Assembly: GCA_964550285.1 (NCBI GenBank)
Contig: CAZJYN010000004.1
Coordinates: 1,950-65,949 of the forward strand
Direction: 5' to 3'
Length of the DNA: 64,000 bases
Source of the DNA: an uncultured Rubrivirga sp.
GTDB lineage: Bacteria > Actinomycetota > Actinomycetes > S36-B12
Below are positions 1 to 64,000 of this stretch, one piece after another. The position numbers were made by a program, and so were the translations under genes. Each line of letters begins with the position of its first letter. Positions within the stretch are counted from its first letter, which is position 1. The notes beneath the pieces are model-generated. The model saw only the letters and a program-made list of their open reading frames with translations, did not search any database and was not told the DNA's origin.

Positions 1-1171
1 GCATCTTGCGCCAGATCACCGAATGGCTCCAGTGCTCCACGTAGAAGTTGTGGTTCTCCACATACGGGAACACGGTGCGGGCCAGGCCGAGCTTGCCTTG
101 GAAGGCCTCTTTGTCCTCATCGGATGTGAGGAGTTCGGTGTACTCGGCAACCACGCGATCACGCTCGGCACGAATCGCTTCCACCGGTCGATTGAGATCC
201 TCTCCCGCTTGCACCTTCTCGATGTAGTTGCGGATGAACTCGAAGGGAACCTCCACATTTTCGATCCAGATCTTGTCGTGGTGGTAGAAGCCAGAACCCG
301 TGGAGAAGTTGAACCACGGCTCAGCCGACTCTTCGAACGAGGCGATCCAGGACTGGCCCTCGGCCGACCCCTTCAGGATCTGGCAGGTAGCTTCGACATC
401 CCCGGCTGAGAAGGCTTCCGCGACACCGCCGTCCACGGCCTTGCGTGCCAGCCGCTTGAGTTCATCATCCGGCCGGAACAGGTCCACATCCACACCGGCG
501 ACCATCTTGGCGATCGCCTGATCGGGAATGTTGGGGAACACGGTCTTGCAGAACATGAAGAAGTCCAGGTACGCCGCGTACCCGAGGTTCAAGAACTCGA
601 AGTGGTAATTCCATAGCTTCAAGCCCAAACTGACGAGCCGGTGATAGTTGTCCTGCAACTTGTAGCCCGACCCCAGACCAGAGCCGGACTTGACGACCTC
701 ATCGGCATCCTCGATCTCCGGTAGCGGCTCGAACTCCAGGGATTCGAGTTCAGCCACCAGATCACGGATCTTGACCATCCACTTGTCGTAGAGGTCGTTC
801 CAGTTCATGAAGTAGTGGCCGGCGCGGTCGGTGAAGTTTGCAACGCGCTCTTCGATCGTGGCCGGGTCCGCGGGCACGGGTGATAGGTAGCCGTACCCGT
901 TCAGGATGCGAAAGGCGATCCCGTTAGCGGGCGGTACCTGCAGGTGTCGTGTGTTGTATTGGGACAACGATGCGATGGCGAACTCGAAGAAGGTCGCATC
1001 CCACGGGGTCAGGACGTTCGGCCAATGGACCCCATCTTGGAACCAGAACATCGAGTCCTCGAAGTCCTTGCGGGCCGGTGAGAACATCGATGAATAGACG
1101 TACATTTCTTGCCAGCCCTCGGCACCCTCGGGTGTCTCGATGTCGAAGGGGCTGGGAAAGCGATCTGCCAT
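1..1171 (-). CDS. PEP-utilising-enzyme family protein, PpsA-like large subunit (first 390 codons only; 3' end lies outside the window)
   Basis: Absent from the supplied ORF track because it has no stop codon inside the window. My own reverse-strand translation from ATG 1171..1169 (RBS GAGAGGAA a few nt upstream) stays open to position 1. It reads MADRFPSPFDIETPEGAEGWQEMYVYSSMF..FWFQDGVHWPNVLTPWD..ILNGYGYLSPVP..HYFMNWNDLYDKW. From memory this N-terminal pattern matches the substrate-binding subunit of phenylphosphate-synthase/PEP-synthase-like enzymes. The gene starts 37 bp downstream of the PPDK_N gene on the same strand. Confidence 0.55.
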   Translation of the reverse strand, partial: MADRFPSPFDIETPEGAEGWQEMYVYSSMFSPARKDFEDSMFWFQDGVHWPNVLTPWDATFFEFAIASLSQYNTRHLQVPPANGIAFRILNGYGYLSPVPADPATIEERVANFTDRAGHYFMNWNDLYDKWMVKIRDLVAELESLEFEPLPEIEDADEVVKSGSGLGSGYKLQDNYHRLVSLGLKLWNYHFEFLNLGYAAYLDFFMFCKTVFPNIPDQAIAKMVAGVDVDLFRPDDELKRLARKAVDGGVAEAFSAGDVEATCQILKGSAEGQSWIASFEESAEPWFNFSTGSGFYHHDKIWIENVEVPFEFIRNYIEKVQAGEDLNRPVEAIRAERDRVVAEYTELLTSDEDKEAFQGKLGLARTVFPYVENHNFYVEHWSHSVIWRKM

Positions 1172-1208
1172 CTGCGTTTCCTCTCGTAGAACGGTTACCA
1201 GAGCACCG

Positions 1209-2285
1209 TCAGTGCTTCTGAGCGTGCAACGGGTTCATCAGGGTCGAGACGATGCTCGCCATGAAATCCCCGTTCGAACCCCCACCAGTGGATCCGCGCT
1301 GTTGCTTGCTCCAGACCGTCTCCGGCCGGGACTGCAGCAACACCACGTTCCCCCCATCTGGTAGATCCGCATCTACGGCCCATTCGATGTCCTGCGGGCA
1401 GCCGTAGTGCTTCTCTGCTGCCTTCGCCAAAGTGGCGATGGCCTTGATCTGCGCATCGGTGAGGCTTGCTGCCGTTGCGCGGTCTTCATCCGTCTCGACC
1501 TTCTCCACGGTGTCGTGGTCGGTGAGACGAAACTCATGGTTTTTCGGTGAGATCTTCCGCTTTCCGATCTCGAACAGGACCTTGTCGATCAGGAAGTTGT
1601 CGGGGGTGACTTCCCCGGAGACGACCCCTTCCCCGAAGCCCCATGCCGAATCGATGCAGATCTGGGATCGATCACCGTCGGAAGGATTGAGCGTGAATGC
1701 GACCCCCGCCGAAACGGGCCGCACCATCTTTTGGACCACGACACTCATCTCCACGGACTCGTGCACGTAGCCCATTTCCGCGCGGTAGCACGTGGCACGG
1801 TCGGTGAACAGGCTCGCCCAGCAGCGGCGCACCGCATCTACAACCGAGTCCGCACCCCGGATCCACAGGTAGGTGTCGTGCTCACCGGCGAAGGAGGCAT
1901 CCGGCGAGTCCTCGCTGGTGGCCGAGGAGCGCACAGCGACCGGTACGTCGTCGGTTGAGGAAAGACGACACAACTCGGCGTAGGCATTGCGTAATTCCGC
2001 TTCGACCTGCTGGTCCATCGGCATCTTGGTGATCGCATCGCGGATCTGCCGGCATCGATCCTCGACCATCGCGGTGTCGTTGGTGTCGAGATCCTTCAAC
2101 AGGCAAGCGAGGTCCGCATCGAGATTCGCCGCTTCCTTGCTGACCCGAAAAGCGGTGGTGGTCAGCGCGAAGCCCGGTGGCACCGGAAGACCTGCACCGG
2201 TCATCTCACCCAAGCTCGCGCCTTTTCCACCTACTTCCGGCTTCATTCCGTGCCAGTAACTCTCGAACCACATGATCGAACTCAT
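1209..2285 (-). CDS. PEP/pyruvate-binding (PPDK_N, ATP-grasp) domain protein, PpsB-like small subunit
   Basis: ORF 1209..2345 trimmed to the internal ATG at 2285 (MSSIMWFESYWHG). This ATG forms an ATGA overlap with the stop of the upstream gene. Motifs GGKGASLGEM, VAVRSSATSEDSP, SFAGEHDTYL and DIEWAVD are typical of the ATP-binding domain of PEP synthase/PPDK. At 358 aa it is that domain alone. Confidence 0.75.
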   Translation of the reverse strand: MSSIMWFESYWHGMKPEVGGKGASLGEMTGAGLPVPPGFALTTTAFRVSKEAANLDADLACLLKDLDTNDTAMVEDRCRQIRDAITKMPMDQQVEAELRNAYAELCRLSSTDDVPVAVRSSATSEDSPDASFAGEHDTYLWIRGADSVVDAVRRCWASLFTDRATCYRAEMGYVHESVEMSVVVQKMVRPVSAGVAFTLNPSDGDRSQICIDSAWGFGEGVVSGEVTPDNFLIDKVLFEIGKRKISPKNHEFRLTDHDTVEKVETDEDRATAASLTDAQIKAIATLAKAAEKHYGCPQDIEWAVDADLPDGGNVVLLQSRPETVWSKQQRGSTGGGSNGDFMASIVSTLMNPLHAQKH

Positions 2286-3454
2286 TGCTGATCCTCCTCG
2301 CGCAGTGCCTTGGGCAGGGCTCGACCGCTGAGCCCCTCCCACCAATCAGGAAGCTGGTCAAGATCGGGAACTTGAACTTCTTGCACCCGGTTGCGGTAGG
2401 CGATGAAGGCCGAATTCGTCTCGACGAGTCGGACGATCACCTCTTCGGTGTTGTACGGCTCCCCGGGGTCGTAGCCGAAGGCGCTGATCGCGAAGACCCT
2501 GATAGGCCCGGAGTGGGTGCCGACGATGATCCGATCACCGGGGTGTTCTGCCTTTATCCGCTGGATACCCGCCCAAAAACGTCGAACGGTGGCCGAAGGC
2601 GGCTCGAAGTTCAACATCGGAATCTGGGTCCACAGCGTGATGGGGTCCGCACCCCCCTGCTGCGTCTTCCAAAAACGGTCCATCTCCACGAGCCAGGTGG
2701 GTCGATCCCCCAGCGCCACCCGCTCGTACTTCTCCATCTCACGCTTGTAGAGACGAAATGCCCCGGTCACATCGCGCAGACCCTCGGGGGTCCACACCTG
2801 GAAATTACGGAACTCCTCCATCGCATGGACCTCGGAGATCTCTGCTTCGCGACCCCACATCGTCAAGCCATCGAGCAGTCCCTTGCGGATCCCCTCCGAG
2901 GTCTGACGTGCGCGGTTGGTATCCGCGCAGACGATATGGACGCGCTCTCCTTCGCGGATCGATTTGCTGATGTCGAAACCACGTCGGTGCACCTGCCAAC
3001 TACCCAGTGGTGTCAGGCCACTTTCCGTGGAGTACCCCTGGGTTTCGCCGTGCCGGATGATGTGCACCTGCGTCAGGACGGCCGGCCCAGACTGCTCACG
3101 TGACTCCGGGACGATCTCCTTGGTCTTGGTGATCTGCGCCCGCGCCATCGTGACGCCGAGGTCTTCGCCCTCCCAGGTGGGAAGGGGGGTCTCGAGCGGG
3201 TTCGCACCTGATCGCCTGTCTCGGAATCGACGTAGATAAAGCGGGACATCATCGGTCCGGTCCCCGCCTCGATCATCGCGTTCGTGCTGCTTACCCCCGC
3301 GCGACTCGCGCTCGAGGTACTTTTGCAAGTAGGCGGGGGGATCGGTCCGATCCATATGGGACAGGCGAGGACGCGCCGTGCCGCCATCGGCGGCGATCCG
3401 TTCGATCTCCGCCTCGCTGGTGGTTTCGGTGTCCCCGATCTCGGCTGCAGTCAT
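2282..3454 (-). CDS. histidine phosphatase (phosphoglycerate-mutase-like) family protein with charged N-terminal extension
   Basis: IIRHGETQ (RHG catalytic motif) and GTHSGPIR (second His motif) lie in the C-terminal ~250 aa. The N-terminal ~130 aa is charged and low-complexity. Start set at ATG 3454, 8 bp after the stop of the upstream dioxygenase gene. The longer ORF to 3544 would overlap that gene. Confidence 0.65.
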   Translation of the reverse strand: MTAAEIGDTETTSEAEIERIAADGGTARPRLSHMDRTDPPAYLQKYLERESRGGKQHERDDRGGDRTDDVPLYLRRFRDRRSGANPLETPLPTWEGEDLGVTMARAQITKTKEIVPESREQSGPAVLTQVHIIRHGETQGYSTESGLTPLGSWQVHRRGFDISKSIREGERVHIVCADTNRARQTSEGIRKGLLDGLTMWGREAEISEVHAMEEFRNFQVWTPEGLRDVTGAFRLYKREMEKYERVALGDRPTWLVEMDRFWKTQQGGADPITLWTQIPMLNFEPPSATVRRFWAGIQRIKAEHPGDRIIVGTHSGPIRVFAISAFGYDPGEPYNTEEVIVRLVETNSAFIAYRNRVQEVQVPDLDQLPDWWEGLSGRALPKALREEDQQ

Positions 3455-3462
3455 GTCTCTCC

Positions 3463-4374
3463 CTAGCTGTGCACCGTCAGGAACTGCTGGTCCACGACAC
3501 CGTCGTAGTAGAAGATCGCCCGACCCATCTCCGATTCGGTCCACGTGACCGGCGGTTCCTCCGGATCGACGTAGTAACCACCGGTGAAGGCTTCGTTGCG
3601 ATTACCCGCAGGGTCGAAGAAGTAGATGCAATGGCCGCGCGTGGCCCCGTGTCGCGTTGGATTCTTCTCGATCGGTACGCCGTGGTAAGCGAGGATGTCC
3701 GCGGTATCCCGTATGGCGGTCCAGTCATCGACCCAGAATGCGAAGTGGTGCAGGCCGCCGTCTTGGCCCGTCACCAGCGCGATGTCGTGCGAATGGTGCG
3801 AATGCTCTAGCCAGGTGGCTACTTGGAAGCCATCGTCACCGAGCACCTGTTCGGTGAGGTGGAAGTCGAGCACCTCCTGCAAGAACCGAGTGTTCGCGGC
3901 GACGTCCTCGCAGGTGATGAAGATGTGGTCAAGACGCGGTGGGGCGAAGCCGACGAGGTTGATCGGCTTGGGCGGCGGGTTGACCAGCGGTAGCAGGTTG
4001 CCCACCTGCTGCATGCCGTACACCAACTCCATAACGTGACCGCTGGGCAAGGAGAATCGAATGGCCTCGCCGTGTCCGGGCCCGATCTCCGCGGCGTCGA
4101 ATCGCATCACCTCGACACCGGCTTGTTCCAGCCTCGCGGTGTAGTGATCGAGATCCTCGCGGTAGCGGACCTTCCAGCCCATATGGTTCAGGCCGTAGGT
4201 CGACTCGCTGGTCAAGATCACCGAGTGGTGCTGGTGTTCATCCCAGCACTTCAGATAGACCCGGTCGGCCTCGCGAGCGGTCTCGTAGAGCCCGATGACC
4301 TCGGTGTAATAGGCCGTAGCCAATTCCAGGTCCGGAACGCGCACTTCCACGTGCGACAAACGCAAGATTCCCAT
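3463..4374 (-). CDS. catechol 2,3-dioxygenase (extradiol, two-domain VOC fold), copy 1
   Basis: 303 aa. LRLSHVEVRV N-terminus; candidate metal-ligand contexts PPRLDH, GGLHHFAFW, NRNEAFTGGY; C-terminal FLTVHS. Overall pattern matches XylE/DmpB-type enzymes. Confidence 0.9.
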   Translation of the reverse strand: MGILRLSHVEVRVPDLELATAYYTEVIGLYETAREADRVYLKCWDEHQHHSVILTSESTYGLNHMGWKVRYREDLDHYTARLEQAGVEVMRFDAAEIGPGHGEAIRFSLPSGHVMELVYGMQQVGNLLPLVNPPPKPINLVGFAPPRLDHIFITCEDVAANTRFLQEVLDFHLTEQVLGDDGFQVATWLEHSHHSHDIALVTGQDGGLHHFAFWVDDWTAIRDTADILAYHGVPIEKNPTRHGATRGHCIYFFDPAGNRNEAFTGGYYVDPEEPPVTWTESEMGRAIFYYDGVVDQQFLTVHS

Positions 4375-4389
4375 GTCTTGTCCGATCCC

Positions 4390-5298
4390 CTACGTGTGTA
4401 CCGTCATGAATCGGGTGTTGAGATCGCCTTCGTAGTAGAAGACGGCACGACCGATCTGGTCCTCAGTCCAGGTGATGGTCGGGAATTCCGGGTCCGGGCG
4501 ATAGCCCCCGGTGAAGACTTCGTTTCTGGTACCCAGCGGATCGAAGAAGTAGATCGTGTTTCCGCGGGTGATCCCGTGCCGAGTCGGACCGACATCGATC
4601 TGGATTCCGTTATAGGCGAGAACATCCGCGGAGCGACGTACGTGGTCCCAATCATCGAGCCACCACGCGAAGTGATGCAGGCCGCCGTTCTTGCCCGAGA
4701 CGATCGCGAGGTCGTGCGGACTGTCGGTCACCGTCATCCAGGTGGCGGCCTGGTGGCCCTGCCCATCCAGCAATTGTTCGGTAGTCCGAAAACCGAAGAC
4801 GTCCTCGTAGAACTTGGTCGAATCACCCACCTCTTCGGCGGTCACCAACAGGTGATCTAGGCGTGGTGGGGCGATACCGGTCAACCCCTCGACGAAGGGA
4901 GCGGGATTGATGGGCGCGGTCGCTCTGCCGACCATGTCCAAATCGGCGACGAGTTCCATCGTCTGCCCGGACGGGGTCTCGAACTGGATCGACTCCCCCT
5001 GCCCTATGCGATTCCCCTTGGAGATGCGGCGAACCGGGAACCCGTACTGCGAGACCCGATTTTCGAGTTCGTCGAGATCATCCTCACGGTCTACCTTGAA
5101 CGACATCAGGTCGAAGCCGACCCGCGGCCCGTATATCAACCGCAGCGAATGGTGGTTCGGCTCGTCCCAGCACTTGAGGTAGACCGAGTTCTCGTCCCGC
5201 TCAGTTTCGAGCAGGCCGATGACCTCGGTGTAGTACGCCGTGGCTAGGTCAAGGTCGGTGACCGTGACGTCAACGTGCGCCAGCCTTTGCAAACCCAT
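4390..5298 (-). CDS. catechol 2,3-dioxygenase (extradiol, two-domain VOC fold), copy 2
   Basis: 302 aa paralogue of the adjacent gene. It shares LATAYYTEVIGL, VYLKCWDE, PPRLDH, GGLHHFAWW and RNEVFTGGY. RBS GAGGGAG lies upstream of ATG 5298. Confidence 0.9.
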   Translation of the reverse strand: MGLQRLAHVDVTVTDLDLATAYYTEVIGLLETERDENSVYLKCWDEPNHHSLRLIYGPRVGFDLMSFKVDREDDLDELENRVSQYGFPVRRISKGNRIGQGESIQFETPSGQTMELVADLDMVGRATAPINPAPFVEGLTGIAPPRLDHLLVTAEEVGDSTKFYEDVFGFRTTEQLLDGQGHQAATWMTVTDSPHDLAIVSGKNGGLHHFAWWLDDWDHVRRSADVLAYNGIQIDVGPTRHGITRGNTIYFFDPLGTRNEVFTGGYRPDPEFPTITWTEDQIGRAVFYYEGDLNTRFMTVHT

Positions 5299-5317
5299 GG
5301 AATGTTCGCTCCCTCAC

Positions 5318-5335
5318 TTGTGTCACAGGACACAA
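5318..5335. promoter_or_regulatory. perfect 7-4-7 inverted repeat TTGTGTC-ACAG-GACACAA in the divergent control region (candidate IclR-type operator)
   Basis: Read directly from the sequence: TTGTGTCACAGGACACAA. It lies about 20 bp upstream of the start of dioxygenase copy 2 and about 100 bp upstream of the opposite operon, which encodes the IclR regulator. Confidence 0.35.
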
Positions 5336-5431
5336 CATCGATTGCGTGGAGCGTGACGGTAAGTGGAATGTGTCCCGCATGGAAGTACGTCGTCCCATCT
5401 ACAGGAACACCCGCTGCTAGCGTCCCGAAGC

Positions 5432-6097
5432 ATGGCAGCAGGTGCTCCCGAGCAGATGCGATCGGCGATGGCCGACTACATCCGTGCGGTGCATGAGGCC
5501 TACCTAGACGCCGCGGACCCCCTGCCACCGGCCGACCGCGCCCGACTACCGCTGTTCACCGACCGCCCGTTCACCGTGATCGCCGCAGGAACCCGTTACC
5601 TGCATGTCCTCGCGACGACCGACCCCTTGCCCGAACCCGTTGGCCAGGAGGTGCGCATCGAGGACAGCGCGAACGAACTGAACTGGAGTTTGCGCTTCTA
5701 CGACCCCGTCGTAGCGCCGGGGCTGGGACTGATCGACGAAGCCGATGCTCCGCAACCGACCCAGGTGCGCGACACCCTGGGAGTGCGAACTGTGCTTTAC
5801 CACCTGTCCGTGCCACCCGGTGGAGGGTTGACGGCTCATCACGCGCAGCACGCCGGAACCGGGCTGGCGCATTCGCACGCGGCAGCCGATCGTGATTTCA
5901 CCACGATGGCCGGATTGCAGCCCGCAAACGGGGAACTCATAGCCGAGATGCACGCTGCGCACGTCAACTCGATGCCGAATGCGCTGCGCCTGCTTGCAAA
6001 CGAACTCCTCGGTAAGCAAGCCATCGAGGCTTCGACCACCGACGTCGAATCGATCCGGCGGGCGGCACTGGAAGAACTCAGGTCAGCACAACGATGA
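5432..6097 (+). CDS. hypothetical protein (no family recognised), first gene of the lower-pathway operon
   Basis: ORF 5363..6097. I prefer ATG 5432 (MAAGAPEQMRSAMADYIRAVHEAY), but no clear RBS is visible, so the start is uncertain. Its stop overlaps the IclR start in an ATGA at 6094-6097. Contains a His-rich patch HHAQHAGTGLAHSH. Confidence 0.5.
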   Translation: MAAGAPEQMRSAMADYIRAVHEAYLDAADPLPPADRARLPLFTDRPFTVIAAGTRYLHVLATTDPLPEPVGQEVRIEDSANELNWSLRFYDPVVAPGLGLIDEADAPQPTQVRDTLGVRTVLYHLSVPPGGGLTAHHAQHAGTGLAHSHAAADRDFTTMAGLQPANGELIAEMHAAHVNSMPNALRLLANELLGKQAIEASTTDVESIRRAALEELRSAQR

Positions 6098-6903
6098 GCG
6101 AGGACACCCCCACACCTCGGCGGGCGCATTCGACACTGTCGAGTGTCCGCAATGCCGCGCGCCTGCTGCGCGAATTCTCCAAGGGCCCTCGCGAGTTGGG
6201 GGTTACCGAACTGTCCCGTCGCCTCGGAGTGGGCAAGAGCACCGCGCACCGTCTTGTGAACACACTCACCGAAGAACGACTCCTCGAACAAGACCCCGAC
6301 ACCGGTGCGTACCGACTCGGCCTCGCGATGTACGAGTTGGGGACCTCGGTCTACTGGCATACCGATCTACACGAAGCCTGCACTCCCGTTTTGGACCAAT
6401 TGCGCAACTCGACCAAGGAGACCGCGCAAGTGGCGGTGCTCGACGGCCACGAAGTCGTATACGTGGAACGACGAGAAAGTCCGCAGACCCTTCGACTCTT
6501 CGGACGTGTCGGGCATCGCAACGACGCGCACTGCACCAGCACCGGGAAACTGCTGCTGGCCTGCCTGCCCCCGGAACAACTCGATCGCACGTTGCGGGGC
6601 TGGCGACTTCCCGCCAAGACCCCTTACACCGTCACCAAGATCGATGATCTGCGCAAACAGTTGCAGACGATCCAAGCCCAGGGATGGGCAGAGAACATCA
6701 ACGAGGCCGAGCTCGGCGTCGCATCGGTAGCTGCGCCGATTCGTAACGGACTAGGGGAAGTGGTCGCAGCTGTGTCGATCGCCGGCCCCGTCCAACGACT
6801 TGGCGGGGAGTCACTACGCAGATTCGCCCGGCCCTGCATCGAAGCCGGGCTAGCCATCAGTCGACGTCTCGGTTACCGAGATTCCAAAGGAGGCCGCTTA
6901 TGA
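6094..6903 (+). CDS. IclR-family transcriptional regulator
   Basis: N-terminal winged HTH (LGVTELSRRLGVGKSTAHRLVNTL) plus an IclR effector domain (GHRNDAHCTSTGKLLLA, AAVSIAGP). ATGA overlaps at both ends (6094, 6900). Confidence 0.9.
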   Translation: MSEDTPTPRRAHSTLSSVRNAARLLREFSKGPRELGVTELSRRLGVGKSTAHRLVNTLTEERLLEQDPDTGAYRLGLAMYELGTSVYWHTDLHEACTPVLDQLRNSTKETAQVAVLDGHEVVYVERRESPQTLRLFGRVGHRNDAHCTSTGKLLLACLPPEQLDRTLRGWRLPAKTPYTVTKIDDLRKQLQTIQAQGWAENINEAELGVASVAAPIRNGLGEVVAAVSIAGPVQRLGGESLRRFARPCIEAGLAISRRLGYRDSKGGRL

Positions 6904-7712
6904 GCAACCTGACCGACGCCCAGGCGAGGGAGTTCGCGAACGCGCTGTACGAGGCACGCCGCGACCGGATTCCGATCCCGCCCTTCACCGAATCGATGCC
7001 CGAACTCGGCATGGCAGATGGCTACGCGATCCAGCAGCACCTGGTGAATCGCCTCGTGTCCGATGGTCACGAGATCTGCGGGTACAAACTCGGGCTCACT
7101 TCCGCACCGATGCAACAGCTACTCGGGGTCGATCAGCCGGACTTCGGGCCGGTCTTCGCGAATACCGTGCATCGGGACGGTTCCATCGTTCGCACATCGG
7201 ATTTCATCGCACCCCGTGTCGAGGCGGAGATAGCTGTGATCCTCGGGTCGGAACTGCAGGGGCCGAACTGCACACCAGCCGATGCCTATCTGGCAACCCG
7301 GGGACTGGCAGCATCCATCGAGATCGTGGACTCCCGCATCGAGGACTGGCGGATTTCGATCGCCGACACGGTCGCCGACCTAGCCAGCAACGGCGCCATC
7401 GCTCTAAGTAGCGCCGTGATCCCGATCGAGGACTTCGATCCCCGTCTCGTCGGGATGGTCTTCACCCGAGACGGCAACGTCGTGGCGACGGGAGCAGGGG
7501 CAGCAGCATTGGGCGATCCCCTCGCAGCGGTCGCATGGCTCGCCAACACGCTCGCTCCCATGGGCGTCACGCTGCCGGCCGGCAGCGTGATCTTGACCGG
7601 GGCGTTGCACGCGATGACGCCCATCAACCCCGGTGAGGTCTACCGAGCGGAGTTCGACCACCTTGGGTCCATCACGCTGCGCGTCGAAGAAGTCGAAGGA
7701 GAGGAGAACTGA
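6900..7712 (+). CDS. 2-oxopent-4-enoate (2-hydroxypentadienoate) hydratase, MhpD/XylJ/DmpE family
   Basis: 270 aa. [18 protein letters not shown] and EAEIAVIL are typical of the FAH-fold hydratase/decarboxylase family. First catalytic gene after the regulator. Confidence 0.8.
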
Positions 7713-8623
7713 TGGGCAAGAGATGCGCCATCATCGGGTCGGGGAACATCGGTAGCGACTTGATGTACAAGATGCTGCGCAGCGATGTCCTCGACCTCGT
7801 CGCCGTCGTAGGAATCGATCCTGCCAGTGATGGCCTCAGTCGAGCCCGCGAAGCCGGCCTAGAGGCACCCCACACCGGACCTGACTGGGTGCTGGAGAAC
7901 TCCGACGACATCGACATGGTCTTCGATGCCACCAGTGCGTACGTGCATGTCCGCTACTACAAGAAGTACGCGGAAGCAGGAATCACCGCGATCGATCTCA
8001 CCCCGGCGGCCAGAGGCCCCAAAGTGATTCCCCCCGTAAATCTCTACGAGCATCTCGATGCGCCGAACATCAACATGGTCACATGCGGGGGGCAAGCGAC
8101 AACTCCGATGGTCTACGCGATCCGCCGCGCCATCGACACCCTGCCGTACGCCGAGATGGTCTCGACCGTTTCGAGTCGCTCGGCGGGTCCGGGCACGCGG
8201 CAGAACATCGATGAATTCACCAAGACGACTGCTACTGCTCTTCGCGAGATCGGTGGAGCCGAGCACAGCAAGGCGATCATCGTGCTGAACCCCGCGGAGC
8301 CACCGATTCTCATGCGAAACACCGTCTTCGCTGGACTCCCCGAAGGCTCCGACCACGCCGCCGTGCTCGACTCCATCCATGAAATGGCCACACAGGTCGC
8401 GAAATACGTTCCCGGCTACCGGCTGAAGAACCCTCCGGTCGTGGAAGAGGGGCCCTTCTTCACGCCGGGGGGAGAAGTCCCACACCGTGCGGTCGTGCTC
8501 CTCGAAGTCGAGGGAGCCGGCGACTATCTACCCACTTACGCCGGCAATTTAGACATCATGACGGCCGCCGCCATGCGCGTCGGTGAGGCCGTGGCACACG
8601 CACAGCAGGAGGTACTCGCATGA
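7712..8623 (+). CDS. acetaldehyde dehydrogenase (acetylating), DmpF/MhpF/XylQ family
   Basis: [19 protein letters not shown]-binding N-terminus and [10 protein letters not shown] active-site Cys context. TGATG junction with the upstream gene and ATGA junction with the aldolase. Confidence 0.9.
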
Positions 8624-9663
8624 GCGCGGAGATTCTTAGCCCCGACGTCGACTACCGCCTTATCGACTCAACGCTTCGGGACGGTTCGCATGCGATCAGC
8701 CACCAATACGAGGCCGATGAAGTCATCGCGATCGTGCGGGGACTAGATGCAGCCGGTGTCCAGGTGATCGAGATCGCCCACGGAGACGGACTCGGCGGGT
8801 CGAGCTTCAACTACGGCTTCTCGAAGGTCGATGAGAAGGAACTCATCGCACGCGCCTGCGACGAAGCGCGGAATTCCACCATCGCTTGCCTGCTTCTCCC
8901 AGGTATCGGGCTCGCCGACGATCTGAAGGATGTGCAAGAGCTCGGAGTCGGCATGGCGCGAATCGCCACACACTGCACCGAGGCCGACATCAGCGAGCAG
9001 CACATCAAGACCGCGAAGCAACTCGGTATGGAGACTGTCGGCTTCATGATGATGGCCCACATGAACTCCCCCGAGGGCCTCGTCGAACAAGCATTGCTGA
9101 TGCAGTCCTATGGAGCAGACGCCATCTACATCGCCGACTCAGCCGGCGCCATGACCACCGAAGATGTCCGGCGTCGAGTGAACGCACTCGTGCAGGCTCT
9201 GGAGGTCCCGGTCGGTGTCCACGCCCACAACAACCTGTCGATGGCCGTAGCGAACTCGATCGCGGCCTACGAGGAAGGCGCGGCGAACCTCGACGGGACG
9301 AGTGCGGGATTGGGCGCCGGAGCAGGCAACTGCCCGACTGAGATCCTCGCTGCCGTATCGAACAAGTACGGAATCACAACCGGCGTCGATGCACTGAAGT
9401 TGATGGACGTCGCAGAAGAGGTCGTTCGGCCCATGATGCCCCGACAACAGGTGATCGATCGAGCCGGCCTTATCTTGGGGTACGCCGGCGTGTACGGCTC
9501 CTTCCTGCTGCACGCGCAGAAAGCAGCTGAGCGCTACAACGTCCCCCAGGCCGACATCCTGCTCGAACTCGGTCGTCGCAAGGTCGTCGGCGGTCAAGAG
9601 GACATGATCATCGACGTCGCCTTGGAATTGGCGCGCGAGCACGCAGGTCAGGAGGAATCGTGA
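8620..9663 (+). CDS. 4-hydroxy-2-oxovalerate aldolase, DmpG/MhpE/XylK family
   Basis: [28 protein letters not shown], and the canonical pairing directly after the acylating dehydrogenase. Confidence 0.9.
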
Positions 9664-10433
9664 ACCCATCCGAACTCGCCGATCGGCTGATCCGAGCTGC
9701 CGGTGAACGAGTCGCCACGACGCCACTGACCGATGAGTTCCCCGAACTCGACGTCCCTACCGCGTACACCATCCAAGATGCAGTCGTCGCTGCACGTCAA
9801 GCATCGGGGTCGGTCATCGTGGGGGCGAAGCTGGGTCTAACGAGCACGGCGAAGCAAAAGCAAATGAACGTCGACGAGCCGCTGTATGGGTGGCTGACAC
9901 ATGACATGCAGGTAGACACCGGGGAAGTCCTGGTCTGCGGTGATTACATCCAACCGCGATGTGAACCGGAGGTGGCTTTCCTGCTCGGCGAGGATCTCGA
10001 GGGACCCGGAGTCACCGCGGCCCGCGTGCTTGCGGCCACGGACCTGGTATTTCCTTCCGTGGACGTGCTGGACTCTCGTTTCGCGGGCTACTCGTTCAAG
10101 CTCCCGGATGTCGTCGCGGATAACTCCTCGTGCGCGGGCTTCGTCCTCGGTGGGCAGGGCCTTGACCCAGCCGGGTTCGATCTGCGCTTGACGGGTTGCG
10201 TGTTCGAGAAGAACGGTCGATTGGTCGCCACTGCGTCCGGTGCCGCAGTACTCGGCCATCCTGCAGCGAGCGTCGCCTGGCTCGTGCGAAAGCTAGCCGA
10301 GCGTGGGCAGGGCCTGCAGGCCGGACACATCGTGCTCTCCGGTTCGATGACCGAAGCCATCGCGGTAGCACCAGGTGATGTGATCACCGCCCGGTTCGAC
10401 CGACTCGGCACCGTCGAGATTCCCTGTGGTTAG
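9660..10433 (+). CDS. 4-oxalocrotonate decarboxylase (XylI/DmpH-like; second member of the hydratase/decarboxylase family)
   Basis: AYTIQDAVV, GAKLGLTS, EPEVAFLL. Its position immediately before the tautomerase gene fits the decarboxylase. Hydratase and decarboxylase cannot be separated by eye. Confidence 0.75.
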   Translation: MNPSELADRLIRAAGERVATTPLTDEFPELDVPTAYTIQDAVVAARQASGSVIVGAKLGLTSTAKQKQMNVDEPLYGWLTHDMQVDTGEVLVCGDYIQPRCEPEVAFLLGEDLEGPGVTAARVLAATDLVFPSVDVLDSRFAGYSFKLPDVVADNSSCAGFVLGGQGLDPAGFDLRLTGCVFEKNGRLVATASGAAVLGHPAASVAWLVRKLAERGQGLQAGHIVLSGSMTEAIAVAPGDVITARFDRLGTVEIPCG

Positions 10434-10441
10434 GAGACAAC

Positions 10442-10639
10442 ATGCCCTTCGTCCAGGTCACCATGATGCAAGGCCGTAGCACCGAACAAAAGCACGCACT
10501 GATGAAGCAGATCACCGAGGCGGTGGTCGACTCCCTCGGTAGCGACCCTGCGCGGGTACGAGTCGCCATCTACGAAGTTACCGAAGACGAATGGGCCGTC
10601 GGGGGCGAGCCGATGTCGGTAATCAACGCGCGAAAGTAG
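10442..10639 (+). CDS. 4-oxalocrotonate tautomerase
   Basis: 65 aa, MPFVQVTMMQGRS (Pro1 after Met removal). Size and pattern match the tautomerase superfamily. Confidence 0.85.
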   Translation: MPFVQVTMMQGRSTEQKHALMKQITEAVVDSLGSDPARVRVAIYEVTEDEWAVGGEPMSVINARK

Positions 10640-10649
10640 GTCCGATCAC

Positions 10650-11033
10650 GTGTGGCACCGCACGATCCCTGAAAGCGAGTTGGGCGATAACGCTGCCCAC
10701 CGTGTGCTCATCGAAGACCAAGCGATTTGCCTAGCCCGCGTAGATGCCCAGGTGCGAGCGATATCCGATGTCTGTCCGCATCGCGGAGCATCACTGAGCG
10801 AAGGGCTCGTGCGGGACGGGTGCGTCACCTGCCCTGCACACCTATGGCGGTTCAGCTTCGTGGACGGCGAGAAACAAGGCGACGGCCGCACACGGGTCGA
10901 GACGTATCCGGTGCGCGTCGTTCACGGTGTGGTCGAGGTGGACGTCCCACCCCTTCCTCCACCTCGATCCTTGCGCGAGATCCTGCTCGCACACGCGCGC
11001 GGGCAAGATGCCGAACAAGAAGGAGATGCATGA
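10650..11033 (+). CDS. small Rieske [2Fe-2S] domain protein (NirD/ferredoxin-like)
   Basis: CPHRGASL ... CPAHLWRF gives the CxH..CxxH Rieske ligand motif. 127 aa, GTG start. Stop overlaps the next gene in an ATGA at 11030-11033. Confidence 0.8.
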   Translation: MWHRTIPESELGDNAAHRVLIEDQAICLARVDAQVRAISDVCPHRGASLSEGLVRDGCVTCPAHLWRFSFVDGEKQGDGRTRVETYPVRVVHGVVEVDVPPLPPPRSLREILLAHARGQDAEQEGDA

Positions 11034-11680
11034 ACGCCCAGGGGCTGCTGCTAGATGTCGGTGTCGTCTTCTTCAAGTCGGCGTGGGAGATCGCGGATGA
11101 TTACGAGCGTCTACGCGGGCTACCCCCCGGCACCGTCGTGGGTCGGGGACCACTCGATCCGGGTGGTGACGAGCGTTGGGAGCGATACCGGGCAGGGGAA
11201 GCGACAGAGCGCGAGTATTGGCTCGACTTCGCGGCCAAGGCGCAAGCCAACGGCGCTCCACTTGATGGCCACCCCACTTTGATGAGAGCCATGTTCCAAA
11301 CACCGGGTATCGAGGTCACTAGGCCGGAGGCCATCGATCTCGTCCGGAAGGCACGCGGTACCGACAGGCGAGTCGGCATCTTGACCAACGAACTCATGGA
11401 CTTCCAAGGGCGAGACTGGGTCGAATCGCAAGAGTGGTTCGAGTGGTTCCCAGTACTGATTGACTCGACCGAACTAGGCATACGCAAGCCCGACCCCCGC
11501 CCCTACGAGGTGGCAATCGAACAGATGGGGTTGCCCGCCGAAGAGATCGTCTTCATCGACGACAACCCGACCTACGTTGCAGGCGGTGAGGCGGTTGGCC
11601 TGCAGAGCCTGCTTCTCGACGTTCGCGAACCAGGTGCTGTATTCGCAGAGGCGAGTCGCCGTTTGGGCCTTACCGATTGA
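11030..11680 (+). CDS. HAD-superfamily hydrolase (subfamily IA-like) with atypical motif I
   Basis: ORF 10727..11680 trimmed to ATG 11030 (MNAQGLLLDVGVVFF). HAD motifs: LLDVGVV (I), ILTNE (II), RKPD (III), FIDDN (IV). Motif I reads D-V-G, so the second Asp of phosphatase-type HADs is missing. Confidence 0.7.
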   Translation: MNAQGLLLDVGVVFFKSAWEIADDYERLRGLPPGTVVGRGPLDPGGDERWERYRAGEATEREYWLDFAAKAQANGAPLDGHPTLMRAMFQTPGIEVTRPEAIDLVRKARGTDRRVGILTNELMDFQGRDWVESQEWFEWFPVLIDSTELGIRKPDPRPYEVAIEQMGLPAEEIVFIDDNPTYVAGGEAVGLQSLLLDVREPGAVFAEASRRLGLTD

Positions 11681-13100
11681 TCTGCATCACCACTGCTTTG
11701 GGTTCGGTGAAGAACTCCCGACTGAAGTTGCCGCCCTCGCGTCCCACGCCGGATTCCCCGACTCCGCCGAAGGGTGCCCGTAGGTCCCGGATGAAGAAGC
11801 AGTTGACCCACACCGTCCCGGCGTTCAAGCTATCTGCCACCCGGTGTGCGCGGCTGAGATTCTCGGTGAACACCATCGCGTTCAACCCGTACTTGGTGTC
11901 GTTGGCTACTTGCACCACTTCATCTTCGGTGTCGAAGGGTTGAACGACCACCACTGGGCCGAAGATCTCCTCTCGGCAGACCCGAGCGGCCGGTGGGGCG
12001 TCGACGATGATGGTGGGATCGACGAACCAGCCCTCGCCTACGCCTCCCGTCAGGACGCGACCCCCATCGGCTTCGAGAGTGTCGAAGTAGCTCGTGACCT
12101 TCTCGAAGTGCGTCTTGCTGGCGAGCGGACCAAACTCCGTGCCCGCGTCCTTCGGGTCTCCTTGGCGCATCGCCTGGGCAGCCTGGACGTAACGCTCGAG
12201 GAATTCCTCGTAGATGCCGCGCTGCACGAACAGCCGGGAACCGGCAAGACAGACCTGCCCGGCATTTCGGAATATCGCCTGGATCGCCCAATTGACGGCG
12301 TTGTCCAGATCGGCATCGTCGAACACGATGTTGGCGCCCTTGCCACCCAATTCCAAGGAAACGGGAATGAGGTGCTTCGACGCAGCGGCGCTGATGATCT
12401 TCCCGGTTGTGGATTCTCCGGTGAAGGTGATCCGATCGACGTTCGGATTGTGGGTAAGTGCCTCGCCCACCGATTCCGGACCGAACCCGTGCACCACGTT
12501 CAAGACGCCGGGTGGGAGACCGGCTTCGAGCGCGAGCCGAGCCCAGATCGTGACAGAGACCGGGGTGTCCTCGGCCGGCTTGAGAACGACCGTGTTGCCC
12601 CAGGCGAGCGCCGGTGCCACCTTCCAGGTGCTCAACATCAACGGGAAGTTCCACGGTGAGATCGCGACCGCCACACCCGCGGGTCCGTAGGACGAATAGG
12701 CGTGATGCCCGGAGTCCATCGGGTAGGTCTCCGCAGCGGTCAAGCGCGCATGATCGGCAAAGAATCGGACATTCCATGCACTGCGGGCAACATCGTGGTG
12801 GGCCTGGGTTATCGGCTTACCCATGTCGCGGGTGTCGGCCAGGGCGAGTTCCTCGGCGTTGTCCATCATCAGATCGGCGAGCCGGTGCAAGATGCCTTGG
12901 CGCTTCTCGTAGCCCATGTGCGGCCAGGGACCTGAATCGAACGCTGCCCGGGCAGCCGCGACTGCTGCATCGGCATCCGGCGCGCCCCCCAGGGCGACGT
13001 CAGCCCAGGGCTCGCGGGTGTATGGATCGATGGTTTCCATCGTGCGCCCGTCGATCGACGGGACTTCCTCGCCCCCGATGATGTGACCGTAGAAGTTCAT
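11670..13100 (-). CDS. 2-hydroxymuconic semialdehyde dehydrogenase (XylG/DmpC-like NAD+ aldehyde dehydrogenase)
   Basis: 476 aa ALDH. FTGESTTGK, LELGGKGANIVF, catalytic Cys in NAGQVCLAGSRL. The C-terminal VWVNCFFIRDLRAPFGGVGESGVGREGG is, as I remember it, typical of HMSD/HpaE-type enzymes. Confidence 0.8.
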   Translation of the reverse strand: MNFYGHIIGGEEVPSIDGRTMETIDPYTREPWADVALGGAPDADAAVAAARAAFDSGPWPHMGYEKRQGILHRLADLMMDNAEELALADTRDMGKPITQAHHDVARSAWNVRFFADHARLTAAETYPMDSGHHAYSSYGPAGVAVAISPWNFPLMLSTWKVAPALAWGNTVVLKPAEDTPVSVTIWARLALEAGLPPGVLNVVHGFGPESVGEALTHNPNVDRITFTGESTTGKIISAAASKHLIPVSLELGGKGANIVFDDADLDNAVNWAIQAIFRNAGQVCLAGSRLFVQRGIYEEFLERYVQAAQAMRQGDPKDAGTEFGPLASKTHFEKVTSYFDTLEADGGRVLTGGVGEGWFVDPTIIVDAPPAARVCREEIFGPVVVVQPFDTEDEVVQVANDTKYGLNAMVFTENLSRAHRVADSLNAGTVWVNCFFIRDLRAPFGGVGESGVGREGGNFSREFFTEPKAVVMQINR

Positions 13101-13127
13101 GGCGTAAGTCTGTCGTGCCTCGTCCCG

Positions 13128-14186
13128 CTATACGTACTCGTCATCCCGCTGAGCAGAACGGTGAATGGGCCAAGTGTCCGCGAGTCGGTAGCCCGACGGC
13201 CACGGGTCCATGGGATCTAGGTAGTACTGGGACGTTCCATAGATCCAAGCTCGGCCCACGATGCGCGGGATCACCGCCCGGTGCTCGCCCACGACGGTCG
13301 TATCGACGATCGAGCAATCGAATGCCGAGTCGATGATCGACCGAGCGCGGTATTCCTGCCCGACGGAGATCTCGCCCCGGTCGTGAAGCAGTGCAAGTAG
13401 CGCCGAGCAGCCGGTTCCCGTGGGGGATCGATCGATCTTGCCCGGCTTGATGGCGCAGGCATTGCGCGAGGTCAGGACACCGCCTTCCTCAAGGAGATCC
13501 CCGACGATGTAGGCGAAGGAGAAATGCGTCCAATCGGGCAAGGTCGGATGCTCGAACGTCCACTGCTCATTAGCAGCCGCGCACACGGCCCGACCGAGAT
13601 CCGCCAGGGCGCGTGCGTTGTCGGGACGTATGTCGACTCCAAGGTCGGTGGCAGACACGATCACGAAACTGTCGCCACCGAATGCCGTGTCGACTCGAAG
13701 CTCGCCCACGCCGGGCACTTGCAAGATCGCATCCCGCCGCTCGACGAAACTCGCGACGTTCGTCAACGCCAGCGATTCGACTCGGTTGTCGCGGCAGCTT
13801 GCATCGATGCGCACTGTTCCTGCCGGAGCTTCGATACGCACCTCGGTCAGCGGTTCGTCCATCGGCACCTGGCCGGTGTGCAACAGCACCGCCGCGACAC
13901 ACATCGAGTTCGACCCCGACATAGGCGGGGTGTCCTCCGGTTCCATGATGACGAAACCACTGTGCGCGCTCGCGTCGAATGCCGGGACGAGCAGGTTCAC
14001 ATGCCGGAAGAGACCACCGCGGGGCTCGTTTAGCAGGAAATCGCGCAGCGAGGCATCGGTCGCGATGAATCGTGACTGTTCCCAGATCGAATTCCCGGGC
14101 GGTGGGGCGATTCCGCCGACGACGACATCCCCGACCTCACCCTCAGCGTGGCAGTGGACGACATGGACGATCCGATCGGTCTGCAC
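13128..14186 (-). CDS. proline racemase / hydroxyproline epimerase superfamily protein, Ser/Thr active-site variant
   Basis: 352 aa. HCHAEGEVGDVV N-terminus and DRSPTGTG motif of PF05544. The positions of the two catalytic Cys read PM-S-GSN (Ser90) and DRSP-T-GTG (Thr256). The gene ends 27 bp upstream of, and on the same strand as, the HMSD gene. Confidence 0.8.
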   Translation of the reverse strand: MQTDRIVHVVHCHAEGEVGDVVVGGIAPPPGNSIWEQSRFIATDASLRDFLLNEPRGGLFRHVNLLVPAFDASAHSGFVIMEPEDTPPMSGSNSMCVAAVLLHTGQVPMDEPLTEVRIEAPAGTVRIDASCRDNRVESLALTNVASFVERRDAILQVPGVGELRVDTAFGGDSFVIVSATDLGVDIRPDNARALADLGRAVCAAANEQWTFEHPTLPDWTHFSFAYIVGDLLEEGGVLTSRNACAIKPGKIDRSPTGTGCSALLALLHDRGEISVGQEYRARSIIDSAFDCSIVDTTVVGEHRAVIPRIVGRAWIYGTSQYYLDPMDPWPSGYRLADTWPIHRSAQRDDEYV

Positions 14187-14204
14187 GCTCGGACCCTAGT
14201 GCGA

Positions 14205-15869
14205 TCATCGCCTTGGGCGAATCGTCATCACCTTCGTCATCGTGGCAACCGGATAGTTGTCGCGGAAAGCGCGAGTGGGCGTGAATACCGCCTTCACGGT
14301 GTAAGTGCCTGGCGGCAGCGTCCGGCTGATCCGCTTGCGCTTGAGTGCACGCTTGGAGTCGGTTCCTAGCGGCTTGAGCCAGCGCCCCTTGGCGATCACC
14401 TGACGTTCCCGTCCAGCCGAATCGACGATCGTGATGCGGTTCTTACCCTTGATGTTCGCCGTGTTGGCGATCACCGCGAAGGACTTCCTCTTTCCTGCTC
14501 GCGGCCGCTTTGCAGCCTTCAAAGTAAGGGTGACGCCCTCGGCGATGGTGACCGTCTGGCCTCCGCTGACCGGCGTGGGTGCCGGAGGCGGCGTGGTCCC
14601 GACTCCCACGAGGGAGGAGAAGGACGGCGTGCCTGGACCGCTGCCGTTCACCCCCTGCACGGAAACGCGCAGGAACTGGTTGGTGTTCGCTGCGGTGGCC
14701 ACGTAGGTCTTCGCAGTCGCGCCGGGGATGTTCGCGCAGGTATTGGGATCGGCGCCGTTGCTGCAGGCCTGCCACTGGTAGCGGAAACTGCCCGGGGTGA
14801 AGTCCCACGCGCCGTCCGAAGCGGTCAAGGTGGCACCGGCGCGAATCCCGGAGTTCGGGGTGATCGTCGGAGCCGCCGTAGCGACCGGTACCTGACCGGA
14901 GAGCACTCGGGCGACCTTGCCCGCCTGGGTCTGTGCCACCCAGATGTTGGTTCCGGGACCCTCGGCTAAGCCGGTGGGCACCGAGTTCGGGCTGGTCAGG
15001 CCGTATTCGCCGAGCGGTGCACCCTGCGCGGAGTACTTGGCGACGGAGTTGCGGGCCGAGAGCGAGACCCACATGGTGTTGCCGACCCCGTTCGTCATGT
15101 CAGATGGAGCTCCCGGAACAGCCATCTCCAACACGGTGGTGTCCGCGACGAGCTTGCCCAGCAGATTGCGGGCCGACATCGCGAACCAGATGGCACCGTC
15201 CACGTTCGCGATGCCCGTCGGATCGGATGCTGTCGTGAGCGGAACGCTTCCGTAGGTGGTGCCATCAACGAGGACATATGCGATGCGGTCGGCCCCGGCA
15301 TCGGTGAAGTACAGGCGGCTACTGCCCTCGGGACCCTGCACGATGCTGTGCGGTTGCGAGTTGGCCCATGGCACATTGAACATCGAGACAGCACCGGCCA
15401 TCGTGACCCGACCGATGCGCCCACCGAGTTCGGTGAACCACATATTGCCGTCCGGTCCGGCGGTGATGTCCTGCGGACGCATGGTGGAGTCGGGCAGGTC
15501 GATGATCGAGACCGCTCCTGCCATCGTGATGCGCCCGATCTTGCCGCCGTCGCGCAAGGTGAACCACATGTTGTTGTCCGGACCGGCGGCTATTCCCCAG
15601 GGGTTGCCGACGTTCGCCGGCAGCGGGAGGGCGTAGGCGGTGACAGCTCCCTCTGGTGTCACCTTGGCGATCGTCTTCGAGGCACCCCCGGTGACCCACA
15701 TGTTGTTGTCCGGACCCTTGGCGACGTCGCGTGGTGTCGCGCCGGCCGCCAAGCCGATCTCGGTCACATCCCCCGGGGCGGCGCTGGCCGGGCCGGCGCC
15801 GAGAAGTCCCGTTGCTACCAACGCGATGCTGGAGATGATGGCCGCTGAAATCCTGGGAATAGACCGCAT
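14205..15869 (-). CDS. secreted 7-bladed beta-propeller protein with Vgb (streptogramin lyase)-like repeats, an Ig-like domain and a basic C-terminal domain
   Basis: ORF 14205..15956 trimmed to M30 (MRSIPRISAAIISSIALVATGLLGAGPASAAPG, signal peptide). Seven ~42-aa repeats of the type GPDNNMWFT..GKIGRIT.AGAV. These are followed by an Ig-like module (YQWQACSNG..LRVSVQGVN) and a Lys/Arg-rich tail. Confidence 0.7.
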   Translation of the reverse strand: MRSIPRISAAIISSIALVATGLLGAGPASAAPGDVTEIGLAAGATPRDVAKGPDNNMWVTGGASKTIAKVTPEGAVTAYALPLPANVGNPWGIAAGPDNNMWFTLRDGGKIGRITMAGAVSIIDLPDSTMRPQDITAGPDGNMWFTELGGRIGRVTMAGAVSMFNVPWANSQPHSIVQGPEGSSRLYFTDAGADRIAYVLVDGTTYGSVPLTTASDPTGIANVDGAIWFAMSARNLLGKLVADTTVLEMAVPGAPSDMTNGVGNTMWVSLSARNSVAKYSAQGAPLGEYGLTSPNSVPTGLAEGPGTNIWVAQTQAGKVARVLSGQVPVATAAPTITPNSGIRAGATLTASDGAWDFTPGSFRYQWQACSNGADPNTCANIPGATAKTYVATAANTNQFLRVSVQGVNGSGPGTPSFSSLVGVGTTPPPAPTPVSGGQTVTIAEGVTLTLKAAKRPRAGKRKSFAVIANTANIKGKNRITIVDSAGRERQVIAKGRWLKPLGTDSKRALKRKRISRTLPPGTYTVKAVFTPTRAFRDNYPVATMTKVMTIRPRR

Positions 15870-15927
15870 AGCACCACCGTTGCACAATTCACCGCACCCA
15901 CGGCGCAATGCCGGGCCCGTGTCGGCC

Positions 15928-16779
15928 TCAGCCCAGAGCCAATATCGCCGCCGCAACCAACGCCAATCCGACGCCGCCGAGCTGTAAGCGCGATAACCGC
16001 TCGTGCAGCAGGTACCGCGCCAGAACGACGGTCGCGGCGGGGTACAGCGATCCGATCACCGCAACGATCGCCAAGGATCCCCGCTGGGCCGCTAGTTGGA
16101 ATATCGCATTGGCGAGCGCATCCAGCCCACCGGCGGCGAGGGCCAGGTGCCACGGATAGCGCACACGCGAGGATGAAGGCGAGTGCCGCGCGCGCAGCAA
16201 GACGGCGGCGAGCACGCCCAGTATCAGCACCGATGACACCCAGCGGCCGATGGTGGCAACCCAGATCCCCGAATCCACCGGCGCGGTTCCCAGGATGCTC
16301 AGGTAGACGCCGATCGCCATTCCGCTGCTTCCCGCCAAGACAATGGCACGTGCGGGGGTGTGCCGATGGGGACCGGACTCGCGACTGACCAGGATCACAG
16401 CTATCCCCGCGAGTGCGATGCCGATGGCGGCGAGCAGGCCGATGACCTCGCCGAGGGCCAGGCCGACCACTACCGGTACGGCTCCGGAGAGGACGGCGGT
16501 AATCGGGGAGACCACTCCCATTTGGCCGCGCGACAGTGCGGCATACAGCAGGCCGATTGCGAGCAGCCCGACCACTCCAGCAGCTACTCCCGTAAGGAGC
16601 GCGCGGCTCGACGTCTCGCCGGGGATGAGGACGACCGCAACCACCGTGATGAGCACGGCACCTGCGGGATAGGAGACGGACAGGGTTCGCACGGTGCCGA
16701 CACGTCTCGCCGCCAGACCCCCGAGGAAATCCGCCGTCCCCCAGGAGAAACTCGACAGCAACGCGAGAAGGGCTGCCAT
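15928..16779 (-). CDS. EamA/DMT-family transporter
   Basis: 283 aa, ~10 hydrophobic segments. LSSFSWGTADFLGG N-terminal EamA pattern. Confidence 0.8.
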   Translation of the reverse strand: MAALLALLSSFSWGTADFLGGLAARRVGTVRTLSVSYPAGAVLITVVAVVLIPGETSSRALLTGVAAGVVGLLAIGLLYAALSRGQMGVVSPITAVLSGAVPVVVGLALGEVIGLLAAIGIALAGIAVILVSRESGPHRHTPARAIVLAGSSGMAIGVYLSILGTAPVDSGIWVATIGRWVSSVLILGVLAAVLLRARHSPSSSRVRYPWHLALAAGGLDALANAIFQLAAQRGSLAIVAVIGSLYPAATVVLARYLLHERLSRLQLGGVGLALVAAAILALG

Positions 16780-16844
16780 GGGAATCCCTTCGCCTCGAGG
16801 TCGAGCCGGCGAAGGCTATCCCAAGCACTGCCATACTCACCGCC

Positions 16845-17303
16845 ATGACCCGCATCGCCTCCGGACCCTGGGATTCACCGGAGATCGAAGCGTTCCTCGC
16901 AACAGCGGTGATACCCGTGCGGTTGGCTACCAACGGCGCCTCGGGACCACTCGTGCAGAGCCTGTGGTTCAACCCGTCGGGCTCGAGCCTGTGGTGCTGC
17001 ACGCAGCGTGCGTCACTGCTCGCCCGCCGCTTGAACCGCGACGATCGCGTGGGTTTCGAGGTTGCCGCGGATGCACCTCCATACCGCGGTGTTCGGGGCA
17101 CCGGAACCGCGCACATGCATGACGATGACGTCGAAGGCGTACTGCGTGCGTTGATCGAGCGCTACCAGGGGAATGAAACGACGCAACTAAGTCAATGGCT
17201 GCTCTCCCGTATCGAGTCCGAGATCGCCATCGAGATCGAGCCCCGGACCCTAGCCTCGTGGGATTACTCACCGCGCATGTCGGACCCAGACACTGGTGAG
17301 TAG
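16845..17303 (+). CDS. pyridoxamine 5'-phosphate oxidase-like (split-barrel flavin/F420-binding) family protein
   Basis: 152 aa. The pattern IPVRLATNGASGPLVQSLWF..GFEVAAD..YRGVRGTG resembles PPOX-class proteins. Weak call made by eye. Confidence 0.5.
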   Translation: MTRIASGPWDSPEIEAFLATAVIPVRLATNGASGPLVQSLWFNPSGSSLWCCTQRASLLARRLNRDDRVGFEVAADAPPYRGVRGTGTAHMHDDDVEGVLRALIERYQGNETTQLSQWLLSRIESEIAIEIEPRTLASWDYSPRMSDPDTGE

Positions 17304-18186
17304 CACCCCTCCCAAGACCATCGCGGTCTTCGCGTTGACGGTCGCCTTTTTCGGGTCCTCCTTCCCGGCGATCAAGGCCGCCGAGCAAAGCTTCTCCCCT
17401 GTTTCGATCGTTTTCCTCCGCGCAGTACTCGCGACGATCTGCCTTGCCGCCATCGCCGCTGCGCTCGGCGTCTCACTTCGAATGCCGATGCGGGACTTGG
17501 CCATCTCGGCCGCCATCGGCCAATTGGGGATCTCGCTATTCCAGTTGATCTTGAATTCCGCCATCGCTTTGACGTCGGTAGGAGTGGCCTCGACGCTGGT
17601 GAACACCGCGCCGCTCATCTCCCTCGGCCTCTCAGCCCTCTTGCTGCGCGAGCGCATCCCCGTGCTGCGCTGGGTGGGGGTATTCATCTCGATCAGCGGG
17701 ATCTACCTGCTGGGCACCAGTACCGGAGTCACGGACAACCGCGGTGTGGTGCTCCTACTCGTAGCCGCCTTGAGTTTGGGGACCTATTCGGTACTGCTCA
17801 AGCCCCTCCTACAAAGACAGAACCCACTCGCGGTCACCTTCCACGGCACTTGGCCGGGAATCTTCCTCTTCGCCTGGGCCATCCCCTCGGTTTCCCAGGA
17901 GAGCCCCGATGCGACGCGCACTGCCTGGTTGGGAGTGGCGGTCCTCGTGATCGTCGTGACCTGCGGGGGCTATGTGCTCCTTGCGCGATTGCTGCAGCTC
18001 CTACCTGTCTCCCGAGTCGTCCTCTACTACTACCTCGTCCCACCCGTCGCGATCGTCTATTCGATGATCTTGTTCGGCGACCTACCCTCCGCGCGCGAGG
18101 TCCTCGGCGTGATCGTCGTCATCGCCGGGGTGGCTTTGGCCATGAGTGCACGGGGTCCTCAGGTGAAGAGTCCAGACGCGATGTAG
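17296..18186 (+). CDS. EamA/DMT-family transporter
   Basis: 296 aa, 10 hydrophobic segments, two EamA-like halves. GTG start overlaps the stop of the upstream gene. Confidence 0.8.
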   Translation: MSSTPPKTIAVFALTVAFFGSSFPAIKAAEQSFSPVSIVFLRAVLATICLAAIAAALGVSLRMPMRDLAISAAIGQLGISLFQLILNSAIALTSVGVASTLVNTAPLISLGLSALLLRERIPVLRWVGVFISISGIYLLGTSTGVTDNRGVVLLLVAALSLGTYSVLLKPLLQRQNPLAVTFHGTWPGIFLFAWAIPSVSQESPDATRTAWLGVAVLVIVVTCGGYVLLARLLQLLPVSRVVLYYYLVPPVAIVYSMILFGDLPSAREVLGVIVVIAGVALAMSARGPQVKSPDAM

Positions 18187-19418
18187 TCCCCTTCGGCGCA
18201 GCCGGGTGGGATCAAGTACGTCGCCGAACCGATGGTGGTGTTCCAGCGATTGAAGGCGTCCTTGTCCGCCAACCGCTGCTGCATCGGGATGAACGAACGA
18301 CGCGGATCCGCGGTGTAAGCGGCGAAGATCAAACCCGCATCTTGCACCCCGTCGATGAAACCTGCGTCATACGTGTAGGGCCGGCGCAAGATCATCTCCT
18401 CATCGCTTTCGGCATGCGCGATCCGCACATGCGCGCTCGAGGGGATTACCGGGAGCCCGGACTCATCGAGGACGTCCAGCCGAACTGGATCGTCCTCTGA
18501 TTCGCCCCCAAGCGGCGCACCGTTATCCAGTCGACGACCGATCACCATCTCCTTCGCGGCGACATCCATACGATCCCACTCATCGAGCAGCATGCGGATG
18601 CGGCGGACGATCACGACGGTTCCGCCCGCAGCCCACATCGGATCACCACCGGTCCACACGGCGGAGTCGAATTGTGCGCTGCCCGGCAAGGGATTGACGG
18701 TGCCGTCGACCTGGCCCATCAGGTTCCGACTCGCCCGACCACCTTCGTTCGCGGGAGTCGGTGACCGAAAGCCCGGTTGCACCCAGGACACCGTGGTCAG
18801 GGTGGAAAGGGCCTTCACCATCATCCGTTGGGCATGCGCGAGCGTCAGTGGATCGTCCGAGGCGATCTGCAGGTAGAAGTCGGTGCCCGACCACCGCTCA
18901 TCGAGATCGTCGGTACTGAACGATGGGATCGCGGGGAAGTAGGCGGGAATCCGATCGGCACGACCGGTCTTCTCGAAAAGGGAGTGACCTAAACCGACCG
19001 TGATCGACAGCCGTGCCGGGATCTCCGCGAGTTCGGGCTCGGTATCGCCCAGCGACGGTCGCCCGGCCATTAGCCGTGCAGCATCATCACTCACAATGCG
19101 CAACACGCTGTCAGCATCTTGCGCACTCGATGAGATCAGATTCAAACCCAGGAATGTCGCATAAGTCTGCTCGGGAGTATCGACACCGGCCTGGTGCACT
19201 CCGTAGAAGTCGATCGTCTGCTGGGCACTCACACCGGCCGGACTCACATGACTCAATTCCGATCGTGGGGTCGGCTCCGCGACCAGCGGTGCGCCATCTG
19301 GTGCGCTAACCCGACCGAGGACCACCCCGCCGGCGGCACCGGCAAAAGCGGCGCCGCCAGCGGTGAGTAGCCCACGACGAGAGACCCGACGAACCTTGCC
19401 CTCATCGTGGTCGGTCAT
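18159..19418 (-). CDS. Tat-exported Dyp-type peroxidase (EfeB/DtpA-like)
   Basis: Twin-arginine signal VSRRGLLTAGGAAFAGAAG. Dyp motifs NLMGQVDGTVNP and SSAHVRIAH. 1-nt TGATG overlap with the upstream PCuAC gene. Confidence 0.85.
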   Translation of the reverse strand: MTDHDEGKVRRVSRRGLLTAGGAAFAGAAGGVVLGRVSAPDGAPLVAEPTPRSELSHVSPAGVSAQQTIDFYGVHQAGVDTPEQTYATFLGLNLISSSAQDADSVLRIVSDDAARLMAGRPSLGDTEPELAEIPARLSITVGLGHSLFEKTGRADRIPAYFPAIPSFSTDDLDERWSGTDFYLQIASDDPLTLAHAQRMMVKALSTLTTVSWVQPGFRSPTPANEGGRASRNLMGQVDGTVNPLPGSAQFDSAVWTGGDPMWAAGGTVVIVRRIRMLLDEWDRMDVAAKEMVIGRRLDNGAPLGGESEDDPVRLDVLDESGLPVIPSSAHVRIAHAESDEEMILRRPYTYDAGFIDGVQDAGLIFAAYTADPRRSFIPMQQRLADKDAFNRWNTTIGSATYLIPPGCAEGDYIASGLFT

Positions 19419-20077
19419 CAGCGCATCCCCATGCCGCCGTGGTCCATGCCACCGTGGTCCATGCCGTCACTGAGATCGTCGTAGCTCTCATTGGCTCCGG
19501 CGAATACCCGTCCCATGGCCTCGAACTTCACTCGACCACCGTCGGCCGTGATCAGCCGGATGGGTACTTCCTCACCGGCAGTGATCGACTGCTTGATCTT
19601 CATCAACATCAGGTGATCACCACCCGGTTCAAGGACGATCGTCTCACCCGCCGGTACGACGAAACCCCCGGACTTTTGCTGCATCTGCATCGCTCCGTCC
19701 TCCATGAGCACCTCGTGCAATTCCATGGCCGGAGTGAAGCGAATGGACCTTGCTGCAACGATGCGGATGGGCTCATCCGTCGGGTTCGTGATGGTGGCGA
19801 AGGCTGAGGTCATTCCCGAATCCATTACCTTGACCCAGGCATCCTCCACCTCCAGCGGGGAGTTGCTGCGCCGGATTCCATCGCTCCAGCGCAACTGTGT
19901 GCCGTCCCGCTCGCAGATGAAGGTTTGACCCTTCGCGAAGCGGGTGGCACCGGACATCGAGCATTCCGATCCCTCGCTCGGCGCGGGATCGGCATGAACG
20001 GGACTTGCCAATGCGACGGTCAGGATTCCGACAGCCGCGGCGGCGTACAGGCGCACGCCACTTTTACGAATACGCAT
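19418..20077 (-). CDS. periplasmic/extracellular copper chaperone PCu(A)C (DUF461) family with His/Met-rich tail
   Basis: Signal peptide, then the PCuAC core (AFATITNPTDEPIRIV..MELHEVLMEDGAMQMQ..GGDHLMLM). C-terminal tandem MDHGGMDHGGMGMR. RBS GAGGAG. Confidence 0.75.
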   Translation of the reverse strand: MRIRKSGVRLYAAAAVGILTVALASPVHADPAPSEGSECSMSGATRFAKGQTFICERDGTQLRWSDGIRRSNSPLEVEDAWVKVMDSGMTSAFATITNPTDEPIRIVAARSIRFTPAMELHEVLMEDGAMQMQQKSGGFVVPAGETIVLEPGGDHLMLMKIKQSITAGEEVPIRLITADGGRVKFEAMGRVFAGANESYDDLSDGMDHGGMDHGGMGMR

Positions 20078-20175
20078 GAAGAACTCCTCATTCTCGGTAA
20101 GTAGGAAAACATCTAGGAAAGACCTCTAGACGCGCCCGAATCACGAGATTCGACAGAGCTGAAAAGGAGGTGAGA

Positions 20176-20697
20176 TCAGGCGCGTCGAAGGAGCGCCGGG
20201 GGTCCACGCCAGGACGCAGCCGAGAAGCGAGCGAGGACATCGGGCAGCTCCGGTTCCCGCCAGAACGGCAGGATCGAGTCGACCGACAACACGGGGAGGC
20301 GAAGATGCGGCACGCCAAGATAGCGATGGGTAGCGCGCCACCACGCCAGGACCAGGGCCTCGGACTTCGCGAACAATATTGCCGCGATACCGGCAGCGGC
20401 CACGTGCGCTGCGAGCATCGAGACGTCCGGCACCAGAGCGAACGCGTGGTGACCCATGGCAGACATAACGGTGTGCAGAAGCATCTGCCCGGCGAGAAGG
20501 TAGCCGAAGAGCCACAGGGCCGAGCGCTGCTTATCGGCGACCGCGAAAGCCAGCGCCGTCGAGACGGCGAGCGCGCCGACCAATCCGGGCAACGCCGGTA
20601 ACGAGCCCGCCGCGGCCGAGTGCCCGAGCACGGAGACCAAGAGCAGCGTGCTTGCAAACGCGATGCGACGCGCGCCGCGGCCCTGACCGACGTTCAC
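20176..20697 (-). CDS. hypothetical integral membrane protein
   Basis: 173 aa with 4 hydrophobic segments and the His-containing TM segment LLHTVMSAMGHHAFAL. Preferred over the overlapping Arg/Cys-rich frame 20088..20657. No family recognised. Confidence 0.5.
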   Translation of the reverse strand: MNVGQGRGARRIAFASTLLLVSVLGHSAAAGSLPALPGLVGALAVSTALAFAVADKQRSALWLFGYLLAGQMLLHTVMSAMGHHAFALVPDVSMLAAHVAAAGIAAILFAKSEALVLAWWRATHRYLGVPHLRLPVLSVDSILPFWREPELPDVLARFSAASWRGPPALLRRA

Positions 20698-20730
20698 GTT
20701 AGTCAGGGTACGCGACGCCCGTCGTGGCGG

Positions 20731-22722
20731 CTAGGACACCCAGAAGAAGCGCTGGTTGACACCAGGCGCGTAGCGAGCATCCGAAGTCGGCACCGTCGGG
20801 AGGTTGCTGACCTCGGGGAAGGTGAGCAGGTAGTCGTAGAGCGCCTGCTCGTAGCTGACCCCGAGTGTCATCTTGTCGCCGGCGCTTTCGAAGGTGCCGT
20901 AGTTGTCCCCTCCGGCGGCGGTGAAGGAGTTCGTCACCACATCCACACTCGGAGCTCCGGCTACCGGCGCACCACCGCTGACGAGTGCGGTCCCGTCGGC
21001 GAGTGAGATAGACCGAACGCGAGTGCCGGGCGTCGTCACCGGACCGGCGGACCGGTCACCCTCCGGGTTACCGACCTCCTGGGCGGTTCCCGAGCGTGCG
21101 CAGGTCACCTGCAACCCACTTATCTGCATGAACTGGCCGCCACCGCGCTCGGAGATCGCGCAGGAACGCTCGAATACCTCCTTCAACTGCGCCGCAGAGA
21201 GGTCGGGGATGACCGTCATGCGGTTATCGAATGGCAGCAGGTCGAAGGTCATTCCCCGACTTATCGCACCGGCCGTGCCGTCGGCGGGCAGGTTGTCGAT
21301 ACGGATCCCACCACCGTTCGTCATGGCGACGACTGGGTTCGAGGCGCTGGCGGCTTGGAGTCCGGCTTCCGCTCGGCGGGTGTTGTAAGCATTCATGAAG
21401 GCGTCGGCAACCAGGTTGCCACCGTTCGTCTCCTGGGTCCGAACACCCGGGTTTTCGGCATTCCCCCGGGCGGTGTTGAACACGATCCGAGAGGCCGCGA
21501 ACGGCTGATCCTGCTCCGCGAGGCACCCGTTCTCCAGCCGGGTCTCGACCGTACGGCGCAGCGTCGCGTTCGGCTTGACCGCATCCGTGACTCCGAGTGA
21601 AGCCGAAACATCGTCAGCGATCACGACTCGCCGCGGATAGGAGGTCTTCTCGTTCCACGACTTAAGTTCGCCGTTCTTATTGAAGGTCAAGTCGATCCGA
21701 CCGAGGTACTGGTAGTTCCCCGCGGTCGTGACGATCGGAACCTCGTTGCCGTTGCTGTCTTCGGTCAGGATCGGGTATTCGCCTTCCGCTTCGTCGCTAC
21801 CGGGCAGCAACTGCACGTACTCCGGGACGTTCGGGTTAGCCAGGGCTTCATCGCCGCCACCTGCGACGGCTACATCGACACCCTCGAGTAGCCCCACCAA
21901 CTCCTTGTCGAATTCCGAGCTCTGCAGGTGGCTGACCAGGATGATCTTGTTGACACCGTCATCTTCGAGCTTGTCGATTTGGCGCTGGACGACCCTGGAC
22001 ACCGCACGGATATTCGGTGTGGTGACCTCCGTCGGCAACGGAGACGAGATGGACTGCAGGATCGGCGTTATCGCCGCGACGATGCCGAACTTCTCGCCGG
22101 TGCGTGGATCCTCGTAGATCATCGCCTGCCCGAGCACCTCGTTATCCCGCGGCGTTTCCTCGATGATCCCGCCGGGAGCCACCAGATCCTTCAGGTTGGG
22201 GTCGTCGCTGTAGTCGAGATTCGCCGATAGGAACGGCTGGGTCACCTTCCCGTTGGTGCCGAACGCGTCGATATAGCGCCGCAGGAAGCCGGTGCCGTAG
22301 TCGAATTCGTGGTTGCCGAGCGAGTGAGCGTCGTACCCGATTCGCTTTTGCGCCATCGCATCCCACACCCGAGCATCGGAATCGGGATTGGACGGGTCGG
22401 AGCAGATAAGTACGCGACTAGCCAGGAAGGAATCTCCGGCGTAGACCATCAGCACACTGTTGTCATCGACGCCCCTCGCACGCCTCTTTTCACGATCAGC
22501 CACCGCCTTGAAAGCGGCGATGCTGCCCGCCTCGTAGGTAACGTCACCAACTGATTCCTCCTGAGGCAGGAGCTTGGACTCACCGTCGTTGTTGTGCAGC
22601 AAGGTGAGGGTCACATCCGACGAGGCTGCGCTTCCCGGGGCGACTGCGAGCAAAGAAGTGACGATGCCGACGGCTCCGGCTATGGCGACGGCGCGATACA
22701 GGCGTATAGATGAAAGGTTCAT
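20731..22722 (-). CDS. secreted bifunctional metallophosphoesterase / 5'-nucleotidase (UshA-like)
   Basis: Signal peptide. LLHNNDGES and GNHEFDYG calcineurin-like motifs, plus a C-terminal 5'-nucleotidase domain (GGIRID, NGGNLVADA). Confidence 0.85.
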   Translation of the reverse strand: MNLSSIRLYRAVAIAGAVGIVTSLLAVAPGSAASSDVTLTLLHNNDGESKLLPQEESVGDVTYEAGSIAAFKAVADREKRRARGVDDNSVLMVYAGDSFLASRVLICSDPSNPDSDARVWDAMAQKRIGYDAHSLGNHEFDYGTGFLRRYIDAFGTNGKVTQPFLSANLDYSDDPNLKDLVAPGGIIEETPRDNEVLGQAMIYEDPRTGEKFGIVAAITPILQSISSPLPTEVTTPNIRAVSRVVQRQIDKLEDDGVNKIILVSHLQSSEFDKELVGLLEGVDVAVAGGGDEALANPNVPEYVQLLPGSDEAEGEYPILTEDSNGNEVPIVTTAGNYQYLGRIDLTFNKNGELKSWNEKTSYPRRVVIADDVSASLGVTDAVKPNATLRRTVETRLENGCLAEQDQPFAASRIVFNTARGNAENPGVRTQETNGGNLVADAFMNAYNTRRAEAGLQAASASNPVVAMTNGGGIRIDNLPADGTAGAISRGMTFDLLPFDNRMTVIPDLSAAQLKEVFERSCAISERGGGQFMQISGLQVTCARSGTAQEVGNPEGDRSAGPVTTPGTRVRSISLADGTALVSGGAPVAGAPSVDVVTNSFTAAGGDNYGTFESAGDKMTLGVSYEQALYDYLLTFPEVSNLPTVPTSDARYAPGVNQRFFWVS

Positions 22723-22809
22723 GTCTTCACCGAAGCGGTGCCCGATGAAACTCAGCGGACGTCACTACTGCCAGCAGGTGAACGAACCGTGAAAGGACCG
22801 TGCGTTCAT

Positions 22810-23742
22810 TCAAACCGTCGAATCGGTTTCCCGGCGGGCATCCTCTTGCTCTTCGCTCATGCCAAGCCGACGTTCGGCCAGCAAGAGTAAGACGACGACG
22901 GCCACCCCCGCGAGGATCATCAGGCCAGCAGATGGGAAATCCGATGCTGGCGCCAAGAGGTTGCGATCATCGTCCTGCCACGGCCACAGCGCACGCAGCG
23001 AACCGATCATCAATCCAGTGAGCACCGCCAGCGTGATTCCGGCTCGATGCACGAGCAGCCACTTGAGCAACGTCACGAACGCACCCAAACCGACGATGGC
23101 ACCGATGGCGAAGGCGGCTAGGTACACGAGATCTCGATCATTCACCGCATCGAGCGTTGGCTCGTACATCCCAAGCGAGAGCAGGAAGAAGGACCCGGAG
23201 ACTCCCGGCAGCACGAGTGCGCAGATCGCGACCGCCGCCGCGAGCATCACGATGATCGGGCTCGGATCAGCGACAGTCCCCGGCGGCAAACCGGTCAGGA
23301 AGAACAAGACCACGGCGGCGATACCCGCCGCGAGTAAGTAACCCGGCTTCCAACCGCCGCCACGATGGACCATGTGTGCCGGGACCCAAATTCCAGCGAG
23401 CACGAGCCCGAAGAAAAGCGCCAGCATTTGCACCGGGTGGTCTTCGAGAAGCGGCTCGATCACCCGGGCCCCGAGCACTACGGCGATGGCCATACCGATT
23501 CCAACGGGGATCAAGAGCCGCCACGGCAAGCCGGCGAGAGTGCGCGTGAATCGGCGGCCGGACGGACCCCCGTCGGCGAGGCCTACGAGTTGTCGGAAGG
23601 CGAGCACGGCATCGGCGATCGCATCGATGGCCGTCCGATAGATCCCGACGATCAGCGCGATGGTTCCACCGCTGACTCCGGGGATGACCTCGGCGACTCC
23701 GATGAGCGCGCCGCGGACGAGATTCGCGATCAGCCGGAGCAC
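22810..23742 (-). CDS. DUF368 family membrane protein
   Basis: VIPGVSGGTIALIVGIY near the N-terminus and a second LPGVSGSFFLL repeat. ~8 TM segments. Confidence 0.75.
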   Translation of the reverse strand: MLRLIANLVRGALIGVAEVIPGVSGGTIALIVGIYRTAIDAIADAVLAFRQLVGLADGGPSGRRFTRTLAGLPWRLLIPVGIGMAIAVVLGARVIEPLLEDHPVQMLALFFGLVLAGIWVPAHMVHRGGGWKPGYLLAAGIAAVVLFFLTGLPPGTVADPSPIIVMLAAAVAICALVLPGVSGSFFLLSLGMYEPTLDAVNDRDLVYLAAFAIGAIVGLGAFVTLLKWLLVHRAGITLAVLTGLMIGSLRALWPWQDDDRNLLAPASDFPSAGLMILAGVAVVVLLLLAERRLGMSEEQEDARRETDSTV

Positions 23743-23863
23743 CGGCTTACTGTAGAGCAGCGCGGACTACCGGACGCGTAGCGCAGGGCGCGGTATACCT
23801 ACTCCATGGAAGAAGACGGCCTTGCGGAACCGAGGGGCCCATCAAGTGGCGACTGACTCGATC

Positions 23864-24379
23864 ATGTTCATTCGCCATGCGGAGAAGCCCGACGGTGGGC
23901 ATAAGGGTGTCTCGCCCAACGGTGATCACGATGAGCATTCACTATCCGTGCGAGGCTGGACCCGCGCGGGTGCCCTAGCAGCTCTGTTCGCACGGCCCGA
24001 TACGGATTCGGGGATCACCACTCCCGGTCGCATAATCGCCACCGCACCGAGTGATAGTTATCAGAGCAAGCGCGAACACGACACCGCTGCACCGACAGCG
24101 CATCGATTGGGGCTTCGGATCGAGGCCGTTGCCCTCCCGCAGAGCTATTCCTCGTTAGTAGCCGACATCGAATCGAGTGATACGACCACGCTTGTGGTGT
24201 GGCATCACGGTCACCTACCCGAATTCGTCCTGGCGTTCCCGGTCACGAATGCCAGGCAGGTACCCCGGGTCTGGCCGGAAGATCGTTTCGATCTGATTTG
24301 GTTGTTGAGTCGGCACCACGACCAATACGTGTGGGCTCCGGTTCCGCAGGGGCTCTTGGCGAGCGACACCGCCGTGTGA
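23864..24379 (+). CDS. possible histidine phosphatase-like protein
   Basis: ORF 23822..24379. The internal start MFIRHAEKP gives an RHxE-type motif near the N-terminus, and VVWHHGHL supplies a later His. Weak assignment. Confidence 0.4.
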   Translation: MFIRHAEKPDGGHKGVSPNGDHDEHSLSVRGWTRAGALAALFARPDTDSGITTPGRIIATAPSDSYQSKREHDTAAPTAHRLGLRIEAVALPQSYSSLVADIESSDTTTLVVWHHGHLPEFVLAFPVTNARQVPRVWPEDRFDLIWLLSRHHDQYVWAPVPQGLLASDTAV

Positions 24380-24380
24380 G

Positions 24381-24773
24381 TTAGGTCAGGCAGCCGATCT
24401 CGTACAACTCTTCGGGAATCTCCGCGTTGGAGGGGTAGCCGCCGTCTTCGAAGGTCCCGCACGCATCTGCTTGCGTTCGCGGTACCCAGAACTGTCCCTC
24501 GGCCTCGAAGATGAAGGCGGTGGGGGCACCCTGCCCGGATCCATCGCCAAGGATGCCGCTGGTGACGGCCCAGCCATCGGCGCATTCCACGTTCTCGATC
24601 TCGTAGTCGTTGGCACCCTCGCCGAGGGTTGCGGCGTACTCCTCAGCGGCACCGCCAACAACCTCCAAGGTGCACTCGGCCATCCCACCGACCATCTCGT
24701 CATCGCTGCTCGAGCAACCGGTTATGGCGCCAATCAGCAGAACGGACGAGCCAACCGCTAGTGCTGCACGCAT
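24381..24773 (-). CDS. small lipoprotein, unknown function
   Basis: MRAALAVGSSVLLIGAITGCSSS is a signal peptide with a lipobox Cys. Acidic mature part with 4 Cys. Confidence 0.6.
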   Translation of the reverse strand: MRAALAVGSSVLLIGAITGCSSSDDEMVGGMAECTLEVVGGAAEEYAATLGEGANDYEIENVECADGWAVTSGILGDGSGQGAPTAFIFEAEGQFWVPRTQADACGTFEDGGYPSNAEIPEELYEIGCLT

Positions 24774-24864
24774 GACTTCTCCTCGTGTGACCTTGTTCGG
24801 ACACTAGATCATCTGTGACTTTGCTCCGGTGGGCGGACGTTCGTGGCGAACGTATGCTGAATAG

Positions 24865-27375
24865 GTGGTGAACCGTCGTCAGCGCATGCTCGCTGCGTTC
24901 GCTGCGTTCGCGTTCGCCGGATCCATCGGCACCTTCGCATCGAGTACACCCGTTGCCTGGGCTGCTGAAGCCCCGCAACCGCTCACGATCACCGGCGGAC
25001 CGACCAGCGCCAGCGATGCTTCGCCGGTGCGAATCGATGCCGACCTCTATCTCCCCTCCGAAACGCCAGCACCGGCCGTCGTCCTGGCACACGGCTTCGG
25101 GGGATCCAAGGAATCGGTTGCCGAGGAAGCCGAGTACCTGGTCGATCGGGGATTCGTCGTCCTTGCCTATACGGCTCGTGGCTTCGGGGAGTCAACGGGA
25201 ATGATCTCGATGAACGCACCGGACTTCGAAATCGCCGACGCCGCATCGATCATCGACTATCTCGCCGAGCAAGACGCCGTCGCACAAGATGCACCCGAGG
25301 ACCCCCGCGTCGGATTCGCCGGTGGCTCCTACGGCGGAGCGCTGTCCTTGATGATCGCCGGATACGACGAACGCGTAGACGCCATCAGTGCTGACATCAC
25401 CTGGAACGATCTCCAGACATCCCTGTTCGGTCAATCGGTGCAAAGCACCCCGATCAGCGACCAGACCGGGGTCTTCAAGCAGTTGTGGAGCGGCCTTTTC
25501 TTCAGTGCCGGACTTATCGATGATGGTGGCCAGGTCACGGACTGCGGACGATTTGCGCCCAACTGGTGCGCGGCATACTCCACTGCCGCCGCCGAGGGAG
25601 TCTTGACCGATCAAGCGCGTGAATTGATGGCTGCCTCATCTCCAGCGAGCATTACCGAGCGCATCACCATCCCCACCCTGCTCGGCGGCGGGCAATCGGA
25701 TTCACTCTTCCCGCTGGCGCAGACCAGCGCTAACGCCGAGCAGATCTCGGCTGCCAACGACGACGTCAAGGTCGTATGGCACTCCGGCGGCCACGACGGT
25801 GGCGTGGACGAAAGCGATCGACTGCGGGAGTTGAACGCCGAATGGTTCTCCTTCCACTTAGCCGATGGACCTGAGGTCACCAACGACTTCGAGGCCACGC
25901 TGGTGGAAGGTTCCGCGTTCGGTGGACAGGGAACCACCGATACCGAATTGCTGAGCAGTGATTCGTTCCCCGGCCTGTTCGGCGCTTCGCAGGAGACGAT
26001 CGCCATTGATGGGACGACCCAACAGGTCTTGGCACCGGCCGGCGGGGTACCCGCTGCTATCTCATCGCTACCCGGTGCCGGTGGCCTCGCGGGTCTTGCC
26101 GGCGATCTGCTCGCCCTGCCCTTGCCGAACCAGACAGCGACATTCACCTCCGAGCCGCTGACCGAGCCGTTGCGCGTCATCGGCGCCTCCCAAGTACAAC
26201 TCGAGATCAGCAGTGCGCGGCCAGTCGAGGACGTCGCCCTCTTCGCGAGCTTGCGCATCATCGGCGGCACCCAAAGACCGATACTCCCGAACGGATTGGT
26301 GGCCCCTATTCGAATCGACGAAGTCGGGCCAACCCCGCAGACGATCGACGTGGAGTTGCCCGCGATCGTGCGCGACGTCGCTGCCGGTGAACGGGTGAGC
26401 GTGGTTATCGGCACGACCGATCAGGCGTTTCGCATGCCACCTGGTCCAGCCGTGTACTCGATCGGACTCGCCGGGACATCCGTGCTGATCCCGCTGAATC
26501 CCATGACCGAGGAATCCGGCGGTACGCCGCTGTGGCGTTGGCCGTTGATCGCCCTGGTGAGCGTGATCGTGATCGCGATAGCCGTCCGAATGCTGCGCCC
26601 GGGGGGCACGCGCGCAACCTCCCGCGAGGACCTTGCCGATACACCGATCGCAGTGGAAGGACTTTCCAAGCAGTTCAGGGGCGGGGTCCACGCCGTCAGC
26701 GAGGTCTCCTTCGACGTACCCAAGGGTGTCGTGCTCGGTCTCCTCGGACCCAACGGCGCCGGCAAGACGACCACGATGCGGATGGTCATGGGGCTCATCT
26801 ATCCCACCGGGGGAAACGCATACGTCTTCGGACAACCCGTCTTCCCCGGGGCAGCCACGTTGGCACACATCGGATCCTTCATCGAGGGTCCGGGGTTCTT
26901 GCCACACCTGTCCGGGCGCGAGAACCTGCGGCTGTACTGGAAGGCAAGTGGCCGCGAACAGCTCGACGCCCATCTCGACTACGTCCTCGAGATCGCCGGC
27001 CTCGGCACGGCAATCGACCGCAAGGTGCGCACTTACAGCCAGGGCATGCGCCAGCGGCTGGGAATCGCCCAGGCGATGCTCGGTATGCCCGATGTCCTCG
27101 TGCTGGACGAACCCACCAATGGGCTGGATCCGCCGCAGATCCGGGAGATGCGCCAAGTGCTGCAGGACTACGCCGCCACGGGGCGAACCGTCGTGATCTC
27201 CTCGCATCTACTCAGCGAGGTCGAGCAAACCTGCTCGCATGTAGTCGTCATGCATCACGGAACGCTCATAGCCCAAGGGACCGTGGCCGAACTCCTCGCC
27301 GGGCGCAGCGGCGCACGCCTTGAGGACGTCTTCATGGAAATCGTCGGCGAGGGCCATGAGGTGGTGACGTCATGA
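24865..27375 (+). CDS. fusion protein: exported alpha/beta serine hydrolase (CocE/NonD, S15-like) - single TM helix - ABC transporter ATP-binding domain
   Basis: Signal peptide (AFAFAGSIGTFASSTPVAWA). Hydrolase motifs VLAHGFGGSK and nucleophile elbow GGSYGG. TM segment LWRWPLIALVSVIVIAIAV (about aa 556-577). The NBD has Walker A GPNGAGKTT, signature YSQGMRQR, Walker B VLVLDEPTNGLD and H-loop SSHLL. Confidence 0.8.
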   Translation: MVNRRQRMLAAFAAFAFAGSIGTFASSTPVAWAAEAPQPLTITGGPTSASDASPVRIDADLYLPSETPAPAVVLAHGFGGSKESVAEEAEYLVDRGFVVLAYTARGFGESTGMISMNAPDFEIADAASIIDYLAEQDAVAQDAPEDPRVGFAGGSYGGALSLMIAGYDERVDAISADITWNDLQTSLFGQSVQSTPISDQTGVFKQLWSGLFFSAGLIDDGGQVTDCGRFAPNWCAAYSTAAAEGVLTDQARELMAASSPASITERITIPTLLGGGQSDSLFPLAQTSANAEQISAANDDVKVVWHSGGHDGGVDESDRLRELNAEWFSFHLADGPEVTNDFEATLVEGSAFGGQGTTDTELLSSDSFPGLFGASQETIAIDGTTQQVLAPAGGVPAAISSLPGAGGLAGLAGDLLALPLPNQTATFTSEPLTEPLRVIGASQVQLEISSARPVEDVALFASLRIIGGTQRPILPNGLVAPIRIDEVGPTPQTIDVELPAIVRDVAAGERVSVVIGTTDQAFRMPPGPAVYSIGLAGTSVLIPLNPMTEESGGTPLWRWPLIALVSVIVIAIAVRMLRPGGTRATSREDLADTPIAVEGLSKQFRGGVHAVSEVSFDVPKGVVLGLLGPNGAGKTTTMRMVMGLIYPTGGNAYVFGQPVFPGAATLAHIGSFIEGPGFLPHLSGRENLRLYWKASGREQLDAHLDYVLEIAGLGTAIDRKVRTYSQGMRQRLGIAQAMLGMPDVLVLDEPTNGLDPPQIREMRQVLQDYAATGRTVVISSHLLSEVEQTCSHVVVMHHGTLIAQGTVAELLAGRSGARLEDVFMEIVGEGHEVVTS

Positions 27376-28247
27376 GTGCCCCTACCCTCGACTACTCGCG
27401 CAAGGACACGCTTGGCATCGGCGTCGAGCTAGTCCGCCAGATCAAGCGACGACGCACCCTGGTTGCCTTCCTACTCGTCGTCGCCCTCCCACTGATCGTC
27501 GTCGCAGCCGTCAGGTTCGGACCTTCATCCGACGGTGGCGATGGTGGCAATCAGGGAGGCGGGTTCGGCGACGGCAACTTCGATCTCGTCGGCCTGGCAA
27601 CAAGCGGTGCCTGGAATTTCGCCGTCACGATGCTGCTGTTCTCCTCCGGGTTCTTGCTGGTCATCATCGCGGCGATGTTCCTCGGTGACACCGTTGCAAG
27701 CGAAGCGAGTTGGTCCACCCTTCGATACCTCCTCGTTGCGCCGGTTCCCCGACGCAAACTGCTTCGCACCAAGGCGATCGTGGGCCTGTTGCTGACGGTG
27801 ATCGTCTTGGTGACCTTGGTGGTCACCTCATGGGCGATCGGTGCGATCGCGTTCGGTACGCAGCCACTTGCCAGCCCATTCGGTGGGGCGCTGACGCAGG
27901 CTGAATCGGCTCAACGCCTGGTCGTCATCACCACCTACATCGCCATAACGTTGCTGTTCCCAGCATCGATTGCGTTCTTGATGAGCGTGTTGACCGACGT
28001 CCCACTCGGCGCGGTCGGAACGGCGGTGGTGGTCGTCATCATCTTCAACATCCTCGACGCAATCGAGGCCCTCGGCTCCTTGCGACGATTCCTGCCCTCG
28101 GATTACGGATCGACGTGGGTGGACGCCCTGAACCCGGTCATCGTCTGGGATCAAATGGCAGTGGGCGTCGCCTACAACCTGATCGCCTTCGCTCTCCTCA
28201 TGGGGATCGCGGTACTTCGATTCGACCGCAAGGACATCACTTCTTGA
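27372..28247 (+). CDS. ABC-2 type transporter permease
   Basis: 291 aa, 6 hydrophobic segments. ATGA overlap with the upstream ATPase fusion gene. Confidence 0.75.
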   Translation: MSAPTLDYSRKDTLGIGVELVRQIKRRRTLVAFLLVVALPLIVVAAVRFGPSSDGGDGGNQGGGFGDGNFDLVGLATSGAWNFAVTMLLFSSGFLLVIIAAMFLGDTVASEASWSTLRYLLVAPVPRRKLLRTKAIVGLLLTVIVLVTLVVTSWAIGAIAFGTQPLASPFGGALTQAESAQRLVVITTYIAITLLFPASIAFLMSVLTDVPLGAVGTAVVVVIIFNILDAIEALGSLRRFLPSDYGSTWVDALNPVIVWDQMAVGVAYNLIAFALLMGIAVLRFDRKDITS

Positions 28248-28292
28248 CTTCCTAGCCGTACTCGACGATCGACTTCCAGGTACTGTTCAGGA

Positions 28293-28481
28293 GTGGATCA
28301 AACCCGCCGGTTGCGTTTCTCGCTATTTCTCCAGATATTCGCCGTCGTCATGTTCACCGGTGCCGGTTTGGTTCGGGCATTCGCCCTCGGATTCGACACT
28401 TTGACACTGGTGCTGCTCGGTGCGGCAGCGATCTCCACTGTGATCGCCGTACTGACCTTCATCCAACTTCGCGACGAGTAG
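28293..28481 (+). CDS. possible small two-TM membrane protein
   Basis: 62 aa with two clear hydrophobic helices. GTG start with AGGAG too close upstream. Supported by composition only. Confidence 0.3.
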   Translation: MDQTRRLRFSLFLQIFAVVMFTGAGLVRAFALGFDTLTLVLLGAAAISTVIAVLTFIQLRDE

Positions 28482-28494
28482 CAGGCGAAAGGGG

Positions 28495-29358
28495 CTACGA
28501 GGCGGAAAGCGCCGATCGCCTGCCGCACACCTCACGGACGACCGAGACCAGGTCGTCATCGGCCTTCGTGACAGCCGTGGGGGCACGATGCAAATCGACC
28601 GTTACCGGGGCAAGGGCGGGCAGATCGAAGACCTCGTCGATCTCGACCATGCCCGTTGGAATCGATCGCCGGGACTTCACTGCAACGGCCAGCCCGGCTG
28701 CGACGGTGGCATTCACCGCTGCAGCGCTATCGCTTACATAGCGGACCGTCCAATCGATGCCGGCGCGTGCGAGAGCGTCGATCGCATGGGCGCGATGGAT
28801 GCAACCTTCCGGATTGGCTGCGATGGGAAGGGCCGAACCGCGATCCCAGTGCATATCCGGATGGGCGATCCACACCAGATCCTCGATGTCGATCGTCTCT
28901 CCTGCTGGCGTGTCCGTGTGCCGGATGGTCAGTGCTACGTCGAGCAAACCGTCTGCCAACTTTTGTGCAAGCACCGAGGAAACCGAGCAGTCGATCTGGA
29001 CACCTACCTGTGGGTGCAAGGACATGAAGCGCCGCAGGATCTCAGGCAGGAACTGGTCGGCCTGCTCGGTGGTGATACCCAAGCGCAGTGCCGGCCGGTT
29101 GCCCTCGCCGCTGACCAAGGAGCTCGCGGTGTCGCTGAGATTGAGTAGGCGTCGCGCGTAGGGCAACAAGGTGATCCCGGCATCGGTTAGCACCACGCTG
29201 CGAGTCGTCCGGTCGAACAGACGCACGCCGAGGTCTCGTTCCAACTTGGAGATCTGTGCGCTGACAGCGGACTGAGTCAAGTTGAGCATCTGCGCGGCGG
29301 AGGAGAATCCGTGGGTCTCCGCGACCGCGACGAAGGTCGACAACTGCTGCAACTCCAC
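28495..29358 (-). CDS. LysR-family transcriptional regulator
   Basis: MELQQLSTFVAVAETHGFSSAAQMLNLTQSAVSAQISKLERDLG is the canonical LysR HTH. It is followed by a LysR substrate-binding domain. Divergent from the enzyme cluster. Confidence 0.9.
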   Translation of the reverse strand: MELQQLSTFVAVAETHGFSSAAQMLNLTQSAVSAQISKLERDLGVRLFDRTTRSVVLTDAGITLLPYARRLLNLSDTASSLVSGEGNRPALRLGITTEQADQFLPEILRRFMSLHPQVGVQIDCSVSSVLAQKLADGLLDVALTIRHTDTPAGETIDIEDLVWIAHPDMHWDRGSALPIAANPEGCIHRAHAIDALARAGIDWTVRYVSDSAAAVNATVAAGLAVAVKSRRSIPTGMVEIDEVFDLPALAPVTVDLHRAPTAVTKADDDLVSVVREVCGRRSALSAS

Positions 29359-29463
29359 ACCGCCAATTTACAACTATTCGCGATAGGTTCAACCACAAAT
29401 ATTCGTTTCTCTTTTCAGTGGATTCCTCCTACCGTCGGTCGGGACGTCCACGAGAGGAGATCC

Positions 29464-30294
29464 ATGAGTGTCATCGACCTCGTCCGCTACCCCATCGATC
29501 GACCCGGCCCGGCCCGCGATGCACTGATCGCTGAGTGCCGCCGGCAACTCACCGAGACCGGGTGCGTGGTGCTGGAGGGATTCGTCACCTCAGCTGCGCT
29601 GACCTCGATGAACGCCGAAGGGCGTGAACTCGCTCCGCAGGCCCACTTCAACACCACGCAAACCAATTGCTACAGCAGCGCCGATGATCCATCGCTTCCC
29701 GAGGGCCACCCCAAGCGGGTCTTCATGGAGCGAACCAACGGGTTCGTGGCCGGCGATCTCATCGGACCAGGCACCGCGGTTCGCGGACTGTACGAAAGCG
29801 AAGCCCTCCGCATGTTCGTAGCCGCCTGCATGGATGTGGACGAGATCTACGACTACGGCGACCCTCTTGGGCACCTCGTCTTCAATGTCCTGCGTCCAGG
29901 CACCCAGCATCCGTGGCACTTCGACAACAACGATTTCATCGTTACCTTGCTGACCCAGAAAGCCGACGCAGGTGGGAAGTTCGAATACTGTCCCCGGATA
30001 CGTTCGAAGCAGGACGAGAACATCGGATCGGTTGCAGCGACCCTTGCTGGCGACGACACCCTCGTGCACAGGTTGGATCCCGATCCTGGCTCGCTGCAGA
30101 TCTTCTACGGGCGGCACTCCTTGCACCGGGTCACGAGGATCGAAGGAGACCGCGAGCGGCACACGCTCATCCTGGGCTATTCCGATACCCCGGGTGAGAT
30201 CGCCGATGCCGAGCGGACCAAGCGGCTCTTCGGCAGGGCAACACCAGAGCACGAACGTGCTGCCCGCGAAGGCCGCGAGCGAGTGTCGGTGTAA
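29464..30294 (+). CDS. Fe(II)/2-oxoglutarate-dependent oxygenase-like protein
   Basis: ORF 29311..30294 trimmed to ATG 29464 (RBS GAGAGGAGA). HPWHFDNND supplies an HxD facial-triad candidate, and GRHSLHRVT supplies the distal His plus Arg. Family assignment made by eye only. Confidence 0.55.
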   Translation: MSVIDLVRYPIDRPGPARDALIAECRRQLTETGCVVLEGFVTSAALTSMNAEGRELAPQAHFNTTQTNCYSSADDPSLPEGHPKRVFMERTNGFVAGDLIGPGTAVRGLYESEALRMFVAACMDVDEIYDYGDPLGHLVFNVLRPGTQHPWHFDNNDFIVTLLTQKADAGGKFEYCPRIRSKQDENIGSVAATLAGDDTLVHRLDPDPGSLQIFYGRHSLHRVTRIEGDRERHTLILGYSDTPGEIADAERTKRLFGRATPEHERAAREGRERVSV

Positions 30295-30296
30295 CG

Positions 30297-31568
30297 ATGC
30301 TGCAACCCATCGAACCGGAGGCCTTGACCGATCTGGAAACCCCGAGCGCTGGCGCCGATGTCACGGGGGTGACCGATAGCTTGCCGCCCGGCTTCGACCC
30401 GGTGCGTATGCGCGCTGACCGACTAGCGCGGGTCAGAGCGATGATGCGCGATCAAGACCTCGCGGCCGTCATCCTCTTCGATCCCTACAACCAGCGTTAC
30501 GCCACGGGATCGCGCAACATGTTCGGGTACTTCCTGCGCAATTCGACTCGATACATCTACGTACCCCTCGAGGGCGATGTCATCTTGTTCGAGTATCCAG
30601 GATCCGCGCACGTTTCGACCTGGCTCGAGACCATCGACGATAACCGCACCTCGCAGGTGGTGTGGTCCGCAGTCAACAGTAAGGACACCGCAGTCGCCCG
30701 GCCCTTCGCCGAGGAGATTGCTGCCCTGGTGCGGGCCGATGGACGCGGTAGCAACCGCGTTGGGTTGGATCGATGCGGGCATTTGCACGCACTCGCACTG
30801 GAGGAGGCCGGTCTTCAGGTCATGGACGTGATGGGCGATCTCCTGTACACACGTCGCCTCAAGACGCCGGATGAGATCGCGTGCCTGCGCCTATCCATGG
30901 CCACGACCGAAGCCGCGATGGCCGCCGTCGAACGCAGCATTCGACCGGGCATCACTGAGAACGAACTCTTCGGTGTGTTCTATGGCGAAGTGATCAGCCG
31001 AGGAGGGGAGTTCGTCGAGACTCGCCTGCTGAGTTCAGGGCCACGCACCGAACCCTGGTTCAACGAAGCAAGCGAACGCAGTATCCGTCATGGTGATCTG
31101 ATCGCCTTCGATACCGACACCATCGGAAACAACGGCTACTACTCCGATTTCTCGCGCACGTTCCAGGTGGGGCCCGGTCGGCCGACGGGATACCAACGCA
31201 CCCTCTACGGCATGGCCTACGAGCAGGTCCAACACAACATCGCCCAACTCCGGCCGGGGATGACCTACCGTGAACTGGCCGAGAAGGCCTGGCCTATCCC
31301 CGAGCGCTACTACGACCGCCGCTACCCATCCATCATCCATGGAGTGGGGATGCACGGGGAGACTCCGCTCGTCGCGCATTACGGGGACTTCGACCGATTT
31401 TCCACCGACGACGTTCTCGAACCCGGCATGGTGGTCTCGGTGGAGAGCTACATCGCGGAAGTCGGCGGCGGTGAGGGGATCAAGCTCGAAGAGGAGGTCC
31501 TCATCACGGCTGAAGGCGTCGAGTTGATCTCCAAATATCCATTCGACGAGCGTCTCCTGGGGTCCTGA
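30297..31568 (+). CDS. M24-family metallohydrolase (creatinase/prolidase/ectoine-hydrolase-like)
   Basis: 423 aa. Creatinase-like N-domain followed by a pita-bread domain (KTPDEIACLR, DLIAFDTD, IHGVGMHGE, VVSVESY, IKLEEEVLIT). Confidence 0.8.
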   Translation: MLQPIEPEALTDLETPSAGADVTGVTDSLPPGFDPVRMRADRLARVRAMMRDQDLAAVILFDPYNQRYATGSRNMFGYFLRNSTRYIYVPLEGDVILFEYPGSAHVSTWLETIDDNRTSQVVWSAVNSKDTAVARPFAEEIAALVRADGRGSNRVGLDRCGHLHALALEEAGLQVMDVMGDLLYTRRLKTPDEIACLRLSMATTEAAMAAVERSIRPGITENELFGVFYGEVISRGGEFVETRLLSSGPRTEPWFNEASERSIRHGDLIAFDTDTIGNNGYYSDFSRTFQVGPGRPTGYQRTLYGMAYEQVQHNIAQLRPGMTYRELAEKAWPIPERYYDRRYPSIIHGVGMHGETPLVAHYGDFDRFSTDDVLEPGMVVSVESYIAEVGGGEGIKLEEEVLITAEGVELISKYPFDERLLGS

Positions 31569-31583
31569 CAGCACAATTCACCC

Positions 31584-32453
31584 ATGCCGGAGAAACTCGT
31601 CGTCGCAGCGGCCCAGATCCCGACCGTTCCCGAGGACATAGCGGCCAACCTGGAGACCCACCTGGACTACATCGCCCAGGCCCGAGCACGTGGCTGTGAC
31701 CTGCTGGTCTTCCCGGAGTTGTCCCTGACCGGCTACACACTGTCGGATGAAAGCTTTCGACTCGCTCGCTCCCGTCACTCGAAGGTGGTCAGGCAGATCG
31801 CCGAGGCGTCCCGGGATATCACGACACAGTTCGGCTTCATCGAGGAAGGGCCAGCCGCGCAGTTCTACAACGCGACGCTCGCTGTTCGCGACGGCGAGAT
31901 CCGCCATCTGCACCGGAAGGTGAACCTTCCGTCCTACGGCAATCTCGATGAGAACAAGCACTTCGCAACCGGGCGCTTCATGGAGACTGCCCGTCTCGAC
32001 GAAACGTGGCGCTACGCGATCGTCATCTGCGCCGATGCTTGGAATCCGGCACTCGTGCACCTAGCCGCCATGAACGGTGCGACCTTGCTCAGCGTGCCGA
32101 TCAGTTCCTCGATCGATGCGGTCGAGGGCGAATTCTCCAACCCCAACGGCTGGGATCTCGCTGTCCGCTTCTACGCGATGATGTACGGGATGCCGGTCGT
32201 CATGACGAACCGGGTCGGCACTGAGGGCGATCATCGCTTTTGGGGTGGGTCGGCGGTCATCGATGCACACGGCCGGATACTCGCCCAGTCGGGTGACCAG
32301 CCGGAACTGCTGACGGCCGAACTCGATTACACCCAAGTGCGCGAGGCTCGTTTCCATTTGCCGACGGTGCGCGATTCGAACTTCGCGCTTATCCAACGTG
32401 AGGTGAATCGACTGTCCGAGGTGCTGGGCGTTCCCGATAGCGTCCGCGAGTGA
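31584..32453 (+). CDS. carbon-nitrogen hydrolase (nitrilase superfamily amidase)
   Basis: VAAAQIP, LLVFPELSLTGY (catalytic Glu), HRKVNLP (Lys), IVICADAWNP (Cys). These make up the E-K-C triad contexts. Confidence 0.85.
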   Translation: MPEKLVVAAAQIPTVPEDIAANLETHLDYIAQARARGCDLLVFPELSLTGYTLSDESFRLARSRHSKVVRQIAEASRDITTQFGFIEEGPAAQFYNATLAVRDGEIRHLHRKVNLPSYGNLDENKHFATGRFMETARLDETWRYAIVICADAWNPALVHLAAMNGATLLSVPISSSIDAVEGEFSNPNGWDLAVRFYAMMYGMPVVMTNRVGTEGDHRFWGGSAVIDAHGRILAQSGDQPELLTAELDYTQVREARFHLPTVRDSNFALIQREVNRLSEVLGVPDSVRE

Positions 32454-33187
32454 TAGGTACACGGAATCTGCTGGCCCTCACCGGGGCCCTAGCCGTCCTG
32501 GTTGGCTTACTCGCAGCCGCCGGGCCGCAGCCTCAGACACCCAACGATGGGCAACTGCATCAGGTGGGAACGTACGAATACTTGACCCAGCCCGACTTCA
32601 CCGGCCTTGCCGCTGTGGGTGCTCTCGCCGACGGCAACACAATCGGATTGGGTACCTTCGCCGATCTCGACGGCGAACTCGTAATGCTCGGCGGTGAGGT
32701 CTATCGGGTGCGTCCTGACGGCACCCCACGACTGGTGGGTGCGCGAACGCCGACACCCTTCATGCAAGCCACCCGTTTCCGCCCCACAGCGAATGCGCCG
32801 ATCCCTCCCGGGACGAAGTGTCGTGATCTGGTGCCAGTCATCCAACGGGAGGCACAACGCACGAACGGGATCATCGCCGTGCGTGTTCGCGGCACCTTCG
32901 ATGAACTGACCACGCGAAGTATCAACGCCGATCCCCCGCCCTACCAGCCGCTTAGCCAAACGATCGCCGAGCAGACCACCTTCGATCTAAACGGCTCCCG
33001 CGCAGTGCTCGTCGGTTTCTGGCAGGGCAAGGATGCTCTCGGTGTGGGGCAGGACGGACTGCACCTGCACGGACTCACCGCGGATCGCACTGCCGGCGGA
33101 CATGTGCTCTCCTGCAGCGTCGGGTCCGATACCCAGATCTCCGTCCAACCAATCACCGAAGTGAAGTTGCTGACTCCCGCGAACTAG
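32450..33187 (+). CDS. alpha-acetolactate decarboxylase-family protein with N-terminal signal/TM segment
   Basis: GLGTFADLDGELVMLGGEVYRV and the His cluster GLHLHGLTADRTAGGHVL match the ALDC fold and Zn ligands. The N-terminus MIGTRNLLALTGALAVLVGLLAAAG is hydrophobic. GTGA overlap with the upstream gene. Confidence 0.7.
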   Translation: MIGTRNLLALTGALAVLVGLLAAAGPQPQTPNDGQLHQVGTYEYLTQPDFTGLAAVGALADGNTIGLGTFADLDGELVMLGGEVYRVRPDGTPRLVGARTPTPFMQATRFRPTANAPIPPGTKCRDLVPVIQREAQRTNGIIAVRVRGTFDELTTRSINADPPPYQPLSQTIAEQTTFDLNGSRAVLVGFWQGKDALGVGQDGLHLHGLTADRTAGGHVLSCSVGSDTQISVQPITEVKLLTPAN

Positions 33188-34581
33188 GCAGCAACGATGG
33201 CCGTAACCGCCTCGGCGAACAATTCGGTGTGTCGATCGACATCCGCTTCGGTGGTTGTCGGGCACATCAAGGCCATGTTGTGGAAGGGCGTCATGAGGAC
33301 TCCCCTGTTGGCCATGAATAGATGCAGGTAGACCTCGAGCTCCTCATCGTGTGCCTGCGCGGATTCGGTTCCGGTGCGAGGTGGGGGATCCACGAACCGA
33401 TACTCGGCACGAGCGCCGAGCTGGGCCACCGACCACGGCACCGCGGTGTCGGACAAAACCTTCTCCACTCCTTCTCGAAATCGAGTGGCCAGAGCGATCA
33501 TGTGCTCGAAGGCCGAGTCCGTCAGCACCTCACCCAACGTCGCTCGCATCGCCGATGTGCTCAGTACGTTGCCGGCAAGGGTGCCGCCGACACCGCCGAC
33601 ATCGATGAGGTCGGCTTCCGGATGATCGTTGATCCGTTCAGCGATCCTTGAGGTGATCCCGTAGGCACCGGAGGGAACTCCGCCGCCGATGCTCTTGCCG
33701 ATGACCACGATGTCCGGGCGAAGATTCCAAGCACTCGTGCAGCCACCGGGACCTGCCGAGATCGTGTGCGTTTCATCGATCAACAACAAGGTCCCGTATC
33801 GATCGCAGAGTTCCCGGACCGATTCCCAGAAGCCTGGGTCGGGTAGCACGATGCCGATGTTGGTCAAGGCAGGCTCGGCGATCAGGACCGCCACATCTCC
33901 ATGGGACAGGGCGGCTTCCACGGACGCGAGATCGTTGAATTCGGCCACCCGGGTCGTTTGCGCAACCGGGACAGCCGGTCCGACGTTCCCTTCGCGCTCG
34001 ATGGTCGATCCGTCCGGGCCGGTGCGCACCAAAGTCTCATCGACCGCGCCGTGATAGCAGTAAGAGAAGGCGCAGATCTTGTCGCGCCCGGTGACTAGAC
34101 GGGCGATCCGCAATGCCCACCTATTCGCATCCGTGGCCGTGAGCGAGAGCGACCACAACGGCAAGCCGAAGCGACGGGCGAGGTCCGCTGCCACCCATTC
34201 GCCATCCGCGGTGGGCAGCATGGTCGTAATGCCACCTGCACCATCGATGCGATCACGGACGGCACGCACGGTTGCTGCTGGGGAGTGCCCGGCCATGGCA
34301 CCGGTATCTCCAAGAGCGAAGTCGATGTACTCGTGACCATCGACATCGGTAATGCGATTACCCAAAGCGGTCTCGAAATGGATGGGGTATCCACCGGACC
34401 ACTTGTTCATCCAGGTCATCGGGACCCGACCAAGTAGATGGTCCGCGGCTTCGAACAATTCCCGTGACTTCGGGGTACGCACGCGGTAGGTCTCGCTCTC
34501 TTGACTAATCGCTCGCTCCAACACCGCGCGATCGATGGCAACCACGTCTTCTCCTTGTGCTTGTTTTCGACTAACTGGCAC
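33184..34581 (-). CDS. class-III PLP-dependent aminotransferase (GSA-aminomutase-like)
   Basis: 465 aa. DFALGDTGAMAGHSP, LLIDETHT, IVVIGKSIGGG (PLP Lys). Convergent with the cluster, with a 4-bp overlap. Confidence 0.85.
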   Translation of the reverse strand: MPVSRKQAQGEDVVAIDRAVLERAISQESETYRVRTPKSRELFEAADHLLGRVPMTWMNKWSGGYPIHFETALGNRITDVDGHEYIDFALGDTGAMAGHSPAATVRAVRDRIDGAGGITTMLPTADGEWVAADLARRFGLPLWSLSLTATDANRWALRIARLVTGRDKICAFSYCYHGAVDETLVRTGPDGSTIEREGNVGPAVPVAQTTRVAEFNDLASVEAALSHGDVAVLIAEPALTNIGIVLPDPGFWESVRELCDRYGTLLLIDETHTISAGPGGCTSAWNLRPDIVVIGKSIGGGVPSGAYGITSRIAERINDHPEADLIDVGGVGGTLAGNVLSTSAMRATLGEVLTDSAFEHMIALATRFREGVEKVLSDTAVPWSVAQLGARAEYRFVDPPPRTGTESAQAHDEELEVYLHLFMANRGVLMTPFHNMALMCPTTTEADVDRHTELFAEAVTAIVAA

Positions 34582-34703
34582 TTATAGGTGGGGATAACCC
34601 GCCTTCTGCGGCTCCCCCGAGAAGGGGTAGCAGCAGCATAAGCGGCAGCGTGGCCGCCGTGAAGTTCCGAGGCGGTCCACGATGGAGTAGGCGGAGGAAT
34701 ATC

Positions 34704-35441
34704 GTGAACGCTCGTAGTCTCATCGCCGAGTTCGTCGGCACTTTCCTGTTGGTCTTCCTTGCTGTCGGAACGGCGATCTTCGGTATCGCCGCGCTGGTGG
34801 GCATCGACGGTCAGGGACCAGGTTCCGGTGTAGTGGGGGTGGCCCTCGCCTTCGGACTCGTACTGCTCGGGATCGCCTACGCCTTCGGCCCGATCTCCGG
34901 GGCGCACGTGAATCCCGCGGTGACCTTGGCGATGCTCGTCGGGCGCCGCATGCCCGCCGGCCAGGCGATCGGCTACTGGATCGTGCAGTTCCTCGGCGCG
35001 GTCGCCGCCGGCGGACTGCTCAAGTTGTTCGTCAGCAGTTTCGGCGTCACCGACTACACCGGTGCGCTCGGAACGAACAGCTACGACAACGGCGCCATCA
35101 ACCTCGCCGGCGCATTCGTGCTCGAGGTGATCCTCACAGCCGCCTTCGTCCTCGTGATCCTGCTGGTCACCGAGAAGATCGCCGCACCGGGCTTCGCAGG
35201 CGTAGCCATCGGCCTGACGTTGACCCTCGTCCACCTCGTCGGCATCCCGTTGACCGGAACCTCCGTCAACCCGGCTCGCTCCCTGGGGCCGGCGCTATTC
35301 GAAGGAGGCACCGCGATGCAACAGGTGTGGTTGTTCATCCTCGCCCCGCTAGTCGGTGCGGTCGTAGCGGTCGCCATCTGGCGAGCAACCCGCACCGAGC
35401 AGGAAGAAGAACGCGAAATCGTGGCAGGCGACGAGCGCTAG
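34704..35441 (+). CDS. aquaporin / MIP-family channel
   Basis: Two NPA boxes (HVNPAVTLA, SVNPARSLG). ORF 34650..35441 trimmed to GTG 34704, which has RBS GGAGGA upstream. Confidence 0.85.
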   Translation: MNARSLIAEFVGTFLLVFLAVGTAIFGIAALVGIDGQGPGSGVVGVALAFGLVLLGIAYAFGPISGAHVNPAVTLAMLVGRRMPAGQAIGYWIVQFLGAVAAGGLLKLFVSSFGVTDYTGALGTNSYDNGAINLAGAFVLEVILTAAFVLVILLVTEKIAAPGFAGVAIGLTLTLVHLVGIPLTGTSVNPARSLGPALFEGGTAMQQVWLFILAPLVGAVVAVAIWRATRTEQEEEREIVAGDER

Positions 35442-35917
35442 CGCCTCGGGATCGGTGCCCAGCGCGATTCGGCCTGGACTCGCACTTTGCCGTCGTAGCT
35501 CAACTTCGCCTTCACCCAAATCGCCGATTCCGATTGCTCGCTGATCGTCGCGTGCAACTCCACCGGCATTTCCAGGAATGTCGGAAGCCGATATCGCAGC
35601 TCCAGCCCTGCAGTAACCCACAACTGCGTCAGTTCGCCGGTCGGCTCCGCTGCTGTCGATAGGACGGCGGCTCCGGAGTGGCAATCGAGCAGGGTCGCGA
35701 TGATGCCGCCATTCAGCGAACCCATGCCATTGGTGTGTTGCGGTCCGGGCTGGAAAGTGGCGATCACCCCTTCACCGTGATCGAAGCTACGAATGCGCAA
35801 CCCGTCGGGGTTCGCCTGGCCGCAACCGAAGCACGTCGATTCCGGATAGAGGCGTTCTTGGATGCAGATCTCGGATTCAGACACGGCTCCAATACTGCCG
35901 TTTGCGCCACCGGACAC
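35438..35917 (-). CDS. PaaI-family hotdog-fold thioesterase
   Basis: 159 aa. CFGCGQANPDGL plus NGMGSLNGGIIATLLDCHSG are typical of PaaI/YiiD-type thioesterases. Confidence 0.7.
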   Translation of the reverse strand: MSGGANGSIGAVSESEICIQERLYPESTCFGCGQANPDGLRIRSFDHGEGVIATFQPGPQHTNGMGSLNGGIIATLLDCHSGAAVLSTAAEPTGELTQLWVTAGLELRYRLPTFLEMPVELHATISEQSESAIWVKAKLSYDGKVRVQAESRWAPIPRR

Positions 35918-35968
35918 GACGTGGGGCGCGAACCGATCTCTCGGCCCGCGCCCCGACGCCTAGCTCCC

Positions 35969-38422
35969 CTAGCGACTACGCAGGAGGTAAGCGGCTCCCG
36001 CGATAGCCAGTGCCATTGCGATCACTATCGCGAGGAACCACCCCAGCGGCAGACCCTCGAGCGCGGCCACCGATGCGGCCCCGCCACCAGCTGGCACCAG
36101 CGTCGGTACGCCGGCCGGACCCACCTGGATTGGACTTTCCGGTGTCACCGGGCTCGCGGGCCCGACTGGTGCAGCCGGTGTCACCGGGCTCGCCGGTTCG
36201 ACCGGTATCGCTTCATCAGCCGACAGCGAGTTGGCCACCGTGACGCTCACCGTCGAATTGTCGGCGATCGCGGATGTAGGCGATCCGGATACGACGGGGG
36301 TTTCCCAGGAGAACCCTGCCGGTGCCGCCGGCAATTCATTCTCGGAGACTGAGCAGGTGTATCCATTCGGCACGTTGAACACCGTGGCGGACTCACCTGC
36401 TCCGAGGGATAGCGCACCGGACAGACTCCCTGTGGTTCCCGAGCAGGTGTAGGCGACTGAGAAGGACGCCGCGAATCCTGCAGGTGCCCCGCTAAGCGTC
36501 TTGCTCACCGTCAGTGCTCCGGCACCGGATCCTGAAGCCGGAGTCACCGGAACCGAGGAGAACGTCGCCGAGTTCGCGATGTCCACCGTTGCCATCTGAT
36601 CAACCGGTACTTCCTGATCCGGCGGGGTGACGAAGTTCTTAACGATCGTCACGACGTTGCCCGGATCGGTTTCCTGATTGTTCGAATACTCCGGTGCGTT
36701 CCAGGAATACCCGGCAGGCAACGCCGGGAGCGCCCCCTCGGTAACCGTGCACTCGTATCCAGCAGGAATCGTTCCTTCGCTCGGCAGTTCGACAGTCCCG
36801 CCAGCGGAGAGCGCCGCAGAACCTGAGATGTCGGCCTCACCTTCGGACGTGCATAGATACGACACATCGAATTCCGGATCGAAGTCCACAGGCGTTCCGG
36901 TCAATGACTTGGTGATCCGCAGATTCCCCTCATCACGCATCAGCGTGTTCTCGGTTGTCACGGTCACCTTCTTCTTGCTCTTGATCTTCACCGAGTTCGA
37001 CGGTTCGAACGTGGGCTCACCGAAGGAATACCCATTCGGTGGGTTCGGCAGAGCAGGTTCGCTGACCACACAGTTCGATCCCGGACGCAGATCCGAGATC
37101 ACCGCCGACGATCCGGCATCGACGATCTGCGAGCCGGAAACATCATCCTGGCCCTTCTTGCTGCAGACATACTCCAGCGTGAACGGGCCGACGTAGCCCT
37201 CAGGACCACCCGTCAGTGTCTTCGCCAACTCCAGCTGGCCCCTACCCGGGTTGTCCTTGAATATCTCGTTCATGACCTTGACCGTGTAGGTCTTTCCTTC
37301 GGATTCGATGTCGACTTCGCCCGATCGTGGCTCGTACGAGGGATTGGCCCAGGTGAACCCGGAAATCATCGGCAACTTCTGCTCGGTGACCGCGCAGGTT
37401 GCACCTGTCGGGATACCCGAAACCGTCTCGCCCATCATCCCCGGAGCTACGTTCATCGACCCTGAATTCACGATTTCCATATCGAGCGTGCACTCATAAT
37501 CGACCGCAAAGGTGTCCGGCACCTTCGCATCGTTCGGATTTGAGAGTGCCTTGACGATCCTCAGCGAGCCCTCACTATCGAGCTCGGTGATCTCGTTCTT
37601 GGCCGCAACGGTATGCGTCCCATCGACGGATTCGATCTTGACCGAGCGCGGGTCGTAAACGACATCGGCCCACGAAAAGCCCTCGATCGGCTTCAACTCT
37701 CCTTCCGTGATCTCGCACATCGAACCAACAGGAATGCCGGACACCATCTCGCCATCCCCGCCCGGAGCAACATCTACCGAACCCGACTTCGTGGTGTCGC
37801 CATCGATTTTGCACTCGAACCCGATGGCGAAATCAGGGGGAACCGGTGCATCATCCGGATTCGACAGTTCCTTGACGATTTTCAGTGAGCCCATGGCCGG
37901 AAGGCGCCAAGCAACTGAATAGTGGCTGATTTCCTTGTCAGCCGCTGGGTACTCGAACGTGACAGTGGTTGATGGTGGTGTCACCGAAACCGTCTTTGGC
38001 CCGAGCCCTTGATTAACCGAGCCAGCCTTCACGCAGTACTCGTAGATGAGCGCTCCCTCCGGAGGCATAACCTCACTGTTGGGAACCGTCACCGACATCG
38101 GCCCATCGGGTGTGTCGATCTTCCCCGAATCCAGCGGCGGACAGACATTTTCCCCGCCTTCTGGCTCCTCAGGAGGTGAAGTCTCCTCACTTCGCTCAGG
38201 GTCTGAGGATCCTTGACTCGATTCAGGCTTCACCTCATTACTTTGGTCGACTTCAGTGAAACCGGAACCGTCAGCCTCATCGGCCTGGCCAGGCGTAGCT
38301 AGGACGAATCCCCCGAGTGCGAGTCCTAGCGCCGTTGCCAACGAGATGAAAGCGTGCGACTTCCTGAATCCTTTGCCTCGCCTCGATCGAGGGCGGGGAC
38401 GCATTGTGCTTTCCCTACTCAT
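35969..38422 (-). CDS. large surface-anchored protein built from five Cys-pair Ig-like (DUF5979-type) repeats
   Basis: Signal peptide, then an acidic Ser/Pro/Glu linker. Next come five ~105-aa modules, each of the type G.L.I.K.L......F...Y.C...........V..G....V..IP.G..C.V.E......GF.W. A Pro-rich spacer (PVEPASPVTPAAPVGPASPVTPESP) follows, then a C-terminal TM helix plus RSR tail. Confidence 0.75.
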   Translation of the reverse strand: MSRESTMRPRPRSRRGKGFRKSHAFISLATALGLALGGFVLATPGQADEADGSGFTEVDQSNEVKPESSQGSSDPERSEETSPPEEPEGGENVCPPLDSGKIDTPDGPMSVTVPNSEVMPPEGALIYEYCVKAGSVNQGLGPKTVSVTPPSTTVTFEYPAADKEISHYSVAWRLPAMGSLKIVKELSNPDDAPVPPDFAIGFECKIDGDTTKSGSVDVAPGGDGEMVSGIPVGSMCEITEGELKPIEGFSWADVVYDPRSVKIESVDGTHTVAAKNEITELDSEGSLRIVKALSNPNDAKVPDTFAVDYECTLDMEIVNSGSMNVAPGMMGETVSGIPTGATCAVTEQKLPMISGFTWANPSYEPRSGEVDIESEGKTYTVKVMNEIFKDNPGRGQLELAKTLTGGPEGYVGPFTLEYVCSKKGQDDVSGSQIVDAGSSAVISDLRPGSNCVVSEPALPNPPNGYSFGEPTFEPSNSVKIKSKKKVTVTTENTLMRDEGNLRITKSLTGTPVDFDPEFDVSYLCTSEGEADISGSAALSAGGTVELPSEGTIPAGYECTVTEGALPALPAGYSWNAPEYSNNQETDPGNVVTIVKNFVTPPDQEVPVDQMATVDIANSATFSSVPVTPASGSGAGALTVSKTLSGAPAGFAASFSVAYTCSGTTGSLSGALSLGAGESATVFNVPNGYTCSVSENELPAAPAGFSWETPVVSGSPTSAIADNSTVSVTVANSLSADEAIPVEPASPVTPAAPVGPASPVTPESPIQVGPAGVPTLVPAGGGAASVAALEGLPLGWFLAIVIAMALAIAGAAYLLRSR
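36205..37891 (-). repeat. intragenic tandem array of five divergent ~315-bp domain-encoding repeats
   Basis: Protein-level periodicity read from the translation. Module starts: GSLKIVKELS, GSLRIVKALS, GQLELAKTLT, GNLRITKSLT, GALTVSKTLS. Boundaries are approximate. Confidence 0.6.
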
Positions 38423-38768
38423 GTCTCTCCTGTGGTGTCCGAAGGCGGTGTTGCCATGGAGTCGGACCGCTCAAACGACCGCGTAGCCATCGCAGGGCGA
38501 TCCGACTAATCAACCTTCGGTCCATGAACCGCTGGTCCGCTAGCGCTGCGGGCACGGCAAGTCCAGGCAATGCCAACAAGGGCGGGGCAGACGATGACGC
38601 TCGTGTCGTCGATCCGTCGGCAAGAACTTTGGCCACTTGTCGTGGTCATGCTCAATCAGAGTTGACTTCGGCCGTGCACTGACCACTGCGCGCCTTGTCG
38701 GCAGTCAGCTTCGACCCACAGTCTCGGGACGTAAGGAAAACCGCTGAGACTTTCGGGAAGGAGCCTGC

Positions 38769-40178
38769 GTGCCGGACGGCGCACAAACACGTTCCGATCG
38801 TCAACGCCACACGCACTTGATTACGGGGACCTCGATACTCATTGCCACGGCCCTCAGCCTCCTCGCCCTCGCTTTCCTTGCATGGACGCTTGGCGCGGTT
38901 GATCAATCATCGAGCTTTTTCGGTGCACCAAGCACACCGGTGGTCATCGCAACGGCGGTCATCTTGGGGCTCGTCCTAGCAGGGGCTGTCGCCTTGGAGG
39001 CAGTAGCTGTCCTTCCGCTGCTTCGTCGATCGAATCATCACGCTGTACCGCTGGACAGCACCCGCGTAATGGATGAACACCTCACCGACCGTCCCGCTCA
39101 CCTGATCGCAGTGATTCCGGCGCATAATGAAGCGGGAACACTGCCCAGCACACTTCAAGCACTCCAGGGGCAAATCAGGACCCCCGATCAGATGGTCGTC
39201 ATTGCAGACAACTGCACCGATCAAACTACGGAAATTGCGCATCGAGCCGGGTGCACGGTTTTCCAAACACACGAAAACCATGGCCGAAAAGCCGGCGCTC
39301 TCAACCAAGGGCTCGTACGCCTGCTTCCAAACGTCGGGAATCAGGACCTCATCTTGGTCATGGATGCCGATACTCGACTGTCGCCATCGTTCATCCAGGA
39401 TGCGTTGCAAATCCTCGATATGGACCAGGGATTGAGCGCTGTCGGTGGCGTTTTCATGGGTGATTGCCGACGAGGAGTCCTTGCCCAATTGCAACGCAAT
39501 GAGTTCGCCCGGTACGCCCGGCAAATCGCTTCCCGCAGAGGTCGGGTCTTCGTTCTTACGGGTACTGCCACTGTTTTCCGCGCATCAGTGCTGAAGGAAG
39601 TCGCGGTAAATCGCGGCGGCACTCTGCCAGGAGAGTACGGATCGGTCTACGCGGAATCCTCGATCACCGAGGACAACGAGATCACTTTGGCCGTGAAGAC
39701 GCTGGGTTCCCACATCATCTCGCCTCACGTGTGCCGGGTGACCACTGAAACAATGCCCTCGCTGCGAACTCTGTGGATCCAACGTCTGCGCTGGCACCGA
39801 GGAGCACTGGAGAATCTCAGCGACTACGGAATGCAGCCCTCGACTGCTAGGTACTGGATGCAGCAATGGGGCTTGGCCTACGGGTCCATAGCCTTGCCCC
39901 TGTCGCTTATCGGGGCACTCATCATCCCGATTCTGATGGGGCAACTAGTGATCTGGCCGTTCTGGGTCCTGGTGACCGTCGCCTTTTCAATCGAACGTGG
40001 CCTATCGGCCTGGCAAACGGGATGGAAGGGCCGATTGCTTGCCCTCTCCCTCGTGCCGGAGATCGTGTACAGCTTGATACTCCAGGCTTGCTTCCTTAGG
40101 GCACTGATAGCGATGATGGCGTCGCAAACAACTGTGTGGGGTCATCTCCCAGCCGGGCAGGCCGAGGCGAATGGATGA
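38769..40178 (+). CDS. membrane-embedded processive family-2 glycosyltransferase (IcaA/PgaC/cellulose-synthase-like)
   Basis: VIPAHNEAG, VIADNCTD, MDADTRL (DxD) and QRLRWHRGALE (QxxRW). 2 N-terminal and ~4 C-terminal TM segments. GTG start with RBS GGAAGGAG. Confidence 0.85.
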   Translation: MPDGAQTRSDRQRHTHLITGTSILIATALSLLALAFLAWTLGAVDQSSSFFGAPSTPVVIATAVILGLVLAGAVALEAVAVLPLLRRSNHHAVPLDSTRVMDEHLTDRPAHLIAVIPAHNEAGTLPSTLQALQGQIRTPDQMVVIADNCTDQTTEIAHRAGCTVFQTHENHGRKAGALNQGLVRLLPNVGNQDLILVMDADTRLSPSFIQDALQILDMDQGLSAVGGVFMGDCRRGVLAQLQRNEFARYARQIASRRGRVFVLTGTATVFRASVLKEVAVNRGGTLPGEYGSVYAESSITEDNEITLAVKTLGSHIISPHVCRVTTETMPSLRTLWIQRLRWHRGALENLSDYGMQPSTARYWMQQWGLAYGSIALPLSLIGALIIPILMGQLVIWPFWVLVTVAFSIERGLSAWQTGWKGRLLALSLVPEIVYSLILQACFLRALIAMMASQTTVWGHLPAGQAEANG

Positions 40179-40429
40179 TGGCGGTCCTACTTACTGTCGT
40201 TGCCATGAACACGTTGCTCTTCTTGGGTCTGTCAGTGTCGAAGTTCGCCCCATGGCCCAAGCCCGTCCATCCAGACATGCTGCGACCACATCATGATTTG
40301 AATACGGCTCATCACCTTCAGGAACACAGGACGCCCACCCGCCCGCTCTCCCATGCTCAGCAAGCGCTCCTGGCCCTGACGATTCCCCTCCGCCTACCCG
40401 CGTGGTCCAGGAAACGATTCCTCTCTTGA
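40175..40429 (+). CDS. small membrane protein translationally coupled to the GT2 synthase
   Basis: ORF 40136..40429 trimmed to ATG 40175, which forms an ATGA overlap with the GT2 stop (40176-40178). MMAVLLTVVAMNTLLFLGLSV is an N-terminal TM helix. 84 aa. No family recognised. Confidence 0.45.
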   Translation: MMAVLLTVVAMNTLLFLGLSVSKFAPWPKPVHPDMLRPHHDLNTAHHLQEHRTPTRPLSHAQQALLALTIPLRLPAWSRKRFLS

Positions 40430-40691
40430 AATTCGAGCCTCACCCGAAGTCACACGTGGGCGCCTCAAGAGCCATCGGATGATCCCCGGCCGCTCGACGC
40501 ATGATCGTGATCATCGCTCTCCACGACTTGGACGGATATCTGCACAGCATCAATCCATGGCCGGCCACCGGCAACGCTTGTTCAATCCTGGATCCTCGAA
40601 CGCCTTGACCTCGAGCAATCATCACGGTGAACGAAGCGTCCTTGCCTCGAATTCGGGAGAAAGTTGTCGTTGTCCAGAAATTTCGGCTGAG

Positions 40692-40763
40692 AGCCGCCTC
40701 GGGGATTTGAACCCCGGACCTACGCATTACGAGTGCGTTGCTCTACCCCTGAGCTAAGGCGGC
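40692..40763 (-). tRNA. tRNA-Thr (anticodon CGU)
   Basis: The reverse strand reads GCCGCCTTAGCTCAGGGGTAGAGCAACGCACTCGTAATGCGTAGGTCCGGGGTTCAAATCCCCGAGGCGGCT. Acceptor stem GCCGCCT/AGGCGGC, D arm GCTC/GAGC. Anticodon stem ACGCA/TGCGT with loop CTCGTAA. T arm CGGGG-TTCAAAT-CCCCG. 72 nt, CCA not encoded. Confidence 0.9.
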
Positions 40764-40889
40764 CTGCCCGCGTAGCGAGCCCGGTAATGCTACCGACGGG
40801 CCTTCGGGCTTCTTGCCGACCACCCAGTTGTCGCACCTTGCGTCGCAAAAGCCCCTAATGTTCATCCGTTGCGTGCGGAGCGAGGTGGG

Positions 40890-42647
40890 ATGACGGCTAA
40901 ATCATCAGAGGTCTATCCCACAGATGCACCATGGTGGCAGCGGATGCTCGGGCCAGCCTCCCTGTCATGGCAGGCGATCATCTTCGGGGGCATCTTCAAC
41001 TTCCCCCAGATGGTGTTGACCGGTGGGAACCTCGGGGCACGAACCGTGCAGCCCGGTGAATACCCGACTATCGCGATGATTTCGGCTGCGACTGTCTTGG
41101 TCACTTTCCTTTACGGGTATCTCGGACACCTCACAGTCTTCCGAAATCGTCATATTCGGCCGGTTTCACTCACCACCTTCCTACTGTTCTACGCGATAGG
41201 GGGCTTGCTTTATTCGGTGGGAATTCAGATTTCCGATGCCGTGTCAGGATCCCCAAGCGATATCCCCTTCGCCTTGCGAGCCGTGAGCGCGATGACCGGA
41301 GGGATCGCGTGGGGCATCGCGGTCGCCCTGATCCTCGATGGCCGCTCGCGCTTTCGAACCGAGCGCGATGCGTTGATCGCGGAATTGGTGGAGGAGAAGG
41401 AACGGTCAAGCCGGCAACGCTCAGCGATTTCCGAAGGTCAGACGCGATTGCCTGACGATGTCAGCACCAACTTCGATCGACACCTGCAGCACATCCGCAG
41501 TGCCGCGGGCTCGCTTCAGGACAGTGGGCAATCGCCGGCAGGCTTGCGTCGTCTTGTTCAGGCGGTCGACAGCGCAGCGGACATAGGTGTACGTCGCTCC
41601 AGCCATGAACTCTGGGAATCCTCGCTGCGCGTCGCCGCAACCCCCCGCATCGGCGAAACCCTGCGCGCTGCAATCGCCTCACCTCGGGTTTGGCCGGGCG
41701 TCATGGCCGTCTTGGTCGGTGTCGGAGTGCCCACGGTGGCAGTGCGGAACTTCGGACTCATCTGGGGTTTGCCTGCCACCGTTCTCCTCGCTGTAGTCAC
41801 ATGGTGGTGGATGCGCTTTGTAAATCAGCGCCCGCTTTCCGCCTGGCCCACAGTCGCGTTGTCCTTCTTCGGGGTTGCCGTCGCCGTCTCGGTATTCAGC
41901 ATCGCTCCCGTGCCATTGACTCCACAGGTTCCCGGCGAAATCGGTTCCATCCTGATCGGACTCCTCGGCGGTTTCATCCTGGTTTCCTTCATCGCCACAC
42001 TGCAACGTGAACGTCGGGAAACGCTGCTCTCACTGCGGAACGGCATCCTGGACGAGGAAGCGACCCAACTCGCCGAGGCACGACAGGTGGCGGCTCTGGC
42101 TCGCCGGCTTCACGGCCCGGTGCAAAGCACGCTGCGAGTGTGCGCAGCGGAGATCGAGCGGGCCGCAGACCGCGGGGACTTGTCGGCGGTGGAAAACGCC
42201 GTGAACGAGGCGGTGCGTGCTCTCGAACATGCTACGAAGGAAGACGGGATTTCCCTCGCCAGACTGGACGAAGCGCTAGTCGGGCTAGGTGCCGCCTGGA
42301 AAGGATTCATGGAGATCACATTCGATCTGCGAGGCGGGCTGGCAGACCTTACCGACCACAATGACGTCCTGGAAGTGATCACGAATGCAGTGGCGGATGC
42401 GCATCATCATGGACAAGCGACGCGGGTGCACGTGGAAGGAGAGCGGGAAGGTAACCGGATCACATTGCGCGTGACCGACAATGGCAGCGCTGAATCGGTC
42501 GGTGCTCCTGGGCTCGGCACCCAACTGCTCCGAAACGTAGCCAGCGAGCATCGACTCTCCGTCTCACCGGATGGAGCAGTCTTGGAAGTGGTGTTCGAGG
42601 TTTCGCCTCAGGTAGCGGTCTTACCGAACCCGACCATCGAGAAGTAG
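40890..42647 (+). CDS. polytopic sensor histidine kinase (HisKA_3-type), orphan copy
   Basis: ORF from TTG 40869; ATG 40890 preferred (GGAG upstream). Two blocks of TM helices are separated by a soluble charged segment. H-box LARRLHGPVQSTL, N-box VITNAVADAHHHG, G-boxes VTDNG and GLGTQLL. Confidence 0.7.
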   Translation: MTAKSSEVYPTDAPWWQRMLGPASLSWQAIIFGGIFNFPQMVLTGGNLGARTVQPGEYPTIAMISAATVLVTFLYGYLGHLTVFRNRHIRPVSLTTFLLFYAIGGLLYSVGIQISDAVSGSPSDIPFALRAVSAMTGGIAWGIAVALILDGRSRFRTERDALIAELVEEKERSSRQRSAISEGQTRLPDDVSTNFDRHLQHIRSAAGSLQDSGQSPAGLRRLVQAVDSAADIGVRRSSHELWESSLRVAATPRIGETLRAAIASPRVWPGVMAVLVGVGVPTVAVRNFGLIWGLPATVLLAVVTWWWMRFVNQRPLSAWPTVALSFFGVAVAVSVFSIAPVPLTPQVPGEIGSILIGLLGGFILVSFIATLQRERRETLLSLRNGILDEEATQLAEARQVAALARRLHGPVQSTLRVCAAEIERAADRGDLSAVENAVNEAVRALEHATKEDGISLARLDEALVGLGAAWKGFMEITFDLRGGLADLTDHNDVLEVITNAVADAHHHGQATRVHVEGEREGNRITLRVTDNGSAESVGAPGLGTQLLRNVASEHRLSVSPDGAVLEVVFEVSPQVAVLPNPTIEK

Positions 42648-43261
42648 GCCTGCGTGATCCGCACGCGGGTGTTCGCATCAGGACCTGACTCGATGCCCAA
42701 TTGCTTAACGAGTCTTCCTATCGCCTTCGCGACACCCGGTTCGGTGACGAACGTTCGACGTGCAATCTCCGCATTGGAGTAACCCTCGGCCACCAGTCGC
42801 ATGATCTCGATTTGGTTATCGCTGAGTTTGATTCGCTCCGGTAAAAGGATTTGCCTGGGATCGAGTTTGTGATCAGCGCATGGATTCATCACTACCTGCT
42901 TAACGGTCTGGCCGAGCACGTCGGCATCACCGAGGAGCCTCTTGGACAAGTAGATCGCGCCTGTGGGTAACGGTCGGTTCGCGCCCAGGAGCCTCGGGTC
43001 CTGGTAGGACGACAACATGATCACAGCGATCGTGGGCGATATCTTGCGCAGCGCGTGGGCGCAATCGATCCCGTTCGGACCGGGCCCGAGATCGAGGTCG
43101 AGGATCGCGACATCTGGTCGATTGGACCGAACTGAGTCCAAGGCCTGAGCAGCGGCGGATGCGTCGAACACCTCGGCGAATCCGAGGTCGTGCAGGGTGC
43201 GCACCAAGAGGAATCGGGTGAAGTCGTCGTCGTCGACGACCAGGATCTTCTCCCCAGGCAT
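42608..43261 (-). CDS. NarL/LuxR-family response regulator
   Basis: REC domain (KILVVDDDD, phospho-acceptor context VAILDLDLG) plus a LuxR HTH (LSDNQIEIMRLVAEGYSNAEIARR). Start set at ATG 43261; alternative ATG at 43330. The 3' end overlaps the convergent kinase gene by 40 bp. Confidence 0.85.
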   Translation of the reverse strand: MPGEKILVVDDDDFTRFLLVRTLHDLGFAEVFDASAAAQALDSVRSNRPDVAILDLDLGPGPNGIDCAHALRKISPTIAVIMLSSYQDPRLLGANRPLPTGAIYLSKRLLGDADVLGQTVKQVVMNPCADHKLDPRQILLPERIKLSDNQIEIMRLVAEGYSNAEIARRTFVTEPGVAKAIGRLVKQLGIESGPDANTRVRITQAYFSMVGFGKTAT

Positions 43262-43354
43262 GAGGGTGACCGTAGAGCAGGCGACGGCTGAGCCGTGGGA
43301 ATCATCCGAAAAGGGGTACTGGCACCCCATCGAAGGCTGTGGGTCAGCGGCTAA

Positions 43355-45124
43355 TCAGGGCAGTTGGACGCGCACGCGGGTACCGGGCACCCCGACTCTC
43401 TCGTTCACTTCCAAGCCACCTGTGCCCACCGTTGCGAAACGTTCGAAAGCGACTCCACTGGTGCCATAACCGGGACCCAGGCCATCATCGAGAATCTCGA
43501 CCGCTATGTGACTCTCGATTTCATCCCCACTTCCACCATCGGTCGTAACCGAGATCTCGATGTTCTCGGCTTCGCCATGCCGGCATGCGTTGCGAACCGC
43601 TTCATCGATGATCGCTAGGACAGAATCGGCAACGTTCGGCTCGATGCTCGCGCGCGGACACACCACGGTGATGTTTGCCAAGGCTCGCCAAGGGTGGACG
43701 ACTTCATCGATCCGCGCCGCTAGATGTACTGGCACCGCGTTGCCCGGGGTGGAGACGATGCTGGTGGTCCAATCGATGATGCGCCGTGCGTGCTGGGCAT
43801 CGATCCCCTTACGCACCTTCTGCAATCCGGTCGCGCATGCCGCCATCGCTGCCGAATCCGAAAGCGGAGGCGTTGCTGCGAGTGCCGCCACAACCGATGC
43901 GAGTGAGGCGAATACCGCGTCCGACTCCTCCCTATGACGGACTACCGATACTTCGATATCACTCAACTGCGATTCCCGTGCCGAGATCACGGCACTGATC
44001 CAGGTGACGAGAAGAATGGAAACGATCGCCCCGGTCATCGCGAGTGCCGCGATCACGATCACGATCACCGAGGGTGTCGAGCCCGGGGATCGCAGCCAGA
44101 TAGAGCCGATTACCGCCACTACGGCTGCCCAACACGAAACCACTATGAGCGATACGGCCACGGTCGCCGAACGACGCCAGGGCAGGTGAGCGAACCAGGC
44201 GTATGCACCCGACGCAATGACCAGAGCGATCGGTAGGGCCACCGATGTGGACTCCACGATGGTTACGTTCAACCAGACCAGCAAGATCATGACCAAAAGC
44301 AAGGCGATCGGGAAGCGAAGCCTCGCCTGGAAGACCGCACGAGATTCACCGATCCAACTGACCAGGGGAAACTGAGCGGATACCTGTCGGTCGAGTTGGG
44401 CTTCGAACTGTTCGCCTGAATGTCCGTGGTGGCCTACGGAGACCTGCCACCACTGCGAGGTTGATAAACGCGTCTGCCCACTCATTTCCATGACATCTAG
44501 CCGCTCGATGACCGGCTGCATCGAAGTGTCGTCACCCAGGCGGGAGATGAAGTCACGAAGGGCACGCCTGAGGGACCACTCACTGATGCGCAACTTCTCG
44601 AGTTCGGCAAGTCGATCGATGAGCTCGATTCGTCTCTCGCGATACCTGTCGGAATGATCGAGGAGTAGGGAGGCAGGCAGGCACACCAGGAGCCCGCCCA
44701 TCAGCACGGCTATCGAGAATGCAGGACCGCTCCCCAGCGGTGGAATCGCCAGGATCGCGGCTCCAGCGGCGAAGCCCAGCAGGAAGATCACTCCGATCGA
44801 TAGGTGGAATCCCACCGCGACCGGCACCGGCACCGGATGCCGGGACCGGTTCCGCATGACAGTCACGTGGGCAAGCCAGGCATACCCGGCCACGACGACC
44901 GCAGTTGCCATCGTGATGGCGAAGACGTCCACGGCAGCTTCGATTCCGGACCTGCCCGCTGCGGAGAAGGCAGCCAAGGTCGTGGCCAGGACGACGATGA
45001 GGGCGTCCCCGATGGCGACCGCTTGCCACGAAAGGGCACGGCGGCCGCCAAGCCGGGCGCGTGTCGACGCGGCCGGCAGCAGATTCGACCCGGGCTTCGG
45101 ACTTGGTGGGTTCACAGCACACAA
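43355..45124 (-). CDS. polytopic sensor histidine kinase-like protein, paralogue of 40890..42647, cognate to the response regulator
   Basis: Same two-TM-block architecture. Shared landmarks: LSWQA, H.TV.RNR..PV, LLLD.S.R.RERR. N-box IIDEAVRNACRHGEA and G-box ILDDGLGPG. The H-box is only weakly recognisable (VVRHREESDAVFASL). Confidence 0.65.
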   Translation of the reverse strand: MCAVNPPSPKPGSNLLPAASTRARLGGRRALSWQAVAIGDALIVVLATTLAAFSAAGRSGIEAAVDVFAITMATAVVVAGYAWLAHVTVMRNRSRHPVPVPVAVGFHLSIGVIFLLGFAAGAAILAIPPLGSGPAFSIAVLMGGLLVCLPASLLLDHSDRYRERRIELIDRLAELEKLRISEWSLRRALRDFISRLGDDTSMQPVIERLDVMEMSGQTRLSTSQWWQVSVGHHGHSGEQFEAQLDRQVSAQFPLVSWIGESRAVFQARLRFPIALLLVMILLVWLNVTIVESTSVALPIALVIASGAYAWFAHLPWRRSATVAVSLIVVSCWAAVVAVIGSIWLRSPGSTPSVIVIVIAALAMTGAIVSILLVTWISAVISARESQLSDIEVSVVRHREESDAVFASLASVVAALAATPPLSDSAAMAACATGLQKVRKGIDAQHARRIIDWTTSIVSTPGNAVPVHLAARIDEVVHPWRALANITVVCPRASIEPNVADSVLAIIDEAVRNACRHGEAENIEISVTTDGGSGDEIESHIAVEILDDGLGPGYGTSGVAFERFATVGTGGLEVNERVGVPGTRVRVQLP

Positions 45125-45267
45125 CAGCCTGACGAGAGGGTGAATCCTTGGCTACTTTCCCATCCACAGCGGGGTACTAGTGCCCCATAATCCCCAGGGA
45201 AGCTCGCCTGATGCGCCAGGCATCGATCCACCCCTGATCCACGCACCCCAATCCCCGGGAGGAAGCC

Positions 45268-45945
45268 ATGCAGGTCGATATCAAGGCGGGCCCCGCCTTC
45301 GCCTATGGAGAGATCACCCTGGCACCGAGTGCAGCGGTGCGCGTGGAGGCGGGTGCGATGGCCATGCAGCGAGGGGACGTCACGATCGCCACGTCGACCC
45401 AGGGCGGATTCCTCAAGGGGCTGAAGCGCAGCCTGGGTGGCGAGAGCTTCTTCGTGAACGATTTCTCCGCCGGATCCGGGGGAGGCGTCGTCGGTGTCGC
45501 GGCTGCACTGCCAGGTGACATGACCGTAGTGGACCTTCCGGGCAGCAACTCCCTGATGGTCCAGTCAGGTTCGTGGATCGCCTCCGATCCCAGCGTGGAC
45601 GTGGATTCGAGTTGGGGAGGCGGCAAGACCTTCTTCAGCGGCGAGGGCCTAGTGCTGTTGAAATGTTCAGGACAAGGACAGGTACTCGTTTCGGCGTACG
45701 GCGCCATCATCGATGCCACGTTGCAGGCGGGCGAGACCATGACCCTGGATACCGGTCACGTGGTCGCTTTCGACGAGACGATCCAGTACTCGGTCCGTAA
45801 GGCGGGCAGCTGGAAGACCAGCATCCTCGGCGGCGAAGGGCTCGTGACCGACTTCACCGGTCCGGGTCGTATTTGGATGCAAACGCGCAGCACACCGGAC
45901 TTCGTGAACTGGCTGAAATCGGTTCTTCCGGGCAATCGGAGTTGA
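45268..45945 (+). CDS. AIM24 / TIGR00266 (DUF124) family protein
   Basis: 225 aa. GESFFVNDF, MVQSGSWIA, FFSGEGLVLLKCSGQG, GEGLVTDFTGPGRIWMQTR are the typical family pattern. RBS GGGAGGAAG. Confidence 0.8.
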   Translation: MQVDIKAGPAFAYGEITLAPSAAVRVEAGAMAMQRGDVTIATSTQGGFLKGLKRSLGGESFFVNDFSAGSGGGVVGVAAALPGDMTVVDLPGSNSLMVQSGSWIASDPSVDVDSSWGGGKTFFSGEGLVLLKCSGQGQVLVSAYGAIIDATLQAGETMTLDTGHVVAFDETIQYSVRKAGSWKTSILGGEGLVTDFTGPGRIWMQTRSTPDFVNWLKSVLPGNRS

Positions 45946-45990
45946 CGCAAAGTCCGTATCGAGCCCTAGGCGGGTGCCTACAATCTGAAC

Positions 45991-46599
45991 ATGACTTCAC
46001 CAAATACGGCTGAAGTCGAGGAACCGATAGTCCAGTTCGACTCCTGGGCCTGGGGCCCCGGCGACGTAGTGGTCGTGACCGGGACCCGATGCCCTGAGCG
46101 ATCGCAGGCGACCTTGGCCCTGGCCGGACGAGCTGCCCGAGGGGCGCACTCGCTCCACATCGGTGGACATGGCATCTCCCGTTCGGGCAACGGATGGCTG
46201 TCGGATGCCATCCACCGGCTCACCATCGTTTCGGCTTCGCTGCGCTTTCCTGCACTCGATCCGCTGACCACTCCGCGCGAGGCCGTGCGCACGGTGGGCG
46301 GCCGCGCAGGCGACGCCAGTTTGGGTTTCGCAGGGATCGAGGGTGTGGCCGGCCACACGATCGACTCCCTCGGCCCGCTGGAGAAGGTATTCGTTGCCGC
46401 CGCGGTCGCACATGCCAGTCCCGCCCGCGCGTGCGTACTCGACATCGGACTCGAGGGCTTCACCAGCAGCGAGCAGGCCTCCATAATCACGCTTCTACAA
46501 GGACTCGCCACAACCGATCGGGTAGTCATCACCTCCGGTGTGCAAGCACCGGAATCCACATCAGCCATCGAATACGAGCAGGTAGTGGGAAGCGCATGA
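45991..46599 (+). CDS. degenerate ABC ATPase-like protein (all catalytic motifs lost)
   Basis: 202 aa with NBD-like spacing. Walker A position reads VTGTRCPERSQ, signature position LGPLEK, Walker B position CVLDIGLEG, H-loop position VVITSG. ATGA overlap with the downstream YhgE/Pip gene. Confidence 0.5.
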   Translation: MTSPNTAEVEEPIVQFDSWAWGPGDVVVVTGTRCPERSQATLALAGRAARGAHSLHIGGHGISRSGNGWLSDAIHRLTIVSASLRFPALDPLTTPREAVRTVGGRAGDASLGFAGIEGVAGHTIDSLGPLEKVFVAAAVAHASPARACVLDIGLEGFTSSEQASIITLLQGLATTDRVVITSGVQAPESTSAIEYEQVVGSA

Positions 46600-48947
46600 T
46601 CACGGCGCTTCGCGTGGCTCGCAACACACTGAGTCGGTGGTTCCGCAATCCTTACACCACATTGATCTTCACCGGGCTACTCACCATTCCACTGCTCTAC
46701 GGAGGCACCCTCGTCTGGGCATTCTGGGATCCGATCGGACGCGCCAACAACGTCCCTGTTGCGATCGTCAATCTCGATGAGTCCGTCACCTCCAACGGCC
46801 AGAAGATCGATGCCGGGAAGCAGATCGTCACAACGCTGCTCGATCAAAAGCAGCTGGACTGGTCGGAGACTTCCGCCGAAGAAGCCGCAGCCGGGCTCCA
46901 AGCCAAGAAGTACTACGCGTACCTCACGATTCCCAAGGACTTCTCCGCGCAATTGGCGACCGCCGACACCAGCAAACCGAAGCAAGCCACGATGACACTC
47001 ACGAGCGATGACGCCATCAACTACCTGGTCGGTGTGCTCAGTGAGACGGCAGTCGGCGCCGCCCAAGGACAGGGCAACACGACTGTGCAGCAGCGAGTAC
47101 TCAAGCGCATCTATTCCTCGCTCGGCGTGGCCGAGGGAGACGCGAAGAAGGCCATCGACGGGGTAGAGAAGTTGGCTGGTGGGACGAAGAAGGCCGCCGA
47201 TGCCAGCAAGCAATTAGCTTCCGGTGCGCAGGAAGTGGCCACTGGCAACAAGGACCTCGCAACTGCCGTCGGTAAAGCCGTCGATGCGGTGGACACCGTA
47301 GGAAACGAAGTACTGGACCGGCGTTCGGATATCAGTGTGGTCGCCAGCACGGTCGATGACGTCGATTCGGCCGTCCGCGATATCACCGGCACGTTGACCA
47401 CCATCGAGCAAGCGGCTGCGCAGGGCGACCCTCAAGCAGCGCAGACGGCGGCGCAACTCATCTCGGATCTCGAGACTGAGGTGCTCGTGCCATTGCGGGC
47501 GATCCAGGAGATCGACCAGGGCTTCGCCGATCTGGTTGCCGAGGCGACTCCGGTGCTCGAGCGCATCAACTCGGATCTGTCCGGTGTCGATGCTTTCGTC
47601 GACGATGTGCGGGAGATCCAAGACGCTCTCGATCGGGACGTAGACCTGTTCGCCACGGATCTGGCTGCCTTGTGCGCGGAGTTCCCCAGCGATCGCTGCA
47701 CGGCAGTACAGGAGTCGTACAACCTGCTCATCCGCGATCAAGTGGATGCACTCACCGAGGTGGTCGACGGCAGTACCGACCTCCTGGACTCGATCACCGC
47801 CGATGCAGCAGCGCTGCCCGCAGTGCTGAACGAGGTTGCTGACGATCTGAACACCGTCGCTACGAATCTGAGCGAGGTCGAGTCCGAGGTGACGACGATC
47901 GCAGGGAAGCTCCGGGATCTCGAGGCCCGTGTGCAACGCACTCTGCCGCCGTTGGCTACGAGCTTAGAGGGGGTGACGACCACGCTTTCCGGGGACATCC
48001 AAGCTCCGCTCGATGACATCGCTGCACGCGCGGACGCTCTAGCGTCCGGTCAGTCGGTCATCACCCAAGGCGTCGCAGACGTCGAGACCGCGGTGAAGGA
48101 CGCGGACAGCAAGATCACCGAACTAGCCAGCGGTAGCGAGCAGGTCGCATCGGGAGCAGGTGAACTATCCAGCGCGCTGGTCACCGAGATCGCTCCCGGT
48201 ACCGAGCAGTTGGCCTCGAGTGTGAAGAATGCAGCGGACAACGCACCCGGCATCGTCAACGCCGATCAAAAGGACTTCACGACCGTGCTGTCCTCCCCGA
48301 TCAAGGTGGATCGGAACATCTTGAATTCGGTGCCCAAGTTCGGTGATGGCTTCGCGCCCTACTTCGTTCCGTTGGCGCTGTGGGTCGGTGCCTTGGTCGT
48401 CCTGCTCTTCGTGCCGCCCTTGAACATCGCCGGGAGGATGTCCGGGATGCCCGCCTGGAAGGTCGCGCTCGGTTCCTTCGCGCCGCTGGCCCTCATCGGC
48501 TTCGTCCAAACCACGGTGCTCTGGGCGGCGTTGAAGTTCGGGCTGGGGCTGGTCACTGCCTCGCCGATCTGGCTGTATGCGTCCCTACTGGTTTCCAGCC
48601 TCGCCTTCCTTGCCATCATCCAATTGCTGAAGGCGACATTCGGCCTGATCGGGGATGGGCTCGCGGTGGCTCTGCTTGTCCTCCAGGTGACGGGCGATGA
48701 AGGGGCCTACCCGATTCCGACCTTCCCGGAACTACTGCAGTGGCTGCATCCGTACCTACCCATGAGTTTCTCGGTCGACGCGATTCGACGCAGCACGGCC
48801 TCGACCGATATCCAACCCTACGTATCCCAGGACTTGCTCATCTTGTTCGTGTTCGGCCTGGTGTCCGTGACACTCACCGGCCTTGTCGCCCGCACTCGTC
48901 GCAACGCGACCACCGACGAGGTCAAGCCCTTGATCTTCCTCAACTGA
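46596..48947 (+). CDS. YhgE/Pip-domain membrane protein (ABC-2-like permease with ~560-aa extracellular helical insert)
   Basis: ORF 46194..48947 trimmed to ATG 46596 ([29 protein letters not shown]). One N-terminal TM, then a long Ala/Gln/Asp/Val-rich helical region with repeated [11 protein letters not shown] / [11 protein letters not shown] motifs. 5 C-terminal TM segments. Confidence 0.75.
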
Positions 48948-51168
48948 CCGAGCGGAAACTCCTCAGTCGCAGACTGTTCGTGACGACGAAGACCGAGGAG
49001 AAGGCCATCGCCGCGCCGGCGATCATCGGATTGAGTAGGCCGGCCATCGCCAGGGGAATCGCGGCCACGTTGTAAGCGAAGGCCCAGAACAGGTTTCCTT
49101 TGATGGTCGACAGGGTCTTGCGGGAGAGTCGGATGGCATCGACGATGCTTCGTGGATCCGAGCGCATAAGCGTGATGTCGCTCGCCTCGATCGCAACATC
49201 GGTTCCCGAGCCCATCGCCATGCCGAGGTCGGCTTGGGCGAGCGCGGCTGCATCATTGACACCATCACCGACCATGGCGACGCGCTTGCCCCGTTCCTGG
49301 AGTTCGGAAACCGTGGCGATCTTGTCTTCCGGGAGCACCTCAGCGATGACCGACTCGATACCGAGCTGTCGAGCAACTGCCTCGGCTACCGCGGTGTTAT
49401 CTCCGGTGACCATGATCGGCTCGAGTCCGAGTGTCTTCAAATCCCTCACGGCCGCAGCACTCTCGACTTTGACGGCGTCGGCGACCGCTACTGCCCCGAG
49501 GAAGGCGCCATCGACAGCGGCGCACACGACCGTTCGACCGAGGTTCTGCTGGCTGTCGACCCACTCGCGCGCTGCGGCGGGTACGTCAATCGACCATTGC
49601 CCAGCGATCCAAGACAGCCGACCCGCGACCACCGCACGACCTTCGACTACTCCCTGCACCCCTTGCCCTTGCGTGCTTAGGAAGGAATCGACCGGGCTGA
49701 ATGCATCGGCTGAGGCGGTAATCGCCTGACCGATCGGGTGCTCGGAAGCCGACTCCACTGCAGCGACCAAAGAGAGCACTTCCTCGGCATGCGACGCGGT
49801 ATCGGAGAGGATGTCTACGACGGTCATCCGACCCTCGGTGAGCGTGCCGGTCTTATCGAGCACGATGGACTGGACCCGACGGGTGGATTCCAGGATCTCC
49901 GGACCACGGATGACGATTCCCATCTGCGCTCCACGTCCGGTTCCCACCAACAGCGCAGTGGGTGTGGCCAAGCCGAGTGCACACGGGCAGGCGATGATCA
50001 ACACGGCAACCGAAGCGGTGAAAGCGAAGGAAACCGAGCCGCCGAAGGCGATCCACCCGACGGCGGTGAGGATCGCCAGGACGATCACGATCGGCACGAA
50101 TACGGCCGAGACTCGATCGGCAAGCCGCTGCACGGGAGCCTTCTGCGCCTGCGCTTGCTCGACCATCGACGCGATGCGGGCAAGTTGGGTATCGGAGCCG
50201 ACCTTCGTCGCACGCACTATTAGTCGACCGGCGGTATTGATGCCCGCCCCGATGACCAGATCGCCTGGGCCGACTTCCACCGGAACCGGTTCGCCGGTCA
50301 GCAGGCTCATGTCGACTGAGGAATGGCCACCAACTACTTCACCATCGGTCGCGACCTTCTCCCCCGGCCGCACGATGAATTCCTCGCCGACTTGCAGGGA
50401 GTCGATCGGGACGCGTTCCTCCCTGCCGTCCCGCAGGACAACAACGTCCTTGGCACCCATCGACATCAACGCCGTCAACGCCCGGCTGCTGCGCTGCTTG
50501 GCCCGGGCTTCGAAGTATCGGCCGAGCAGGATGAAGGTGGTCACGGCTGCCGCAACCTCGAGGTAGATCTCGTTCGCGCCACCGCCTTGGGTAGGCAGCA
50601 GGTGGAAAGTCATCCGCATGCCCGGCTCGCCGGCGCCGCCGAGGAAGAGCGTGTAGAGCGACCACAAGAAGGCCGCCCCGACACCCATCGAGACGAGGGT
50701 GTCCATGTTGGCAGCGCCGTGCCGGAGGTTGATCCACGCTGCCCGGTGGAATGGCAACGCACCCCACACCACCACCGGTGCCGCGAGGGTGAGGCTGAGC
50801 CACTGCCAATAGTCGAACTGGATCGGTGGGACCATCGCAAGGACTACCACTGGGACGGTGAGTATGGCGCTGATCGCCACCCGCCGGCGCAGTTCGGTGA
50901 CTTCGTCGTCTTCTTCAGGCTCCGCCGATTCATGCTCGGCCCTGGGCTCCGCGGCCGTGTACCCGGTGGCTTCGACCGTTGCGATGGCATCGGAGACGGA
51001 GGTTCCCTCCGGAAGGGTGACGTGGGCACGCTCGGTGGCGTAGTTGACCGTCGCGGACACACCCGGCATGCGATTTAGTTTCTTCTCGACGCGGGCAGCG
51101 CAGGAGGCACAGGTCATACCGCCGATGTCGAGATCGACTTCGGCGGCGGCGTGCGTGGGAGTTGTCAT
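48940..51168 (-). CDS. copA: copper-translocating P1B-type ATPase
   Basis: N-terminal HMA domain [20 protein letters not shown] motif [20 protein letters not shown] phosphorylation site, [10 protein letters not shown] hinge. Confidence 0.9.
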
Positions 51169-51171
51169 GCG

Positions 51172-51387
51172 CTAGGAGATGAGTTCGTATCCGGCTTCGT
51201 CGACCGCAGCGCCGACCGCTGCTCGATCGAGTTCGGTAGCACTCGTGACGGTAACGGGCGAGTCGCCACCCTCGATGAGTTCGATGCTCACCTCGTTTAC
51301 GCCGTCGATTTGCTCGATCTCCTCGGTCACGGCATTGACGCAGTGTCCGCAGGTCATGCCTCGAACGGTGTAGGTGGTACTCGTCAT
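51172..51387 (-). CDS. copZ: heavy-metal-associated copper chaperone
   Basis: 71 aa, GMTCGHCVNAV MxCxxC motif. Lies directly upstream of copA. Confidence 0.85.
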   Translation of the reverse strand: MTSTTYTVRGMTCGHCVNAVTEEIEQIDGVNEVSIELIEGGDSPVTVTSATELDRAAVGAAVDEAGYELIS

Positions 51388-51416
51388 CTCGTGTTCCTTT
51401 CCACTTCGCTACTTCG

Positions 51417-51698
51417 TTAGCTCTTGACCAAACGCGCAACGGCGTCGGATGCTTCTTTCACTTTGACATCGGCGACGTCTCCGCCTTCGAGCAGGGCGTC
51501 GGCCACGCAGTGCCCGAGGTGGTCTTCGAGCAGCAGCAGTGCCACCGACTGCAAGGCCTTCGTGGTTGCGGACACCTGGGTTAGGACGTCGATGCAGTAC
51601 GTGTCCTCCTCGACCATGCGCTGCAGCCCGCGAACTTGACCCTCCACGCGCTTGAGCCTGTTGACGAGCGCTTCCTTGTCGGCTGCGTACCCCGGCAT
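51417..51698 (-). CDS. csoR: copper-sensing CsoR-family repressor
   Basis: 93 aa. RLKRVEGQVRGLQRMVEEDTYCIDVLTQ and LEDHLGHCV give the C-H-C Cu(I) ligand pattern of CsoR/DUF156. Confidence 0.85.
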   Translation of the reverse strand: MPGYAADKEALVNRLKRVEGQVRGLQRMVEEDTYCIDVLTQVSATTKALQSVALLLLEDHLGHCVADALLEGGDVADVKVKEASDAVARLVKS

Positions 51699-51715
51699 CT
51701 ACCCTCCCGATATGT

Positions 51716-51732
51716 ATACCCCCCTAGGGTAT
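51716..51732. promoter_or_regulatory. candidate CsoR operator ATACCC-CCCTA-GGGTAT
   Basis: Inverted repeat read directly from the sequence, 18 bp upstream of the csoR start and just upstream of the RBS GGGAGGG. From memory, it resembles the AT-flanked GC-rich ATACCC..GGGTAT operators described for actinobacterial CsoR regulons. Confidence 0.6.
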
Positions 51733-51735
51733 CAG

Positions 51736-53280
51736 TCAGGAGCAGATGAGTTCACCGGTGGGCAGCACTCCGGCGAGCAGGTAGGCGTCGACGGCATCGT
51801 CGACACACGCCGATCCCTCCAGATAGGCGGTGTGGTTGAACGCATCCCAGGTGATCAGGTGACCGTCCTCCAGGCTGCGCGCGAGATCCACTCCCCACCG
51901 ATACGGGGTGGCCGGGTCGCCCGTGGTGGACAGCACCAGGATCGGTGGCGCACCGCCTGCTTGAACCGGCTCATCTCGTCCCTCGAGATCACCGGTCACC
52001 GGCCAATCGGCGCACGCGAGCAGGCCCCATGCCAATGCCGGTCCGAAGGTCGGTGCCTGCGCCTGCCACTCATCGGCCAACCGCATCGCTTCGCCTTCGT
52101 CGCCATCGAACGGCAGATCCGTGCAACTCACGGCGTAGAAGGAATCGGTGGAGTTATCCAGGTAGCGCCCATCGCTCGAGCGATTCGTGCGCTCATCGAC
52201 CAGTGCCAGCAGTGCCGATCCATCGCCTTGTTGAACTGCCTCGCTCAATGCTGAGCGAAGACGCGGATAGTCCCCATCGGGAAAGTACAAGAAGGAAAGC
52301 ACCGCATAGGAGCCGAGTGATTCGGTGAGTTCACGACCGTCCGTCGTGGGCAAGGCAGCGGAGTCGAGCGAGTCGAGGAAAGCCCTGAGTTCGGTGAGCA
52401 CCGCTTGTTGGTCGCCGGGGAAAGGACACTCACCCGAGGCAGCGCAGTCAGCTGCGAAGTTACGAAGTGAGTTCTCGAAGCCGACCGCCTGGCCGAAGGA
52501 GACCTCCGTTTGATCTAAGTCGGTGGGCAGTACTCCATCGAGCACCATCCGACCGACGAAGGACGGAAACAACTGCGCGTACCAGGCGCCGATAGCGGTG
52601 CCGTAGGACTTGCCGAGATAGTTCAGGACCGGTTCATCGAGGACCGCGCGCACGATATCCATGTCACGGGCCACCGAGACGGTTCCCATATGGCGCCACA
52701 ATTCCGGAGCGTTGCGCTCACACTCCTCGGCGATGAGCCTGGAGTCCTCGACGAGTTCGCGGCCCTCGTCGGGGGTATCGGGTGTGCCATCGGAGGCGAA
52801 TATCTCGTCGATCTGCGCATCGCTTAAACAGCGCACCGGCTGGCTCTTGCCGACCCCGCGGGGATCGACGCCCACGATGTCGAAGGATTCCCGGATCTCC
52901 GGCGAGACGATGAAGTCCGCCGCTTTGGCGTAGTCGAAGGCACTGCCCCCAGGTCCACCGGGATTGACGAACAAGGCACCGATCGCTTCACCCGTGGCCG
53001 GAACCTTGGTCACCGCCAACTCGACGTCATCCCCGGTTGGGTCGTCGTAGTCCAGGGGAACACGCACCTTGGTGCATTCGGCGCCCCCGCATTCCCGCCA
53101 ATCGAGTTCTTGGGCATAGAACCCGGCGAGTGGATCGGCCTGCTCGACAGTCGGGCTCTCGGTCGGGGTGGGCGCAGGAGGTGTCGGGGGGACAGCCTCG
53201 GGCGCACTCGAGCAGCCAGCGATGAGCATGCCCGCGATGAGTATCCCCCCGAGGGAAGTTGCTGCGCGCATGGCACACAC
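51736..53280 (-). CDS. secreted lipoprotein, alpha/beta hydrolase of the tripeptidyl-aminopeptidase (TAP, S33) type
   Basis: Lipobox LIAGCSS. NPGGPGGS oxyanion-region motif, nucleophile elbow GKSYGT, C-terminal TAP-like domain (STTGDPATPY). Confidence 0.75.
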   Translation of the reverse strand: MCAMRAATSLGGILIAGMLIAGCSSAPEAVPPTPPAPTPTESPTVEQADPLAGFYAQELDWRECGGAECTKVRVPLDYDDPTGDDVELAVTKVPATGEAIGALFVNPGGPGGSAFDYAKAADFIVSPEIRESFDIVGVDPRGVGKSQPVRCLSDAQIDEIFASDGTPDTPDEGRELVEDSRLIAEECERNAPELWRHMGTVSVARDMDIVRAVLDEPVLNYLGKSYGTAIGAWYAQLFPSFVGRMVLDGVLPTDLDQTEVSFGQAVGFENSLRNFAADCAASGECPFPGDQQAVLTELRAFLDSLDSAALPTTDGRELTESLGSYAVLSFLYFPDGDYPRLRSALSEAVQQGDGSALLALVDERTNRSSDGRYLDNSTDSFYAVSCTDLPFDGDEGEAMRLADEWQAQAPTFGPALAWGLLACADWPVTGDLEGRDEPVQAGGAPPILVLSTTGDPATPYRWGVDLARSLEDGHLITWDAFNHTAYLEGSACVDDAVDAYLLAGVLPTGELICS

Positions 53281-53306
53281 GGTAACCGGCGACGTACTCT
53301 CCTCCT

Positions 53307-54119
53307 GTGGGCCGATTCACGCCGAGCGGATCCGATTTCTCCGCTTCGATCGAGCAAGCCGTACAGCGCGGCCGGGAACTATGGGACTCCTTCCGCGGGG
53401 AGCCGGCTAGTTGGCGCGAACTCCAGCGCGAGTCACGCCTCAGCGCCGCTGCCGCGCGTCGGGAGCAGCGCGCTTACACAGCGCGAAAGAGCCAGGCCCA
53501 GACGCTGATGATCGGTGGCACGGCAGTCGGCGCCTCCTCAGGGACCGTGGGCGTCATCGACCTAGTGGCTACGAGTAGCGGGGAATTCGCCTGGTTCGCG
53601 ATCGCGGCAGCCGGCGCGGTGGCAGGAGTGATCGGCGCGCGTGCCTGGCGGCGACTCGTCCCTCCAGCACCCGTGACACCGATCGAGGCCGCACCCGCCG
53701 CCGTTCGCCGCGGGGCCATCGGCCACGAGTCGGTCGTCCGGTACACCGCAGTTCGCGTTCAGGTAGTGCAGGTGGCTCGTGCGATCGAGCCGTTGCATGC
53801 CGATGCCGCGGCCGAGATTCGATCGGCCGATGCGCAGGTGGCGCCAACTCTCAACGCCCTCGCCGAACGGCTCCGCGTGCTCGACGATATGTCCCGGCGG
53901 ATGCCCGGAACCACGACAGCCCAAACGGCGGTGACCTCGGCTCACGCGGTCAGCGAGCAACTCGATCGAGGATCGGCTGCCTACGACGTCCTGCTTGCGG
54001 CCGCCGCTCGACTACTCGCAGAGCCGGACATCGGCCAGCCGGCGCCGGCGATACTCGAGCCCGCATCGACGGCGCTGATCGCCTATGCGCACGGCCTTCG
54101 CTCGGCCTCGCAGATCTGA
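53307..54119 (+). CDS. hypothetical membrane protein
   Basis: 270 aa, GTG start. Two central hydrophobic segments and an Ala-rich C-terminal half. No family recognised. Confidence 0.45.
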   Translation: MGRFTPSGSDFSASIEQAVQRGRELWDSFRGEPASWRELQRESRLSAAAARREQRAYTARKSQAQTLMIGGTAVGASSGTVGVIDLVATSSGEFAWFAIAAAGAVAGVIGARAWRRLVPPAPVTPIEAAPAAVRRGAIGHESVVRYTAVRVQVVQVARAIEPLHADAAAEIRSADAQVAPTLNALAERLRVLDDMSRRMPGTTTAQTAVTSAHAVSEQLDRGSAAYDVLLAAAARLLAEPDIGQPAPAILEPASTALIAYAHGLRSASQI

Positions 54120-54129
54120 GCGTCCCACC

Positions 54130-55335
54130 TCAGGCGGATACGCGAACCGCGGGATCCTTCAACTGCACCATCGATGCTTCGAGCACGCTGCGCGGGTTCC
54201 CCCCTGCGAACAACACGACTCGCTCATGTTCGAGAGCCTCGAGCCGCCGGACAGTCTGTTCCGGGGTAGACGCTGCGGCGATCTGATCCACTTGGGAACG
54301 CATCTCCTCATTTATCAGTTCCACGTTCGCGTCCAACTGCACAGCGAGTACATCGCGGAACAAGCCGATGAGATCGACGAGTGCTCGATCGACCTCGTCG
54401 GTGACCAGGCGCCTGCGGCGTCGCTTGTGCTCTTGGGTCAATTCCTTGACCTCGCGATCGTGCGCACGCTTCAAGGCTCCGCTGAGCCTGGTCACACCCT
54501 CTGCATAGAACCGGTCCTTCAGTGCTGCCGTTTCCGATTCATCGAGCCGATCCGCCCGCGCTTCGGCAACCGCACTGGCGGCATCGAAAACCTCACCGGC
54601 GGCGAACACGCATGCCGCGAGGTCACGAAGCCCCATCGGCGCCTTCAAATACTGCTGCCGACGCTCGCGGGTTGCCGGATCGGTCGCCAAGGCACGGGCT
54701 CGTCCGATGTGTCCTTGGGCCGCGCGGGCTGCGAACGCCGCGATCGTCTCGTCGACTCCATGGGTGTCCACGAGCATCTGGGTGATGTCTTCTGCGCGCG
54801 GCGTGCGCAGACCGACATGCCGCACGCGAGAGGTGATCGTGGGTAGGACGTCCTCCACACTCGGAGCGCACAGGATCCATACGGTATGCGGGGTGGGCTC
54901 CTCGAGTGACTTCAACAGATGGTTAGCGGCGTGATCGTTCAGGCGATCGGCATCTTCGATCACGATCACCCGCCACATGCTGCTGATCGGTGCCTGGGCT
55001 GCCATCGAGATGAGCGGGTGCACGTGGTGTATTAGCAATTCCGAGCCCTCGGGGATCTCTACGTGGACATCGGGATGTCCTCCGTACGCGGCTGTTCGAC
55101 ACGCCTGGCACCGACCACATCCAGATTCCGCGCACACCAACGCGGTGGCGAACGTGGTGGCGGCCAACGATCGACCCGATCCGGGCGGGCCGGTGATCAA
55201 CCAAGCGTGCGACATCGCCGGCCCGGCTTCTCCACGGGTGATGGCATCGGCATCCTCGACAGCGGCCGCGAGCACTGCCACGGCCTCGTCTTGTCCGATC
55301 AGGGCGGACCACAACTCCGGAACCGGATTCATCAC
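54130..55335 (-). CDS. holB: DNA polymerase III subunit delta'
   Basis: HAWLITGPPGSGRS, Zn module CGRCQACR, IEDADRL. Lies directly downstream of tmk with an overlapping junction, the conserved actinobacterial arrangement. Confidence 0.85.
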   Translation of the reverse strand: MMNPVPELWSALIGQDEAVAVLAAAVEDADAITRGEAGPAMSHAWLITGPPGSGRSLAATTFATALVCAESGCGRCQACRTAAYGGHPDVHVEIPEGSELLIHHVHPLISMAAQAPISSMWRVIVIEDADRLNDHAANHLLKSLEEPTPHTVWILCAPSVEDVLPTITSRVRHVGLRTPRAEDITQMLVDTHGVDETIAAFAARAAQGHIGRARALATDPATRERRQQYLKAPMGLRDLAACVFAAGEVFDAASAVAEARADRLDESETAALKDRFYAEGVTRLSGALKRAHDREVKELTQEHKRRRRRLVTDEVDRALVDLIGLFRDVLAVQLDANVELINEEMRSQVDQIAAASTPEQTVRRLEALEHERVVLFAGGNPRSVLEASMVQLKDPAVRVSA

Positions 55336-55949
55336 CGATCTCCCAGCAACGGCACGACACGTTCGACTATCTGTGTGGCAATAGCCTCGGGCGGGCCGTT
55401 CGCATCGATAACCAGGTACCGGTCAGGGCTGGCGCTCGCGATGTCCACGAACGCCTGCCGCACCTTGCGGTGGTACTCGATGGGCTCGGACTCCAAGCGG
55501 TCCGGGTCTTGAACCCGGCTCAACCCGACCACGGGATCGACGTCGAGTACGAAGGTGATATCCGGGAGCAGGCCACGGGTCGCCCACAAACTCAAGTCAC
55601 GCACCTCCTGCGCACCGAGATCCCGACCCACGCCCTGGTACGCCACCGAGGAATCGATGTAGCGGTCGCACACCACTACATCGCCGGCTGCCAACGCCGG
55701 CCGGATGACCTGCGTGGCGTGTTCGCCACGTGCGGCGGCGAACAGCAGAGCTTCAGCACGCTCGTCGAGTCCGGCGTATTCATTGCCCAGCAACACTGCA
55801 CGGATGGCCTCACCGGCCGGAGTGCCGCCCGGCTCACGGGTGCGCACCACCCGATGGCCGTGATCGGATAGCCACTGGGCCAGTAGCGCCTCCTGGGTGG
55901 ATTTGCCTGCACCTTCACCACCCTCGAAGGCGATGAACGTCCCGCCCAT
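55332..55949 (-). CDS. tmk: thymidylate kinase
   Basis: FIAFEGGEGAGKSTQ P-loop, DRYIDSSVAYQG. 205 aa. Confidence 0.9.
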   Translation of the reverse strand: MGGTFIAFEGGEGAGKSTQEALLAQWLSDHGHRVVRTREPGGTPAGEAIRAVLLGNEYAGLDERAEALLFAAARGEHATQVIRPALAAGDVVVCDRYIDSSVAYQGVGRDLGAQEVRDLSLWATRGLLPDITFVLDVDPVVGLSRVQDPDRLESEPIEYHRKVRQAFVDIASASPDRYLVIDANGPPEAIATQIVERVVPLLGDR

Positions 55950-55951
55950 GG

Positions 55952-58609
<2,658 letters not shown>

Positions 58610-58721
58610 CTACACATCCTCCTCGTCGACTCCCGCCGGTCGCGGCGGGCAACGGAGTCTGACGGTAGGACACCACCGATTGTCAACCCCGCACCGCCCC
58701 CGAACAGCCGACCGCCCGGGG

Positions 58722-58740
58722 CATTCCCCTAAGGGGAATG
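58722..58740 (-). terminator. candidate hairpin CATTCCCCT-A-AGGGGAATG downstream of hppA
   Basis: Perfect 9-bp arms read directly from the sequence, about 40 nt after the hppA stop (58780). Flanked by CCCGGGG / CCCGGG. No U-tract, so function as an intrinsic terminator is uncertain. Confidence 0.35.
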
Positions 58741-58779
58741 GCACACCCGGGCGATCGTCCGGAAAGCGGAATGTGTGCT

Positions 58780-61086
58780 CTAGGCGTTGGCCTCCGCGTG
58801 GTCGCCGACCGCGATCGGCCGGCGCTTGGAGATGACCACCGCGACGATCACGATCGCAGCGGCGGCGATGGCGATAGCCCAACGCACGGTCGAGTTCGCT
58901 CCGTCGCCGATGCTCAAGGTGACCACGGCCGGCGCGACGAGCAGCGCCACGAGGTTCATCACCTTGATCAGCGGGTTGATGGCCGGGCCGGCGGTGTCCT
59001 TGAAGGGATCGCCGACGGTATCGCCGATGACGGTCGCCGAATGGGCTTCGGAGTTCTTGCCGCCGAAGTGTCCGTCCTCGACGAACTTCTTGGCGTTATC
59101 CCAGGCGCCGCCGGAGTTGGACAAGAACACGGCCATCAGAACACCGGTGGCGATGGTGCCAGCGAGGTAGGCGCCCAGGGCGCCGACCCCGAGCCCGAAG
59201 CCGACGGCGATCGGAGTGAGCACCGCGAGCAGACCGGGGGTGACCAACTCGCGAAGTGAATCGCGGGTGACGATGTCCACGACCTTGCCGTATTCGGGCT
59301 TGGTAGTGCCTTCCATGATGCCGGGGATCTCGCGGAACTGACGACGCACCTCGAAGATGACCGCACCGGCCGCCCGGGAGACGGCGTTGATGGCCAAGCC
59401 GGAGAACAAGAAGACGACAGCGGCACCGATGACCAGCCCGACCAGGTTGGACGGGTTGGCCACGTCCAAGATGCCGTAATACTGGATGTTCTGTCCGACC
59501 TCGCCGATCGTTCCGCCGATAGCGGCAGACGTCTTCTCGGCGGCACCGAACACCGCTTCTCGGAACGCGCCGAACAAGGCGGTGGCCGCGAGCACCGCAG
59601 TGGCGATGGCGATGCCCTTCGTGATGGCCTTGGTGGAGTTTCCGACAGCATCGAGCTTGGTGAGAACCTCGGCGCCCTCACCGTCGACGTCACCGGACAT
59701 CTCGGCGATGCCCTGGGCGTTGTCCGAGACCGGGCCGAAGGTATCCATCGAGACGATGACACCGACGGTGGTCAGCAGACCGGTGCCAGCGAGGGCGATA
59801 GCGAACAAGCTGAGCAGGATCGTGCCCGCGCCCAGCAAGAAGGAGCCGTAGACGGCGGCGCCGATAACCAGCGCGGTGTAAACGGCCGATTCCAGGCCTA
59901 GGGAAACACCGGACAAGATGACCGTGGCCGGTCCAGTTAGCGAGGTCTTGGCTACGTCGTCGACCGGACGCCGATTGGTCTCGGTGAAGTAGGCGGTCAA
60001 CTGCTGGATCACCGCTGCCAGCACGATGCCGATGAACACGGCCAGGATCACGAACCACTGCGGACTCAGGCCATCGCCCACCTCGGTAGCAGCAATACCG
60101 CCTAGGCCCTCGATCTCACTCCAACTACTGGGAACCCACACGAAGACGGCAGCCACGACGAGCACGGCACTGATGGCTGCGGAGATGAAGAATCCTCGGT
60201 TGATGGAGGACATGCCCGATCGGTCGGTCGGTCGCGGCGAGACGGTGAAGATGCCGATGACGGCGGTGATGACGCCGATCGCCGGGATGATCAACGGGAG
60301 CACCAAGCCGAGTTCGCCGAAGGCAGCGCTGCCGAGGATCAAGGCAGCCACGAGGACCACGGCGTAGGACTCGAAGAGATCGGCGGCCATGCCAGCGCAG
60401 TCGCCCACGTTGTCGCCGACGTTGTCCGCGATGGTCGCGGCGTTGCGCGGATCGTCCTCGGGGATGTTCTGCTCGACCTTGCCGACGAGGTCGGCACCTA
60501 CGTCGGCCGCCTTGGTGAAGATGCCACCACCGACGCGCATGAACATGGCGAGCAGCGCCGCACCGAAGCCGAAGCCCTCGAGGACCTTGGGAGCCTCGCC
60601 GGCGTAGACGAGGACGACCAGGGCGGCACCGAACAAACCGAGTCCGACCGTGAACATGCCCGCGACGCCACCGGTTCGGAATGCGATTCGCATCGCGCGC
60701 TGCTCACCGGAGTCCTTGGCGGCGGCGGCGACGCGGACGTTCCCGCGCACTGCGAGCCACATGCCCATATATCCGGTGATGCCGGAGAAGACCGCGCCGA
60801 CGAGGAAGAAGATGCTGCGCCCGATGCGTTCGGAGTTCGTCTCAGCGGGCAGCAGGAACAGCAGGAAGAAAACGACGACCGCGAAGATCGACAGCGTCTT
60901 GAACTGGCGGTTCAGATAGGCCGACGCCCCTTCCTGGACGGCCGCCCCGATCTCCTTCATGCGCTCGGTGCCCTCGCTCGCACTCAAGACCTCGCGCACG
61001 AGGATCCCAGCCACTACCAGCGCGGCAAGGCCGATGACGGCGACGATGGCCACGAGAACGACGTTGTTCCCGGTCAACTCGATCAT
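58780..61086 (-). CDS. hppA: membrane-bound proton/sodium-translocating pyrophosphatase
   Basis: 768 aa, ~16 TM. Motifs GGIFTKAADVGADLVGK, DNVGDNVGDCAGMAADLFESY, GGAWDNAKK, DTVGDPFKDT. Confidence 0.95.
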   Translation of the reverse strand: MIELTGNNVVLVAIVAVIGLAALVVAGILVREVLSASEGTERMKEIGAAVQEGASAYLNRQFKTLSIFAVVVFFLLFLLPAETNSERIGRSIFFLVGAVFSGITGYMGMWLAVRGNVRVAAAAKDSGEQRAMRIAFRTGGVAGMFTVGLGLFGAALVVLVYAGEAPKVLEGFGFGAALLAMFMRVGGGIFTKAADVGADLVGKVEQNIPEDDPRNAATIADNVGDNVGDCAGMAADLFESYAVVLVAALILGSAAFGELGLVLPLIIPAIGVITAVIGIFTVSPRPTDRSGMSSINRGFFISAAISAVLVVAAVFVWVPSSWSEIEGLGGIAATEVGDGLSPQWFVILAVFIGIVLAAVIQQLTAYFTETNRRPVDDVAKTSLTGPATVILSGVSLGLESAVYTALVIGAAVYGSFLLGAGTILLSLFAIALAGTGLLTTVGVIVSMDTFGPVSDNAQGIAEMSGDVDGEGAEVLTKLDAVGNSTKAITKGIAIATAVLAATALFGAFREAVFGAAEKTSAAIGGTIGEVGQNIQYYGILDVANPSNLVGLVIGAAVVFLFSGLAINAVSRAAGAVIFEVRRQFREIPGIMEGTTKPEYGKVVDIVTRDSLRELVTPGLLAVLTPIAVGFGLGVGALGAYLAGTIATGVLMAVFLSNSGGAWDNAKKFVEDGHFGGKNSEAHSATVIGDTVGDPFKDTAGPAINPLIKVMNLVALLVAPAVVTLSIGDGANSTVRWAIAIAAAAIVIVAVVISKRRPIAVGDHAEANA

Positions 61087-61264
61087 GTTTCTCCTTGGTC
61101 TTCGCGGCAGCCGGGGAGAGGTAGCCCGTAGCTACCGCAACCGGATCCGCCTCACGATCCGGCGAAGTCTACGCAGGCGCGGGCCCCGATGCGGTCAGGG
61201 TCGAGGAATCCTGCGCCGATCGGCATCAGTGGGCTTCACCACAGTCCACCTCCTCGACCGAGCG

Positions 61265-61609
61265 TCACTGCGCTAAGGCGGCGTCCAGCGTCTCGTGGAT
61301 CGGGATGACCACATCGAGCCCCGTGAGGGTGAACACCTTCAGGACCCTCGGGGAGGTCACCACCAAATCCAGCGATCCGTCCACCTCCCGCAGCCGCTTC
61401 AGCGAGGTCACCAGCACTCCAAGGCCGGTGGAGTCCAAGAATGTGACGTCCGTTAGATCGACGACCACCCGGACACCGGGTCGGATTCGGTCATCCACCG
61501 CTTCGCGCACGGCCGGCGCGGTGTGCGCATCGACTTCTCCTCCGACGCTGATCACGACGACGTCACCGCGTTCCTCGGTTGCCACGCTGACGTTCGGCGA
61601 TGTGCTCAC
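61265..61609 (-). CDS. STAS-domain anti-sigma-factor antagonist
   Basis: ORF 61265..61894 trimmed to GVSTSPNVSV (GTG at 61609). VVDLTDVTFLDSTGLGVLV carries the phosphorylatable Ser/Thr context of RsbV/SpoIIAA-type proteins. The upstream part of the ORF is Arg/Pro-rich and implausible. Confidence 0.7.
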   Translation of the reverse strand: MSTSPNVSVATEERGDVVVISVGGEVDAHTAPAVREAVDDRIRPGVRVVVDLTDVTFLDSTGLGVLVTSLKRLREVDGSLDLVVTSPRVLKVFTLTGLDVVIPIHETLDAALAQ

Positions 61610-61677
61610 CCCTGCACTGTGGCATATCCGGGCACCACAATTGGGTGGTGTTCGAGGATTCGCCGGCAACCCGCTCC

Positions 61678-63909
61678 GTGGCGGCGTGGTCGAGCGGGCG
61701 GCCGGATTCCCTCGCCCATACCCTGCTGGTCCCCGAGCGATCGGGGACCAGGGAATCGTGGCCCACCTGGGTGCCCGATCCGGCCATCGCCCGGTGGCGG
61801 GCGCGGGGCATCGATACGCCGTGGCTGCACCAGGTGGTTGCCGCCGAAGCAGCTCACAGCGGTCAGCACGTCGCACTGGCCACCGGGACCGCATCGGGCA
61901 AATCGCTGGCCTACGCCATGCCGATCGTCGCTGCGATCAACGAGGCGAGGTCGGTGTTGTCGGAGCCCTGCGCGATATACCTCGCTCCCACCAAGGCCCT
62001 AGCGAGCGATCAGCATCGCTCGTGGCAGGAACAAGCGCTGCCGGGTGTGCGCGCCGCGGTAGTGGACGGCGACACCGACCGCGATGATCGAGCGTGGGCT
62101 CGTCGACATGCGAACGTGATCTTGACGAACCCGGACATGCTGCACTTCTCGATACTTCCCGGACACGAGCGTTGGTCGCGGGTCTTGCGCAATCTTCGCT
62201 ACATCGTCGTCGATGAAGCACACGCCTACCGGGGAGTCTTCGGAGCGCACGTCGCACTGGTCATCCGACGTCTGCGCAGGTTGGCCGAGCAGCACCGAAG
62301 CAGCCCGACCGTGATCGCGGCCTCGGCCACCACCGGTTCGCCTGAGCGGTCGATCGCCAACTTGATCGGCTCACCGGTTCTCGCGGTGACCGAGGATGCC
62401 TCGCCATCTGCTGAGCGCACCATCGTGCTGTGGCGGCACGAGCCAGACAAGACCTTCCCCGAGGCCTCGCCGACCAAGGACGCCGCGTGGCTCACCTCCC
62501 GGGCGGTCGATGCCGGTAGCCAGGTGCTCACCTTCCTTCGCAGCCGTCGAGCTACCGAGTACGTGGCCGAACTCGTGCGCACCGAACGCGACGCCGACGA
62601 AACCACCATCGCGGCCTACCGGGGCGGCTACCTGGCCGAGGAAAGACGCGAACTCGAAGCCGGCTTGCGAGCGGGGACGATCCGCGCACTGGCAACTACC
62701 AATGCCCTGGAGCTCGGGATCGACATCTCAGGCGTGGACGTCTCCATCACGACGGGTTGGCCCGGAACACGCGCTTCCTTGTGGCAGCAGTTCGGCCGCG
62801 CCGGGCGCGCCGACTCTCCAGCAGCGTCCGTCTTCATCGCACGCGAGGATCCGCTCGACTCCTACATCGTCGATCACCCCGAGACGCTCACCGGCGAGCC
62901 CGTCGAGGAAACAGTGTTCGACGTCTCGAACCCGCACGTCCTTCGGCCGCACCTATGCGCGGCGGCATCCGAGAGCCCCATCGTCGATCCTTGCGATTGG
63001 TTCCCCCCGAACGCACCTACACAACTCGCGGACCTAGTCCAAGAAGGCTTCCTGCGCCGCCGGCCCACCGGCTGGTACTGGACCGCGCCGGAAAGGGCAC
63101 AGGACCTGACGGATCTGCGCGGCAGTGGGGACACCGTGCGGATCGTCGAAGAAGACACCGGACGCCTGCTCGGAACCATCGACGCGGCGGCGTCGCACCG
63201 GCACGCGCACCCGGGTGCGGTCTATGTCCATCGAGGCGTAACACACGTAGTACGCGCACTCGACCTCGCGGAATCCGTGGCGATAGTGGTGCGAGAGGAC
63301 GTGGACTACACCACCTTCGCCCGCGACGTCAGCGACATCCGCATCGTCGAGACCGAACGAACTTGGGAGCGCGGCGACATCGTCATGCACGTCGGGTCGG
63401 TGGATGTCTCATCCCAAACCGTGGCATTCGAGCGCCGCGGCCTCGATGGCACGTTGCTCGGCGTGGTCGATCTCGAACTCCCCGAACGGGTGCTGCGCAC
63501 GCGCGGGGTGTGGTGGACCTTCGCGGCGGATTGTCTGCCCGAGCCCACCTACGACGATCTGCCCGGCGCCGTCCACGCCGCCGAGCACGCAGCTATCGGG
63601 CTGCTTCCACTGTTCGCCTCCTGCGACAGGTGGGACATCGGCGGGGTCTCGACGGAATTCCATCCCGACACCGCGGCCACCACCATCTTCATCTACGACG
63701 GAGTCTCCGGCGGGGCGGGCTTTAGCGAGCGCGGAGCCGATGTTGTCCGGGAGTGGATCGGGGCCACGCTGCAGGCGGTGCTTTCTTGCCGGTGCAAGGA
63801 CGGATGCCCGGCATGCATCCAATCGCCCAAGTGCGGCAACGGGAACGAGCCGCTGAGCAAATCCGGAGCCGCTGCCGTGCTGGGCGCGATCACCGCGGCT
63901 TTCGATTGA
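61678..63909 (+). CDS. superfamily-2 DEAH helicase with C-terminal DUF1998 zinc module (SftH / MrfA-YprA-like)
   Basis: Walker A ATGTASGKSLAY, VVDEAHAY, SAT, TNALELGIDI, QQFGRAGR. C-terminal HAAEHA...CRCKDGCPACIQSPKCGNGNEPL. Start uncertain: GTG 61678 is preferred over ATG 61600, which would overlap the divergent STAS gene. Confidence 0.8.
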   Translation: MAAWSSGRPDSLAHTLLVPERSGTRESWPTWVPDPAIARWRARGIDTPWLHQVVAAEAAHSGQHVALATGTASGKSLAYAMPIVAAINEARSVLSEPCAIYLAPTKALASDQHRSWQEQALPGVRAAVVDGDTDRDDRAWARRHANVILTNPDMLHFSILPGHERWSRVLRNLRYIVVDEAHAYRGVFGAHVALVIRRLRRLAEQHRSSPTVIAASATTGSPERSIANLIGSPVLAVTEDASPSAERTIVLWRHEPDKTFPEASPTKDAAWLTSRAVDAGSQVLTFLRSRRATEYVAELVRTERDADETTIAAYRGGYLAEERRELEAGLRAGTIRALATTNALELGIDISGVDVSITTGWPGTRASLWQQFGRAGRADSPAASVFIAREDPLDSYIVDHPETLTGEPVEETVFDVSNPHVLRPHLCAAASESPIVDPCDWFPPNAPTQLADLVQEGFLRRRPTGWYWTAPERAQDLTDLRGSGDTVRIVEEDTGRLLGTIDAAASHRHAHPGAVYVHRGVTHVVRALDLAESVAIVVREDVDYTTFARDVSDIRIVETERTWERGDIVMHVGSVDVSSQTVAFERRGLDGTLLGVVDLELPERVLRTRGVWWTFAADCLPEPTYDDLPGAVHAAEHAAIGLLPLFASCDRWDIGGVSTEFHPDTAATTIFIYDGVSGGAGFSERGADVVREWIGATLQAVLSCRCKDGCPACIQSPKCGNGNEPLSKSGAAAVLGAITAAFD

Positions 63910-63910
63910 C

Positions 63911-63943
63911 CCAGCACCTGGACCAGCACCTGGACCAGCACCG
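63911..63943. repeat. 12-bp tandem repeat CCAGCACCTGGA x2.7 immediately after the helicase stop
   Basis: Read directly: ccagcacctgga ccagcacctgga ccagcaccg. Confidence 0.7.
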
Positions 63944-63966
63944 AAGACAGCAACTCGATCAGTAAC

Positions 63967-63986
63967 CGGCGCGCGCTTGCGCGCCG
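63967..63986 (+). terminator. candidate GC hairpin CGGCGCGC-GCTT-GCGCGCCG downstream of the helicase gene
   Basis: Perfect 8-bp stem with a 4-nt loop read directly from the sequence, 58 nt after the stop. No U-tract. Confidence 0.35.
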
Positions 63987-64000
63987 ATCACGCCCGAACC

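Follow-up and report, generated by a model that had tools for sequence, protein, structure and literature searches.

Two-component dikinases that phosphorylate phenolic compounds are known from aerobic pathways, namely, I) CreHI, which works with CreD on 4-cresol in Corynebacterium (cited in PMC9618137), and II) HpeHI with HpeD and AcvAB with AcvF, which have acetovanillone as substrate (PMC9618137, PMC12167813, PMC12624787). The Cre and Hpe systems are actinobacterial. In the Cre pathway, the oxygenase takes phosphorylated intermediates exclusively and the phosphohydrolase acts last; in both characterised aerobic pathways, the enzyme of the following step shows specificity for the phosphorylated intermediate, and the phosphatase favours the later product. 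Ring hydroxylation of 3-hydroxypyridine likewise requires a homologous dikinase pair. In the HpeHI study, sub-micromolar KM values led the authors to suggest that phenolic dikinases serve to scavenge or trap their substrates. These systems make two statements in the preliminary description of the present DNA outdated, i.e., that a kinase of this kind is absent from aerobic pathways and is nowhere coupled to a dedicated phosphatase, as CreD, HpeD, and AcvF partner the respective kinases.

A pair of this type is encoded at the left edge of the window, the whole stretch of 64,000 nucleotides analysed here. Its large subunit is 54% identical to the Cre-type protein of Rhodococcus, where canonical cre clusters sit on plasmids, 48.6% to Azoarcus PpsA, and 44.8% to the Hpe/Acv-type, and these identities (44-54%) cover the full length; the ATP-grasp subunit is 47%, 49%, and 44% identical, respectively. 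The reference loci were typed by their own context, i.e., P450, HD, and SDR for Cre, CBS and ppcBDAG for Pps, and biotin carboxylase and HAD for Hpe/Acv. Around the kinase of the window are genes for a Rieske oxygenase, extradiol meta-cleavage, and a phosphatase of the His_Phos type. The cluster most likely serves to phosphorylate and dephosphorylate a phenol, which upholds part of the earlier proposal that phosphorylation of a phenolic or enolic compound would be a new feature of aromatic catabolism; the kinase type is already known from aerobes, and it is the pathway context that is new. The conserved combination of dikinase, phosphatase, Rieske oxygenase, and catechol cleavage has no earlier description.

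Organization of the locus

Five minus-strand open reading frames lie tightly packed at the left edge of the window (Table 1); their coordinates and spacing, as previously described, were confirmed in the sequence: 15 bp between dioxygenases b and a, 8 bp with GGAGAG ahead of the phosphatase ATG, an ATGA at 2282-2285 shared by the phosphatase stop and the start of the ATP-grasp kinase gene, and 37 bp with GAGAGGAAA ahead of the gene for the large dikinase subunit (1171..<1). Neighbouring genes overlap or are spaced by 8-37 bp, terminator-like sites are absent from all intergenic gaps, and the five genes form one operon-like run. The mechanically called open reading frame of the phosphatase starts from a GTG at 3544; homologues agree with a start at the ATG at 3454. 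A metagenome contig (L001) that is 99.85% identical to the window carries the sequence past its left edge, where the Rieske oxygenase gene begins 146 bp downstream of the truncated kinase gene. The earlier argument that hydroxylases and ring-hydroxylating dioxygenases are missing was therefore an artefact of the window edge, and a matching ferredoxin gene lies inside the window.

Table 1. Predicted genes of the cluster, with their positions in the window
Feature	Position	Strand	Assignment based on
Large dikinase subunit, CreH/PpsA/HpeH homologue, substrate-binding domain	1..1171	-	N-terminal 390 of 603 aa in window
ATP-grasp nucleotide-binding subunit, CreI/PpsB/HpeI homologue, 358 aa	1209..2285	-	PF01326 PPDK_N, E 2e-112
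Histidine-phosphatase-superfamily protein, 390 aa, proposed aryl-phosphate phosphatase	2282..3454	-	PF00300 His_Phos_1, E 7e-12
Catechol 2,3-dioxygenase paralogue a, 303 aa	3463..4374	-	TIGR03211, 366 bits vs cut-off 320
Catechol 2,3-dioxygenase paralogue b, 302 aa	4390..5298	-	TIGR03211, 360 bits vs cut-off 320
Conserved protein of unknown function, 213 aa, HHAxHAGTGLAHSHAAA motif	5456..6097	+	First gene of divergent operon, overlaps IclR start
IclR-family transcriptional regulator	6094..6903	+	Pfam HTH_IclR, IclR_C on identical L001 gene
2-Oxopent-4-enoate hydratase-like, DmpE/XylJ type	6900..7712	+	TIGR03220 top match, 252 bits, below equivalog cut-off; PF01557
Acylating acetaldehyde dehydrogenase, DmpF type	7712..8623	+	PF09290 AcetDehyd-dimer, Semialdhyde_dh
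4-Hydroxy-2-oxovalerate aldolase, DmpG type	8620..9663	+	PF00682, PF07836 DmpG_comm
4-Oxalocrotonate (2-oxo-3-hexenedioate) decarboxylase-like	9660..10433	+	TIGR03218 top match, 274 bits
4-Oxalocrotonate tautomerase, 65 aa, starts MPFVQV	10442..10639	+	55% identical to L005 Tautomerase-family gene
Rieske-type [2Fe-2S] ferredoxin	10650..11033	+	Top NCBIfam AndAb, HcaC ferredoxin subunits
HAD-IA hydrolase paralogue, 214 aa	11036..11680	+	TIGR01509, TIGR02247
Aldehyde dehydrogenase, nearest 2-hydroxymuconic semialdehyde dehydrogenases	11670..13100	-	PF00171

Dikinase, phosphatase, and oxygenase

The 390 residues of the large subunit that fall within the window span positions 1-390 of the ~600-aa NCBIfam PRK08296 models and gave no match in a Pfam search. 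The full protein of 603 aa (L001:8770-10581) carries the PEP-utilizers swivel domain PF00391 at residues 526-597 (E 1.7e-24), in the missing C-terminal part where a His-swivel had been expected. Its TDTGGMMSH motif holds the catalytic histidine, His561, and keeps the family hallmark T/SxxGGxxxH, with Met at -2 and Ser at -1. The ATP-grasp subunit matches the HpeI crystal structure 9GOJ (E 1.9e-75), and Pfam places no PEP/pyruvate TIM-barrel domain on either kinase protein. All three families proposed earlier for HMM searches (PF01326, PF00391, PF00300) were matched, and with PF01326 and PF00391 located on separate proteins, the suspected PpsB/PpsA-like division into an ATP-grasp and a His-swivel/substrate subunit is, judged by domains, the layout of phenylphosphate synthase. 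Sequence comparison thus assigns the pair to the two-component phenolic dikinases (PpsAB, CreHI, HpeHI/AcvAB).

In the phosphatase, the motifs RHG (residues 134-136), THSG (313-316), and NRARQT are invariant across the alignment with its homologues. The catalytic core begins at about residue 126, and in the AF2 model it has a pLDDT >85 and a Foldseek match to the His-phosphatase fold. The N-terminal extension, put at ~130 charged residues in the preliminary description, does exist (~125 aa) but is more than charged, as it contains the invariant motifs RxDxPxYLxxYxxR and PLYLRRFRxR in the homologue alignment. The family comprises few members (326 representatives among 1.84 billion at E<=1e-3), and every occurrence found belongs to this gene cluster.

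The Rieske oxygenase is of the phthalate-dioxygenase family, with 7FJL (E 1e-48) and 7FHR (E 7e-44) as closest solved structures, intact Rieske and Fe motifs, and Pfam matches to LigXa_C and VanA_C; in the alignment with phthalate dioxygenase, Arg207 and Arg244 lie outside the aligned span. The ferredoxin, 54% identical to the Rieske ferredoxin of locus L005, is its probable electron carrier, and neither the window nor its closest relatives yielded a reductase gene. In L001, another HAD gene follows the Rieske gene, and the HAD-IA paralogue of the window shares 37% identity with it. These two cluster-conserved HAD hydrolases could supply the real phosphatase, yet motif I of both lacks the usual second Asp (D-x-G-G instead of D-x-D in the window protein).

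Ring cleavage and lower pathway

Dioxygenase paralogues a and b share 52% identity; orthologues of a are 58-95% identical across loci, and b forms its own conserved orthologue group. The 213-aa protein that opens the divergent operon occurs in most loci and has no Pfam or NCBIfam match; its AF2 model has a pLDDT of 92, yet no significant PDB fold match. The IclR regulator is conserved beside the cluster. The aldehyde dehydrogenase scores 530 bits with NCBIfam HpaE and 514 bits with OH_muco_semi_DH, both below the equivalog cut-offs, and its orthologue lies within the operon in the Nocardioides and Nostocoides loci, where the whole route from dioxygenases to semialdehyde dehydrogenase is one co-directional run.

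Conservation of the cluster

The neighbourhoods of orthologues were surveyed in 80 genomes, mostly of Actinomycetota, with large subunits 60-97% identical, and the kinase-phosphatase-dioxygenase linkage for which such a survey had been suggested is conserved across many of them. The Rieske gene lies directly downstream of the kinase in 62/68 loci and the phosphatase directly upstream in 50/70, and the Rieske gene, phosphatase, and both dioxygenases occur together in 38/52 fully flanked loci. The same gene order is found in Nanopelagicales-like MAGs, Nocardioides, Nostocoides, Longivirga, Acidimicrobiia, Pseudonocardiales, and Streptosporangiaceae, and its recurrence in dozens of species places the arrangement far beyond chance. 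The most constant unit is a kinase-Rieske-(4-Cys protein) module (62/68 loci, and 47/52 of those fully flanked). Many carriers are aquatic Actinomycetota of dilute environments; cultured carriers are Nocardioides, Nostocoides, and Longivirga.

Kinase and phosphatase genes overlap by 4 nt in 26/53 loci (translational coupling), and look-ups centred on the phosphatase placed it directly upstream of the kinase in three out of three cases. In L066 and L073, which have a split operon, the phosphatase has stayed with the dioxygenases and apart from the kinase, which fits a metabolic step feeding ring cleavage. It is not obligatory, since it is missing within 10 kb of the kinase or kinase-Rieske module in 11 of the 52 fully flanked loci; kinase-Rieske modules without phosphatase number 9-11 loci. 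In L006 and L047, the kinase pair and a reductase are all that remains.

Proposed pathway and alternatives

The cluster probably makes catechols from phenols via phosphate esters. The genes would make up the upper part of a cluster for the aerobic catabolism of a simple phenol, with phenol or a 4-alkylphenol such as p-cresol as likely substrate and a guaiacol-type phenol as a possible one; we infer substrate, oxygenase reaction, and order of steps from sequence. By homology to CreHI, PpsAB, and HpeHI, the dikinase would catalyse ArOH + ATP + H2O -> ArO-PO3 + AMP + Pi via phospho-His561. Gene linkage and the Cre precedent of an oxygenase restricted to phosphorylated substrate suggest that the Rieske enzyme, receiving electrons through the ferredoxin and an FAD reductase, would attack the aryl phosphate beside the ester carbon (ortho-hydroxylation or O-demethylation). 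The histidine phosphatase would convert the resulting hydroxy-aryl phosphate to catechol, and, by family-level assignments, the two catechol 2,3-dioxygenases and the divergent operon (semialdehyde dehydrogenase, 4-OT, decarboxylase, hydratase, aldolase, and acylating dehydrogenase) would yield pyruvate and acetyl-CoA. This succession, i.e., phosphorylation of the phenol, oxygenation of the aryl phosphate, removal of the phosphate, and meta-cleavage of the catechol, is favoured with modest confidence. If true, phosphorylation would trap freely diffusing phenol at low concentration, and the phosphate would provide an anionic handle for the oxygenase; the phthalate-dioxygenase family acts on anionic aromatics. 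A flavin phenol hydroxylase achieves the same net conversion with no ATP cost, so the selective advantage of a phosphate route is conjectural.

The phosphate may instead be a traceless leaving group. The Rieske enzyme would then dioxygenate the aryl phosphate by ipso/angular attack, at the ester carbon and the position beside it, the gem-hydroxy phosphate so formed would lose Pi spontaneously and give catechol directly, and the phosphatase would only be a safety valve by which surplus or wrong aryl phosphates are recycled. The phthalate-family Rieske enzymes VanA, LigXa, DdmC, and phenoxybenzoate dioxygenase split aryl-O-X bonds via hemiacetals, and the LigXa_C and VanA_C matches fit this group; the cluster showed no gene for a cis-dihydrodiol dehydrogenase, and the most constant module also occurs without phosphatase. 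We nevertheless regard this route as rather unlikely: an apparently cluster-restricted phosphatase with a 4-nt overlap in 26/53 loci is strongly conserved for an accessory role and accompanies the dioxygenases in split operons, and the literature searched describes no aryl-phosphate dioxygenase of such kind.

It is improbable that the kinase captures phenol as a membrane-impermeant ester from which the phosphatase frees it near the oxygenase for hydroxylation as free phenol. The scavenging proposal of the HpeHI authors, the overlapping kinase and phosphatase genes, and the dilute aquatic environments of many carriers agree with such trapping, but both enzymes acting on one compound would be a futile ATP-consuming cycle, and strict kinase-Rieske adjacency suggests substrate hand-over between them. 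In addition, both characterised aerobic pathways continue with an enzyme specific for the phosphorylated intermediate, and their phosphatases act preferentially on the later product.

Phenylphosphate synthase has been reported to accept catechol. The kinase might act on catechol (detoxification or buffering as catechyl phosphate) or, like PEP synthase, on a meta-pathway intermediate of the enol/keto type (the pathway yields pyruvate at its end), and the histidine-phosphatase-fold protein, whose fold family includes mutases, would be a phosphatase or mutase on that product. This appears very doubtful, given that the large subunit lacks a PEP/pyruvate-binding domain and aligns over its full length to CreH, PpsA, and HpeH-type proteins, that the kinase is tied closest to the upper-pathway Rieske oxygenase and less to lower-pathway genes, and that cluster remnants retain it without any dioxygenase. 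Lastly, that kinase and phosphatase are chance neighbours of aromatic genes with no functional tie, for which nothing speaks but the general caution that adjacent genes need not share a function, is effectively refuted by the synteny survey, with gene order kept across orders of Actinomycetota at kinase identities down to 60% and with spacers of 8-37 bp or overlaps.

Gene organization

As established by homology, the left end of the window belongs to a cluster predicted to encode a two-component dikinase, a Rieske oxygenase with a ferredoxin, extradiol dioxygenases and a meta pathway of the dehydrogenative branch, which handles catechol and 4-substituted catechols. The five minus-strand genes at its core were found exactly where the preliminary description had placed them. 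Along the direction of the run, the first two genes lie 15 bp apart and the next junction measures 8 bp and contains GGAGAG as a ribosome-binding site; an ATGA overlap and then a gap of 37 bp follow. An intergenic scan found no terminator-like sites between the genes. A sigma-70 promoter scan gave no match, a scan that is uninformative for a high-GC actinobacterium.

The exact ATP-grasp protein was found on four metagenome contigs. The 13.9-kb metagenome contig L001 corresponds to window positions 1-9940 at 99.85% identity and continues for 3.98 kb past the left edge. The preliminary description had built part of its argument on there being no hydroxylase or ring-hydroxylating dioxygenase, and in this it was wrong: on L001 a Rieske oxygenase gene lies 146 bp after the large-subunit gene of the kinase, so the apparent lack of an oxygenase is an artefact of the window edge.

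Features of the cluster and its surroundings (window coordinates unless L001 is given)
Feature	Coordinates	Strand	Description
Kinase large subunit	1171..<1	-	cut by the window edge
Kinase ATP-grasp subunit	2285..1209	-	358 aa
Histidine phosphatase	3454..2282	-	390 aa
Dioxygenase, first paralogue	4374..3463	-	
Dioxygenase, second paralogue	5298..4390	-	
Region past the left edge	L001		large-subunit remainder, 146 bp, Rieske oxygenase, four-Cys protein, third MhpD-like protein, HAD hydrolase
Four-Cys protein	L001:11974-12276		74-100 aa among homologues; overlaps the Rieske oxygenase stop
HAD-IA paralogue	L001:13000-13647		
Divergent operon	5456-11680	+	unknown protein, IclR, hydratase, DmpF, DmpG, decarboxylase, 4-oxalocrotonate tautomerase, Rieske-type ferredoxin, second HAD
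Unknown protein	5456-6097	+	213 aa; motif HHAxHAGTGLAHSHAAA
Second HAD-IA paralogue	11036-11680	+	
Hydroxymuconic-semialdehyde-dehydrogenase-like gene	after the divergent operon	-	
Flanking genes	13128-20077	-	proline-racemase-family gene, Vgb-lyase-like beta-propeller, unannotated 433-aa ORF, DyP-type peroxidase, PCuAC copper chaperone; EamA transporter beside them on the other strand
tRNA-Thr (CGT)	40691-40763	-	

The two divergent operons are functionally interlocked. Both dioxygenases exceed the TIGR03211 catechol 2,3-dioxygenase equivalog cut-off (366 and 360 bits versus 320), contain Glyoxalase and Diox-like_N domains and are 52% identical to each other. Both translations show the segments LDH, LHH, TRHG, IYFFDP and RNE, where XylE has its iron ligands and catalytic residues.

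The kinase pair

The stand-alone ATP-grasp subunit matches PF01326 (PPDK_N) at E 2e-112. A PDB sequence search aligns the HpeI crystal structure 9GOJ to its residues 15-332 at E 1.9e-75; no other structure of the two-component (stand-alone ATP-grasp) type comes closer, although a PEP synthase chain, 9DAE, scores marginally better (E 8.5e-78). The part of the large subunit that lies in the window has no Pfam domain and spans the first 390 positions of the ~600-aa PRK08296 models. It had been proposed to extend the contig in order to recover the 3' end of this gene, and that the missing part might lack a His-swivel domain had been named as a possible refutation. On L001 the protein is complete at 603 aa and has a PEP-utilizers swivel (PF00391, residues 526-597) as its sole Pfam domain, which removes this objection; the profile searches proposed at the same time, with PF01326, PF00391 and PF00300, all match the respective proteins. 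The swivel motif is TDTGGMMSH, with His561 as the catalytic His and Met, not the regulatory Thr, two residues ahead of it. The motif T/SxxGGxxxH with Met in place of the regulatory Thr at position -2 is a dikinase feature defined in PMC12167813.

Two-component phenolic dikinases are a recognised subfamily, with PpsAB acting on phenol anaerobically, CreHI of Corynebacterium on 4-cresol aerobically, and HpeHI and AcvAB on acetovanillone and 4-hydroxyacetophenone aerobically; each pairs an ATP-grasp component with a substrate/swivel one, has its catalytic His in T/SxxGGxxxH and yields AMP and Pi (PMC9618137, PMC12167813, PMC12624787). All sequence-level hallmarks of this subfamily, among them separate ATP-grasp and large subunits of ~40 and ~70 kDa, were found in the window's kinase pair, which is thus assigned to it on sequence grounds. 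For comparison, reference loci were typed by their own gene context, namely, I) the Rhodococcus plasmid cre clusters (loci L008 and L009; IclR-P450-creI-creH-SDR-Fdx-FdR-HD-ALDH); II) the Azoarcus sp. KH32C locus (Pps; ppsA-ppsB-CBS-ppcBDAG); and III) a Rhizobium locus of the Hpe/Acv type (dikinase pair, biotin carboxylase and HAD). Over ~600 aa the large subunit is 54% identical to the Rhodococcus Cre type, 48.6% to PpsA of Azoarcus sp. KH32C and 44.8% to the Hpe/Acv type, and the Cre, Pps and Hpe/Acv references are 43-45% identical among themselves, about as near to one another as to the window's protein. The corresponding values for the ATP-grasp subunit are 47%, 49% and ~44%. In a neighbour-joining tree, the large subunits linked to Rieske genes form their own clade, with cre-type sequences on the nearest branch.

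Other assignments of the kinase were rejected. The score against PEP synthase is 358 bits versus a curated cut-off of 598, the PEP/pyruvate TIM-barrel domain (PF02896) is absent from the full large subunit on L001 by Pfam search, and the kinase is encoded by two genes 37 bp apart. Rifampicin phosphotransferase (RPH) is a single polypeptide and was scored at 264 bits versus a curated cut-off of 999. A prodigiosin-ligase-type assignment failed on domain content and a sub-threshold score. Acidic proteins and a weak HVO_A0261_N match had hinted at a haloarchaeal affinity; the nearest homologues are actinobacterial, and the haloarchaeal ones are merely 39-41% identical.

Rieske oxygenase and electron carriers

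The Rieske oxygenase on L001 (419 aa) matches PF00355, LigXa_C and VanA_C, and among solved structures it is nearest to phthalate dioxygenases (7FJL at E 1.6e-48). Its Rieske CxH...CxxH cluster motif, CPHRRASL...CGYHGW, and its mononuclear Fe motif of the D/E-x3-D-x2-H-x4-H type, NWLQIMENSVDPHHVEWLH, align with 7FJL, and the HMMER alignment with phthalate dioxygenase skips residues ~190-290, including the carboxylate-binding Arg207 and Arg244. No beta-subunit gene adjoins the Rieske oxygenase gene in the Pfam-annotated neighbourhoods, L001 included. By its sequence features the enzyme belongs to the phthalate-dioxygenase (alpha-only) family. Anionic aromatics are ligands of phthalate-family Rieske enzymes, which makes an aryl phosphate plausible as a substrate on chemical grounds.

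The small protein encoded directly after the Rieske gene has an invariant CxxC...CxxC pattern in 56 of 56 homologues and matches no family; possibly it serves the oxygenase as a zinc-ribbon or rubredoxin-like partner. Neither the window nor the surroundings of the cluster in its closest relatives (loci L010, L012, L018 and L020) yielded a ferredoxin reductase that could supply the Rieske system; a Pyr_redox_2 gene follows the HAD gene in more distant loci. The two HAD-IA paralogues of the cluster are 37% identical. Their motif I is D-x-G-G in all 41 homologues inspected, where HAD phosphatases usually have D-x-D, and the reaction of the cluster HADs may therefore be atypical.

Histidine phosphatase

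The phosphatase matches PF00300 at E 7e-12 and contains the RHG and THSG motifs, and R134, H135, G136, R181, R183 and H314 are invariant in an alignment of 18 sequences. A PDB sequence search gave no match. Foldseek with its AF2 model returned probability 1.0 to TIGAR, PhoE, PSP and CobC, the top five hits having 10-17% identity and target-normalised TM-scores of 0.47-0.56, which places the protein at the generic superfamily level only. With the signature residues (the nucleophilic His in RHG, further Arg residues and a second catalytic His) and the alpha/beta phosphoglycerate-mutase-like fold present, it is a very divergent member of branch 1 of the histidine phosphatase superfamily.

Its ~1,100 close homologues are all 344-392 aa long. 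When 1.84 billion representatives were searched exhaustively by profile, just 326 sequences of the family came up at E<=1e-3. It is thus a small family, apparently one dedicated to the cluster, and three look-ups started from phosphatase homologues led to the same cluster each time (3/3). The N-terminal ~125 aa are predicted to be mostly disordered and contain the invariant motifs RxDxPxYLxxYxxR and PLYLRRFRxR, which suggest a docking function for this extension.

Conservation across genomes

The cluster is a well-supported conserved genetic unit in dozens of species across Actinomycetota. The survey of gene neighbourhoods, which had been proposed beforehand, covered one genome per species and 80 loci with a kinase 60-97% identical, scored by tblastn with all cluster proteins, and it found the kinase-phosphatase-dioxygenase linkage to be kept. 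Immediately downstream of the kinase, 62 of the 68 loci with enough flanking sequence have a Rieske gene; immediately upstream of the kinase, 50 of 70 have the phosphatase. The complete set of Rieske gene, phosphatase and both dioxygenase paralogues is present in 38 of the 52 fully flanked loci, and nine have kinase and Rieske genes without the phosphatase; three Chloroflexi-type loci resemble cre clusters instead. The two dioxygenases form separate orthologue groups throughout, so the gene was duplicated long ago and both copies have been kept. Cultured carriers include Longivirga aurantiaca, Nocardioides zhouii, N. psychrotolerans and Nostocoides sp. Soil756. Loci of Nocardioides and Nostocoides carry the entire route as one co-directional gene run, except for a divergent regulator pair.

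Two loci (L006 and L047) look like cluster remnants: Rieske, phosphatase and dioxygenase genes are missing, and what is left is the kinase pair with a Pyr_redox_2 reductase. L006 occupies the same chromosomal position as the full clusters of L005 and L007, with gyrB/carbonic anhydrase genes on one side and Suc_Fer-like/topoisomerase genes on the other. A second dikinase gene pair lies less than 10 kb from the first in five loci (L039, L060, L064, L067 and L069). L010 and L018, contigs of GTDB genomes that are 90-97% identical to the cluster, are found in MAGs labelled Rubrivirga, a name that is not actinobacterial; the remaining close relatives are all Nanopelagicales or Actinomycetota, and the label is probably due to mis-binning.

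Comparison with known systems

The Cre system, which serves aerobic 4-cresol catabolism in Corynebacterium glutamicum and has homologous clusters on Rhodococcus plasmids, is the nearest in identity of the large subunit and in tree position among the reference types. It is likewise actinobacterial and aerobic, its ATP-grasp gene also precedes the large-subunit gene, and under an IclR regulator a kinase is followed by an oxygenase with ferredoxin and reductase and by a dedicated phosphohydrolase (L008 and L009). The differences lie in the partners. The Cre oxygenase is the P450 CreJ, which acts on the methyl group, and an SDR and an ALDH treat the side chain, with 4-hydroxybenzoate as the end product, whereas the window's cluster has a Rieske oxygenase and leads to two extradiol dioxygenases; the Cre phosphohydrolase is the HD-domain protein CreD and that of the window's cluster a His_Phos_1 protein. 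Rhodococcus CreJ, CreG and CreD have no tblastn match in the window. The Rieske-linked loci have no tblastn match to CreJ or CreD, and weak SDR (CreG) matches of 29-30% occur in L041, L055 and L085 only. The gene set of the Cre pathway (CreJ with CreEF, CreG, CreC and CreD) is thus not that of the cluster, the common features being the I-then-H order and IclR.

In the Hpe/Acv systems (HpeHI/HpeD of Rhodococcus rhodochrous GD02 and AcvAB/AcvF of Sphingobium SYK-6), an aerobic dikinase with the same swivel motif and catalytic His is also followed by a dedicated phosphatase. Their kinases, however, are merely ~44-45% identical, the large-subunit gene comes first, the end product is vanillate or 4-hydroxybenzoate, and the middle step is carried out by a biotin-dependent carboxylase, which is absent from the window's cluster; no biotin carboxylase was found in any Pfam-annotated neighbourhood of the cluster. 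Dephosphorylation there falls to a NagD-like HAD that has no relation to the histidine phosphatase, and the cluster HADs have no meaningful similarity to the HAD of the Rhizobium locus.

Phenylphosphate synthase PpsABC, which serves anaerobic phenol degradation in Thauera and Azoarcus, is alike in subunit architecture and mechanism. It differs in its gene order (A then B), in a CBS-domain third subunit followed by the UbiD-type phenylphosphate carboxylase ppcBDAG, as seen at the Azoarcus locus, and in its anaerobic context, the window's cluster being full of O2-dependent enzymes. Neither a CBS-domain PpsC nor a UbiD-type carboxylase was found in the window, L001 or related loci. The cluster lacks the partner enzymes that define Cre, Hpe/Acv and Pps and therefore is none of these systems.

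RPH and PEP synthase/PPDK share ATP-grasp and His swivel domains and the conversion of ATP to AMP and Pi. RPH is one fused chain whose sequence alignment is confined to the swivel region (~20% identity between RPH and HpeH has been reported), and PEP synthase/PPDK carry the TIM barrel that the window's kinase lacks. In Ensifer adhaerens HP1, a PEP-utilizers/PPDK_N pair is genetically essential, with HpdA, for ring hydroxylation of 3-hydroxypyridine, and by analogy this would be the same idea of kinase-assisted hydroxylation; a phosphorylated end product was not seen there, the hydroxylase is a molybdenum enzyme of a proteobacterium, and a histidine phosphatase is not reported. A plasmid of Haladaptatus salinisoli (locus L092, NZ_CP085331.1, 2400-12000) has a dikinase pair of ~40% identity next to genes for a ring-hydroxylating Rieske dioxygenase of two subunits, for alcohol and aldehyde dehydrogenases (one each) and for a metallophosphoesterase, and from these genes looks like another kinase-oxygenase-phosphatase combination. 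The phosphatase slot is thus filled by different folds: HD in Cre, NagD-like HAD in Hpe/Acv, metallophosphoesterase in the haloarchaeal variant and His_Phos_1 in the window's cluster. No description of a dikinase-Rieske-histidine phosphatase-extradiol cluster appeared in the literature searched.

Proposed pathway and alternatives

By analogy, the cluster probably follows the general logic of Cre and Hpe, i.e., phosphorylate, transform, dephosphorylate. A phenol would be phosphorylated by the dikinase, the aryl phosphate would be oxygenated by the Rieske enzyme, the phosphate would then be removed and the resulting catechol ring cleaved. Cre, Hpe and Ensifer adhaerens serve as precedents: the Cre oxygenase handles phosphorylated intermediates and the phosphohydrolase acts afterwards (cited in PMC9618137), the Hpe carboxylase takes the phosphorylated substrate only, and the Ensifer ring hydroxylation depends on a kinase pair homologous to that of the window. 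The preliminary description was right in pairing a kinase with a phosphatase and overstated the novelty of doing so, as the aerobic Cre and Hpe/Acv systems already pair a dikinase with a phosphatase.

From its sequence and gene neighbours, we infer that the putative phosphatase removes phosphate from the aryl ester before ring cleavage. Where the operon is split (L066 and L073), it remains beside the dioxygenases, which argues for a metabolic step yielding the catechol as opposed to a role as kinase subunit. That the kinase needs the protein as a third subunit comparable to PpsC was also rejected, since the protein is missing in several kinase-Rieske loci and segregates with the dioxygenases. 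The loci that lack it bear on the main rival, ipso-dioxygenation of the aryl phosphate followed by spontaneous loss of phosphate, which would account for kinase-Rieske modules that exist without a phosphatase. Two further readings, in which phosphorylation traps a compound for later release or the kinase acts on a substrate other than a phenol, fit the linkage pattern and domain content less well.

Phosphorylation as the first step of aerobic aromatic catabolism is documented for 4-cresol and hydroxyphenylethanones only, both of which are converted to hydroxybenzoates. What is new in the cluster is that the same kinase family is tied to classical catechol meta-cleavage, with a Rieske oxygenase and a histidine-phosphatase family of its own. 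Another phenolic dikinase alone would be unsurprising, and it is this Rieske/meta-cleavage coupling, together with the private phosphatase family, the wide distribution and the cultured hosts, that makes the cluster worthwhile. We regard it as possible, if rather doubtful, that the Rieske enzyme is the first oxygenase with an aryl phosphate as its physiological substrate and forms with the dikinase an ATP-driven, flavin-independent 'phenol hydroxylase', in which phosphate is either a traceless activating and leaving group (ipso-dioxygenation, with Pi released) or a protecting group taken off by a purpose-built histidine phosphatase, and that this is a widespread route for scavenging trace phenols in aquatic and soil Actinomycetota, including Nanopelagicales-like plankton. 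If the proposed chemistry holds, it would provide an additional way from phenols to catechols, a first function for the divergent phosphatase family and for the Rieske clade, and enzymes for selective phenol phosphorylation or hydroxylation in biocatalysis and lignin valorisation; it would also suggest that trace phenolics are consumed by abundant actinobacteria of the plankton. As some carriers are in culture, the idea can be tested directly.

Flanking genes and other observations

In most loci the gene of the 213-aa protein comes first in the divergent IclR operon. Neither Pfam nor NCBIfam contains a match, and its confident AF2 model (pLDDT 92) gave no significant PDB fold by Foldseek, the best hit being kanamycin nucleotidyltransferase at E 0.44. 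The flanking genes beyond the divergent operon are labelled by Pfam only. From 20 to 64 kb the window contains unrelated housekeeping and transport genes, with no further aromatic hydroxylase among the large ORFs, and the tRNA-Thr gene is the sole RNA gene detected across the window.

Follow-up and report, generated by a model that had tools for sequence, protein, structure and literature searches.

An S15-like hydrolase with a predicted extracytoplasmic location, fused through one membrane helix to the ATPase of an actinobacterial ABC-2 system

Why should the ATPase of an ABC transporter share a polypeptide with an enzyme that is predicted to lie outside the cell? An ABC ATPase is usually either a soluble subunit or part of one chain with its own membrane domain. 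The window (the whole 64,000-nucleotide stretch analysed, from an uncultured Rubrivirga sp.) contains an open reading frame at 24865..27375 that encodes 836 aa; this and all other window features given below are on the + strand. From the reading frame, Pfam matches and hydropathy, the product contains a signal peptide, an S15 hydrolase with a PepX_C beta-sandwich, a TM helix and an ABC ATPase, in this order. An earlier note on this DNA had described the same layout, and the Pfam matches, the motifs at their positions and the hydropathy profile agree with it. A stop-transfer helix and a 520-residue ecto-enzyme ahead of an ATPase is an unusual, evolutionarily stable architecture. Database annotation of the protein is generic only. 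The note had known of no functional description of such a hydrolase-TM-ATPase fusion, and we found none in the literature.

The start codon is ambiguous between GTG 24865, GTG 24868 and ATG 24886. Initiation at ATG 24886 gives 829 aa, and the identical database protein P0001 has 829 aa. Residues 1–33 (24865..24963) form a predicted Sec-type signal peptide. Its n-region contains RRQR, the hydropathy plot shows a hydrophobic core at residues 8–26, and a cleavage-like site AWA/AE comes next. An N-terminal hydrophobic segment is present in nearly all full-length homologues.

A frameshift introduced by sequencing or assembly might have joined two genes. The fused layout was found in more than 120 homologous protein clusters with 62–100% identity to the window protein. 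Of the best 150 clusters at 50% identity, about 40 are represented by full-length fusions with 35–55% identity. The fusion is also encoded in Streptomyces, Lentzea and Amycolatopsis genomes and in Tsukamurella (WP_232066410.1, with an overlapping permease gene next), and in fresh water many uncultured, Nanopelagicales-like lineages have the module, which is widespread among them. It is kept across at least four actinobacterial orders. Intact fusions were seen in hundreds of independent assemblies and in isolate genomes. Apparent split versions were frameshift errors in some metagenome assemblies, and no genuine split was found among the homologues examined; the sole artefact met was thus the opposite one, a frameshift that splits the gene. 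This distribution rules out an artefactual fusion of two genes, which we regard as virtually inconceivable, and the fusion is real, as the note had assumed.

The alpha/beta-hydrolase catalytic domain (Peptidase_S15, CocE/NonD-like) occupies 25027..25869 (residues 55–335), as judged by Pfam, conservation and fold matches. In the fusion protein, Pfam Peptidase_S15 matched residues 55–310 (76.4 bits, cut-off 23) and PepX_C matched residues 423–522 (30.2 bits, cut-off 22.5). The NCBIfam model TIGR00976 (CocE_NonD) was narrowly missed, with 63.5 bits against a cut-off of 66.3. By these profile scores, the most fitting label for the domain is that of a divergent S15-like clade. Motif reading places the nucleophile elbow GGSYGG at residues 153–158, with Ser155 at nt 25327–25329. 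Asp279 (nt 25699–25701) and His310 (nt 25792–25794) complete the triad by conservation, and an HG oxyanion motif (H76-G77) lies within the domain. In 41 divergent fusions, Ser155 and Asp279 were conserved in 100% and His310 in 98%. Cys227 and Cys235 (nt 25543–25545 and 25567–25569), also picked out by conservation, are the sole two cysteines of the ectodomain and were invariant (100%) in the same 41 proteins. The triad and the Cys pair are likewise conserved in stand-alone hydrolase relatives. We predict that the hydrolase is a catalytically competent Ser-Asp-His esterase, lipase or peptidase.

A PepX_C-like beta-sandwich domain follows at 25870..26514 (residues 336–550), defined by the Pfam PepX_C match together with AF2 secondary structure and pLDDT. 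Inside it, AF2 pLDDT and conservation mark a conserved low-confidence loop, PAGGVPAAISSLPGAG (residues 391–406, nt 26035–26082). The conservation of this loop is partly common to stand-alone relatives, and comparison of the fusions with these relatives identified no fusion-specific interface element in the ectodomain.

The top fold match of the hydrolase was the PaL lipase 8yzn/8yzo (E 1.7e-29, TM 0.71), the lipase likeness consisting of 21% identity and the name given by the depositor of these entries. CocE was next, and the further matches to CocE, PepX and AEH had E values of 1e-20 to 1e-24. The window hydrolase has the two-domain fold, alpha/beta hydrolase and PepX_C, of the CocE/NonD (S15) enzymes (CocE, alpha-amino acid ester hydrolase, PepX, PaL lipase), and also their Ser-Asp-His triad order and both Pfam scores above threshold. 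However, the identity to these enzymes is merely 14–21%. Unlike them, it has an HG-type oxyanion motif, a signal peptide, an invariant disulfide-like Cys pair, and a C-terminal TM helix with an ATPase attached.

The single stop-transfer TM helix is at 26530..26598 (residues 556–578), where Kyte-Doolittle hydropathy reaches 2.4 and AF2 gives a helix at 558–577. The basic stretch RMLRPGGTR comes directly after it. In 41 of 41 divergent fusions a helix of about 20 residues is followed by an R-rich cluster, and the helix sequence is not conserved. Ahead of the helix the window protein reads LNPMTEESGGTPLW. It has no LPXTG motif there, which rules out a sortase-anchored surface protein. Sortase signals (LPATG, TM helix, RRRR) end the stand-alone relatives P0219, P0238 and P0253, the only proteins in which LPATG was seen; other stand-alone relatives have a plain C-terminal helix as anchor. 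The predicted type I topology, with the hydrolase outside and the ATPase inside the cytoplasm, is supported because an Arg cluster follows the helix, the Cys pair is invariant, sortase-anchored relatives exist and the N-terminus is signal-like. The same arrangement, hydrolase out and motor in, had been proposed in the earlier note.

A short cytoplasmic linker (26599..26646, residues 579–594) leads to the ATPase. In the alignment of divergent fusions, the NBD had an identity of 0.64; the corresponding values were 0.21 in the TM helix, 0.19 in the pre-TM segment and 0.27 in the linker. Counted from where the TM helix ends up to residue 597, the linker has 17 to 101 low-complexity residues among homologues. 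Since helix and linkers are poorly conserved and linker length is variable, the covalent link looks, on this comparison, like a tether and not a force transmitter. The importance that the note gave this link by implication, for coupling the two activities, is weakened by these values.

The ABC ATPase (NBD) is at 26647..27372 (residues 595–836) and was identified with Pfam, NCBIfam profiles and PDB sequence matches. ABC_tran (PF00005) matched residues 612–752 with 93.8 bits (cut-off 25). Motif reading gave Walker A, GPNGAGKT (residues 628–635, nt 26746–26769), the signature YSQGMRQR (residues 724–731, nt 27034–27057), Walker B with its catalytic Glu (VLVLDE, nt 27094–27111), the D-loop NGLD (nt 27118–27129) and the H-loop His781 (nt 27205–27207); the motif VLVLDEPTNGLD (residues 744–755) is where the first reading of the sequence had put it. 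These motifs are conserved in 98–100% of the 41 divergent fusions (K634 98%, E749 100%, H781 100%). The canonical Q-loop Gln is absent; conservation places Glu674 (nt 26884–26886) at this position, and all fusions (100%) have Glu there. Because related NBDs of every kind nearly all have Glu as well (76 of 80), it is a subfamily trait and not a defect.

PDB sequence matches of the NBD were ABCA, NosF and Rv1218c, and the ABCA NBDs scored above NosF. By structure and PDB sequence search NosF is among the closest solved ATPases (37–38% identity, E 3e-42). In profile searches the NBD matched no Nos-specific model. The top NCBIfam match was the lantibiotic-protection ATPase TIGR03740 (1.5e-54; 185.1 bits against a cut-off of 309.75), and DrrA was next.

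The fusion gene overlaps, in an ATGA, an ABC-2 permease gene at 27372..28247 (291 aa, about six TM helices); this overlap had been noted before and is read directly in the sequence. Pfam ABC2_membrane_2 (PF12679) scored 34.4 bits (cut-off 27.2) and ABC2_membrane_4 (PF12730) 29.3 bits (cut-off 27). No NCBIfam model, the lantibiotic permease included, matched the permease at E <= 0.01. Six TM helices and an N-terminal amphipathic helix fit both the hydropathy and the AF2 helices. The AF2 model is poor (pLDDT 57.6), and its best match, a weak one, was NosY 7o0y_D (E 0.1, probability 0.98, TM 0.41–0.49), followed by ABCG proteins. A homologous permease gene comes after the fusion gene in 11 of 11 other related loci examined. 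Beyond these two genes the neighbourhood is not conserved between related loci and offers no substrate clue. The Pfam-scanned neighbours were DUF368, a 5'-nucleotidase-like protein, LysR, a HalD-like protein and an M24 peptidase, with no nosZ or nosL among them.

We compared the locus with its closest unfused NBD-permease modules, in which the NBDs are 46–51% and the permeases 25–35% identical to the window proteins. In at least 13 of these modules a homologous gene for a LolA/DUF2092-like ectoprotein, so assigned from modest Pfam and NCBIfam scores, ends at the NBD start. Such modules of LolA-like (DUF2092) ectoprotein, ATPase and ABC-2 permease were found in Actinomycetota at loci L006-L010, L013, L014, L016, L024, L028-L030, L039 and L050. 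Their ectoprotein gene is directly upstream of the ATPase gene or overlaps it, as the hydrolase part precedes the ATPase here. In contrast to the window protein, the partner is a separate polypeptide of LolA/MucB-like fold with an N-terminal anchor and is no hydrolase. We found no functional study of LolA-like ABC-2 modules in the literature.

The same order, ectoprotein, ATPase and permease, is seen in nosD-nosF-nosY of NosDFY (PDB 7o0y, 7osf, 7qba), an ABC-2 system for nitrous oxide reductase maturation whose NosY shares PF12679 with the window permease. NosD is a periplasmic partner held on NosFY (PMC8457098), and the ABC part serves this extracytoplasmic partner on the permease (PMC8457098; bioRxiv 10.64898/2025.12.16.694761). 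NosD is a beta-helix copper carrier, whereas the window partner is an alpha/beta serine hydrolase. The latter is also joined covalently to the ATPase through the TM helix, which is predicted to force a 2:2:2 stoichiometry. NosF (308 aa) has a C-terminal extension that the window NBD does not have. The hydrolase in place of NosD, together with the missing nos cluster context, rules out NosDFY membership.

We give an even chance to the reading that the locus encodes a type-V (ABC-2) machine whose obligatory extracytoplasmic partner is the tethered enzyme and which works by "extract or export, then cleave". We favour it because a LolA-like gene is upstream in the closest unfused pairs and NosDFY has the same gene order. 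The complex would presumably be (hydrolase-TM-NBD)2(permease)2, with the hydrolase seated on the outside of the cytoplasmic membrane, held to the ATPase by one stop-transfer helix. This ABC-2 clade may work together with an extracytoplasmic partner whose coding sequence immediately precedes that of the ATPase; the partner slot would be taken by a LolA-like protein in the sister clade, by NosD in the distant NosDFY and by an enzyme here. The covalent link would mainly enforce proximity and 1:1 stoichiometry. The ATP cycle would act through the permease, by which an amphiphilic ester or amide might be extracted or expelled from the membrane or cytoplasm and presented to the hydrolase lying atop the permease. 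By analogy, the LolA-like partners of the sister clade and the lipase-named closest fold point to a lipidic cargo.

In pure mechanotransmission, the lead of the earlier note, there would be no transport, and the ATP cycle of NBD and permease would switch the hydrolase allosterically, as in FtsEX or NosFY-NosD. NosF and NosY as closest solved relatives are in line with this, as are the ectoprotein partner of the sister clade and an ectodomain that lies close to the membrane surface, a few residues off (in AF2 its last strand stops at 550 and the helix begins at 558). However, neither helix nor linkers are conserved and the linker varies in length, which makes force through the covalent link implausible, and permease contacts would be needed instead; stand-alone relatives share the triad and function with no ATPase at all, and no autoinhibitory element was identified. 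We consider this reading rather unlikely. The likeness to FtsEX and MacB suggested earlier is apt as to an ABC protein energising an extracytoplasmic partner, given the identity to NosF, and fails as to family. FtsEX (with PcsB, CwlO, EnvC or RipC) shares the concept of a cytoplasmic ABC ATPase tied to the control of an extracytoplasmic hydrolase. However, FtsX belongs to the type VII permeases, not to ABC-2, and has a large extracellular domain, and the hydrolase of FtsEX is a peptidoglycan hydrolase that is bound non-covalently as a protein of its own. Matches of the window permease to ABC-2 families only, and an NBD score of 95.9 bits with the FtsE model TIGR02673 (NCBIfam cut-off 264.85), rule out the FtsEX or MacB family.

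In an immunity or detoxification role, an ABC-2 pump like LanFEG or BcrAB would drive a membrane-active antibiotic (a peptide, lipopeptide or ester) out of the outer leaflet, and the tethered hydrolase would inactivate it. This would explain why TIGR03740 and DrrA lead the NCBIfam matches and why the permease matches PF12730. Glu at the Q-loop position is a feature of LanF proteins and fits as well, but its presence in nearly all related NBDs takes away its power to discriminate. The TIGR03740 score far below cut-off and the permease without an NCBIfam match rule out LanFEG membership; the neighbourhoods examined had no two-component sensor, biosynthetic cluster or resistance context, and the spread across freshwater lineages fits a housekeeping role better. 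This role appears improbable. No less improbable is co-anchoring, in which helix and ATPase merely replace the sortase or TM anchor of a surface exoenzyme with no functional coupling. Flexible, unconserved helix and linkers would suit it, as would the relatives held by LPXTG or a plain C-terminal helix, at least one of which (TM-anchored P0145) has no ABC neighbour. Yet a 240-residue ATPase is more than an anchor requires, and across the four or more orders the catalytic residues of both domains are intact and the cognate permease is always present. The lack of genuine splits and the ectoprotein in the same slot in the sister clade also argue against it.

The fusion physically ties catalysis that is predicted to take place outside the cell to an energy source in the cytoplasm. 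It probably reveals the way in which transporters of this group act together with an extracellular partner protein, and gives a direct handle on how ABC-2 (type V) systems cooperate with such partners, NosD and, by inference, LolA-like proteins. A wider claim, which we hold only tentatively and think doubtful, is an ATP-driven "extract-and-cleave" device, in which a lipidic or envelope ester or amide would be fed to the ecto-hydrolase or ATP would gate it. Such a device would be a new functional class of ABC system, and the fusion a Rosetta stone, with the whole actinobacterial ABC-2 clade, LolA-like modules included, working via extracytoplasmic partners and not as simple exporters. If its substrate turned out to be a membrane-active compound or a lipid of the envelope, the system would matter for resistance or for how actinobacteria remodel their envelope. 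The hosts include abundant freshwater actinobacteria and the cultivable Streptomyces, Amycolatopsis and Tsukamurella, which makes the system experimentally tractable.

A covalent fusion of an ABC-2 system with a hydrolytic enzyme is also known from TCDB 3.A.1.145 (Myxococcus Q1D520), a peptidase-fused family of uncharacterised function (PMC3924187). Membership is ruled out, as the window enzyme is of S15 type and is on the ATPase, not the permease. In 3.A.1.145 a 13-TMS permease has a C-terminal M1 zinc aminopeptidase, whereas in the window the ATPase has an N-terminal S15 hydrolase across one helix.

The ORF calls place the fusion gene on the plus strand at 24865..27375 (836 aa) and the ABC-2 permease gene at 27372..28247 (plus strand, 291 aa), and the two ORFs share an ATGA overlap. 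Pfam matched fusion residues 55-310 to Peptidase_S15, 423-522 to PepX_C and 612-752 to ABC_tran, and the permease to PF12679 and PF12730. The NCBIfam profile CocE_NonD was narrowly missed by the fusion (63.5 bits vs a cut-off of 66.3). Hydropathy showed a signal-like hydrophobic segment at residues 8-26, followed by AWA|AE, and a single strong transmembrane (TM) segment at residues 556-578 with RMLRPGGTR right after it. The AF2 model of the fusion (pLDDT 82.3) runs from an alpha/beta hydrolase through a beta-sandwich to a helix (558-577), which begins only ∼7 residues past the last strand, and on through a linker of ∼17 residues to a canonical ATPase domain (NBD). The domain architecture read by an earlier note from the sequence was thus confirmed, and every motif it quoted is present in its place. 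The start codon is ambiguous (GTG 24865, GTG 24868 or ATG 24886); a database entry identical to the fusion has 829 aa. A promoter and terminator scan was uninformative.

The fusion is real, widespread and generically annotated. More than 120 protein clusters of 62-100% identity and ∼820-830 aa, all with the same Pfam architecture, came out of a word-indexed search; the only names on them were “alpha/beta fold hydrolase [Ca. Nanopelagicales]” and “ABC-2 type transport system ATP-binding protein”. An exhaustive search with the hydrolase and TM part alone gave 324 clusters at 50% identity (E < 1e-30), and ∼40 of the best 150 were full-length proteins of 35-55% identity, running from the signal through hydrolase and TM helix to the NBD. 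When species-representative genomes were scanned with NBD motifs, the matches listed included the fusion in at least 3 Streptomyces genomes, Lentzea, Amycolatopsis and an uncultured actinomycete, each with a homologous permease (43-45% identity) directly 3′. In the RefSeq record of Tsukamurella tyrosinosolvens NCTC13231 the fusion is WP_232066410.1, named “alpha/beta fold hydrolase”; it overlaps a gene annotated as “ABC transporter permease”. In every case the ATPase gene has its own permease gene right behind it, with a 4-bp overlap in 4/4 junctions checked (the window and the relatives' loci L081, L082 and L086).

A frameshift or assembly artefact joining separate genes, which the earlier note had considered, was rejected, since the fusion is kept intact in hundreds of assemblies. 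The comparison of fused and split forms that it proposed gave the same answer: no genuine split into a hydrolase-TM gene and a following NBD gene was found among the apparent split entries and loci examined. The tails of the database proteins P0129, P0217, P0140, P0149 and P0214 are the NBD read out of frame, and P0131 in locus L083 reflects a lone frameshift within the fused gene (about 3880-4070). Locus L085 (P0145) has no ABC neighbour and L084 is too short to show one. Frameshifts in metagenome and Logan assemblies often split the fused gene into false stand-alone hydrolase-TM proteins, which any count of fused against split forms has to allow for.

Four kinds of sequence evidence place the hydrolase, by prediction, outside the cell and the ATPase inside, as the earlier note had proposed: the signal-like N-terminus, the positive-inside rule (the Arg cluster after the helix), an invariant Cys pair and the sortase-type relatives. 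Cys pairs are typical of exported actinobacterial proteins. Some stand-alone hydrolase relatives end in LPATG, a helix and RRRR, which is a sortase cell-wall sorting signal, and others have a plain C-terminal anchor. The triad and Cys pair of the fusion hydrolase also occur in stand-alone relatives. The sortase-type and secreted forms made one clade in a neighbour-joining tree and the fused forms the remainder, which fits an ancient origin of the fusion in a single event or a few, with little weight put on the rooting. Tsukamurella is a mycolic-acid bacterium. The annotated N-terminus of its fusion (L086, 4911-7286), ILLAAFAACGLGG…, is lipobox-like; its ectodomain might be lipid-modified besides being TM-tethered, and the annotated start may lie too far downstream.

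Conservation was counted over 41 divergent fusions as identity to the window residue. The catalytic triad is kept (S155 100%, D279 100%, H310 98%), as is the HG oxyanion motif. C227 and C235, the only ectodomain cysteines, are 100% conserved, and the ATPase motifs are 98-100% conserved. Because the catalytic residues and motifs of both parts are conserved, hydrolase and ATPase are both under selection for activity. Conservation is lowest in the connecting elements of the fusion: identity was 0.19 in the pre-TM stretch, 0.21 in the TM helix and 0.27 in the cytoplasmic linker, vs 0.64 in the NBD. A hydrophobic helix of ∼20 residues with an immediate Arg cluster was found in every fusion member examined, and the linker from TM helix to NBD is low-complexity and varies from 17 to 101 residues. 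The picture shown by these alignments is that of a putatively exported, catalytically intact serine hydrolase tethered to a likewise catalytically intact ABC-2 ATPase through a stop-transfer helix of apparently generic type and a flexible linker.

A loop at residues 391-406 (26035-26082) carries a PxGGxP…LPG motif that is 90-100% conserved in fused forms; its AF2 pLDDT is below 50. Its reading as a fusion-specific interface was not supported, as its conservation extends in part to stand-alone relatives. It could be a lid or substrate-binding segment. Many longer homologues run on for ∼60-100 aa past the NBD, and this extension includes a weakly hydrophobic segment.

The NBD belongs to the ABCA/DrrA/NosF class, with all NCBIfam profile matches under their cut-offs. 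Its best solved relatives are TM0544, NosF (37-38% identity), TM_1403 and Rv1218c. Glu replaces the Q-loop glutamine; this was rejected as a LanF-specific marker because 76/80 related NBDs have the same residue. For the permease, no sequence relative was found in the PDB. Its AF2 model (pLDDT 57.6), with NosY as a weak best fold match, is too poor for reading extracellular loops or a docking surface. Among fold matches to the ectodomain, 8yzn/8yzo, deposited as a lipase, came first (21% identity, TM 0.71); no literature account identifying this “PaL” lipase was found.

The closest unfused relatives (ATPase 46-51%, permease 25-35% identity) occur in Kribbella, Nonomuraea, Pseudarthrobacter, Arthrobacter, Sinomonas, Tessaracoccus, Streptomyces and several MAGs. 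At least 13 of these modules have, running up to the NBD start or overlapping it, a homologous gene of ∼400 aa for a LolA/DUF2092/MucB-like ectoprotein with an N-terminal anchor. The modules of ectoprotein, ABC-2 ATPase and permease lie at about 4900-6010 in each of the relatives' loci L006-L010, L013, L014, L016, L024, L028-L030, L039 and L050, and are conserved in many Actinomycetota and apparently uncharacterised. NosDFY, the closest solved system, likewise has the ectoprotein gene before the ATPase gene, in the order nosD-nosF-nosY; periplasmic NosD is held on NosFY and relays copper from NosL to NosZ (PMC8457098; bioRxiv 10.64898/2025.12.16.694761). Because both systems place the ectoprotein gene directly upstream, this position seems to be a slot filled repeatedly by extracytoplasmic partners. 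By analogy, an enzyme would occupy the slot in the fusion clade, now covalently attached.

FtsEX, MacB, LanFEG and NosDFY each have defining features that the fusion system lacks, and NosDFY-type ABC-2 systems with an ecto-partner are closest in working. The TCDB peptidase-fused ABC-2 family was set aside as a match because it is a different fusion, in which the permease carries an M1 peptidase. The earlier interpretation is partly supported: its architecture and topology stand, its likening of the system to the FtsEX/MacB type is not borne out, and the covalent link, with its poorly conserved helix and linker, reads as a tether. Our literature search turned up no account of the hydrolase-TM-NBD architecture and none of the LolA-like modules; many subscription papers lay outside this search and such absence is not proof. 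The fusion is functionally unexplored.

We infer a 2:2:2 complex, in which the covalent link would give proximity and stoichiometry, not force transmission. The ATP cycle would act via the permease and either bring substrate to the enzyme or gate it. We weakly favour delivery over gating, because of the lipid-carrier fold of the partners in the LolA-like clade and the lipase-named fold match of the ectodomain. The cargo would then be an amphiphilic ester or amide, extracted or exported and afterwards cleaved. Less probable rivals are pure ATP-gating of the hydrolase, an immunity pump paired with a degrading enzyme, and mere co-anchoring. That the system is an ATP-driven extract-and-cleave device or an ATP-gated ecto-hydrolase, and also exposes a partner-dependent ABC-2 clade, is a tentative proposal on which we would place rather low confidence.

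No conserved neighbourhood clues were found among the loci compared. A VCA0040-like/DUF368 gene (22810-23742, minus strand; undecaprenyl-phosphate translocase-like, 1.1e-69) lies ∼1.1 kb upstream of the fusion on the opposite strand. Its place beside the fusion, and that of a 185-aa gene, is shared by a single close relative, L081; the DUF368 gene is not syntenic in L082 or in the Streptomyces, Lentzea and Amycolatopsis loci. Immediately upstream of the fusion gene is a divergent 130-aa ORF (24381-24773, minus strand) with a lipoprotein-like N-terminus, …LLIGAITGC (lipobox), and no Pfam match. The 663-aa protein at 20731-22722 (minus strand), with a signal peptide and a 5′-nucleotidase C-terminal domain, is probably a secreted phosphoesterase or nucleotidase. 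A divergent LysR regulator (28495-29358, minus strand), a HalD/WelO5-like ORF (29461-30294, plus strand; Fe/2-oxoglutarate halogenase-like, 1.3e-11) and an M24/creatinase-type peptidase (30297-31568, plus strand) may form a small amino-acid-modifying cluster. Directly 3′ of the permease, both scanned Streptomyces loci have a VWA/YfbK_C gene (L002, 9503-11245; L003, 9804-11558), and one MAG has a GH59 glycosidase gene (L001, 9624-11888).

Follow-up and report, generated by a model that had tools for sequence, protein, structure and literature searches.

A LysR-linked Fe(II)/2-oxoglutarate hydroxylase and DddP-related M24 enzyme form a conserved module with a predicted role in onium solute catabolism

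Results

Organization of the locus

The locus lies within a 64,000-nucleotide stretch of DNA from an uncultured Rubrivirga sp., which is referred to here as the window. A LysR-type regulator on the minus strand (28495-29358; HTH_1 88 bits, LysR_substrate 86 bits) is divergent from a plus-strand operon that opens with a Fe(II)/2-oxoglutarate (2OG) hydroxylase (29464-30294; Pfam HalD), a member of a remote subfamily of the BesD/HalA/HalB/HalD fold whose ATG has GAGAGGAG just upstream. After a gap of 2 nt follows a predicted binuclear-metal M24 enzyme (30297-31568; Peptidase_M24 and Creatinase_N) of a sister group to DddP, and after a further 15 nt a nitrilase-superfamily amidase, or C-N hydrolase (31584-32453; CN_hydrolase 134 bits). 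The amidase stop overlaps, as GTGA, the start of an ALDC-like protein that is predicted to be exported (32450-33187; AAL_decarboxy 163 bits), and a class-III aminotransferase of the PRK07046 type on the minus strand (33184-34581; Aminotran_3) converges on it with a 4-nt CTAG stop/stop overlap. These coordinates, gaps and overlaps agree throughout with those of the first-pass annotation. Gene callers shorten the aminotransferase by 12 N-terminal codons on identical metagenome contigs (453 aa, start near 34545).

The 105-nt region between the divergent LysR and oxygenase genes has a GC content of 48.6%, compared to 62.8% for the window, and carries TATTCG at 29375 and 29400, in keeping with its earlier description as an AT-rich control region with two copies of this hexamer. 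TATTCG occurs 16 times in the whole window, so the pair on its own is not significant. Each copy falls inside one of two boxes that were delineated by comparing, in register, the LysR-oxygenase intergenic regions of more than 30 loci. Both boxes keep their positions in the orthologous loci of other phyla. Predicted operator box 1 (29366..29386) adjoins the LysR start, reads ATTTACAAC-N7-GATAG and holds the TATTCG at 29375; its form in other phyla is ATCTATAAC-N7-GCGATAG. Predicted operator box 2 (29397..29418; AAATATTCGTTTCTCTTTTCAG) lies about 57 nt from the LysR start codon and holds the TATTCG at 29400. Its core, ATTCGTTTC-N5-7-TCA, keeps this distance from the LysR start codon in loci of Actinobacteria, Alphaproteobacteria and Gammaproteobacteria, and ATTCGTTTC has a single occurrence in the window. 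Judged by sequence comparison, the conservation of these two predicted operators across phyla is far beyond chance, and box 2 probably serves for activation from a position upstream of the oxygenase promoter.

The oxygenase is predicted to be a hydroxylase

The oxygenase scores 44.8 bits against Pfam HalD (PF23169), above the gathering threshold of 26. Its AlphaFold model (pLDDT 94.5) finds HalB, HalD, BesD and a Lys hydroxylase as best Foldseek matches (TM 0.65-0.75, identity 15-18%), and the top 40 matches all belong to the BesD/Hal family with a probability of 1.00. The HxD...H facial triad (H152-x-D154, H221), on which the first-pass assignment as an Fe(II)/2OG oxygenase hinged, is present on alignment and is invariant across 25 aligned relatives together with R232, the arginine for the 2OG C5-carboxylate. 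R90 is likewise invariant and aligns with HalB Arg83, which is the substrate-carboxylate arginine of that enzyme (PMC10041140). A radical halogenase needs Gly or Ala in place of the carboxylate iron ligand (HxG/A). Here the ligand is kept as H152-F-D154 in all 25 relatives, which indicates that the enzyme is a hydroxylase and not a halogenase. Relatives carry the NCBI label 'HalD/BesD family halogenase'. The family comprises 588 clusters at 50% identity (E <= 1e-30), among which there is no characterised member.

The M24 enzyme belongs to a sister group of DddP

The best PDB match of the M24 protein is DddP (4s01/4rzy), at 235 bits over the full length, while creatinase reaches 34 bits and the ectoine hydrolase models DoeA (TIGR02993) and DoeA_2 (NF038259) reach 24 and 44 bits against cut-offs of 613 and 575. 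By these scores, DddP is a far better match than creatinase or ectoine hydrolase, and a DoeA/EutD identity can be set aside. It scores 291 bits against the DddP equivalog model NF043017, below the cut-off of 600; a second Marivibrio M24 protein scores 369 bits. Thus, the remark in the first-pass annotation that the genes fit none of the doe/eut, creatine or DMSP sets holds.

The M24 protein keeps the full set of DddP metal ligands, six in number (three Asp, one His and two Glu; PMC4108388), with D272, D274, D284, H348, E383 and E398 aligning to DddP D295, D297, D307, H371, E406 and E421; the set includes the extra Asp, the sixth metal ligand, that is specific to DddP. Tyr343 corresponds to DddP Y366 and Tyr78 occupies the position of W95 (DddP residue roles from PMC4108388 and PMC5395565). 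The enzyme is nevertheless not a true DddP: Asp377, the proposed base, is invariant in DddP and replaced by Gly in every oxygenase-linked M24 protein. Here the residue is Gly354 within an invariant HGVGMHGETP motif, and the second M24 clade has HGVGM(T/N)GEYP in this region. DMSP lyase activity yields DMS and acrylate, and the loss of Asp377 suggests that the chemistry of the oxygenase-linked enzymes may differ from DddP-type elimination.

Extent and spread of the conserved module

Linkage was counted over 32 distinct loci whose oxygenases reach at least 49% identity. A divergent LysR gene lies less than 600 nt from the oxygenase in 30 of 31 related loci, with LysR orthologues in Proteobacteria at 48-68% identity. 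Among 28 related actinobacterial and proteobacterial loci, 26 have the M24 gene (at least 60% identity) directly downstream of the oxygenase, and between the two phyla the M24 proteins are about 70% identical. The amidase, whose Glu-Lys-Cys triad is readable in the translation as FPE, HRK and ICAD motifs, is present in 9 of the 18 module loci with at least 6 kb on both sides; its orthologues (46-56% identity) follow an Opu transporter or the M24 gene in proteobacterial loci. One relative (G006) has the amidase but neither LysR, oxygenase nor M24, indicating that the amidase can serve alone. Its second-best NCBIfam match is N-carbamoylputrescine amidase (87 bits).

Gene neighbourhoods thus support the proposed LysR-controlled operon of oxygenase, M24 enzyme and amidase, and leave the ALDC-like and aminotransferase genes without a link to it outside this genus. 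From these comparisons, the predicted conserved unit consists of LysR, a BesD/HalD-fold hydroxylase, a DddP-sister M24 enzyme and a nitrilase-superfamily amidase, and is smaller than the five-enzyme set first put forward. The oxygenase was found in 4 of 20 species of the genus, with part of the module in a fifth, and in none of 41 other relatives searched, a patchy spread that points to horizontal transfer. Carriers are mostly halophiles, and culturable ones include Dichotomicrobium thermohalophilum and Roseospira goensis. We found no paper on the module, and no characterised pathway matches its gene set.

The ALDC-like protein and the aminotransferase are resident neighbours

The ALDC-like protein has an H-x-H-x10-H zinc motif and a hydrophobic N-terminus. 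Although it has the fold and His motif of acetolactate decarboxylase, its 129 bits against the TIGR01252 equivalog fall below the cut-off of 180.65, and no alsS/budB (acetoin-pathway) context was seen around the gene, which argues against acetolactate decarboxylase proper. The gene was found only in this genus and diverges faster than its neighbours (77-80% versus 94-98% identity). It adjoins the aminotransferase in G006, which is without LysR-oxygenase-M24, and is missing from an 87%-identical cluster in another locus (L003). The aminotransferase scores 614 bits against NF005453 (cut-off 425) and 423 bits against PDB 5ykr, and has 71-83% orthologues in three relatives (G006, G020, G023), all without the oxygenase. 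Neither gene accompanies the module in any lineage outside the genus across 115 loci. On this comparative evidence, the aminotransferase appears as a resident core gene of the family and the ALDC-like gene as a resident neighbour, neither being part of the module and both at most recruited locally. A possible local use of the aminotransferase would be to interconvert malonate semialdehyde and beta-alanine.

Transporters and accessory enzymes at related loci

An OpuC/ProX-type ABC importer (permease, CBS-ATPase, permease, OpuAC) is present in 7 of the 18 loci with at least 6 kb on both sides. The linked binding protein has A. fulgidus ProX as its best match (169 bits) and keeps K13, T66, R149, Y63, Y111 and Y214, with Y190 replaced by F, so that the aromatic cage and carboxylate binders of ProX are retained. 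In a second oxygenase and M24 clade the linked genes encode OpuAC, BCCT, a choline-dehydrogenase-like GMC enzyme and an aldehyde dehydrogenase (ALDH), and in a third oxygenase clade MttB and a DMGDH-like demethylase. The linked transporters point to a solute of the betaine type, combining an onium group with a carboxylate. A CoA-acylating (methyl)malonate-semialdehyde dehydrogenase (MMSDH; TIGR01722 644-661 bits, cut-off 448) lies directly 3′ of the M24 gene in four loci (L042, L045, L048, L051), which are close relatives (MMSDH 79-88% identical) and count as one or two independent observations. At other loci, genes for an AcrC-like acyl-CoA dehydrogenase and an AMP-ligase, and PrpD-like genes, lie downstream of the amidase. 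In this genome an MMSDH gene is found outside the cluster; the cluster in the window has no transporter of its own, and the sole OpuAC homologue of the genome is weak (33% identity).

Discussion

We consider it somewhat more probable than not that 28495-32453 is a catabolic module gained by horizontal transfer and directed at a small onium solute that bears a carboxylate and is imported, either a betaine or a sulfonium compound. The solute appears to be a betaine-like salt-stress solute, and its breakdown route would be one that nobody has described. This retains the earlier suggestion of a catabolic route for a small N-rich solute, now as a probable N-rich or onium compatible solute given the betaine-type transporters linked elsewhere. 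Starting from the observed gene families, catalytic residues, gene order, operator boxes and links to betaine transporters and semialdehyde dehydrogenase, we infer a substrate, a hydroxylation site, an order of steps and a role for the amidase. The best candidates have a three-carbon acid arm, as in beta-alanine betaine or DMSP. LysR would bind the two conserved boxes and switch on the operon in response to the solute or an intermediate. The hydroxylase would grip the substrate carboxylate via Arg90 and hydroxylate an aliphatic carbon. The six-ligand di-metal site of the M24 enzyme would then hold the carboxylate, with the cationic head group between Tyr78 and Tyr343, and cleave the carbon-heteroatom bond of the hydroxylated intermediate. 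The head group would leave as an amine or sulfide, and the C3 carbonyl compound formed alongside it would most likely be malonate semialdehyde. This would be taken by the CoA-acylating semialdehyde dehydrogenase, which some lineages encode within the operon and this genome encodes outside the cluster. The amide hydrolysed by the amidase may belong to a precursor of the solute or to a co-product. As a counterpoint, a simple betaine or DMSP route offers no obvious amidase substrate.

More specifically, we tentatively suggest, as a minority expectation, that the oxygenase and M24 enzyme constitute a new two-enzyme oxidative cleavage of beta-alanine betaine and/or DMSP to malonate semialdehyde and trimethylamine (TMA) or dimethylsulfide (DMS). 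Hydroxylation on the carbon bearing the quaternary N or S would lead to spontaneous collapse, making a dedicated M24 lyase hard to justify. If true, the two-enzyme system would fill the missing C-N cleavage step in beta-alanine betaine and homocholine catabolism, and it would release climate-active TMA or DMS in saline and soil habitats by a new biological route that bypasses acrylate.

The M24 family also invites a hydrolytic reading, since creatinase and ectoine hydrolase are among its members. A cyclic amidine, guanidino or ureido acid, such as 3-guanidinopropionate or an ectoine-like solute, would be degraded by ectoine/agmatine-deiminase logic: the M24 enzyme would open or deiminate the amidinium or guanidinium group, the nitrilase-type enzyme would strip an acyl or carbamoyl group to leave a diamino acid or beta-alanine, the aminotransferase or the Fe/2OG enzyme would turn the amine to an aldehyde, and an ALDH would complete the route. 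This gives every enzyme a linear role, including the amidase with its 87 bits to N-carbamoylputrescine amidase; class-III aminotransferase and MMSDH are known beta-alanine sinks, and cation-pi cages can hold amidinium or guanidinium groups too. We nevertheless regard it as unlikely, because the M24 enzyme scores 235 bits to DddP compared to 24-44 for the ectoine hydrolase models and 34 for creatinase and keeps the DddP-specific sixth metal ligand, because the linked transporters and accessory enzymes are all of the quaternary-amine kind (ProX/OpuC, BCCT, choline-dehydrogenase-like, MttB), and because the aminotransferase stands outside the conserved module and the oxygenase is left with no necessary role.

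The single LysR-controlled pathway first proposed, with oxygenase, M24 enzyme, amidase, ALDC-fold decarboxylase and aminotransferase acting together at this locus, seems less probable still. The ALDC-like gene is probably co-transcribed here, given the GTGA overlap and the lack of any terminator-like site within 29464-33187, and the aminotransferase and a beta-keto-acid decarboxylase could both use malonate semialdehyde. Yet the aminotransferase runs in the opposite direction, converging on the operon, and is kept by relatives that have no oxygenase, and the ALDC-like protein has a predicted export signal and the independent distribution described above. We hold it to be even more doubtful that the oxygenase and M24 enzyme tailor rather than degrade a solute, turning an amino acid into a hydroxylated or modified osmolyte or a small natural product, with betaine transporters as mere neighbours. 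Characterised BesD/HalD members are biosynthetic and act on free Lys or Orn (PMC10041140), and the mostly halophilic carriers are organisms that make and tailor osmolytes; but an operon divergent from LysR that combines ABC-type uptake with an amidase and a CoA-acylating semialdehyde dehydrogenase has a layout typical of catabolism, and no recurrent methyltransferase, ligase or exporter was seen at related loci.

The proposed onium solute module shares its oxygenase-first logic with CntAB (carnitine) and GbcAB (glycine-betaine), which initiate C-N cleavage of a quaternary amine to an amine and a (semi)aldehyde, and whose clusters carry a LysR-type regulator, an aldehyde dehydrogenase and a betaine transporter. 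CntAB and GbcAB are Rieske two-component oxygenases that need neither an M24 partner nor an amidase, whereas the module has an Fe/2OG oxygenase with both. In ddd clusters such as dddD-dddT-dddA-dddC-dddR, a LysR regulator and a betaine-type importer are joined by DddC, an MMSDH-type enzyme for the oxidation of malonate semialdehyde. Unlike the module, these DMSP-cleavage clusters (reviewed in PMC5395565) are without an Fe/2OG enzyme or nitrilase-type amidase, and their lyases are from other families or are true DddP. DoeABCD/EutDE similarly apply an M24 hydrolase, a deacylase, a class-III aminotransferase and an ALDH to a zwitterionic osmolyte, but have no oxygenase and a deacylase (DoeB) from another family; here, the aminotransferase is outside the module and the DoeA models score only 24-44 bits against 575-613. 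The recently found homarine operon homABCDER, for an osmolyte and infochemical, has a peptidase-like enzyme, an ALDH, a betaine-type transporter and a regulator, and opens the ring via the flavin pair HomAB (PMC13236597), with no Fe/2OG enzyme.

At the level of the enzymes, the oxygenase shares with the BesD/HalA/HalB/HalD halogenases and their lysine-hydroxylase homologue (PDB 6nie, 7u6i, 7u6h, 7jsd) a common fold (TM 0.65-0.75), a W-H-x-D/G iron motif, an aligned substrate-carboxylate Arg and Pfam HalD membership. It differs from the halogenases in its HxD motif, at 15-18% identity, and in a catabolic, transporter-linked context where theirs is biosynthetic. The M24 enzyme and DddP (4s01/4rzy, 4b28) have in common a creatinase-type N-domain and a pita-bread fold, but only the M24 enzyme is always paired with an Fe/2OG hydroxylase.

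Results

The locus and its control region

The LysR gene (28495-29358, minus strand) is divergent from four closely spaced plus-strand genes, from which it is separated by a 105-nt control region. These encode the BesD/HalD-fold Fe/2OG oxygenase (29464-30294), with GAGAGGAG preceding its ATG, the DddP-like M24 enzyme (30297-31568, after a gap of 2 nt), a C-N hydrolase of the nitrilase-superfamily amidase type (31584-32453, after a gap of 15 nt) and an acetolactate-decarboxylase-fold (ALDC-like) protein (32450-33187), which overlaps the amidase gene through GTGA. A class-III aminotransferase gene (33184-34581, minus strand) converges on this set with a stop/stop overlap of 4 nt. ORF listing and translation upheld every gene, gap and overlap of the first-pass annotation, and each of its family calls is backed by Pfam and NCBIfam. 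The control region is indeed AT-rich with two TATTCG copies (29375 and 29400), as had been proposed, having a GC content of 48.6% compared with 62.8% in the window. Across loci, the LysR-oxygenase intergenic regions have two boxes in common and in register, one directly beside the LysR start and a second, ATTCGTTTC-N5-7-TCA, ~57 nt away from it; each box holds one of the TATTCG copies. A sequence scan found no terminator-like sites inside the four plus-strand genes, the frequency of terminator-like matches did not exceed that in shuffled sequence, and a promoter scan found no promoter.

Gene callers on identical metagenome contigs differ from the longest-ORF reading in two starts, placing those of the aminotransferase (453 aa versus 465 aa) and the aquaporin (34650-35441; 245 aa versus 263 aa) later. 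A 62-aa ORF between the ABC-2 permease and LysR (~28290-28480) is called on all of these contigs (for example at 8830-9018 of the related locus L023) and has no Pfam match.

A conserved module beside resident genes

Related loci were drawn from genome and metagenome collections and each gene was scored per locus, with conservation counted over 32 distinct loci whose oxygenase is at least 49% identical. Gene calling in high-GC loci was GC3-based, as longest-ORF calling there gave antisense artefacts. In 30/31 loci LysR is encoded divergently, no more than 600 nt from the oxygenase gene, and an M24 gene (at least 60% identity) is directly downstream of the oxygenase in 26/28, a frequency that rejects adjacency by chance. 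Among the carriers are Marivibrio, Dichotomicrobium thermohalophilum, Roseospira goensis, gammaproteobacterial MAGs, Ilumatobacteraceae and salt-pond actinobacteria that are relatives of this genome. The module ranges over Actinobacteria, Alpha- and Gammaproteobacteria in mostly saline settings, with a sister version in soil metagenomes. Within the genus the oxygenase occurs in 4/20 species, and all 41 genomes searched from elsewhere in the family or order were negative.

The first-pass annotation had placed five enzymes in a single LysR-controlled unit, but their distribution argues against this. Orthologues of the aminotransferase, which is PRK07046-type (614 bits, cut-off 425), occur at 71-83% identity in three relatives' genomes (G006, G020 and G023), all without the oxygenase. 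In G006 the ALDC-like gene adjoins the aminotransferase, with LysR, oxygenase and M24 absent, and a cluster 87% identical to this one (locus L003) has no ALDC gene. We therefore infer that the LysR-oxygenase-M24-amidase block was acquired and stands beside ALDC-like and aminotransferase genes that are resident. The amidases are orthologous across loci (46-56% identity); the one encoded here has the Glu-Lys-Cys triad motifs and matches NAD-synthetase glutaminase domains and N-carbamoylputrescine amidase best. In the ALDC-like protein the zinc His motif is present, and the N-terminus is a hydrophobic segment predicted to direct export.

Two further arrangements were seen within the genus. At L124, a locus on contig C17 of G006 (4865-8550), a fused hydrolase-ABC gene is followed by an ABC-2 permease and an 82% identical amidase, with a 557-aa membrane protein between amidase and aminotransferase; LysR, oxygenase and M24 seem to have been lost cleanly, leaving the amidase in place. 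Another species (G013) was negative in the oxygenase search, yet the end of one of its contigs carries the genes for amidase and ALDC.

Two uncharacterised enzyme subfamilies

The oxygenase passes the Pfam HalD threshold (44.8 bits, threshold 26), and its family comprises 588 clusters at 50% identity (E <= 1e-30) in a scan of 1.84 billion representative proteins. Its assignment as an oxygenase survived alignment, in which the HxD..H triad (H152-x-D154 and H221) is invariant in 25 relatives, as is R232. Because the HxD is invariant, the enzyme is expected to be a hydroxylase, and a halogenase is ruled out. NCBI and UniRef label close relatives (P0017-P0115) 'HalD/BesD family halogenase', while all 25 aligned sequences have HxD; judged from these sequences, automatic annotation has probably misnamed this subfamily. 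A PDB profile search returned HalB (E 6e-10), the lysine hydroxylase 7jsd, HalD and BesD. In the structure model (pLDDT 94.5), the nearest solved folds are all of the BesD/Hal family, with TM 0.65-0.75 at only 15-18% identity. R90, also invariant, is aligned with the Arg through which HalB binds the carboxylate of its substrate (PMC10041140).

For the M24 enzyme, the nearest solved relative is the DMSP lyase DddP (235 bits), and it scores below the DddP equivalog cut-off (291 bits against 600). All six DddP metal ligands are kept; the counterpart of Tyr366 is also present, and the residue at the Trp95 position is aromatic. Gly replaces the proposed catalytic Asp377 (residue roles from PMC4108388 and PMC5395565), inside an invariant HGVGMHGETP, and identity between phyla is ~70%. 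A Marivibrio sp. locus (L028) has a second DddP-like M24 gene at 11635-12885, 2.7 kb downstream of its oxygenase-M24 pair, that scores 369 bits against the DddP model and shows HGIGMTGEYP where the Asp motif would be. As this protein is 55-58% identical to the soil-clade M24, one Marivibrio genome has both M24 types.

Linked transporters and downstream enzymes

An OpuC/ProX-type ABC importer is attached in 7/18 loci with long flanks, usually with the amidase next after it. The importer's binding protein has A. fulgidus ProX as its nearest relative and keeps the carboxylate binders K13, T66 and R149 as well as Y63, Y111 and Y214 of the aromatic box, in which Y190 is replaced by F. Several of the gene contexts given here and below were taken from metagenome lineages that are related to one another, and they are therefore only partly independent. 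A CoA-acylating (methyl)malonate-semialdehyde dehydrogenase (MMSDH; 644-661 bits, cut-off 448) directly follows M24 in four mutually related loci and is encoded elsewhere in this genome. Additions at other loci are an AcrC-like acyl-CoA dehydrogenase with an AMP-ligase, PrpD-like proteins, or SDRs. An MmgE/PrpD-family protein, which follows the amidase in three loci (L034 5649-6968, L046 17294-18625 and L048 ~15700), has no NCBIfam match, overlaps the amidase stop codon in L034 and may be part of a larger form of the module.

In the sister clade (oxygenase 43-48% identical, M24 ~45%), the links are to OpuAC, to BCCT, to SBP_bac_5 ABC systems and to a choline-dehydrogenase-like enzyme with an ALDH; its M24 proteins are also missing Asp377. 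A third oxygenase clade, from Rhodobacteraceae, lies beside an MttB-family methyltransferase and a DMGDH-like demethylase. Each of the three contexts suggests a quaternary-amine or sulfonium carboxylate. In the third-clade loci (L013, L017 and L021, 9950-20000), the oxygenase (34-37% identity) is the first gene of an operon with an SBP_bac_5 ABC transporter, the MttB-family protein and the DAO-GCV_T (dimethylglycine-dehydrogenase-like) protein, and a fumarase-family lyase and TRAP transporter lie upstream; this is probably another uncharacterised quaternary-amine pathway.

Discussion

On the best-supported reading, the module would cleave a small onium carboxylate, with the oxygenase acting first. 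This hydroxylase would grip the carboxylate through R90 and hydroxylate the chain, the DddP-like di-metal enzyme would then cleave a carbon-heteroatom bond, and a C3 carbonyl product, probably malonate semialdehyde, would enter central metabolism. In published physiology, homocholine is oxidized to beta-alanine betaine, which is cleaved to trimethylamine and a C3 unit; we know of no enzymes assigned to that cleavage. This onium route has its weak points. A carbon attached to a quaternary N or S should, once hydroxylated, collapse spontaneously, M24 lacks the proposed DddP base, and the amidase is left without a clear substrate. The amidase is better accounted for by a hydrolytic route for a guanidino, ureido or amidine compound, but such a route fits the transporter context, the DddP-likeness of M24 and the demethylase context more poorly than onium cleavage does, and we consider it unlikely.

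Compatible solutes are a large, labile pool of C, N and S in saline and marine systems, and their breakdown yields trimethylamine and dimethylsulfide. The module joins two enzyme subfamilies, neither of which has a characterised member. If its substrate were identified, osmolyte cycling would gain a route, the automatic halogenase name would be corrected, and DddP-like enzymes without the catalytic Asp would be given a role, with a bearing on DddP evolution.

Comparison with known systems

The initial view that the genes match no known set was borne out, with the doe/eut ectoine, creatinase and DddP models all far below cut-offs and the block a member of none of the DddP, DoeA, creatinase or acetolactate-decarboxylase equivalogs. 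No paper on the LysR-oxygenase-M24-amidase combination, on PDB 5ykr or on genes for beta-alanine betaine catabolism came up in full-text literature searches. We rate the block as a probable LysR-controlled osmolyte catabolic operon made of two uncharacterised enzyme subfamilies. It is set apart from the homarine operon homABCDER, which has a flavin pair (homAB) and no Fe/2OG enzyme. In logic it is like the cnt, gbc and ddd clusters, but differs from each of them by its oxygenase class and its obligatory M24 partner.
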